DNA of 48,727 nucleotides, counting the filler, from Porpidia crustulata (Eukaryota): assembly GCA_964255105.1 (NCBI GenBank). It is 2 parts of 2 records of this genome, joined end to end, with 100 filler letters (N's around TTAATTAATTAA, not from the genome) between each part and the next. Parts side by side here need not be neighbours in the genome. Positions count along the whole stretch, not along the records: positions 1 to 24,397 come from CAXUWE010000059.1; 1 more part is not named here. One strand, given 5' to 3'. Below, piece after piece: positions 1 through 48,727 of this stretch (its first letter is position 1; each line of letters opens with the position of its first letter). The notes beneath the pieces are model-generated. The model had not been told where the DNA came from, ran no database searches, and saw nothing but the letters and a program-made list of their open reading frames with translations. A program made the position numbers and the translations under genes.

Positions 1-3000
1 GGGGCCGGGCCGGGCGCGCGGGCTCAGGGATAGGGTGCTGGGCGTGTGGACGTGGGAGGTGCTGGCGGCGAGGAGCTTGTCGTCGCGCAGGGAGGTGGCT
101 TTTTCTTCGGTTTCGATGCGTTGCATGCCTCGGTCTGCTTCCGACTGTAGGCCCAAGAGACGGTTGGAACCGGTGAGAGCGCCGCCGCTGTCGCCGCTGC
201 TTTCGGAGGAAACGGTGGGAGGCGGCTTGTTAAGAGCCGTGACGGTATCACGGGTGGAGGCGGAGATTATTGGGGGGAGGTTGCAGTTGTGATCATGGCC
301 GGTCTCCCAAGACGCGCGGTTGGCATCGAGACGAGCCTTTCGCTTGGACTTGAGGCCCCATTTGATGAGCATGCTCTCAAGGATCTTGCCCTTGACGGGC
401 TTGGCGAGGTAGTCGTCCATCCCAGCATTGCGGCATTTTTCTTGATCACCTTGGATGGCGGAGGCGGTCATTGCTACTATAGGGACGGCGGACATGCCTT
501 CGATGGAGGAATAGGGGCTGTGGGTGCGGATAAGGTGGGTCGCACGGTACCCGTCGAGAACGGGCATTTGAACATCCATCAGGATGATATTCGGTTTTGG
601 CTTTCCTGGCGACGGGGCGGCTACGAGATAGTCCAAAGCTTCTCTACCATTCCAGACTGCGCTGACAGAGAAACCGTATTTCTTGATAGTCTTGAGAGCA
701 ATCTGCTGATTTATAGCACTGTATCCGGTCAGTCCATGCGATTCGTCTTCAAAATACAACTTACTTGTCTTCCACAACCAGCACATGGATTGCCTTGCGG
801 TCAACCTCATCCAAGGTCGTGCCATGATCAGCCTGTGAGCCCAAAGGCGGCGTTCGTACTTTGTGTGAGCCAGCACGATGTGGACGGTGCGCGAGGGCAG
901 AACCAGCAAGATCAAGAGGACTCTGAGGTGGTGTTGAGCTGCCACGATCATCCGACGCACAAGCTGATACCGACAACTCTGATCGTAGCCTTTCTGGTAT
1001 AGATCCAATGTCAACCAACGGGGACGTACCGCTCCTAAAGAGGGGCTTGTTGAATGGTATGGTGAATGTGGCTTTGGTTCCTGTTCCAAGGGCAGAATCA
1101 AGCGTGATCTTTCCATGCATCAAGTCAACCAACTAAAGTGGGTTAGCAATTGCCGTACCACCGTCTGGCGGAGGAATCTTACATTTTTGCAGATCGTGAG
1201 TCCAAGCCCAGTCCCGCCAAATCTCCGAGCCGTACTGGAATCGGCCTGGCTGAAGGGCTTGAAAAGGCGTTTCCGTACTTCCTCTTCAATACCAATTCCG
1301 GTATCCTCAACGGAGAATAATACCTCGATGTTCTCATCCGTTTCCTTTATAGTTTCAACGGCCAACCGAACGAAACCTTCGGAAGTGAATTTAATACTAT
1401 TGGTGAGTAGATTTGTCAAAATTTGCCGAACTCTACCCGGATCTCCCATGACAATCATATCCTCATCCATTCCTATCTGCACATCGCTTTCGAAGATAAG
1501 ATTCTTCCTTTCGGCTGCGAACGAAAGCATCTTACTGACGTCGTGGATGACTACAGATAAGCTGAATTGAACTTCTTCAATGTCTAACCTTCCAGACTCG
1601 ACCTTGGAAAGATCCAATATATCATTAATAACCGTCAAAAGACCATTTGCAGATCTCTGAATATTCTCTGCACACTCTCTTTGCTCAATATCAAGATTCG
1701 TGTCCATCAGAAGCTCGGACATGCCGATGACCCCTGCTATAGGCGTTCGAATCTCATGAGACATGTTTGCGAGAAATTGGCTTTTGAGCCTGCTAGCTTC
1801 TTTCGCGGCTGTCTCGGCGGACAATAATCTGGTATTTTCTTTTTCTTGCAATTGCAATTTGGCTTCCCGGGCTTTGAGCTCAGTGACATCCATACTGACT
1901 CCAATAACCCCGTCTACGTAACTTTCGTCTTCGGTGCCACCATGACCTTTTTTGCCCAGTATTGGAACGAAGCGTGTGCGAAACCACCTTCCATTGCCAT
2001 CGATATGGTGTTCATGGACCATTTCTCTAGCTTGGCCGTCTAGAATGCCATTGATAGGGTCTATGTACATTGGGAGATCGATCTCGCCCTTATGTCTTCC
2101 AAATACGTCAGCGATAGGCTTACCCACACTTTCTTGAGAGATGTCCTCCTCTTCATTGTCCCACATGAGTTTTCCTTCGAGAAAGGTCAAGAGGCGATTT
2201 GAGTCGACTGCCCAAACCGTAACATGTGCATGCTTGATAACGTTCAGCAACTGTTCCCGCGTACGCTTTGCTGCCAGTCGTGCTTCAACAAGGTCATGAA
2301 TGTCGGTGCACGTCCCAAACCACTTTACAATCTTGCTGGTCTTGTGGTCCCTTAAGGGTAGAGCGCGCCCTAACATCCATCGCCATGCACCATCATGTCT
2401 TTGACAACGATACTCGACGGAGTATTCGTCACCGGTTGCTAATGAGTGACTCCAGTGCTTATAGGCGTTGGTCATGTCGTCCGGATGGAATGGATTCTGC
2501 CAGCCGAGACCTATAGACTGTTGCCGGGATAGACCGGTGTAATCGTACCATCGGCGCGAGAACCAGTCGTGTAGTCCTTCCGGAGTGGTGGTCCAAAGCA
2601 TTTGAGGCATTGTGTCACAGATAAGCTGGAATTGCTGATCGTTTTCTTCATTTTGAGTCTTGATAATGTCTGTATATTCTGTCACGTCTTGCAATGTGAC
2701 AATTCCGAATAGGAATTCTCCAGTTTTATCATCAAAAATGCCTTCGCCGGTGACATCATAGTGTCTGCGTTTCGAGTCCGAGTCAATCAGGCCAATCTTA
2801 CTCTTGATAAAGGGTGCTTCGGTTCTACAAAGCCTGATGATAGGCTGCTCTTCAATTGCGAGCTCTCGTTGGAAGTCTTCTGTATAGACCTTGTATCGTG
2901 GGAGTGAATCATAAGTGTCCTCGGGTATTGCATCTCCCATCTGCTGCATGAGTTTCGAAGCTGCTTTATTTGGGATCGCCAAGCTCTCATCCTTCCACAT

Positions 3001-4182
3001 GGCAAGGACTGGTATCTCCATAGCATTCATTATAGCGTCCTTCATTCGGCTTGTCTTTTGCAGCACAGAAGGGGAAAGCGCCACATTTGACTTGCCGGGC
3101 GCTCCGAGTGGTGGAAAAGGTGATAGGGAAAGGGGAATTCCCGCTGGCGTGGTAAGGGTGCGGCCATGGGACGAGCCGCAGTTTGAGCAGAAGCCAGGAC
3201 TAGTGGGTGATGATGGGCTAGAGATGGACAAGGGAGATAGTGCACCTTGTGTTGAAGATCTAGAGATGGCTCTTGGATGGTGCGGCCGCGTCGAAGATGT
3301 GGTAATAGTGGATGTGCTGGTGAAAGATAGCGTATAATATCTCTCATTTTCCATTGTCCATATTGATATAATCATCTTAGCGTCCGTTTGAGTATCGGAG
3401 CTGGAAGACATAGAGCTTTGTGAGGAAGAACGACCGCCAGCGCCAATGTACTGAGAATTGAGAACTACATTGACAACAGCATCGTGTACCAGTGCGCGGC
3501 CCCTTATTTTGCTCGAGGGATGCTTCATTTTTGTAGGGAATTTTGGAGCGGGGTTAGGGTTTGAGAATTCTCCCGAGTTTTTGTTCCGTTCGCCATCCCC
3601 ATCCTCATGATTTCTATGCTCAAAGTGATCCTTGGATGAAGGTGCGTTCGTATCCATTTCGTCGGCGAGCTCATCAAGAAATTGCTCCCAATTCACGAGA
3701 ATCGGCTGCCCATCCTGAACCATGTCCACGCCGACCTGCGTAAGTGATTGGCCTAAAAGTATATCCGTCACCGGGACTAGACCCTCGTTCCCCTCGCTGG
3801 AGAGATAATTGTTTCCTTCGGGGGAAGCTATGCCTAACAGCCTCCCCATAGCCCCGTTCGCCAACATTACCGTCTTCGTGGTAGATAAGACGATCAAAGG
3901 GGTTGGGAGATGTTGCAGGGCCGAGAATGCCGCGTCAGCTGCGCTGGGTATCTTCGGGATATCGACCGAGAGGGATGAACTGTATGGGTGAGGTTTGGGA
4001 CGCAGCGATATTTCCGGTATGGGGGTTTCAGGCGAGACATTGCCGCGCGTTGGAGGCCGCTGGGATCGATTTGAAAAATGGGCGGAGAGAGATTTCTTCA
4101 GCGACGGAAATTCCTCAAGATTATTCGGGCCCAAAGTCGGAGTCTCGAGGCCATTGCGTAGGGTAGGGGGCAGAGATTTCAT
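1..4182 (-). CDS. Hybrid sensor histidine kinase (PAS/PAC-HisKA-HATPase_c-receiver), probably fungal group V/HHK2-like; 3' end runs off the window
   Basis: PAS/PAC segments (MPQMLWTTTPEG...WQNPFHPDD...EYRCQRHDGAWRW), H-box FLANMSHEIRTP, N-box NLLTNSIKFT, G-boxes DTGIGI and GGTGLGL. Introns 1182-1133 and 764-719. Exon 3 (718 to <1) encodes the receiver (VEDNAINQ...ILMDVQMPVLDG...AMTASA...DDYLAKP) and stays open to position 1. The group assignment is tentative. Confidence 0.95.
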
Positions 4183-5340
4183 GCTATATCCTAACCGTGC
4201 ACTGGGCCCTTGAGATTACCGTATCTTTCTCGTGCCTGGCACCAGAGCCAGACAAATAATTCTTCCGGTTGCAGCAAGGGGCTAGCCGTAATGGAGTCGA
4301 GAGGACCGACTGCAACGAAGAGTCCCCTCCAATCGCACAACCCAAAGGAAGCGGTACACAACAGGTGAAGGGTGAGTTTTCCGGTACGATTGGGGAGTAA
4401 CGACTGGCAGTGACCTGTTCTTGATAATGGCGGTCAAATGTGGGGAGAAGGTTTGAAGAATCTGTGGGTCGGAAGCGTGAAGGTGAGCAGCGGGGCAGAA
4501 CTCATATGAGCAAGGATATTCCTCCCAAGCGTAATACTTCCCAAAGAAGTAGAGAACACACTATTTCACACCAAATCCAATGCTTCAACTTCTTGAGAAT
4601 AGTGGTTCAGGAGTGACATTTCGAATGGCAACGGAGTTTCAAATCCCAAGCAAGCCCGTTCTGTAGTAAGGAAAGCCCAGACCGTCGCACAGCTTTGGTG
4701 GCCGCTAGCGCAGCCTTTGAGCCCAATTTTCGCCGGGTCCAGCCACCAAATTCCTTAGACTTAACCAAAAATGGTTTAGATCCAAAGACCCTGTAAGTGC
4801 CTGAGTACCTTACTCAATCGATTAGGGTACCCAAGCCTACCTATGTATCCTAATGAACATTGTAACAAGGGCAATGACCCGACATTTGAGCCATATCGTC
4901 CAAGATATCAAGTCTCATCGTTTATCTCATATCTCCATTGATTGTGATGGCACATCGAGAGAGGATACCGAGTCCTCAACAAACCCTCTTTTCGTCAGAT
5001 GTCGAAACTCAAGTACGGCAGGTAACGTGCCTGCTGGCACTGGTCAAATGCTCCAGTGGTCTCGTCCTGGTACGTTCGCCCTCCATTGACCCTCTCCCAT
5101 TCATCCCTCCAAAGGAAAATTGGATTGGGTATACGTAGAAAGTAGACCAAACCGCTGCTACCCAAGACCGCCGACGACGCCATCTCAAGACATACCATAC
5201 ACCGACCCAATGCCGTACCAAGCCGAAATAAGCATGCATCAACGTGACCTCCATTCCAACCTCAATTGGTCAAGATGGGAATCTCTAATTTCGCTCTTTT
5301 CCAATGTACAGATCCTTCACCACCCATCGCCATTCACAGC

Positions 5341-6816
5341 TTAAATGATCCCTGCTAACCGTCGGTGCGGCTCAAATACTTCGAGATAGTGCTCCTCTGC
5401 CCTCTCGCAAACCCTGGTCCTTCCCACCCAATCCTTCAGTGTTTGATCCAACTCACACCCTATATCCCTCAGAATGTCCCACACCTCCCTCTCAAGATCC
5501 ACACCGAAAATCTTCTCCTGACTCTCTTTTGGACCCCACAGCCTCAGAGGCTTCTTTGTCTTCTCGGAGATCAAATCTTCATCGTCGAGTAAACGGCCGA
5601 GATTCATTTTCGGGACGTTGGCGTGCAGAAAGAAGGGGCGGACGGGGATGCTGGAGTCATTAGCCGCTGAGGCGAGGGCATCGTCACCGGCGTGAAATTG
5701 CACAATGGCACCACCTTTGAACTCGCCGTCCTCAGTATGGTAGCCCACAGTGCCGACGTGTTTCTTGACGCGGTAGTACGGTAGGCTGAGCACAACGGCA
5801 GCAGCCAAGAAGGTCTCCTTGTCACCTTCGCCAACGGCGCCTTGACTGAGCATGGGGTAGTAGTAGCCGGGGCCGTAGATGTTATAGTAGGCTGCGAGGA
5901 TTAGAGTGGGGAGGTGGGCTCTTTTTGAGATAAGGAGTTGGCCGGACTCGGACGCGCGAGCGGGCATATTTTGGGGAAAGCCGGGGAGACCGGCGATCAT
6001 GTAGAATACAGGATCCTCGGTGGCGATCCAGTAGTCTGGCCAGGAGATAAAGCCAGTCAACGTGAATGGTTCGGTGGAGAGGAGTTCTGTTGGGTCGCGT
6101 AGGGGCATGCAGTCGCTGTCGAGGAGAACGGTGGTTTCAAACGAGGAGAAGAGAACGGCAAGGACCTTGAGTTGATAGTGACTGACTTTGAGCGGAGATT
6201 TATGGGGGAGAAAAGACTCGAGGATGAAGCATTCGGCGCCAAGGGCGGGGAGGATATGTTCGCAAATGTCAGGTTCGTATTCCGTGCGGGATTGAAGGAA
6301 AACTTGGGCAGGCAGACGAGAGCCGGTTCGGCGGAGCATACGGAGGGTGAGTATTGCAGGGGCAAAATAATGTCCTCCCGCCACGATAATCACCCCGGTT
6401 CCAGCATAGATGGTGGACGTCAGATTTTGGAAGCTGTCCGTTGATCTGCGGATGTGCTGTAAGAGGCCCTTGTGTTTGTCATGGAGATTATCGACGTCTT
6501 CTTGGGTCAGCCCCAGTATGCTTTTACTCGGTGTCCGCTCTCCGTCTGCCTTGTCCGACCCATCAGTCGACGCCCTGTACTGGAGCTCTATAGGGTCTAT
6601 GGTTGGTTTGGCTTCCTCGAATTTGTGAGCCCAGTCTGCCCAGAACGATACAATGGCTTTTGGAGGAACACTAGGACCATGTTTGGTGGATAGGAGGATC
6701 GACGGCTTGTATGGACTGTATGACTTCTCCCAGGTATTGAGAAGCGCAAGCAAGGAAATAATCCCGATCGTCCCAACAGTAACCTGGAGTAATCTATGAG
6801 AAGGTCGGATGAACAT
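5341..6816 (-). CDS. Alpha-1,2-mannosyltransferase, MNN2-like (GT71), type II membrane protein
   Basis: Intronless ORF, likely ATG at 6816 (MFIRPSH). It has an N-terminal hydrophobic anchor and the motifs GVIIVAGG, YQLKVLAVLFSSFE, LLDSD (DxD), WPDYW, ESGQLL, GEGDKETF and FLHAN. Confidence 0.9.
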   Translation of the reverse strand: MFIRPSHRLLQVTVGTIGIISLLALLNTWEKSYSPYKPSILLSTKHGPSVPPKAIVSFWADWAHKFEEAKPTIDPIELQYRASTDGSDKADGERTPSKSILGLTQEDVDNLHDKHKGLLQHIRRSTDSFQNLTSTIYAGTGVIIVAGGHYFAPAILTLRMLRRTGSRLPAQVFLQSRTEYEPDICEHILPALGAECFILESFLPHKSPLKVSHYQLKVLAVLFSSFETTVLLDSDCMPLRDPTELLSTEPFTLTGFISWPDYWIATEDPVFYMIAGLPGFPQNMPARASESGQLLISKRAHLPTLILAAYYNIYGPGYYYPMLSQGAVGEGDKETFLAAAVVLSLPYYRVKKHVGTVGYHTEDGEFKGGAIVQFHAGDDALASAANDSSIPVRPFFLHANVPKMNLGRLLDDEDLISEKTKKPLRLWGPKESQEKIFGVDLEREVWDILRDIGCELDQTLKDWVGRTRVCERAEEHYLEVFEPHRRLAGII

Positions 6817-7585
6817 GACGAAGTATATTACAGCCGGGATCCGGGATTGAACGAGGATTGCAGATAAGGACAGTACATAAAAAGCTATTAAATGCAATTA
6901 GAGAATGCTATATTAGAGTGAATAGTAGGATGAAAGTAAAGGCCGTTAAAACTGGATCACGGATATCTTGAAAGCAATTCTATGATGCGTGGGGGCTTCT
7001 GCTCTACTTGTTCAACTTCAACAAGATTGCGGGCCACCTTAGGCCATTACGGAGAGCATGTTCGACCAATTGCGCGCGTTTGAGATTAGCCGAATAGCCC
7101 CGTGCCCCTCACCCTGAAACTCGCCCCTGCCAAGCTTTGTGGCCCCTTTCCTACACGTGTTATCTTCTCTTTTCTGCACCACAGCAGCTAAGACTCTAGC
7201 AATAGAAAAAGGATTAAAGCAGTGAGGTGCGGAATCAGTGATCACATAAAGCAGATATCTCAGGATATAAAAGGTTTAATTATCATGCTCTACTCATATG
7301 CAACAACATATGCTGCTTGAGTTTATTTACAATCAGGCATCCTTCGTCTTCATGATATAGCATACTCAAGAAAAACGAAATTCCACGCCTGCTGTATGAA
7401 GTGGTTTCTATCCTGAAGCAACTCTGGCAAAGTAGCGCAAACGCGAGAAAATATCCTCATCATCCGTGCGATAAGCGGCAGGTCTGCACCTATTTCCGGT
7501 GATAGGGAAGATTTCGACGGCGTGGGAGCATCGTCATCTGTGCGTCTTTTGCGCTGCTAAAGCTATGTCAGCACTGAAAGCCTTT

Positions 7586-8400
7586 TAACTGTCTGTCAGC
7601 ACAAAGCACGTATCGAGAATGAACACTTCTCTCCGCGCCGTCAACTTGAACCCACTGAGGCCCAGACTCTTTTCAATAGCCTTGTAAATCCGACACTCCT
7701 GACCGGCTTGCTTTCATCGCTTGCACGGCTCTTTAGCTGCCTGGCCCATTTCTCCTTCAATCATGGCAACATAAACGCCCTTTCTTGCCTTTGATCCGTT
7801 CTGCGAGCTGGCACCTGTCATAATACTGGGGATTATCATCGGCTTTATGCGTTCAACCGGCTCGAAAGCCGCGGATGCGTTGCGTTTGGTGGCGGAAAAT
7901 CGATCATCTTGGGATTCGGCGACGCCATAAACCGAGTAATTGTCTCGTTGGACTTGAATTGCGGGTAGTCACATTGAGAACAACAACCACCCAACCGTAG
8001 TCTCGGCGGAGAAGGCGAGGGAAGCAAGTTAGAATTACTGGAACGGCTGTATATCCCTTCATCGTACGGCTACTGGGGATGGTATCAGTTCTGTGAGTAA
8101 GTCATCTCAGATCATTTTGTAGACCCGTTCAAGCAATCTTGACGCGAGGTCCGATGAATCATCTCGCTGTTTGATGTCCAGATCTCCGGTAGGTAGGGAA
8201 CCAACAGTGCAGGAGCAGATCAAATTGGAATGTCATGTGCCTGGCAAGGATTTTGCTGTTTGCATGCCTGCAATGCTCGCAAAGTAAAGGTACAAACTAG
8301 AGAAAGGATCCGTCATGACAAAGACAAAATGTCAGCATAAAGGATGAGGTTTGTCGGAACGTAAAGAATCTACTGCGGTGGGGTGGTATCGTACAGAATA
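7586..8400 (-). pseudogene. Possible decayed gene for a Cys-cluster (Zn-binding-like) protein
   Basis: A minus-strand frame reads ...YVAMIEGEMGQAAKEPCKR*KQAGQECRIYK..., with TGA (7716-7714) where CxxC would place a Cys. Upstream there is an intron-like segment (gctgac...tag near 8340-8297) followed by a CEHC motif. Confidence 0.3.
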
Positions 8401-10094
8401 GTTCACACATTGAAAGGTTGTGCAGATCTTCACATCCCATATCTCGCTTTCGCAGCGGCTGGCTAGCTAGCATGTGTTTCGACCAGGAATTCTGTCTGGA
8501 CGACATTAATGGGGGCAACAAGGGTGGCGCCACGCCCCAAACGAAAAGTCTGAGCCTGTCAGCCCATAAAATCCACTCGGTCATAGATATTAACACAAAC
8601 ATCTAACAATGCCCCGCCGAATGGAACTTTGGTACAAAATTATGCATAAGAAGACGGTGTCGATACAGGAATGATAGGCGGACATCTCACGATTAGCTTT
8701 TGAGAGTCTTGAAATAAGGCGTGCCTAAAAGATGACAATCAGTATAGAATGTTGGATGGGAATAGCGGCAATAGAAGAAAATTGTGAGGAACCCTGAAAG
8801 TTTCATACTGATGCTGAAACAGAATGTGGAATTGTAGAAGTTGAACCACTAGCGAAAAACAGATTTCGCCGATGATGAGAAGACGAAGAAAAGCCTATCC
8901 TATGACGAAGCAATCACCGTTCTTGCTATGTCAGGAGGTTCTGCAATCAAATGCGCGCCCAAGGTCCGTCACGAAAAAAAGTATAAAGGGAAGTTCTCCG
9001 TTTAAAAAGAGCAAGGAGGCAGGACCTCTGAATTCCATCGTGTAAGTCCTCTGTACATTGATCAAAAAGGCGGCCGCAGAATTCTCCTCGGCGGCGATGT
9101 TACCCTGTAGTCTACATAAGTATTAGACGAGATGTCATTCCTCCAAATTAACCTCCAGATCTGCCGTTGAAGACTGCCCAGATACTTAGGCTGAATATTT
9201 TTTATTTATCTCCGTCTTATCTGCTTGCGTCCTATCACTCGAGTGTTAGTAGTATAGTGGTATAGCCATAAGGAGCACGTACCGTAACTTTCGTGTGATA
9301 TAATGATACACGGGGGTTGGGGGAAAAAGTTATGGGAGAAACATTAATCACATCGTCTTGAAACGCTCTGATACATATGATTTGAAAGACAACGGACCTT
9401 CTGCACCATCAAAATGAACAGGAGTGAAAGCAGATTACTTTGCAGAAGATCAACGAAGGTATATTGAGTAGCTGCAAGACAAACTAGACGTCAAAGAGAT
9501 CAAAAAAGGAATAATCAATTAAAACCATCGTAGAACAGTGCTAGAAGTTAAATAGATATTCTACTTAGTTTTAGAAAACAAGATAGTAGAAAATTAACTG
9601 TTCTCTCCATGAATTATTAGGGGTTTGATGGAGATCGCTTAATTTGATGTCCCACGACTTTTCCCCTCGACTTTCGATCAATTAGATATTGTAACCGCAT
9701 CTTATCTTATCAGCACCACGTTTTGAAGACGCCATACTAACTCCTTCGTTTGCGATGGCTTCTACTACATAGTACGTGAGAATCACGCAGTGGGGACCTT
9801 TGATTGGTATCTATATCAACACGACCCTGTCTTCTCCTGCATGCCCAGACCAACCACGCGCTGGGGGCTAGGCAGCAGCGCGGGAGAAAGAAGCGCCGGC
9901 GAAGGCGTTCAGACTTCTTTCGTCTCATGATCCATGACCTTCTGCTTCCCTGACACTTTGTGGTGGTTTTAGGTTTACAAGAGGGGCACTAATCCGTTGG
10001 GTGGTTACTCTCTCGGCTGCCATTACTGAATCTCCGCGCCAGAAGACTCCCTCGCCATTCAAAGGAGCCATCATTTCTCATCTCACTCTCACTC

Positions 10095-11605
10095 ATGCAG
10101 CTTCGATCTGGTCTCCTGCTCCCCTCGCGCCACCGATACCCTGCCGCTAGTTCGAAAACGCAAACGTTCATTTCAAACCTCTCCGCCGAAGCGGAGAAAG
10201 TCGACGAAGAATCAGGAGCGCAACGGGAACGGTCAGTTCTTAAATACCATCTTACTTGATTTCATATACTCACACAACCAGCAGAAGGTGTATCGCCGCA
10301 ATAGAAGCCAAGCGTCTACTGCTCTTTGGAATCCGCCGAACCACAATTAAGGTCATCACCGCGCCGCGCGACTCGAAGCAACGAGCATCCCATCAGCTTT
10401 CTTCCACAAGACTGGAAGTGTAGGATCATCGCTGGGGATTCTCATTCCGAGCGCGCCCCTTTGACTGAGAGGAACCTAAGGATTCATTCTCGACCAAAAA
10501 TGCCACGACGCAGAAAAGACCCGTCGACCACATCGTTCACAAGCATCACTACTACTACCTCTACCACTACAGACAAAGGCCTTGGAATTCAGCTGAACAA
10601 GAATCGCATCATCTACGGTCGTCTCAACACAAAGAAACCCGAAAATATTATTACGGTCAAAGATTATTTGAACACGGCACGAGAGTCAAATTCTCCTGAA
10701 GAGAAAGACTATGATCGATACATCGAACAAGTCGAGTATTGTGATAATGAGCTCTCGATGCAATCGAACGTCTGGCCTTTACTTGCTAAGCACCCGATAC
10801 GCCAGGCTACACAGCAAATTACAATTTCCAGTGGACTGAGGTCGAGAGCCCCCTCACGTTTGGGCTTAGCGATGCCAAGCCAGACATTTCAGAAAGTTAC
10901 CACAGGGACCAGTACCCACCGGACGCCTGTGAAGCACTTGGTGGCGCACTTGCGCCGACTCAATATAACGGGACCATGCCAACTTTCTGTGTTGAATGGA
11001 AAGGTCCGGATGGCATAATGCCTTCAGCAGAGAAGCAATGTGCCTATGACGGGGCACTAATGGTAGATGCCGCATACGATGCCCATAAGTACATGAACAA
11101 AGACCCGATTGAGTTTTTGAACAAAACACAAGCTCTAACTGTGGCGCTTAACGGCGAGTATGTCCATTTCTATGGCAACCATGTGGTAGAGAAGAGCTCA
11201 AGTCTGGAATACCATCAGTATCCATCACAGATCCATAAGCCAAGGGATTCGTTGAAGGACTTCAAGGAGACACACAGGTCAGTTCGAAACGCCCAAGACT
11301 GGTCCCGAAAGCGCGCAACACGAACCAAGGATGACTTGCACGCGTATGCACAAGCCAAGGAGGTCGTTCCCACCATCTTGCCCCGGCCAATCGATGAACC
11401 TGAGGTCACCGGGACGAAATGGCTTTGGAGTGCAGAACACGGCAGACACTACTGTATCCTCTCCGATGGATCCTTCCAATGGTCTGCATCGGCGCCGCCT
11501 GCTCCGGCCGTCACTCCACCATCTACGACCACATCTTCTGGTCCGAATTTGGGAGAAGCGAGACGACGGGGCAGGCCAAGGAAGAAAAGAAACGGTCCTA
11601 ACTGA
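10095..11605 (+). pseudogene. Disrupted gene for a fungal PD-(D/E)XK-like (DUF7924-like) protein with a C-terminal AT-hook
   Basis: Reconstruction: ATG 10095 (MQLRSG), frameshift at C-run 10121-10124, basic segment RKRKR...PPKRRK, intron 10232-10281, in-frame TAG 10302-10304, second frameshift at C-run 10793-10795. It then reads GLSDAKPDISESY...PTFCVEWKGPDG...AEKQCAYDGALM and ends RRRGRPRKK. Confidence 0.65.
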
Positions 11606-11992
11606 CAGTAATTGGCTATTCCGCGTCCTCTGAGGAATGGGAGCTCGACAACTAAGAAGCGTGCTCGCCTGAGAGCTGAGACTTCTCACGCTTCTCCCAG
11701 CGAAGTGTGTCAAAGACCCAAAAAGCCATGAAGGCGTTTCAGCCTCTCTGGTCAAGGGGAGCTCGCCGCGCAGCGTCGAGAAGGTCTGCTGGCTTGTGAT
11801 GTCGCGTCGTAGTTGCGGGGTTGCGTTGATTGTTATGCGAGTAAAGCAGAGCTTGTCGAAGCTAGTTCCAAAGGCCGCGAAAATTTCGCATTGCGAATAC
11901 AGGCACATAGCCATTCCAGACCATGAGTGCTACGCATGTGGGGAGAAGAATAGTGCTACAATGCTATCATCGTATTGCCGAGCTATTCCTCA

Positions 11993-13066
11993 CTAAGCGA
12001 ATCCAAGACTCTCGGGTCTTCTCGACACCCTTCCACTCTTCGTCTGAGATTCTCTTAGAGACCGTTGCCTGTCCTCCTGCTTCATTTGCCGTGCCCTTTT
12101 TGCTGGATTCCGCTGCCTTCTTTTGTGGGCCATACTCGATGTGAGAAATTCTGCGTTGATCTTTGTAGGGAGCTTGCTCTTAGGTGCCCTCGTATTTCTG
12201 CTAGTAGCATGCTGTGCACTGTCGGGATGTAAAGCAATACTTGCTTTGTGAAGCTGAACTTGTCGGCCAGGTGAGTTCGGCTGGTTGATGAGGTTGCCGA
12301 GTTGGTCAAGCTGATGTGTTGGTAAAATTGTTGTGGAGGTGAAGTTCGAATCTTGCTGCTTATATTGTCGCACTTCTAAGAGCCTCCTAGCTTTTCGCCC
12401 AAAAATTTGGCTTCATGTTGTTTTCTTGGTATCCGGCGTCGTAGGCTTCGATCGTTGGGTGGCTGTTTCGATATCCTCGAAGAAACTGGCCTGAGAACTG
12501 AGCGAGCCTTTGACTTCTCCTCTAGGAGCCTAGGAGTAGTTGCTTTGCGAGCAGCATTGGCCCGATACTCACTACCTGTACTATCATATATGGACGTCGA
12601 TTTCTTGTTGTCTGTCCCTTGACCTGTCTTACCATCTGCGTCCTCATCAAGGGGTAATGTCGGCGAACGTATACGTATTGATGGTGCAGGAGCGTGTGAT
12701 TTTCTAGGGTAGGAAGCGTCAGCGTATGAAAGTGACATGAATGGGGCATACATACTCAAGTGCAGACTCAAGTGCAGAACTGAGTGCAGCGGTATCCAAA
12801 TCGGTCGACTTCTCGGAATGTCTGACTGACGCGTTAGGTAAGAAGTAACAGTCTCTGGAGAACGTCTCGGTGGCGTACTGTATCTTGGCACATACGAAGC
12901 TTAGGTCCTCTCTCAAATAATCTTGAATACCTGGAATTTTGATGATTCTTCGTAGCAGAATAGTGTCAGCATGGTCAACCACGAGTGACGATCGTTTCGC
13001 TGGAGTAGGCTGCGTACGTATGAGAATCAAAAACCTGGTAGGTGCGACGAGCAGCAAGCTTCTCAA
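11993..13066 (-). pseudogene. Frameshifted low-complexity basic protein remnant ending TKSGRVSRRPESLGFA
   Basis: Consecutive minus-strand ORFs in different frames (13066-12719, 12891-12376, 12373-11993). They are Ser/Arg/Lys-rich, with RSVLRPVSSRISK and a C-terminal T(R/K)SGRVSRRP-type motif. Confidence 0.4.
12754..12789. repeat. 12-bp tandem repeat (ACTCAAGTGCAG x2 plus one degenerate copy)
   Basis: actcaagtgcag actcaagtgcag aactgagtgcag, read directly. Confidence 0.85.
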
Positions 13067-13163
13067 TTGTAGAGACGGCTGTAGGAGCCATGATGGCTAG
13101 AAAGGTGGAACAAATTTAAGGTAGATACAGATGGTAAGGTTGAAGTATTATCCCTGAACGGCA

Positions 13164-15066
13164 CTAACGGGTCCTCGGGAAGCTCCGGAGCGCCGATCGA
13201 CTAACAATATTCGCCGCCATTACTAGTACACAAATCCATCTCTTCAAACTCATCATAGACGACGGTGGGGTCTCAGTACCGGAAGGCATCGAATCGGGTC
13301 CAGTTTCTGCCGTGGATAAGGACTCGCTCGATTGCATCCTGGCCAGTTGCCGCTTGTCGCTATTAGAGGTAGTTGCGGCCTCGCTCATCGGCATCTTGAC
13401 CATTTGCCAGTCGTGGATGACGGGAGCAGGTGTGGTGTCAAAGCCACCGGAGACAGGAGCTGCTGCTGTCTCGAAGGCGCTGGTGCCGAGAGCAGCCGCA
13501 GCTTCGAAGTCATCGTGTACATTCATGTCATCCCTCTTTCGCTTCCTCGTAGTAACCTGGTCGTGGTCGACAATATTTGAGGGCCAATTGAACAGTAATT
13601 CATGGGAAAAAGCGTCCAAACTGCCCAAGTCGGCGTGACTCGCGCACAAATGATAGGGCCAGATAGACCATCTACCTTCGATCTAGACATTGTTATTTCT
13701 CTGGATGCTGTTTTCGGGGCAGGGGAAGGGAATCTCAAAGTCCTTATTTGTATCAAACAAGTTCTGAACAGGGGTAAGGTCCGGCTCATCGGTTTCCGTG
13801 TGAACGGAATTAACATGGTTCTCCCACATATCAACCTAGATACTCAAACACCATTGTTTTCTTGGCGAACGCATCCCGAACATTCAGAATCCTTCTCAGG
13901 GTAATGTTCCTTTTAGACATGAACCGTCTGCCGATGCGTTATAAATTCTCTATCAGCAGCGAAGAAGCTCTGACAGAGCAAAGATTGTCTTTTCGTCTTG
14001 GCTGGGGACGAACAAGAGAGAACTCGGGGCGTGTGGTTCAGGCTATGAAATCTCTTACGGTGAGCGTTTTATGTCGATGCTTCGTCGACAGAAACTTCAA
14101 TTTGCTGAAGAAGACACTTCGGACACGAGACGAAGCGCCTGAATGTGGTTTTCTGGACGTGGACGTTTTTGCACTGTTTCGTGAGCTCGGATCAATCGCG
14201 ATATCACTTGTCGCAGAGAAGACATCTCGACTACTTCTCAGTTGCGCTATTCTTTAAAAATAGGATCACGCCAAGTTTGTCGTCGTTGCTTATTATAACA
14301 TGCAAGAACTTAGGATCGGTCGGATTTGCGAATCTTTGATCGATCACGATAAATTATAGTCCTTGAACGCACGTTGCCAAGATTAATAGCGGGATGGTTC
14401 ATCAATCCTCTTCTTCACAAGCACACTGTCATCGGCTTTGGCATTAAGTTCTCTTCAGCACTGTGTAACACTCGCAGCCGAATGTACAGTCCGTACCTTC
14501 TTGACTTCTTCTGGACCGAGTACAACAATCCATTTTGTCGTATTTTTGACGTAACTTTCGTGGAACAGTCGACAGAGTCGCATAATCCTCGGTCTTCATT
14601 GCACAGGTTTTTGCCATACCATATCGAAAATGGTCTTTTTGACCTTTTGTGAAGAAGCGGGAAGTAGAGACGTTGGTGGATAGAATGGAGAATGGCATGA
14701 GAGCATTCATCGTGTTCAATGTTTCATGGAAGGATTTCGACTGGTATCCATTACTGACGCGACAAGTGGCTTTTGATATCACGAAGCCTCCAATTCTCCA
14801 CTTATATTGTCGACCCGTGCACTGTATCCCTTCATTCTCCTCTTCTGACGCCCACAAATCGAACCCCACCACCCCGGTCAAAATATAGTAATTGCGATAT
14901 CTAATTGGATCGATGAGTATATCGTAAATTTCGAACTTTGAGGGAGAGGAACGTATGGGCATCTGATGGAATGAAGTGGATGATTGTGTGAAAAGGAGCT
15001 AGGTACGTGATTAACAGCCTTAGAAAGAAAGGGAAGGATTGAGCAAGGATGAATATCTGTCTCCAT
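13164..15066 (-). pseudogene. Decayed multi-C2H2-repeat gene, resembling the C-terminal half of a DUF3435 (Starship captain) tyrosine recombinase
   Basis: Translating through stops and frameshifts gives three related units: RCLLCDK*YRD*SELTKQCKNVH...FVSCPKC...*NAHRKRFH (14228-14045), QSLLCQSFF...ITHRQTVH...SECSGC...MWENHVNSVH (13987-13800) and FEIPFPCPE...IWPYHLCASH (13739-13635). A basic RKRKR and an acidic tail follow. The recombinase catalytic residues cannot be confidently recognised. Confidence 0.55.
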
Positions 15067-15209
15067 TACCGTGCGACATCACGCCTTCAACCGCGTACTC
15101 TACATATTAATTACCAAATCAAAATGCTTTTTTCGCTCCCGTTCCAATCCAACAATCCAAGAGGGAAAAACACCGAGACAGAATGCTTGTAAAATCCAAG
15201 GCGCGGCCC

Positions 15210-15270
15210 GGGGGGGGGGGGGGGCGGGGGGGGCGGGGGGGGGGGGGGCGGGNNNNNNNNNNCCCCCCCC
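15210..15270. other. Scaffold gap (10 N) flanked by poly-G on the left and poly-C on the right
   Basis: G-run 15210-15252, N 15253-15262, C-run 15263-15270. Confidence 0.9.
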
Positions 15271-15351
15271 GAAGACTCGTACAACGCGCAACCCGTCCAA
15301 TGCAATGCAGTTCAAGAAGACGCACCACCATCGTTCCTCAGACGAAAAACA

Positions 15352-17610
15352 TCAGAAAATGCCCCACTTTCTCCCCTTCTTCTCTTCTTCCTCCTTTTCT
15401 TTCTTCCCTCCACCAGCAGGGACACCGCCAGCGACCCTGATGCTGGCAGTGTTGTTCCCTCCTCCCGCAGCCGCAGCTCTTATGGCGGCGATCCGATGCT
15501 TGGCCCTCTCGTCCCCATGGTCCGCAGCCCTTACATACCACACGTTCGCCTCGAGCGGGTCGCGGCGGCAGCCGATGCCTGTTTCTGTAAAGTAGCCAAC
15601 GGCATATTCGGCCTTGGGGAGGCCTGAGATTTGCTATCACTAAATGCAATGATGGTGACAGGAGGAGAATGACGACATACCAGTCTTAGCGGCCTTTCTA
15701 GCCCATTCATATGCTTCATTCTCATCTTTATCAAGCACTGGCTCTGCACCAACCATGTACCACGCACAGAGCGCCATCATCGCCAAATCATGGCCCTGTT
15801 GCGCAGCTCCAGTGTAGAAATGCACGCTCAGCGCTGGGTCTCGCGGGCAACTGAGCTTCCCATGTTCATACGCATCACCCAAGCGATAATTCGCTTCCAC
15901 ATGACCTAGGTCCGCGCTCTGGGTGAATAGCTGAGCGGCATATGACTCGTCATGGAAGACGTCGTCGCCGTAGCCGGTCTCGTGCAGTAGTCCGAGTTCG
16001 TAGGGCGCGCTGTTGTATTGAAAATCCGCAGATTCCGAGGCGCGTTTGAGCCATTTGAGACCCTCGCGGTAGCGGTTACCGAGACCCATATCGCCTCTGA
16101 GACAAGCGCAGCCAAGGCGAGTCATGGCGCCGGGGTGGTTCTTCGAGGCTGATTGTCGGTAAAATTGGACTGCTTTGGGAGGGTCTTTGCGGGTGCCCCA
16201 GCCGAATTCGTAGCAGAGAGCGGCGCGATAGCCGGCTTCTGCGTGGCCGTGCTTGGAGGCAGCAATGAAGAGAGGAAATGCACGGTCGTAGTCCTCTTTG
16301 CCTTTGCTGAAGAGCCCGGACGCGTACCCGTCGGCAAGGTAGTATTGGGCAAAGGGGTAGCTGCGGTCGGAAAGGCGTTGAAGGATGTTGCGGGCCTCAC
16401 GGAGAAGTTCGGTGGGGGAGCTGGTGGGGATAGTGTCAGACGTGCCGTCGAGTTCTCTCGATGGTTTCGGACTCGGTTGTCGCCGTATACCATCTCCCTC
16501 TCCAGTGGCAGCTGCTTCGTTGGCGGCATTGATCATGAATACAGCAAATTCGTACTGAATGGTGGGGTCATTCGTCTTTTTGACATTCGCACGATACATG
16601 TCTAGGGTTTTCCTGGTGCTGAGAAGGGACGCATTCGCGCCCACAGCGTCTCGTAGATGGGCGTTATCAAGGTTTGTTGGCGCTGGGGGTGGTTGAGGAT
16701 ACGGAACGTTCAGTAAGTCCACGTACGAGACTGGGCGACTATCTGAATTCCCCGAATTTGTAGACTGTGCGCGGACGTATTGATTAGGTGAAAGCTGGGG
16801 GGATCGTGCACGTCCACCAAGTTCGGAGCCAGAGGAGTATGTTGACGAAGGCCTATGTAAATTTGAGCCAAAATGACTGTTTCCCACTGGTGCTAGAAGT
16901 TGATGTGATGATACACTGTGCTCCACTGAGAGCGAGGTTGGTTCACCAGATATTGAGGCTTGGAACTGTGGACGTGATGGGCGGCTACCCACTACTCGAA
17001 CATGCTGGCTTGGCTCGGGTTCTTGATGATGATATTGAAGCGGCCAAGTGGAGGCTGATGGCTGCGGCATGCGCTCAATGCTACCGCCAGATGTGTTTCT
17101 TGAATGCGGAGTGCTGATGGGAGGGCTTAAATCGCGGCCGCTCATAGATGATAATATCGCCGCCTGAGGTCTTTCAAGGGTATCTGGAGCCTCTCTAGTA
17201 AGCCTTTGTCTATAAGGAATAGACTGCGTGATCGGCATAGGCTCTCCATAGGTTCCTGAGGGCTCTCGCCCTTGCTCCGACTCCAAGTCCCAATTTTCAG
17301 ATCCACCGGAAGCTGCTCTTAAATTAATATCATCGCCGGTCTCGTACGACACCATTCGTACCGGTGACCTTGGGTACTTGGCATCTGTTACGTTGTTCAT
17401 TGAAATCGGTGATAATGGGGTTGCCTTACGGCTGCCAGTGGGTACCGTAGGAAGAGGCTTGCGAGGTGATGGGTGCGCGAAAGCACCCTGCAAAACATCC
17501 TTGGACGGTGTTTCCGCAGGTATAGAAAGTGGTCCCTCAAGCCCTGACCCTAAACCTCCCTCGTATGTCTGCGAAGATCGCCTCCTTCCCTTACCATCTC
17601 CCTCAGCCAT
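15352..17610 (-). CDS. SEL1-repeat chitin synthase activator (Chs4/Skt5-like)
   Basis: Likely ATG at 17610 (MAEGDG), disordered N-terminus, then TLDMYRANVKKTND and tandem SEL1 repeats (AQYYLADGY, AMTRLG, APYELGLLHETG, ANYRLGDAYEHG, AMMALCAWYMVG). Intron 15680-15624; exon 2 reads GLPKAEYAVGYFTETGIG...KWGIF*. Confidence 0.93.
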
Positions 17611-19838
17611 CGTCCCTAGGTACCCCCGTAGTACTCTGGATGAGCAACCGAATCCCAGCCAACCCTGTTTCTCCCTGATTATTTCCCACTCCCGCCTGGC
17701 TATTGTTTCTTTCCTCGGATTAACCTCAAATTTGAACCGGTAGCAGCAAGGACTTCCTCGGGGTTTGGTATAGGGGAGCGCTACTGGCAATTGTGTATTA
17801 AGCTGTAGTTTTGGGAGCTTCGGTCATTCACAAACGACGACGGACCGAGATCTAAAGTTTAGTACGAGCTTTATAGGACGAAGATTTCGGCCCAACTTCA
17901 GGTCGTCTATGTATAGATGTCTGGCGCTGACGGCGAAGGCGCCGCTGGGTGGAAGGAGACGCAACGTTCAAATAGCAAAGAGAGACCACTCAGTGAAAGG
18001 CTGAGGTTGTTGTTCAGGCCTATATCTCGTCACAAGAAGGGAGCTTGTCAAATCCACGAAATGCGTGTACTTCTAAAGGCTCTCCAGGAGCGGGCGAAAG
18101 AACAAGGAGACAACGAGTAGCGTCATTGGCGCAAGGAACACCAATGTATCCTAGTAGTAGACCAGTAAAGCTTACAATCAGCATCAAGAGGAAGGCTGAG
18201 AACTACAAAAGGACGTCTTGCCAGCAAGTCCAAGTCCATCCAACAGCCAACAATTAGGAACCGCAGGATCCCTGACAAACGATTTTTGTTCCGCGCGGCG
18301 CGCCTATTTGTCAAGGGCCCTAAGGTACTTACAGATCACCAGATCTACTCGTTCTACAACTACAAGCTAGGCTTCTATCCTATATCACTTCTATGTCAGT
18401 TGCTATGCTAAGCACTCCCATCAGCTCTTGGCAGTGATTGTTCAATGGTAGAGAGCATAGAACCTAGATATGCCAACGGGGTCTCAGCTTATGCAAGAAT
18501 TTTGGTCATGGCCCCCCGTCTTCGTCCGGATGTCTTCGCACTCGACGCACTCGACACTTGTCTCTATTCTCGGACACGGGGTAGCGTCAGCGCTCTCTAT
18601 TTGCCCGCCACACACCTCCGCGAAAGTGTGTGTGATGAGTGGTACTAGATAATTGGGGTGTGCGTGGCTTGGGCTATTATATTAATGATGCCGGTGTTAG
18701 AGCAGTCCAGATCGGTACCTAAAGACTGGCTCGTAGCTACAGCAATCAGGCATTTAGGAAGGTACCTATTTCATCAACGCAGAAATAAAGTGATTGGCTA
18801 CTAAGGCACTGCTAAGGATAGGATCATTGGTATACTACGTAGTACGAGAATTAATGTAGTGCATGCTAAAGGCCGTCTCCCGGGCCCTTGACTTAAAGTA
18901 AGCATTTGATGCAACTGACGATGAAGTCGATCAAGAACCCCATCAGGCTGTCCCGTCCTTAGAAACCCAACAGTGAGATGTGAGTTACCTTTAATTAGTG
19001 TCGCATGTAGGAATTTCTCATCGTCACATCGTTGACGTTGATCCTTTCCATATGAAAAAGCCTTCGTGTATGACAGACGACAGATGACAGTTTCGCACCA
19101 TGAGTTGATATACACTCAGTACACATGTTAGAAACCTTTCATTCTGTCTTGTCTATGGATCGCCATTGTACATTACTGTAGGATACTAAAGTAAGTAATT
19201 TGGTCATGATGAGTATTAGTTGCGTATATTGTGGTAGAGTATTGTTGTCAACTTGGTTGTTTTCATCGCTATGGGCAACCCTACAGTAAGTGGGTAAGTC
19301 CTAAGTCCTAAGGCAAGGAGGCCATTGAGGCGTGCGTGGCTAACGTAATCCCTGCGTTACTCCCATCATCCCCTTGTTGATGAAACGCCAGATCATCCAC
19401 ACAAAATTCGGCTGCGTGGATGTATCGCTGCATGCTGTGCGATTATCTTACTGATATATTCGACGCTCTCGTTTCTGTACATCCTCCCAGGAGTTTTTGA
19501 ACTCGTAGGTGAACAGGGCAGTATGGTTATATTGTCACTCGCTAGCATTTTGCCTCTTTATTTATAGCGTTGTTGTCTCGCCAGGAGGATTTTCTGCAAT
19601 CCTTCTGCAGCCTCTCGTGCAGCCGATATCGATGCAGTCAACCGGGAGCTGATTGCTATTTTCTATTGTCTCTCTGTCTTGCTAGTGACCGAGTTACAGT
19701 ATCACCGGCTTCAGCCCATCGAATAGTCCTTCACTCGCTTGGTGATATCTGTTGGGTTTGGAAAAGGGTAATAGCACAAGGTCTGCCACGCCGGTCTGGA
19801 ATGCTGCTAATGTTTATTTCCCTTACAGTGATCGAGCC

Positions 19839-22800
19839 ATGTCTTTACCCCGAAAACCCTCCGCTACCTCCCCAAGGAGAACACATGGAGCCTCACCTTA
19901 CCGAGAATCTCCGTCACGGCGACGTGCTCGACCCCAAGACCTTGAGACTGGTGCTCCATTAGAGACTCCATCTACTCCGTCACGAAGACCTCGGCAACAA
20001 GCATTTATTCAGGCACAGTCGTCACCGAGAACTCCCATGGGAGAAAAGTCGCCCATAATGACAACGCACAACGTCTCAAATGATATAAGTAGGAAGCGAA
20101 GTCTTGTCCGACCGGAACGCAATCGAATAGATCGAGATCATCCCAATTATCACTACCGCCAACACGCCCAGAACATGACCGTTTATCCTTCAACTACGGG
20201 GAACGATCCCGTGGTCGAAGATCCTGAAGAGGCTGAGACAATGATATCGGACGACACAGAGCTGAAAGCCCTGCGCAGAGAGCCTGAGGATGATGGTCAT
20301 GACACCTTATACTCGGACAACACACCTCCTCGTGGACGGCCTCGTGAGCCTGCGCCCGTTGTTGGGAATGGTAATAAGCGTCTCAAGCGTAAACTCGAGC
20401 GAAAGCAGACGAAGCCCTTAAGTGAAGAGGAAAAGAGGCGGAAAAAGGAATTGAATTCGGTAAAGCCGCCGAGTCTCTGGAACGTCTATTGCGCAATTGT
20501 TACATTCTGGTGTCCAGGGGCAATCCTGTCTTGTTTTGGAAAGCCTGCAAAGGCTCAACAACGGGCGTGGAGGGAGAAGATGGGTCTAATCAGCATAATC
20601 TTACTGATCATGGCATTCGTTGGATTCATCACGTTCGGTTTTACGGCCGCCGTATGTGGTACGCCGGGCCTTCAGATACAAGCCAATCACGTTACAAACG
20701 GCTTCATGATTTTCCATGGGCGTGCTTACGACTTGGTCGGGTCTCGGCATCCTGCTGCTATGCCAGATATCGAAGCAGGGAATAATATCTTGTATGATCT
20801 GCCACACAAGTATGGCGGGCAGGACGGAAGCTTCATGTTCCAGAATGTGAACGGGGCTTGCAAGGGGCTCATCACTCTTGCACAAGGTTCCGATGTTCCT
20901 ACCAACGCCAACGGCGACCTTGCATGGTATTTTCCATGTGTCGCTTTCGATCAAGATGGATCAAACAAGCCTAACCTTACGATTGAGAACTACTTCGGCT
21001 ACGCTTGCCACACGAGTGCTCTTGGACGCAAGGCTTTCTACAATCTACGCGATTCAGGAGATGTTTATTTCACTTGGGATGATATCAAAAACCAGACCCG
21101 GAATCTCATGGTGTATAACGGCAACGTACTAGATCTCAACCTTCTGGAATGGTTCAACACGTCTCAAGTATCCTACCCTGTCCAATTTGACGACTTGAGG
21201 AGCAACCCCGCAGTGAAAGGTGTGGATGTCACACATGCTTTTCAATCAGGTCCCGATAAACGTTTAGGCCAATGTTTGTCAGAAATCATCCGTGTCGGGT
21301 CGATCGATACCGAGACCGTTGGCTGTATTGCGTCTAAGGTGGTGCTCTATGTGTCTCTGGCCTTCATCTTGTCCATTGTGTTGGTGAAATTCTTCCTTGC
21401 CTTGGCTTTCCAATGGTTCTTCAGCCGTAGGTTCGCAGCTACCAAAAGCTCCATGGGCGGAAACTCGAAGAAGCGCAACCGGCAAATCGAGGACTGGAGC
21501 GATGACATCTACCGGGCTCCCCCAAAGATCAATGATCCCGCGCCAGCCATGTCAGACAGGTCAAGTAAACGAGGAAGCGCTTTTCTGCCTACCACTTCTC
21601 GCTTCACAAGTCCTTATGCAACCGAACGTTTAACGGCCAAGAATCGACCCGCTCCAACCACCATGGCAAGTCAAAGCTCTGCGGCAAGACCCATGCGTCC
21701 TACTTCAATGTACAAACAAGTCGATGGTAGCGAACTTACGCTGCCGAGCTTCGATCCTACTTCCAGGAACAGTGGTGCTGGAAGTCGATCAAGTCTGATG
21801 ATGTCTGGACAAGACCCTAGGTACTCTAGTGTCATGGCAGAGGTTGATGGGCCAGGGCCCGCAGGATTTATCCATGAAGCAGTAGTACCCCAACCTCCTC
21901 CGGAATGGGAACCTTTTGGATATCCTCTTGCTCATGCCATTTGCTTAGTGACGGCTTATTCCGAAGGAGAGGAGGGTCTGCGAACGACGCTTGATTCTAT
22001 TGCAACTACGGAGTACCCGAATAGCCACAAAACGATTTTGGTGATTTGTGATGGCATGGTCAAAGGTCACGGCGAAGAATTTACTACTCCTGAGATTGCG
22101 CTAGGCATGATGGGAGATCACGCAATACTACCTGATGAGGTTCAAGCTTTCTCGTACGTTGCCGTAGCTAGCGGATCAAAGAGACATAACATGGCAAAGA
22201 TCTACGCTGGGTTTTACGACTATGGAGAGAACTCAATCATTCCGTCAGAAAAGCAACACCGGGTGCCTATGATGGTGATTGTCAAATGTGGAACTGAAGA
22301 CGAAGCTAAAAAGAGCAAACCTGGCAATCGTGGGAAGCGAGACAGTCAGATCATTCTAATGTCTTTCTTACAGAAGGTCATGTTTGACGAGCGTATGACT
22401 GAGCTGGAATTTGAAATATTCAACGGACTTTGGAGAATCACTGGTATCTCGCCCGACTTCTATGAGGTCGTGCTCATGGTGGACGCCGATACCAAGGTCT
22501 TCCCGGACAGCCTCACACACATGATCTCAGCCATGGTCAAGGATTCAGAGATCATGGGCCTTTGCGGAGAGACCAAAATTGCCAATAAGCGGCAAAGTTT
22601 TGTGACCATGATACAAGTCTTTGAGTACTTCATTTCGCATCACCTCTCCAAATCTTTCGAGTCCTGCTTTGGTGGTGTTACCTGTTTACCAGGTTGTTTC
22701 TCAATGTACCGCATCAAGGCGCCCAAAGGCGGGCAGAATTACTGGGTACCGATCCTCGCCAATCCGGACGTTGTCGAACATTACTCGGAAAATGTGGTCG

Positions 22801-23585
22801 ACACTTTACACAAGAAGAATCTGCTCCTGCTTGGTGAAGATCGATACCTTTCGACATTGATGTTGAAGACGTTCCCAAAACGCAAGCAAGTATTCGTCCC
22901 GCAAGCAGTGTGCAAAACCACGGTGCCCGAGCAGTTCAAAGTCTTGCTATCCCAACGTCGGCGATGGATCAACAGCACCATCCATAACCTCATGGAATTA
23001 GTGCTCGTTCGTGACCTATGTGGCACGTTTTGCTTCAGTATGCAAATGGTTGTTTTCATCGACCTAGTCGGTACTCTTGTTCTGCCAGCTGCCATCACCT
23101 TCACCTTCTATCTCGTCATCATTTCGATCATCAGCAAACCCACGCCTGTCATCCCACTGGTTCTATTGGCTCTCATTCTCGGATTACCGGGGCTACTCAT
23201 TGTGATGACAGCCCACCGGTTTTCATACGTCTTATGGATGTTGATCTACCTGATTTCGCTTCCGATCTGGAACTTTGTTCTCCCAGTCTACGCGTTCTGG
23301 AAGTTCGATGATTTTAGTTGGGGTGACACTAGGAAGACGGCAGGGGAGAAGACGAAAAAGGCTGGGATTGAGTACGAGGGTGAATTTGATAGTAGTAAGA
23401 TCACTATGAAGAGATGGGGGGACTTTGAGAAGGGTAAGAATAGTCTTATCAACCAGTTCGTCCAACGCTAATTTGCTGCAGAACGACGATTAAAAGCACC
23501 CACTTCCGGCTGGTCCCAGCAAGCTACCAGCACTGGCGGTTGGCAATCCCAACATCAAGGATATGAGCAGTACTCGGATATGTAA
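19839..23585 (+). CDS. Chitin synthase class IV (yeast Chs3 / ChsD-like, GT2)
   Basis: [63 protein letters not shown] and DDFSWGDTR motifs, with no myosin motor. ATG 19839, intron 23434-23481, stop TAA at 23585, 5'UTR intron 19768-19828. Confidence 0.96.
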
Positions 23586-24397
23586 CGCTGTGTTCCTGAT
23601 GGCGGCACTCTAAAACATTTGGGAAGCATTGCTTACGGCGAACATGGCATTCTTGTACAGTGTCTTGTTTCTTGGCTTTGAAAATGTATAGGATAGTGGA
23701 CTGTAATTGGTGTTTGGATAATTCCCGTGTAGAGTCGTGGATTCGTCATGTACCTTGTATGGTGAACCAGTCGGATGGGTCGGGCTCAAATAGAATGGTG
23801 GTGGGTTGAGTGTGGTATCTTCAAAAGCCTTGGTTGAACTGGTTCACGTACAGTGCCACCATCCCACGTCCCCATCGACGATCTGTTCGAAACCGACAAA
23901 TCCACGACACCATCTGCACGCCAGCGTCCATTGAGCAACAGGCCTGGACAATCAAAAGTGATATCTCATTTCCTGCAAGTTTTACGTCACATTTATGATC
24001 GCCGAGGCACGAGAAGGCTCGTCCCAGGCACTCCCAGAGCCGTGGTTCACATACAATCTGTAACTAGCCGTAAAAGATTCTACACAATGCTTACTCACAT
24101 TGTTCGTCTGGGTCCAGCGTATCCTCTCTCATCTCTTCGCCAACACACCTCCTGATTGAATGCGCCCGAGCCTTCTCGCTGCACGATTGCCTCGCAAAGC
24201 CCGAGTCACCTTTGCCATTTCCGAACCTGGTCGCATGAACCAGATTGTGAGTAACCTAAGCTCTAGATCCCAGCTGTGCCAGTCACGCATGCAGAAATGC
24301 TTACAGCATGTCAGGCTGTTCCTATCGGAGATCTTCTGCAGCGTCCTGAGGCCAGCCGGATCTCTACCGGGCCACTTGTTCGCTCACTGCTTTCATC

Positions 24398-24497
24398 NNN
24401 NNNNNNNNNNNNNNNNNNNNNNNNNNNNNNNNNNNNNNNNNTTAATTAATTAANNNNNNNNNNNNNNNNNNNNNNNNNNNNNNNNNNNNNNNNNNNN
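24398..24497. other. Artificial contig-joining spacer (N44-TTAATTAATTAA-N44)
   Basis: Exactly 100 nt with a palindromic six-frame-stop linker at 24442-24453. It cuts through the stop codon of RPS15. Confidence 0.97.
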
Positions 24498-25265
24498 ACT
24501 TCAACGGAATAAACCTCGAACTATGCGTCGCCCCAATCCCCGGCCTCCCATGCTTCACCGGCTTATAACTGATACTAAACTCCCCCAAATAAAACCCCAC
24601 CATCTCCGGCTTGATCTCGACCTGGTTGAACTCCTTGCCGCTATAAATCCCAATCACGGACCCGATCATCTCCGGCACCACGATCATGTTGCGCAGGTGC
24701 GTCTTGACCAGCTCGGGCTTCTCGTTCGGTTTGGCTTCCTGCTTGGCTTTGCGGAGCTTTTTGATCAGGCCCATGGGTTTGCGCTTGAGGCCGCGGTTGA
24801 AGCGGCGGCGGGCGCGGGCGTGGACGACGTCGCGGAGTTGGGAGGAGGAGAGATCGAGGGNNNNNNNNNNGGTAGGTGTATATATGTATGATTCTGTTTT
24901 GGGGGTTGTTTTGATGGTGTTGTTTTTGTCGGGTGGGGGGTAGTGGAGACGGACTGGTCGAGGTCGATGCCGCGGTAGGAGAATTTACGGAAGGTTCTCT
25001 TCTTTTTGAGCTCTGTAGGGAGAGGTAGAGTGTTAGTCGATTGTTTGACCACCAAGGCTTCGACGATGTATCCCGCAAGCGTTATGAGGGTTTCGTTAAA
25101 GGATGTATGATGGAGCGATCTTTGGTTTTGATGATTGATTGGTAGGATGGCACTCACCAGCAGCCTCCTCGGCGTTCTAAATCAATTCCTCGTCAGTTGG
25201 TTCATCTACTGAACAAGATATCAATTTCTCGCAGAGGGTTTACTTACATAGTCTGCATCAGCCAT
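24498..25265 (-). CDS. RPS15: 40S ribosomal protein S15 (uS19)
   Basis: Exons 25265-25248, 25176-25158, 25012-24955 and ~24860-24498; the last acceptor is hidden in the N gap 24861-24870. Protein reads [17 protein letters not shown]...[17 protein letters not shown]...[22 protein letters not shown]. The stop falls in the spacer. Confidence 0.97.
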
Positions 25266-25823
25266 GATTGCAATCTCCAGCCGTATTGCTCAGTACAGGA
25301 TGGCAGATGGAGAATAGTCGTTGATCTACTACGGCTTCGAGGTGATGTTGCGAATGAGGTTCGTGGAGACGCTAACGATTGTACTAGGTAAGCGAGGTTT
25401 TCCCTCGCTAAAGGTCTTTCACCATTTAGCTCTACGAGAATGGCCAATCCTAAGGTACCAGGGTATTAGTATGGCTTGATTGTATATGATATACTCGTTA
25501 CCTAATGTCTATAAGTCTAGTAATTCATCTGTCTGTTCCCTGCCTGTCTACACAGCAATAAGGACCGCCGCAGACATATCTTGTTGCTATCGAATAACTT
25601 GTATGGAAGGCTTTCTGCGTGAAACAGCTGTCTCACGTAAAATGGAAATCCGAAAGCAAGAAACACCCGCTAAAATAATAGCACATTTGCCTCCCAATGA
25701 ATGTACCCGCAGAAGCTTCCAAGCAGACGCTAGACGGCACAGCCCTGACGCCGTGTCCCATAATGCATACACCCCTACCAATGCCAGAAACCGTTGCAAA
25801 TGCCCAGAACCTTCATAGACCCC

Positions 25824-26944
25824 TTAGTAACTCCTCTTCTTCGCGTTCTTTGTCATTTGCTCGAGCTTCCTCCTTCTCTGCTCTTTCTCGCTCTTGTGCT
25901 GTGCTTCAATTCGAGCTTCTTCGTCATCCTCTTTCTTGGCGGCTTTAACCGCCATCTGCTCTTCTTCTTCAACGTCCGAGAACCCAGCTTCCATATCTGA
26001 CTCTGATTCAGGATACGGCTCATCATCCTCTGCGTCAAGATCATCTTCCTCGTCGTCAATGATGTCGTCATCTGAGGAGGCGGCAAAGCGATTACGGCTG
26101 GATTTGCCGACAATCTTCCGAGCGTTCATCGAGGCCTTATGACCGGAGGCAATTTCATCTGCAAGTTTCATAGTACCGCGATAAGCTGGGGCAGGTTTGG
26201 CGGTGCCTTTGTAGGCAGGTTGAGCTATCTTTCTGTCATTCACTTTCTTTGTCGATGGAACACCAGGAACAGGGCTGCTACTTTTACAAGCTGGAGAGAC
26301 GCCGCGCTGCCCAGGCTTTAGTCGGACTTGCCCCTTTGCTGAAAGACCTTTTTTGGCGAGTAAAAGCTCCTTCTTTTCGCTAATTTTCTCTTTTGGCTTG
26401 TGTTTGATTACACCAACGGCGGGAGAGGCTGTCTTTGCCGCTTTGGCTCGAGCCATGATTTCAGCATATGAACCCTTTTTAGGGGCAGCTTTGGGAATTT
26501 CTCCAGCAGGACCAGTAGTTCCGATTGGGGTGACAGTCGTAGCGCTTGTCCCGCGATAGGGAACGGCTCTCTTGGAGGAGCTCACAAGACTTGGACTGCG
26601 TGGATTTGCGAGCACTCGTGGTTTATCTGGGGCAGAGAGACCATTGCTCGGGCCGCTTGCCCTGCTATCCTTTGCCACCTTATAATTTGCTTTCGTGAGT
26701 TCGCTTATTGCTTTGCGTTTATTGCGCGACAAGGGGCTTTTAGCTGAAAGCGGCCCTCTATCACGCTCTTGGCCATCATTTGATACATTTGGTAAGCTTT
26801 CCGGTTTGGCGGCTTGCGGTGGTGGCAGAGTAGGGGGTACGCCATCACCGCCTATAGAACTCAGAACTGAGTTTAAAAACTGTATGAAAGCATCAGTACC
26901 CGTCATAGCCCCCGACAAAAGTTGATTTTTTGACTCACACTCAT
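25824..26944 (-). CDS. SPT2: SPT2-family chromatin protein
   Basis: 6-nt first exon ATG AGT (26944-26939) and intron 26938-26880 give MSFLNSVLSSI. Motifs KKGSYAEIMARAK and C-terminal SDMEAGFSDVEEEE...AAKKEDDEE...EKEQRRRKL. Confidence 0.8.
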
Positions 26945-27489
26945 AATGATAATGATGAGTAAGTCGCGTGCCCTCGAAATCCTGTGTTACCGCCAATTAC
27001 TCGTTAGTAAAAGAAGAGTCATGCCTCCAGAGCCTGAGCTATCTGGATAATCAAGGGAGCAGTATAGATGAGGGTTATAAAGTGATTCGTGATGAAGGAT
27101 CGCTGTTTAAAACTGTAGTGAATGTATGTGATGGCGAAGAAATTAAGGCACATGCGCCTTTAATTCTGCTGGTCGATACAATTGCATGTTGTAATCAATG
27201 AATCTCCGTAAGGAGTCTGGCGTAACGTCAGCCACAAGGCTAACCGAGCCTCTTCCCGCATCTAGCGTCCCACACACACAATACCTAGAATCTAGCTGGA
27301 TATTCGTGGAAACTTTTCTTGACTCACCACCAGACCTTTACATAAGAACTCGACGTTTCAGTCTCCGCCTTGCGGTTAAATCGATTGACTCTCCTGTTCG
27401 AACCATCATCTACTACTAAAGTGAGTAAAGCCAATTTTTGAAAAGTATCCCAAAATTACCTCTAATCTCCTAGACTTAGAACTACCAAC

Positions 27490-27890
27490 ATGAAGCATCT
27501 CGCAGCATACCTCCTCCTTGGCCTCGGCGGCAACACCTCACCCTCCGCCTCCGACGTCAAAGAATTGCTGGGCTCGGTCGGCATTGACGCAGATGATGAA
27601 CGCTTAGATACCTTGATCAAGGAGCTTAAGGGAAAGGATTTACAAGAAGTAAGCTTAGCATTTACCCAACAAGTCTGGAAAGATCTTCTCTGACAATATT
27701 ATCATAGTTGATCGCCGAGGGATCCACTAAACTCGCCTCGGTTCCGTCGGGAGGAAGTGGAGGCGGAGGTGGTGGAGCTGCTCCTGCTGCTGCTGGAGGT
27801 GCTGCACCGGCCGACGAAGTGAAGCCGGAAGAGAAGGAGGAGGAGAAGGAGGAGTCGGACGAGGACATGGGCTTCGGTCTATTTGACTAG
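27490..27890 (+). CDS. RPP2: 60S acidic ribosomal protein P2
   Basis: [10 protein letters not shown]...[16 protein letters not shown]...[13 protein letters not shown]. Intron 27649-27707, with a probable 5'UTR intron at 27421-27473. Confidence 0.97.
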
Positions 27891-28214
27891 ATCCACTCAA
27901 CGACAAAGTCGGTCGCTTATCACAGCATCTGCGGACACCATCAAGCGTTCTCATATCGCCATAGATACTCGAGACTTGTGTGTACATCCGATCGGATCTA
28001 AAATATCCGCCTCGAAGTCCCCATATAACGCCCATCACGAAGTACTACTTTACGTGATGAATATGTGACTCTCCATGCAACGACGGTTGGACGCCTATAA
28101 TGTTGGCGAGAGTTCAAACCGATATTGACAACAGTTGCTTCGAGTACCTGGATTTGTGCTCATACATAGCATTCATAGTCGCCACTGACACCTTTCTCAT
28201 CCGTTGATTACAAC

Positions 28215-29455
28215 CTACAATTTGCTATCCGTGGGCTCCCCAATCAAAGTATTAAATGCTACCTCCACCTCCTCTGTCAAATCACTCGCCTGCAACGCTC
28301 TCCCTCTCTTCTTAAAGGCCAATCGCGAGCACTCCCTCGTGATAGCGCTCCCACCGTACGCGGCTAGTCTGAGCGTCTCTTCCTTACTCATTCCCCCCTC
28401 GGTATCCCATAATCCTTGCAAGTACAAACCGCGCCATGCCAAGAACGTCCCGATGCTGCCCGTCAGCGTATCTCCCTGCCCACCACTGCGCTTGAGACCG
28501 CCCTCGAGAGTGGACTCAAGAGAGCTGGAACCATCGCAGATCCAATCCGTTGGCCCTTTCCGTACGATGAGCACACCACCGAGGGCACGGGCAACAGCAT
28601 GACACCCGTCTTCGCCTTTGTCCTCCGAATCCACCCCCACAGCTTTGGCCAACCTTGCAAATTCAACCACATTGGGCGTGAGCACGCATTCTTTGTAACC
28701 TTTTATCAGATCCGGGCGCTGCTGTATTAACCATAGCGCATCCGCATCTAGGACCAGTGGGATGTTGCTCTCCCTAGCCGCTTTGATGACTTCCGCGACA
28801 GTATCTTGCATAAGGGTATCGCGCCCAAGACCGGGGCCGATGACGATAGAATGTAGATTGGGCATCATAGAGGTAATAGGGGCGGCAAGGTGTGCAGCGT
28901 TGGTGGCATTGGAGTGTGCTTCGTGGGTTTCTCGCATGGTGGGGTGCACCATTAGATTGGGAGAATAGGATTTTATTACATTGGCGGCCGGAGGTGTGCA
29001 GAAGACGTGAGACTGCACAAGATAATTAGAATACGGCGGTTCCGGACTTGGTGTGGGGAGGGTAAAGTACTAAATCGCAGCCTGTGGGAGGAGATTCGTC
29101 AACTGCAGCACACAAAGTGTAGGTCGTTATAGGCAGAGGTAAGTACCTAATCGTGCAGAAGCCATAGCTGAGAAATATGGTGCGCCAGTATAACTGTTCA
29201 TTTGTCAAGACGTCAGTTGCTGGAGTTCTGTCTTGATCATCGCATTTATATCAATGCAACGTACCTCTCACTGCCACCAATGACAGCAACTCTACCCAAT
29301 TGACCTTAATGAAGCTGTCAGGACTTGCTGCCTTAATCATGGGGGCGGTAGCATCACAAACCTTTGTGAAATTTCTCTAGCATAGGCGGTACTATCATAC
29401 GAACCTTGGTGAGGAGCTCTTTGGTTGCTGAAGACATCTTTGGCTGTTCTGACAT
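28215..29455 (-). CDS. NNR2: ATP-dependent (S)-NAD(P)H-hydrate dehydratase (NAXD/YjeF-C family)
   Basis: Exons 29455-29362, 29304-29265, 29193-29147, 29081-29071 and 29012-28215. Motifs HKGQLGRVAVIGGS.SYTGAPY, IGPGLGR, VLDADAL, LTPNVVEF and KRSGGQGDTLTG. Confidence 0.93.
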
Positions 29456-29804
29456 TATTCAGGTTAGAAGAATTGAAAGGGAAATGCAAATTGAAAATGA
29501 TTCGGAGTATGAGTGCGGCTCATAAGACTTGGAGTGGAAGTCAGAGGGTTGGCTTGTGATGTCATCCGTCACTGACGTCGCAACGGTTCCGCCTCGGTTC
29601 TTAGCGTCCGCTAGATCTAGACGTGAGTCGAAATTATGGTGGAAGTCAGAAGTGATGTCTACTTGCTCTTCAAATAGTCAATCACCGCCCAACGCCTAGC
29701 CAGTTTTCGTTGCCCAACACCAAATGTGGTATGTAGCCATCCTCCCTTGCACCATTTCGACGCCTCCAGCGTTCTCGCACGTCAGTGCAGGAGATGGCTG
29801 GGTC

Positions 29805-32642
29805 TCATCTCGTCTTGGATGTGATACCGGTCCTTTCGCGCGGAACTGCATCTTCGGTGCGTAGCCACTCGCCGTTGAAAGCATTGATCAACCAGTTATT
29901 CAATCCTATGAGGAGTCAGCAAACGACCTCGGTGAGTAACATGGGGAGAATTCAGTACTGTCGTAGACCATCCGGTTGGCGTTATGGAAAAAGATACTAT
30001 GATCCGAGTCCGGAAACACATGAACATCGTAGTTCTCTACGCCTGCTATATCCAACTTGTCCAAAAGTGTGAGCGAATTCTGCATGTGTACGTTGTCGTC
30101 GGCGACGCCGTGCATCAAGAGAAAACGGACACTGCTCTGTAGCGCAGTTACATTGCTGATCGAGGTATTTGCGTAGCCCTCAGGATTGTGCTGAGGAGTG
30201 TGCATGTAGCGCTCGGTGTAGATGGAGTCTGTGAGTGAAAAAGTAAGCACCATCCTAGCAATATGCAATCTTTAAATTACCATAAAATCTCCAATCCGTG
30301 ACTGGTGCAACTGCCATTCCATACTTGAATATGTTGCCACCATCCAACTCAAGCGTCTTCAACGTCATGAAACCGCCATAGCTCCAGCCCCAGATCGCAA
30401 TTCTGTCAGCATCAACGTAATGCTTCTGGCCCCAGATCTTCGCAGTGGATATCTGATCCAGTGCCTCGTAATATCCAATATGCCCTCTGACAATGCACCT
30501 CGCTGCTCTACCAATGAAACCTGTACCTCTTCCATCAACAGTCACAACAATGTAACCAAGGTTAGACGCCACGTAGGCCTGAAAGTCGACGTTGAATCTC
30601 TTGTCAACGGACTGGGAGCCAGGGCCACCATAGAGGAAGAACAGTACCGGATATTTCTTATTGTTATCGAAATGTGGGGGCCGGCGCTCAACTAGCTGCA
30701 AGTCAAGGCCATTCATATTTACCGTCTGGTATATTTCAATGGGTAGTTCGTGTTGAGATGCAAATTCAGCCAGGGCTTGATTATCCTCGAAATGATGTTC
30801 ATATTCGTCCTTGTTGCTTGGGGTACTCAGAACCTTTTGCCATGGAATATCTGGTCCTTGATACGATAATAATGCATAACCAACACCTGTAGAAAACGAA
30901 ACGTCGTAATAACCTTCTTGACTAGTATCGCTTATGGATTGCAATCCAGAGCCATCGAGATTGACACTGTAAACGTGCCGTTGAATGGGCGATTCTCTGG
31001 TAGCAACAAAGTAAATCAGATTGTTGGCTAGGTCTACTGCTGATGGAGCCTTGACAACTTCCCATTTCCCTGAAGTGAGGTAAATGGGTTCAGGGTTGTC
31101 TAGTGGTGAGAAATATGCCAAATGATCGTAACCTTCATGAATAATAGTGTCCACATATCCAGAATGCGGACGATTATTGCTAGGGTCAGCTGGGATGAAT
31201 CGAGTCTCTTCAGACACTTCAAACCAGCCGCCATCAATTCCATTCACGTCAACCGTCCTTACGACCTTGCCGGCACGCTGCGTAACATCGATCAGAAGGA
31301 CCCTCAAGATGTCACTCTCCCTGTTGGTCTCCCGAACAAGAATTTTGCCGTCTTTTCCAGCCCACACAACCTCCGTGATAAGTCTGTCATCATCAAAGAA
31401 ATCACTATCAGTCTTGACATCAAACACTTCGTCCTTCGCGATGTCGTAAAATTTAAGATCTACAATGGGGTTCGGAGCCCCAGCCTTTGGATATTTGATT
31501 CGACGAACTTCGGGGTAATTCTCCTCTCCAGGCTTCGGTTTCTTTCCACTTGGTCTGGATACGAAATATTGGATCGGATATTCAGGCACAGCCGTTTCAT
31601 TGGTCCGAAGAAAAGCAATATAGTCACCGCTCTCTGACCACCAGGTTGCGCTATTACCCCCAAAAACCTCCTCTTCATAAACCCAGTCAGGAATGCCATA
31701 AAATAATTCAGTCCCACCGTCCTTCGTTATCTGTGTAATTTTGGTTGCTTGGGTTGAAAGGAGCCTCCGAAAATACATGTTATTTTGTCTTGTGAACACG
31801 ATCGCATCGGATTGCGGTGACCAAGAGGCTAATTGAATCCTGCCATTTACGTGGTCGGGGTCCAGAGGTTCTGCTTCTTGACTCGCAACGTCAAAAATCC
31901 AATATACTCCGGTGTAAGAGTGTCGCCAATTCTTCTCCATGCCTGACATGATCAGAACTTTCTTCAAGTCTGGACTTGGCCAGACTTTACTAGGGTATAT
32001 CTGATTGCCATCAAATTCAAAGCCTCCATCTTTCATCAAAGTTTTACTCTCAAGAGACGCAGCGCTAGGCTTACGACTCCTCACATCCTCCACCACCAGA
32101 TAATCCCGGGCTCCCCCTGCCGCTCTTTCTAAGAGTAGACCATCTTCGCCATTAGAACCTGCAATCCACGAGAGATGATGTGACTTGGCGCGCCATTGCC
32201 CTCCCAGAACTTGATCTAGCGTGACAGCTTTGCCTGAACCGCGCGAAGCGGTCGCCGCAGGATCGTGGGGTATCATGGAGGCTGGCTTATAGCTTTGCCG
32301 GGATAAAAACAACACCAGGGCGAGTAGCCATCCGCCAAAGCATAATGCTCCCAACGACCACATTATACGCCGGGCTCTCTTCTCAACAGGCCGCACTTGC
32401 AGTGGGCGGTAAATCCCATCTTCTGCATCGTAGTCTTCCTTGATTTGTTGCGAATCGTGCAGGCCAGGCTTCTTACTGAGTCCCTTACCATGATCGGTAG
32501 CAGACTCATTCAGACGCTCGAGGGCTATCGACGTAGTAGATACCGATGTTGCCGAGTCAAGAGAAGGCCGAGATGGATCTGAAATAGATACACTGTGGGT
32601 CAGTGGCATCATCTCCTCATCTTTATATTGTCCGACGGCCAT
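29805..32642 (-). CDS. DAP2: Dipeptidyl aminopeptidase B (S9B, type II membrane)
   Basis: N-terminal TM segment, [20 protein letters not shown], catalytic GWSYGG, DDNVH and DSDH. Introns 30280-30229 and 29958-29906. Confidence 0.95.
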
Positions 32643-33353
32643 ACTGAGCTCTTCTCAACTGTCGGACCTTCAAGCATCAAACGATTCATCTACTGTACGA
32701 GTTGGTCGAAGGTTCTCGACTTGTTCAATTCTCTTTGAGCATTTTGGAACTTGTCACCTTGTCAATGTGATGATTGAAGGTGTGGTTTTCAGACTCCAGC
32801 ATCTCCCTGATGTGCACCAGCTCATTGGAATAATCAATCTTCATTGGCTCAATGAGACTAGTATGCGCTCCCGATGACTAACCACCTAACTAGCCGCATG
32901 ATAAATGTACCACACGATTTAGGCGCGCATGCCCGTCAGACTGACTTTCAATGTTGGGGCATAGAAGCGAGAAGTGGCGCCTCAAATCATATTTGTATAC
33001 CTAGACATTTAAAAGTAGCCTAAGTATAAGCATGGAGGAACAGAAGTTAATATCGTTGGAGGATGCGGCTAATCAAGACAGCACACAGAAGTTCGTCCAT
33101 TTCAAAGCTGCGTCCAGTTATCTCAAGCCAAATCCTTGAGATTCAGCTATGCGTGTTGCTTCTGTAGCTTGGAAGCATACAGATACCTAATCCTGAGATC
33201 GTAAGTCTCATTCCATTACTTCTAGCCATACGGTTCTTCCCCGTTATTGAGAAAACAGGCTATTTTCAGCTCAATCCAGGTTCATGGTTTCTTCTACCAA
33301 CAATAATCCTATGATGTTGATCGCAATCAACGCGATTGCCCTGCTTAATCAAT

Positions 33354-34037
33354 TTAAAGTGTCCTTCAAGCTCGTCAGCAATGGCAAGTGCAAGTAGACA
33401 AGACTATCAAACCCAAGAAAGTCTTCCTTCACGCTTCCAATAGCAAACATACTGCCAACATCACTTCGTGTACCCATAAGTTTGATGCGCAGATGAGTGC
33501 CTTTCTCAATAACTTGATCTCCATTATCGGTATATTGAGGAGGAGTGGCGTTAGGGTCCCACTTGATGTCTGAAGGAATTAGCTAGATGGTGTTAGTGGT
33601 GTCCTCAGTCCTGCGTTTGTTATACTGCACAGTGGTAGAACAAACCTGATTGGACACAAATACTGGAAGGGGTCCAACGTCCGCAAAGACGCCCATTCGG
33701 TTGACAGAGCTGACTATGGCATCAACCTGCATGTAGAAACGAACAGCTTTTAGTATGTTGAAGATCATAGATCTTTAATAGAACGAACCGTCTCGCCCTT
33801 AAAGGGTCTCCACACAACTGCGCGATAATGTACTGTGTACTCCGCCACTGCACTTCCAGGTATGACACGTCCTTCAGATATATCGTAGGCATCCATCACA
33901 CAGATTATGTAGTACTGCCCAGTACATGTTCCTTCAACATCTTCCAATAAACGATTTGTCAAGTACTCTTTAACGCGGGGCCCGAAGAAGGATGGGTGGA
34001 GGGTGATTGTGCGCTCAAGCTCGTAAAGGAAGAACAT
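33354..34037 (-). CDS. RPB7: RNA polymerase II subunit Rpb7
   Basis: [20 protein letters not shown]...DVEGTCTG...WRPFKGE...GPLPVFVS...[12 protein letters not shown]. Introns 33788-33727, 33645-33583 and 33412-33364. Confidence 0.96.
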
Positions 34038-34584
34038 TTTAGATCCACAGAATCTCTTTATGGGAATAGCTGAGACCGGGGCAGTGGGAGCACGCGTTGA
34101 GGCGTCTTCTGGGTTTCAGTGCGTCTTGCACCAGCCGTGTGCCTCGACCCTCAACGCCGTCAATTTTTTCAATGCAAGACCACAAAGGTCGATTGGGACA
34201 GTCTCAGCTTGCATGTAATAGTTGGAGCAAGTACTGTGTAAAGAATGACAAGTGTGCGCTTCAATAGCAAGGTTGTATGATTAGCAACAGTCCAAACGCG
34301 TTGAAGCGCTTAACGACGTACTGAGGCCCACAGCCACATTGAAAGACCGCGCAAAAGCTGAAGCACTCTCGCGAATACTTATTAGACAAGAGCCCACCAG
34401 AAGCCTTGTCAATAGACCTGAAGGCCGCGATGGCGTAATGAGCGGGATAGTCGAATAAGAGATGAACAACGATTGAGCGCGCGACAAATTCGAATCTGAT
34501 AGCTGCATATGGCTTAGTGCAGAAATATGCGCTCCCTTTATTTTTTAAGTTTATAAACACATTGAGCTATATCTTGTATGAAAT

Positions 34585-34672
34585 GCCCGCATGGCTTAGT
34601 GGTACAGCGTCTCACTCGTATACAATTTCATTCGTCATGAGAAGATCATCAGTTCGATTCTGATTGTGGGCA
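34585..34672 (+). tRNA. tRNA-Thr(CGT) with a 16-nt intron (34621-34636)
   Basis: Acceptor stem GCCCGCA/TGTGGGC, A-box TGGCTTAGTGG, anticodon stem TCTCA/TGAGA with loop CT-CGT-A, T-loop GTTCGATTC, downstream T-runs at ~34698-34711. Confidence 0.92.
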
Positions 34673-34876
34673 ATTACTCTGATAAGTTGAGCATTTGCTT
34701 TTACAATTTTTGGAGTGGAGACCAGATTCCTGCGCTACGAGTTTCCCGAGGTTAGTCACTGTTCGAACTTATCTTCCAAATGTCCATTGGAATTCGAACT
34801 ACAATACCATTTCTACTAACTTTGGGTGACGACGCTGAACAGTAGAACACTCTTGACATCCACACCAGGACTCATC

Positions 34877-35650
34877 ATGGCACTCAATTTGGAGAAACAG
34901 CTCCAATTCGTACGATTCTCGTCCAGCCTCTGGATGCGCCAAAAGATGCTGACACGTGACAGTATGGCTCATATCATGATAATCCAGTGGGCCAAATCTC
35001 CTCTTCGTGAAATACCTTTAAGGACTGATGTACCAACCCGTCAGATAAATGTAGCCATTCATGTAGCTTGCGTTCCAACGATCTTGATGACGGCCATTTT
35101 ATTCGTGAGTGCAGCAATGGCTTCAAAGGTCGTCTAAGCGCACTCTGAATTGTCCCTATAGGGCACCAATACGCCATTACTCGTACCTTTGCCAGATTGG
35201 CTTCAAATTGAATACCTTCCGCCAAACTTTGGCACACTGGCAGCAATATTATACGCTTCACTATACATTCTTATGGAGCCTGTTGCCGGTGGCATGCTTG
35301 CACCACTACTACTAGGAGGCACTGCCTACGCAAATCATCTGACCAATCAATACGGTATGAGTGCAAACTATTGGGGAATCGGTCTTCATGTCACGAGTTG
35401 GCTTTTTCAATTCGTTGGCCACGGGTTATTCGAGGGAAGAGCTCCTGCTTTACTTGATAATCTGGCGCAAGCTCTTTTTCTAGCCCCGTTCTTCGTTTGG
35501 ATGGAGGTTCTTTTCTATTTTGGATACCGCCCTGAGCTCAAACAGCGCCTGGAAAAGGCTGTGCATGGGGAACTTGAGAAATTCAGAAAAACAAAGATTC
35601 ACGAGAGCGGCAAAGCTATCAATGGCAAAGCGGGTAGCAAGGAGCTATGA
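34877..35650 (+). CDS. MPO1: DUF962 membrane protein (Mpo1/YGL010w-like 2-hydroxy fatty acid dioxygenase)
   Basis: Exons 34877-34909, 34963-34986, 35045-35104 and 35162-35650. Motifs LEKQLQFYGSYHDNPINVAIH and QFVGHGLFEGRAPALLDNL...APFFVWME...GYRPEL. Confidence 0.88.
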
Positions 35651-36065
35651 AGAGACTGACGGGATGTTCAGTCGGGTCTCAAGAGGCTTTTTGTATTTTT
35701 ATAAATCAGTGCTGTACCAGACAGCAAAACTTACCATTAAATAATGCCGTTAGTACAAATGTGATACAATACAATAAACTTCCATTCTATTAAATTCCAT
35801 ACCCTTGACAGCTCAGGAGTTCAGTTTCTAGCATCACACTTGATGTGATGTCTTGGAGTGCTTGGCACCTTAGGCATAAACTACAAATATATACTGTGCA
35901 GGCGCTAAACTCTTGGCCCTTCTCCTTCGACTCCTCTACTCCGTACTCACAACAACCGCAGAATTTTCCTGGTACTCATCCAATATTCTCAACCTCCTAC
36001 GTTCTGGTAGCAATTCCGCTTGCCCTTACTCGTTCTTTTTCTATTTTCGTCAAGCTACAGTCAGG

Positions 36066-38130
36066 ATGATTAGGAGCGCAATCAGACAGTCGACACGCTC
36101 GGTCGGCGCAATCTCTGTGACCAGCAGAGCGACAGTGGTGAGCTGGACCTGCCATTGGCCTTGAGTTTGAAGCTCTTTCGAGCTCTTTTATCTGCCCGAT
36201 ATCCTACTCTTTGCCTTACATATTGCTATTCGATTGGCACAGCCGCTCATACGACAAAAAGCTGTAAAATATTGGCTGACAAAACCTGCGTAGACCCGAA
36301 CGGCAACACCCGCGATCTTGACTACCACGCCCGTGCAGACTCGAAGCTATGCCGCCGATGCAAAAGCATCACCTACGGAGGTGTCGTCGATTCTGGAGCA
36401 GAGAATTCGTGGTGTACAAGAGGAAGCTGGTCTTGCCGAGACAGGACGTGTGCTGTCTGTCGGGTATGTGAAGATCGAAGGGGATCCACGGATCAATAGA
36501 AGCGTATGAAAGGGTGAACTGACTCTAGTATTGTCGAATAGAGATGGCATTGCTCGAGTCCATGGCATGAACAATGTTCAGGCTGAAGAGCTTGTGGAGT
36601 AAGTGAAGATAACACCATGAGTCTAGCGCAATTTGCTCATTCACCGACAGGTTCGCCTCTGGTGTCAAAGGCATGTGCATGAACCTTGAGGCTGGTCAGG
36701 TCGGTGTAGTACTTTTCGGCTCCGATCGTCTGGTGAAAGAAGGCGAGACAGTCAAGCGAACCGGTGAAATTGTAGGCAGACTGAATTCCTCAACGCTCGC
36801 TCAGATTTAACGTCGACTAGGTCGATGTCCCTGTCGGCCCCGAGATGCTAGGTCGCGTGGTTGACGCACTCGGGAACCCTATCGATGGAAAGGGCCCGAT
36901 CAAGACTACCGAGAAACGCCGGGCTCAGCTGAAAGCGCCCGGAATCCTGCCTCGACACTCTGTCAATCAGCCAGTGCAGACCGGCCTGAAATCTGTCGAT
37001 GCTATGGTTCCTATTGGGCGTGGGCAGCGTGAATTGATCATTGGTGATCGTCAGACAGGCAAGACTGCGGTGGCTCTCGACGCTATGCTCAATCAGCGAA
37101 GATGGAACAACAGTAATGACGAGACCAAGAAGCTCTACTGTGTTTACGTGGCCGTTGGGCAAAAGCGTTCGACCGTTGCCCAATTGGTTAAAACCCTGGA
37201 GGAGAACGATGCCATGAAATACTCAATCATCGTAGCTGCAACGGCATCCGAAGCCGCCCCTCTACAGTATATTGCACCATTTACAGGGTGTGCTATGGGA
37301 GAATGGTTCCGCGACAATGGGAAGCATGCCGTTATCATCTATGATGATCTTTCTAAGCAAGCTGTGGCCTACCGTCAGATGTCCCTCTTGCTTCGTCGCC
37401 CGCCCGGGCGTGAAGCTTACCCCGGAGAGTAAGTACTCCTAACAAGCCTAAAATCGACTAGCGGTTATGATTTTGTTAACAGCTATGCAGCGTCTTCTAC
37501 TTACACTCCCGTCTGCTCGAACGAGCTGCTAAGCTGAACGACAAGAACGGTGGGGGCTCCTTGACAGCGCTCCCCATCATCGAAACTCAGGGTGGTGATG
37601 TGTCTGCTTATATCCCAACCAACGTCATCTCCATCACCGACGGACAGATTTTCCTCGAAGCTGAGCTGTTCTACAAAGGTGTCCGTCCCGCTATCAACGT
37701 CGGCTTATCTGTTTCCCGTGTCGGGTCCGCCGCCCAACTTAAGGCAATGAAACAAGTTGCTGGTTCATTAAAGCTTTTCTTAGCCCAGTACCGAGAGGTC
37801 GCTGCGTTCGCTCAATTCGGGTCCGATCTGGACGCGGCTACGAAGCAGACCCTCAACCGTGGTGAACGTCTCACGGAATTGCTTAAACAGAAGCAATACC
37901 AGCCTATGGCTGTCAATGAAATGGTGCCCTTGATTTACGCCGGTGTCAATGGACATCTTGACAGCGTTCCAGTGGCAAAGATTCTCCAATGGGAGCAAGA
38001 TTTTCTAAATCACCTGAGGACAAATGAGAGCGAGCTGCTAGCACAGATTGACAAGGAGGGACAGTTGAGCAAGGATCTGGAGGCCAAGGTCAAGGATGCC
38101 GTGCAGTCATTTACCAAAAGCTTTACGTGA
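36066..38130 (+). CDS. ATP1: Mitochondrial F1 ATP synthase subunit alpha (nuclear-encoded)
   Basis: Presequence MIRSAIRQS, Walker [24 protein letters not shown] and [13 protein letters not shown]. Exons 36066-36137, 36294-36463, 36542-36598, 36651-36771, 36821-37428 and 37491-38130. Confidence 0.98.
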
Positions 38131-39388
38131 TTAAGATAGAATGTAAGATATTCGCCCTTGCTAAGAGATCCGAGCCACCTAACAACACGTAGATGTATCA
38201 TAGACAACAGCTCATTTGATCCGCCAGTTCTCTTTTCTTTGCTACTCAACCCCGCGAGATTATCATCCAATCGGTTCAACTATACTATCAAGGGAAAAGC
38301 TACGTAAGGATTGCAATCAGTTGGCGACTTGTACCTAAGACACATTGCACTGTCACCATGAGTATCTGATGTCGTCCAAGCCCCTTGACCTTTGGACGAT
38401 GCTTTCATGTATTACAGATGTTCAAGTGCAACACTCATGAGTCAAATAACCAATCGATGATTTGAGTATCTTGTACACATATCAATGTGAAACTTCGCTA
38501 TAGGCAAGTCGTCTGATGTTCGACTACAACTCCCAATTGGCTCGCAGTCTTCTTCGTCTGTGAAATAGTGCAGGAAAGGCCCTTCGTAGACTAATGTCAT
38601 ATTCAACCCAGCAGATAATCACCTACCTCAGCTAGGTAGAGACGACATACCTTAGTCGTGGGAGTTCATTGAAACTTGGTGTGGTCGAATGGGCCTACCG
38701 ACATAGATTCCTTCTGAATCTTATCTAGCACCCTGGATTCGGTTGGGTCAGGTGATTTGGACAAAATGCGACGGGTGAATTGACGGACTTAAGCGCTATG
38801 AGCTACTCTCCTAGTGTGGTTGTGTGATTACTGGAGCTTTGGTCGGTCTAAAGTAGGCAGTCACGCAGTGCACTTTCTCACCTGAATGCATGCTCTGATA
38901 TATCGCAATTAAAACCTTTGCTCTACTCACGCCTGCAGTGAATCTCATCCCGCCGTATGTTGCCTTTGTCAGCCTCTTGCTGATCCCCGGTCTACTGCAG
39001 AGCTGTATACCGTATAAGAATCCCACTCCTGGTCCAATTCGACGACTTTTCCATGAACATCAATGATTCACTCTACCGACAACTCTTGATTTCAAAGCAA
39101 TTCTCGGCGCATCCGCGTAAGAAATTCGACTTGACCTAACAACAGCGCCCCAAACCCACTCCGTTGTTCGTCACCCGCCTACAGCGCACGCCACGAATCT
39201 ACAACGTGAAAAGGCTATATTAAGGATATCAAGGCTCAGTGGCGGAGAGAATTTGATCTACACAGAGTCCCTCGACAATTTTCCCATCGGTCAAATCGTC
39301 CTTGTACATCTGTACACTCGCAAAACTCGAGTCTTGCTCGTAAACGTCAGACTTTACCAATATTCAGTCCGCTACTTCATCCTACACA

Positions 39389-42118
39389 ATGCCTCTTACT
39401 TCTCCATCTGTGACGACTTCTAGTAACTCGCCCGATGGAAATTTTCGAGTTGTTCGAAAGAGAAACAGAGTCCCATTATCATGCGCTCCTTGCAGGAATA
39501 GAAAGTAAGGAATACCCATGACCCATGACATGTTAGACTTCTCTTTGAAGCATTTAGATTGCTGACTACATATCTGTAGGCTCAAGTGCAATCGATCGCA
39601 ACCATGTGACAACTGTATCAAAAGGGGAGATGCGATATCGTGTTCCTATGCCGCTCCGGGAAGTCGGAAAAAACAATCTGCATCCTCTCAATCTAGTAGT
39701 TCTCCCGACGATATGCAAAATCGTATTGACCGCCTAGAAGGGCTGGTTCTTTCGCTGATGACGAATGGCTCGCAGTCTGCTGGTGTCGCAGCGGCAACGC
39801 GCGCATTGTCTATGAGTAATAGTACAGGATCCATGGAATATCCTCAAGATGTTGATATTGATGGGAACAATGAGATTAATGGTCATGTGAAAGGGGAGGG
39901 CGAAGAAGTCGAAAGTGAGACGGATCGTGTTGCTCAATCCCTGGGAATAATGAAGGTCATGGACAACAAGTCGTTGTACTATGGAGATGCTCACTGGGCG
40001 ACTGTCTTGAGCGACATTGCGGAAGTCAAGAATTACTTTCACGAGCATAAGAAGCAGCTTGATGAGCAGATGGAAAAGGTCCAGAAGTCCAAGACGGGCG
40101 AAGATTCAGCACCGCAAGGACCGATATTCCTATTCGGTGGATCCAAACCCCCCGAGTATCCGGACTTACTCGCGGCTCTTCCCAATAAAGTCGTAAGTGA
40201 CAAGCTTGTGCAAAGATACTTTAACTCATATGATCCTGCTGTTCATATCTTACATCCTCCGTCCTGGTATAGACAGTACGAGAGACATTGGAAAGATCCC
40301 AGCAGAACTGGACCGGTTTGGCTTGGTCAAATTTTCGCAATTCTGTGCCTCACCATGCATTCGTACAATACAATGAACGACGAGCCTCCAGAGTACCGCG
40401 GGAAATCTCTCAATCTAGCTGCCCAGTATCAATCACTTACTGCCCAGTGTCTACTTCTGGCAGACTTTACCAAGCCTGTCAACCACATGATTGAAACCCT
40501 GGTCCTGCATTTACAGGGAGAGTACACGAGGAACAGGGATGGAGAAGTTGGCGCATGGGTTACTGTGGGGATGATTGTGCGCCTTGCTATGCGCATGGGC
40601 TATCACCGAGATCCCAAGTATTTCCCTAATATCACGCCTTTCCAGGGCGAGATCCGAAGACGTGTGTGGACATATGTTCGGCAGTCGGACCTCCTCTTCT
40701 CTTTCCAGATTGGACTGCCAACTATGATTCGGCTTCGAGACTGCGATACTGGGCTTCCTCGAAACATTTATGACGATGAATTCGATGAAGATACAAGGAT
40801 TCTTCCACTTCCTAGATCTATGTCTGAGCCTACACCGATTTCGTACATGATTGCGAAATCATCAATGGTGTTTGCTTTTGGCAAGGTCATTGAGAGCCTA
40901 CATTCAACTTCTGCCTGCCCTTATGAAGCAGTTATGTCATTAGACCAGGATCTAAGAGATGCTCGGGCCCAGATACCTACCCATCTTCGCCTGAAAACAA
41001 TAGAAGAATCTAATTCAGATCCAGGAACGCTGATTCTACAGCGTTTTAATCTCTCTATGCTCTACCATAAAGGTCAATGCGTCCTGCACCGAAAGTTTCT
41101 CACTCGAGCCCGTGAAAACAACAAGTACGCTCATTCTCGCAGAACCTGCATAGACTCCTCGATGGAGCTCCTCCACCATCAAGCCACGCTTACCTCCGAG
41201 TCACGCCCTGGTCGCCGCCTCCATGGCATGAGAGTATTTATTAATTCGCTCGCGAGCCGGGATTTTTTACTCGCTGCTGTGATAGTCTGCCTTGACCTTG
41301 CTTACCCGTGTGAAGAAGATTGTACCGGCCGAAGCTCGACTGACATTTACACATGGGGATCGGAGCGGCGCGATGATATGATACGTGCACTTGAAGTGTC
41401 GAAAGACGTTTTCAAGGAAACGAAAGATAAGTCGATGGATTCCTACAAGGCATTCGAAATTCTTGGCGTCATGCTCGAAAAGTTGAAATTGCAACGGAAT
41501 CAGAAGAACAATCGTGTACCGCAAGGCATGTTCCCCGGGTTTGCCGGTGCGTCGATTCCTGGACATGACAGCTCGGCAGCATTTGGGCAACGAGCGGAAG
41601 AAAAGCCAGAACACTCTGCAGCTATGACACTTGGAATGCTCAGCAACGGTGGAATGACACCGAACTCGGCAGCTATATTCAATGGAGCATACCCTATTGG
41701 TTTAGGCAATAACGCCAGTATGAGCGAGATGCAACCCTCTGGGCTAGCGCCAAATTATCAATTAGAGCAAATAGCAAACAGCGTCGCGTCAGCGCCGAGC
41801 CCATTTTCTTTCTTCGCAAATACCAATTCGATGGTTGATGTATCTTCGGCGAACCTGGACTGGGTAGGCAGAATCTCCACCTTCGTCATCGCCTCAGGCT
41901 AATGCTTTGTCGCACAGGAGCAATGGGATTCATACATTCAAAATGTGACTCTCGACCCAAATACCCAAGCATGGCCCAGTAGTATGGATGTACCTACTTT
42001 CATTCCACCGCTGGATGGGCAAGAGCGGCGTTCTCCACTCCCACAAGCAAATGCTTTCAGTGGTGGAGGTGGAGTTTTCATGGGTGTCAGCACTCCGCCT
42101 GGTAACGTTCCGATGTGA
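39389..42118 (+). CDS. Zn(II)2Cys6 transcription factor with fungal-specific middle homology domain
   Basis: CAPCRNRK|LKCNRSQPCDNCIKRGDAISC spans intron 39505-39579. Coiled coil RIDRLEGLV, and AMRMGYHRDP...EIRRRVW. Second intron 41864-41917, stop at 42118. Confidence 0.93.
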
Positions 42119-42697
42119 GATGTTGCCGTCGATGTCCCTACGGCACGTGATGTCTTACGAAATGATGGCGTATATTGAGTGGGCTGGCGATGGGCGCTTT
42201 GATTTCAGCGCAGGATGGATACCACTCAACTTTGTTGAAAAACACATGGAGCCTAGTTGAGCGGGCATAGCAACGTGGAAACGGTTTGCCACTTGGTCAT
42301 GGAACAATATTCGCTACCATATAATGAACTGTCTCTTCATCATTGAATCCGGTTGGACTCTTACGAGAATCCTGGTCCTTTTGTAATGTACTCATCACGT
42401 GTAAAACACAAAATTTGGAGGATATACAATTCGTCGCTGGTGCTTTGAGCGAAGCCACTGTGAACATCCTAAAATGCATCAGTCTCAACAACATACTTGC
42501 GAAGTTGATCTACGTTTCACATAAATTGCAGTTGTACAGACGGAGAGGGCTTTAGTCGGAGCTAAGAAGACCGCTTCCTGTAAACAAAACCCGTTGTTTA
42601 CAGCAACCGAATTCATCCCACTTCACGTCCCTCGATTCCATTTATTCCGCATTTCTCTCTCATCAAATCGCTGACTCCGTTTCCACGTAGGACGTGT

Positions 42698-44631
42698 ATG
42701 ACAAACATGTCTTCTCTCAAAAGCATCTACCAGAGCTTCCTGGCGAAGCCTAGTGCTTCTGCTGTGACTGATACCGCCTCCCTCAACTATATTACCACTC
42801 TTACTACGATAAATACTGCTGTGGCCATAGCGAAACATTTCGCGGCGCAGGAACAAGTCTTGAAAAAGAAGCAAGAGAAGATTCTTAGTGCTATCGAGAG
42901 CGAAGATTCTGTTGTGCTGGATGTTGAGACAACCTTAGAATTTATGGAAGGCGGTGGTGCTTATTTGCCGGGCCTAGATGATAATTTCTTGTCTGATCGA
43001 ATCGTGACCTTCCCGATGGTAAGGAATATAAGCATCTAGCCTATGATCTTCGCTGACGGCTTGTCTCCCGCATAGATTCACATCGTTAACTTCGAAGGAA
43101 GGCGTATCCAACAGATTCGCCTTTACTGGGACCAAGGTTCACTTCTTAAATTGGTTGACGTGATAGGCTCTCGAGCGAAGAACTGGCCAATTCGAGATGG
43201 CAAAGACCAGGCCCGCCTGATTGCTTCTAGCGCTGCAAATATGTCTCAAGGCAACGCAGCTGCGCAGCCTACCTCAAAAAATATTTCTCGCGATCCAAGC
43301 GATACGGTTATCATTAGCAAGCTTACAGAATCAAGGCAAAATGTTACAGGCGATCCTCATGCTAGCCTATCTCTATTTGGTCCCCGAGACGACAACTCCG
43401 CCAATGCCCCTAGAGCAATGGCCCCTCGTGGCTCGGCTAAGCCCCCGCCCCGAGATTATCATGACCTTTTTGTAGGTGATGGATCCCTAGACGAGCCTTC
43501 ACCAAAAAAAGAGAACAGACCAAGAGCACAAAGCCAGAAGGCAAAATCAGCGAAGCCGCCGCCAAGGGATTATCACGATCTGTTCGTTGGTAATGAATCC
43601 GATGCGTCACCAGCGTCTAAGGAGAGGCCAGTCNNNNNNNNNNCCAAAAGCCTGGTCATGTTGCGCCCAAAGGAGGGGCTGGGAAGAACTATCAACCTTC
43701 GCGGCTTTTTGATATAGGCGACACACCACCGGGAACGCCCAAATCTCCAAGCAAGGATACCTACATTAAGCCTCATCCCACCAAATACAAGCACTTCGAT
43801 ATGGCGGGAGGTGAAGAAGAGACCAGCCAGCAGCAGTCTCCCGCGAAAGCTAGGGCTAAGCCTCAATCGCAATTGGATCTTGGGGAACATCTCAACGCCC
43901 CAGATAAACCCATCAAGAACCCCCGCAACCAAGAAGTCCGCCATTTCGGCTGGGGCGACGACGATGTCAACGTTGATAGTCCCGCAAAGCATCCCAGCAT
44001 CGCTCACGCCCGCCCAGATGCGAATGCAAGCTTCGATTTCCAAGATGATGGCACCCCAGGCGAGAAGAGACGTCCAGCCGGGCAGCCTCGGGGCAAAGGC
44101 GTAAACAATGGATTAGGACTTTACCAGAATAACCTCTACGATGACACAGAGCTGCCTCCAAGCCCGAAGAAGAACCAGCCTCTGAGCACAGTGACGAATC
44201 TCAAGGAACGAAGCAAGGATTTTGACGCTAAATGGGGCATGGCTGACGCGACCCCAGCCTTGACTGACCGCACAAAACAGGACAAGCCAGCCTCATTGAC
44301 GAAGACTAGATCCACGCAGCCGGTAAAGCCCGAACCTGATGATGATGAGTTCCAACACTTTGCCCCACCGAAAACCCAAGCTCAATCCACCACCAGTGGC
44401 CATCCTGCGTCGCGCGACCAAGAGAACGTTGCTTTTTCTCCTAGCAATGACAGACCCCTGGGTGTCAAACATGGCGGCGACGGTATGGGTGGGAAAAAGG
44501 GCAGTGTAAGAACGTGGGGTTTCGGGGATGATAGTGACGAAGACGGTATTGGGGGAGGCAACAGCGGGAAATTCGTAGCGGGGAAGAAGCAACAAGCACC
44601 GGCGGCGAATGCTGGTCTCTGGGACTACTAG
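42698..44631 (+). CDS. Conserved fungal protein with N-terminal NTF2-like domain and long disordered repeat-containing tail
   Basis: GGGAYLPGLDDNFL and QQIRLYWDQGSLLK motifs, intron 43019-43075. The apparent frameshift coincides with the 10-N gap at 43634-43643. The start may be 42698 or 42707. Confidence 0.8.
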
Positions 44632-45142
44632 AACAGGCGCCGGACACTCATTCCTCAGGGTTGTCGTAAAAGATGATGGCATGAATTTATGGGATGTGGA
44701 CTGGATGTTTCTACGTGAGAAGGCACTGCTAGGGGGTTTGTGTGTTCGGCCAGGTCCTGCGGTTTTTCCTTATGCCTTAATGTACTCCTATCGGTAACAA
44801 CCGGGGCCTCTCCTTACGAGGGACGGCGAGTCGCTGTCTTGTCCCTGATGTTGGTAGACTTATGTATGAAATGTATGCTAGTTTGAAGAATCTGCTCTTC
44901 AAAGGAATTTTTGACCCGCAAGATTGGCCAAGATTGAAGCAATTTGGTGATGTAGCGGATTGGAATTTTCAAGATCTGACTGCCATGGCTTGCATGGGTA
45001 AATTGATATTTGGTGCTCGTGGAGCTGGCATCTCTCCCGAAAACAGATAGGCAGGGTAGGTAGGCCCAATGTACACTGGCGTCTGAGTCACGAGTCAACA
45101 ATTTCTTACAGACCTTCATTTTTTCCTGACTTTGGATTGCTC

Positions 45143-46438
45143 ATGGCTTCTTTCTTTAATCTCCCTCGGGAAATCCGAGATGAGATCTGGGCTACGATCT
45201 TGCAGAGTGACAACGACTCGCTTCCGTATGGATTTCAGCACAGGGTCAATATCAAGGGCAGGCAGAGGACATCTCCGTTCAGAATCCTTCAAACCAGTCG
45301 ACGTTTCTGCGATGAGGCTGCCCCCTACCTCTATGAAAATACAGCGATTCACCTGTTGCATCCGTATCAGGCCCTTCGCTGGATCCTGACCATTGGACCT
45401 CTTAATGCCTCATATGTTCGCCACCTGGTGTTGAAGTTTACTTCGTTAGAGATTAAGGACTCCAAGGACAAATACAATGCCCTTGATATTTGGCACCGCT
45501 GTCTACGGCTGTTGAAAAATCTTGTTCGCATTACATTTGACTATGAACCCTATACGATTCCTTATAATCCGGCAAAATGCTGTTACAACATGGATGCTGA
45601 TTTGCCAATTTTCGATAACGCGATGGTCAACATGCTCAAAACTTTTACTAGCTCAATAAAACCCGAAAACATGCTCTCTTCTTCTGTGCGAGGATACCAT
45701 GTTGATAAGGATATGCTTCAATTTCGCCCCGAATTAAGACACAAGACCATCACGCACGCCGCCATTGCCATAGACGAGCCAATGCCGTACGTCTTGATTT
45801 TATCATTCATCAAGCTCATCAAGCGGGACAGTCATCGCACAATCTCGAGCACGGACGGCATTACGTGCCTTCCGACGTCCTTCCTTGCGCAACGCGGATT
45901 TGTCCTGTCTCGGACATACACCTTTACCGAGGATCCAGAGAAGCCTTCTATGGTTGTTACATACCGCAAGCTAGATGCGGCGTTGCATATCCCAACCTCC
46001 CCCAATCCTAGGGTTGATACCTTACTTTCTCACCTTCCCAAACTCCTATATCTCCGCCTCGGATGCCGCTTCACGAACTCATCGTTCTTGACAATTGTAC
46101 CATCCACTATTCAGACGCTTGATGTTGCTTTTACTGATCCGGACCCGGAGAGAGTAGCTGCCAATATTCAAAGCATGGGCCAGCGCTGCGAGCAACTCTA
46201 TACCCTAGCTATCGCTGTGTCGCCGCTGCATGATGCCTTGGTTTTGAGTAAGCCCGCTGAGCGCAACCAGAAGCCTTTGGATTATCAAGGGTCTGATCTG
46301 GTGGACACGGTCAAATGGGAACCGTTCTGGCAGGCGACAAGGCACCTCCAGAATACCGGGGTGCGGGTCTGGGAGGGTGAAGGTCCAGGTTTTAGAAGGG
46401 TTGACAGACAGGTATCTGCAAACGTCCCAGAATTATAA
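45143..46438 (+). CDS. Hypothetical protein with F-box-like N-terminus
   Basis: Intronless 431-aa ORF. It begins FFNLPREIRDEIW and contains ILQTSRRFCDEAAPYLY, WILTIGPLNASYVRHL and leucine-patterned segments (LPKLLYLRLG, IQTLDV). Confidence 0.75.
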   Translation: MASFFNLPREIRDEIWATILQSDNDSLPYGFQHRVNIKGRQRTSPFRILQTSRRFCDEAAPYLYENTAIHLLHPYQALRWILTIGPLNASYVRHLVLKFTSLEIKDSKDKYNALDIWHRCLRLLKNLVRITFDYEPYTIPYNPAKCCYNMDADLPIFDNAMVNMLKTFTSSIKPENMLSSSVRGYHVDKDMLQFRPELRHKTITHAAIAIDEPMPYVLILSFIKLIKRDSHRTISSTDGITCLPTSFLAQRGFVLSRTYTFTEDPEKPSMVVTYRKLDAALHIPTSPNPRVDTLLSHLPKLLYLRLGCRFTNSSFLTIVPSTIQTLDVAFTDPDPERVAANIQSMGQRCEQLYTLAIAVSPLHDALVLSKPAERNQKPLDYQGSDLVDTVKWEPFWQATRHLQNTGVRVWEGEGPGFRRVDRQVSANVPEL

Positions 46439-46883
46439 ATTGCAGTTGCTTCCTACCCATCGTCTGGGTGCTGGATCATCATCGAGCTCAGAACCACTCA
46501 TCTTCGATTACGGCTCGATGAGACTCTACAATTAGACTTTCTTCTCTGCGGGTCCATTCTGCCACTATAAAATATCAACCAAAGCTTTTGTTCCGCTTGG
46601 GAATACACCTAGTCAACAGTAAGTTCTGTTTAGTTCTTGTCGAAAATTTCCCCTATGTACAGGAATGATGACTAGAACTTCAAGAACGATAAGCCTGATT
46701 TCTATGAAGCAGAATATTTACAAGCTCATCGGTCTGACCAGCACTAACTGTTACTATGATCGGGAGCAAGTTACTCAGCGGCTGATAAGGCTAACTTTTC
46801 TACTTTTCTCAGCTAGCTCTACATAAGAGGTATAGCCGACGTGATATACTATCACGGTGTGCTCTTTCTACGTTGACAGAGCC

Positions 46884-48125
46884 TTATATCGGAACAGTCA
46901 ACGGACACATAGTCGAGGCACCACCGTCTACGACCAGATTTGCACCGGTCATGTAGCTACTGAAACCGCTTGCTAAGAAACCTGCCACTCGGGCCACTTC
47001 AGTTGGCATACCTGCTCGCTCCAAGCCGATATGTGATTTCTGGGACTGTCGGCAGGCGGCGTTAGTCCTTCATGAAAGCTAAAACATCAGAATCAATTTT
47101 ATGTACCTCTCTCGATTGCAGATTGGCCGGTGGTAGCTGAGCCGCCATGCCCCGCATGTCAAAGCTCTTGAGATCGACTCCGACATCAATCTGTCCTGGG
47201 GATATGCAGTTCATTCGTACCCCAGAGCCTGCAAATAGACTGTCAATCTTGCTGACCTATTAGACATGTGAGCGAGGCTCTTCTCACCTTTCAAGACCGC
47301 TACACCCGCCCGTACCACGCCCAGCGCCGCGTGTGAGCTCATCGTGTAACAAGGGCCCCAACATCCTGGGGAATCGCTTGATTCAGTAACAAGTCCCTTT
47401 CGGCCACGATGTCTATCATAGAAGCCGAAACTCCCATACTCATTCTTCACCACCACCACCACTCACCTCCATAAGTACTTGCCACACTACTGACAACAAC
47501 AATACTCCCATACCGCTGGTCTTTCATCGCCGCATTCGGATAATTCCCCTTGGTCTCCAGCAGCTTCCCCATTGCCGGCGGCGCATATTTGAGAGCAAAA
47601 AATGGCGCCAGACTGTTTGCCTCATAGCATTTCTGCAGATCCGCTGGCGTCGTCATGTCAATCGAAGGCGGGCCTAGCAGGCCAGACGAACACACCCAGA
47701 CGTCTAGGCGGCCCCAAGCGTTGAGAACATCATCTATGAGCGTCAAGGTATCCTGCTCATTGGAAGGCGCGAGAGGGTAAGGGATGATCTTGGTATTCGG
47801 GGAGATCTTGGCAAGAGAGGACGCAAGAGTATCTATGGACGAGGAAAGTGGAGAGTGGTCGCACGCTTCGTTCGAAGGTCAGCGTTTGCAACAAGGCCGG
47901 TCTCTGTACAGACCGTAAATGCAGGCCGCGCCGTGAGCCGCAAGCTCCACCACGATGGCCTGCCCGATCGGCTGCGTCGCGCCCGTCACCACGCAGATGA
48001 AGCCGTACTACCCTCACATCCTCGCCAGTCAGAAAAAGGCAACCCCCTGCGACGTGGAAAGGACAGGTGGACATTACCAGCTTGCCGTCCGAACGATACG
48101 GCGAAAATGGAGACGAGTCGTCCAT
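46884..48125 (-). CDS. Short-chain dehydrogenase/reductase-fold protein with atypical motifs
   Basis: Exons 48125-48078, 48007-47914, 47865-47467, 47365-47288, 47228-47107 and 47045-46884. Motifs VVTGATQPIG, WGRLDVWV, GSIVVVSSVA, GVRMNCISPG and SYMTGANLVVDGG. Confidence 0.9.
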
Positions 48126-48727
48126 ATTTGCGGACGTTTGGCGAGGATCTTTCCTCAAAGAATGTGTCAAAGATGAAGTCTAGGGAAGGAATTGAAAGTT
48201 TAGAATCCGAATGACGCGACAATATACAAACCGGGGAAGCTGCAGCTCTAGCCGCATAGCACCCTTCGATCTTCTTCCGCCATTGGATGAAAAATACTTT
48301 GGATCTGAGGGGGTTTTTCGTGTATCTCCATGGTTGGGCGCTTTCTTTTTTGTGTTCTCCACGGAGGTGGCGCGCCGATAAGGAATTTGATTATCTAAGC
48401 GATTTGAGGTTCTCGACCCGGCAACGAGCCAGTACTCCTAGGCTTAGGGTTGGAATGTGATGGTAACCCTAACCCTAGGTATCGTTGCTGGCTCCGCTGG
48501 GTAAATATGAGTAACCAGGCCGCGCCGACTGAGCTTTTCGTCTCGTAGCCTATCACGCCTGGAGGGGGCGATTGAAGTATGCCATAATCAATCACCAAAT
48601 CACCAAATCACCCAATCCTCAAAGCTGACTGAGAACAGCGATTCGGTAGACAATAAAGTTTGCACTCGTACTATATAGAGATTTTGAACCCGTGGTGTGA
48701 AGCGTGTATAGATGGGTGGGGATGAGT

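Follow-up and report, generated by a model that had tools for sequence, protein, structure and literature searches.

Remains of a probable Kirc-like DUF3435 recombinase gene with a paired zinc-finger tail in Porpidia crustulata

The captains of Starships are supplied by the DUF3435 superfamily of tyrosine recombinases, whose core-binding and catalytic domains hold the R-K-H-R-Y pentad. HhpA, the captain of the Starship Hephaestus, is an experimentally proven Starship recombinase. It is nuclear and is encoded by the first gene of its element, and the part of PMC10104507 that deals with it describes no zinc-finger tail. Kirc, the captain of the Starship Enterprise of Podospora, combines the tyrosine recombinase (DUF3435) with a central Zn finger and a chromodomain (PMC8092012), a domain picture mentioned also in PMC11162782; the relevant passage of Vogan et al. 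reports little sequence similarity between Kirc and HhpA. In the sections of the starfish paper concerned, 10,771 predicted recombinase genes are set against 348 high-confidence elements, and many of the predicted genes are considered to be possible pseudogenes or solo captains (PMC11162782).

Here we describe a stop-riddled gene relic on the minus strand of Porpidia crustulata (assembly GCA_964255105.1). The window, by which we mean the whole stretch of DNA that was analysed, has a length of 48,727 nt, and its positions 1-24,397 correspond to CAXUWE010000059.1. The relic very probably represents a gene of the DUF3435 tyrosine-recombinase superfamily, of its Kirc-like branch, that is dead and has suffered an internal deletion. 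Its homologues belong to the same superfamily as HhpA; unlike HhpA as described in the part of PMC10104507 mentioned above, it has a zinc-finger tail. Kirc was compared by its published architecture: the finger homologue P0023 of the relic likewise consists of DUF3435, fingers and Chromo, whereas the relic itself lacks a recombinase core, shows no detectable chromodomain and is interrupted by 10 stops. Premature stops throughout the relic are also what derelict Starships and pseudogenised captains, e.g. the Wallaby captain, would lead one to expect, a recognised outcome according to the passages of PMC11162782 on the subject; unlike these, the relic has no RIP signature, and its entire catalytic region was cleanly lost while the flanks are recognisable. 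Because the domains used for the recombinase phylogeny are deleted, the relic cannot be placed in it.

The relic lies between a mannosyltransferase gene and a Skt5-like gene, in the surroundings of a gene-dense ascomycete chromosome. The neighbouring genes, identified by Pfam searches of long ORFs, and the block of DNA that contains the relic are as follows; further housekeeping genes were found by the same searches elsewhere in the window.

1-4215, minus strand: hybrid histidine kinase
5341-6897, minus strand: mannosyltransferase
6822-15345, no strand assigned: lineage-specific block of 8.5 kb that separates the mannosyltransferase gene from the Skt5-like gene and lacks a counterpart in related syntenic loci
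10305-11605, plus strand: DUF7924 gene (44 bits), with a long ORF at 10790-11605; it is read from two ORFs that overlap, and near 10790-11018 there is a frame change or an intron
15640-17823, minus strand: Skt5-like gene with Sel1 repeats
19746-23471, plus strand: chitin synthase

When the minus strand of 13164-14661 was translated in three frames and read through stops, it revealed a zinc-finger array in which two kinds of fingers alternate: A fingers of the pattern CLLC...H-x4-H and B fingers of the pattern F-x-C-P-x-C...W-x-x-H-x4-H. The array is preceded by an N-terminal segment and followed by a basic motif and a tail. The features are listed below in the direction of reading.

14359-14652, minus strand: N-terminal pre-core segment, in a third frame, equivalent to residues about 61-200 of the homologue P0032
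14282-14358, minus strand: deletion junction with a frame change, about 77 bp in place of 466 profile columns in homologues
14159-14224, minus strand: finger 1A, with two in-frame TGA stops and Gln in place of the first His
14045-14143, minus strand: finger 1B, all four ligands kept, the conserved W replaced by a TAA stop (14069-14071)
13919-13984, minus strand: finger 2A, reading SLLC (Ser in place of the first Cys), both His kept
13800-13885, minus strand: finger 2B, with a frame change between 13844 and 13826 and a TGA stop at 13844-13846
13755-13781, minus strand: finger 3A, a stump without any ligand left, recognised by alignment to the homologue P0013
13635-13739, minus strand: finger 3B, PFPCPE(N)...WPYHLCASH, second Cys gone, TAG stop at 13683-13685
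13527-13547, minus strand: basic motif RKRKRDD, seen in the read-through translation
from the basic motif to the stop at 13164-13166, minus strand: tail, running through ...ETPPSS... (13248-13274)

The two halves of finger 2B are read in successive frames, with ECSGC encoded from 13844-13885 and WENHVNSVH at 13800-13826. In total, the homologous stretches contain 10 in-frame stops and two frame changes, and three zinc ligands are substituted, in addition to finger 3A with none remaining. The motif RKRKRDD may be regarded as a putative nuclear-localisation signal. The tail is acidic only at its start and then rich in Ala, Ser, Thr and Pro; from the basic motif to the final ...ETPPSS... it is similar to the tail of P0013 (BLASTP, E 3e-15). 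Thus, where the preliminary description had proposed three tandem A+B units followed by RKRKR and an acidic tail, the three FxCPxC...WxxH fingers and the basic motif are indeed found, whereas only two (C/S)LLC fingers are recognisable and the acidity is confined to the beginning of the tail.

The array was compared with profiles of its homologues. A profile built from 34 of them, searched against the six-frame translation of the window, matched only at 13856-14248 (91.1 bits) and at 13227-13817 (26.5 bits). As controls, this profile and a 3-protein profile were searched against the reversed translation of the six frames and against 20 residue-shuffled versions; the best control scores were -1.0 bits and -3.3 bits, respectively. 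The finger pattern is not due to chance, and the stop-riddled minus-strand array noticed at the outset is real. No Pfam family was matched by the read-through translations of the relic, nor by the plus-strand frames of 13100-15249. A word-index protein search with the finger region gave nothing at E<=1, and one with the N-terminal region of the homologue P0022 returned P0022 alone; this method is too insensitive for such queries.

Homologues were collected by a phmmer search of 1.84 billion cluster representatives (E<=1e-3), for which the query was 13832-14998 in read-through translation. The search yielded 35 proteins, namely the window's own 172-residue ORF, 100% identical over query residues 13-184, and 34 non-self homologues, all of which match the finger region (query 233-386; best E 3.3e-15). 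DUF3435 was detected above the Pfam gathering score in four of the 34 (P0022, P0023, P0029 and P0032), which are full-length proteins whose homology covers the finger repeats, and weakly in two more (P0013 and P0030). Additionally, Pfam found Chromo in P0014, together with fingers, and in P0023, together with DUF3435 and fingers. Many of the remaining homologues start abruptly within a conserved stretch, and the nine with the highest scores (P0004-P0012), mostly truncated models, have no Pfam DUF3435 match. The link was also analysed with residues 400-640 of P0022, a probe that comprises the C-terminal third of DUF3435 and the linker and lies largely inside the Pfam match of P0022. This stretch was found directly upstream of the fingers in 20 of the 34 homologues; the remaining 14, of 162-386 residues, are fragments that contain fingers and no recombinase segment. 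An independent count took the intact fingers of P0004 as the query and covered proteins of 663-2000 residues (E<=1e-5); five of the seven long homologues obtained have precomputed PF11917 matches. The named homologues are those of Trematosphaeria, Podospora didyma, Xylariaceae, Icmadophila, Sticta, Bimuria, Hypoxylon and Parathielavia. The statement, in the preliminary description, that one DUF3435 group ends in CLLC, PFPCPEC and WxxH repeats is borne out by these proteins, in which the fingers follow DUF3435 in the full-length members, and it agrees with the Kirc picture as published.

Further evidence for the origin of the relic was obtained from the DNA upstream of the fingers. The N-terminal parts of P0022, P0023 and P0032, located upstream of their DUF3435 domains, matched 14365-14592 by tblastn, and the segment at 14359-14652, interrupted by three in-frame stops (TGA at 14596-14598, TGA at 14455-14457 and TAA at 14383-14385), gave BLASTP E-values of 2e-11 against P0032 and 7e-09 against P0022 and 35.3 bits with the 3-protein profile. 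An 8-protein profile was made of full-length proteins, all eight of which have PF11917. Its columns 67-164 matched 14359-14652 (57.5 bits, iE 2.4e-19), columns 631-775, which correspond to the fingers, matched 13841-14245 (67.3 bits), and columns 752-876, which correspond to the tail, matched 13257-13751 (15.9 bits); the three matches are collinear and all on the minus strand. No match to columns 165-630 was found in the six-frame window with filters off at E<=10. Column 164 is equivalent to residue 201 of P0032, where its Pfam DUF3435 match starts, and the homology to P0013 picks up again at 14281 (tblastn). Missing at the junction are about 1.4 kb, corresponding to the core-binding and catalytic domain of DUF3435 in its entirety and to the linker; the R-K-H-R-Y pentad is absent with the region that would bear it. 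PF11917 was not found at E<=10 in P0001, in P0002 or in any of the three minus-strand frames of 12000-13300 and 14200-15249. Nor did Pfam detect Chromo downstream of the tail, whether in P0001 or in the minus-strand frames of 12000-13300. Since no DUF3435 residue is left in the locus, family membership is read from the flanking regions only. What the locus retains is about 100 N-terminal pre-core residues, about 2.5 double-finger units and the tail, collinear on the minus strand.

The view of the relic as the C-terminal half of a dead captain has to be modified in part: the gene is dead and its fingers correspond to the region C-terminal to DUF3435, whereas an N-terminal segment is kept as well and the core between them is deleted. 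Likewise, of the originally suggested span of 13164-15066, homology extends over 13164-14661 and is not detectable in 14662-15066. The weak echoes of the core that had been noticed near 15040 and at 14630-14760 were not substantiated, as neither matches any family profile at E<=10, nor PF11917; the one at 14630-14760 falls within an orphan ORF that is read in another frame. A stretch reading SKIRK in another frame, considered as a counterpart of the P0013 linker, was dropped, being without profile or tblastn support while the N-terminal segment fits the same DNA better. An open frame of 184 codons (14444-14998, minus strand) overlaps the N-terminal segment in a different frame. The annotated 172-residue protein P0003 derived from it has no homologue among the 1.84 billion representatives (phmmer) and is probably a spurious gene model.

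Two readings that would separate the relic from dead recombinases are each very unlikely, as is chance. The array could be what is left of an ordinary C2H2 transcription-factor gene, unrelated to any recombinase. It shares the Cys2-His2 ligand pattern with classical C2H2 transcription factors (PF00096), weak zf-C2H2 and zf-H2C2_2 Pfam matches occur in several homologues, and the sources describe the named homologues only as 'C2H2-type domain-containing', 'hypothetical' or 'uncharacterized' proteins. However, the B fingers of the relic differ from PF00096 in their longer Cys-to-His spacer (15-19 residues), their conserved Trp, their pairing with A fingers and the position behind a recombinase in homologues. 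The same repeats are combined with DUF3435 in P0022, P0023, P0029 and P0032, an N-terminal segment specific to DUF3435 proteins is collinear just upstream, and no transcription-factor-like architecture was seen among the homologues, which makes this origin highly improbable. That the gene is live, being read across introns or domesticated as a core-less zinc-finger protein, is hardly tenable. The last 172 codons (13164-13682) are open and the overlapping 184-codon ORF upstream is annotated as P0003; against this, the stops fall inside the conserved finger motifs and not between them, zinc ligands are lost and two frame changes are present as described above, and P0003 is in a different frame and without homologues. 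The relic very probably belongs to the dead recombinases of the subtype in which, as in the published Kirc, the C-terminus carries C2H2-like zinc fingers in pairs, followed by a basic motif and a tail rich in Ser and Pro. Such a relic would be unable to recombine DNA and is presumably without present-day function.

In order to compare the locus with those of related fungi, we used 80 metagenome-contig loci (930,791 bases) found with the Skt5-like protein. Neither the block nor the relic had any tblastn, blastn or profile match in these 80 loci. The block is absent in the nine closest of them (L003-L011), which belong to other species at 73-74% Skt5 identity. In these, Skt5 is followed by the mannosyltransferase, with matches 736-767 bp apart by tblastn and 464 bp apart by blastn, and the histidine kinase comes next; in the other 71 loci the mannosyltransferase is not adjacent to Skt5. 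At the DNA level, the P. crustulata mannosyltransferase (5345-6821) is inverted with respect to both neighbours, relative to two related loci, and the nine loci show the same mannosyltransferase orientation by tblastn. Because of this inversion relative to the relatives, the history of the locus must be more complex than one insertion.

About 700 bp separate the 5' end of the relic (14652) from the Skt5-side block edge, which, like the other edge, is not defined to the base; the relic reads inward. Among direct and terminal inverted repeats, only imperfect ones of 16-28 nt were found, none of them at plausible ends; decay could have erased terminal repeats. Six-frame Pfam searches recognised DUF7924 as the sole other gene in the block and detected none of the known Starship accessory genes (DUF3723, PLP, FRE, NLR). 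A passage of PMC13412767 lists DUF7924 among the most copy-number-variable families in Neurospora. The DUF7924 ORF holds a stretch 'KPD ... about 35 residues ... EWK', possibly a putative PD-(D/E)XK-like nuclease motif as judged from sequence; the ORF gave no match to solved structures when these were searched by sequence. In the far part of the block, about 3 kb (7000-10300) are without Pfam matches in any of the six frames, the ORFs there do not exceed 106 codons, and this region has the lowest GC of the window (0.43-0.46).

The block with its inward-reading relic at the edge fits a derelict captain-first element. The ancestor of the relic would have been a DNA-binding recombinase of the nucleus, brought in by an insertion between the Skt5-like and mannosyltransferase genes. 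Most simply, its gene would have been the leading one, oriented inward, in a mobile element that was small or has since eroded, and 6822-15345 may be the remainder of this element; ordinary mutation and one large deletion, without RIP, would have followed. The designation as a Starship captain, as first proposed, is plausible and not proven: the position at the block edge and the inward reading argue for it, and the lack of direct or terminal inverted repeats and of known Starship cargo argues against it. Within this explanation, the leader of a cargo-carrying Starship and a solo captain are about equally likely. It is possible, though somewhat on the unlikely side, that the gene stood alone as a captain-like gene or formed a small Crypton-like unit, in either case without cargo at any time, and that the rest of the block is unrelated lineage-specific sequence. 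This would agree with the repeats and cargo genes that were looked for and not found, DUF7924 being the only other gene, and with PMC11162782, in the relevant part of which only a subset of annotated captains is assignable to elements and solo captains are possible; it agrees less well with a relic within about 700 bp of the block edge that reads inward as captains do, and with the entire block missing from the relatives. This is a sub-question inside the preferred explanation, and the identity of the relic itself is unaffected by it.

An ancestral block, including the recombinase gene, that was deleted in the related fungi is improbable. The comparison loci are from other species, at no more than the Skt5 identity given above, and 71 of the 80 lack the mannosyltransferase beside Skt5, so that none of them serves as an outgroup with this gene order; on the other hand, no homologue of the block occurs in any of the 80 loci, and its content is a mobile-element relic together with a member of a family that is highly copy-number-variable in the account of PMC13412767. 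Returning to an element that inserted, internally deleted, non-autonomous derivatives are typical of cut-and-paste DNA transposons, and to our knowledge they have not yet been described for Starships. As an unlikely and speculative suggestion, 6822-15345 might be such a derivative, a derelict mini-Starship, whose arrival or removal attempts perhaps inverted the mannosyltransferase.

The dinucleotide indices of 13164-15066 (TA/AT 0.59; (CA+TG)/(AC+GT) 1.16) are like those of the rest of the window and show no RIP signature, and RIP was rejected as the source of the stops. Pseudogenised captains and derelict Starships have already been described, and the relic adds one more example; it is modestly unusual in that precisely the catalytic domain was cleanly lost between recognisable flanks, in the lack of RIP and in the neighbouring inversion. 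Such relics mark former landing sites of giant fungal transposons or solo recombinases; with the diagnostic domain lost, neither ORF-based annotation nor domain searches reveal them. For Kirc-like captains that lack DUF3435, secondary markers are available in the N-terminal segment and the paired-finger tail.

With regard to the assembly, a gap of 10 N (15253-15262) is located inside a long poly-C/G tract (15190-15280) just downstream of the Skt5-like gene, and some sequence may be absent at this point, upstream of the relic. Being about 900 bp from the deletion junction, the gap cannot conceal the missing recombinase core. Other runs of N are present at 24398-24441, 24454-24497, 24861-24870 and 43634-43643. 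No tRNA or 5S gene was found near the relic locus; a tRNA that ARAGORN did not report was found by Rfam at 34585-34672 (plus strand, 55.6 bits).
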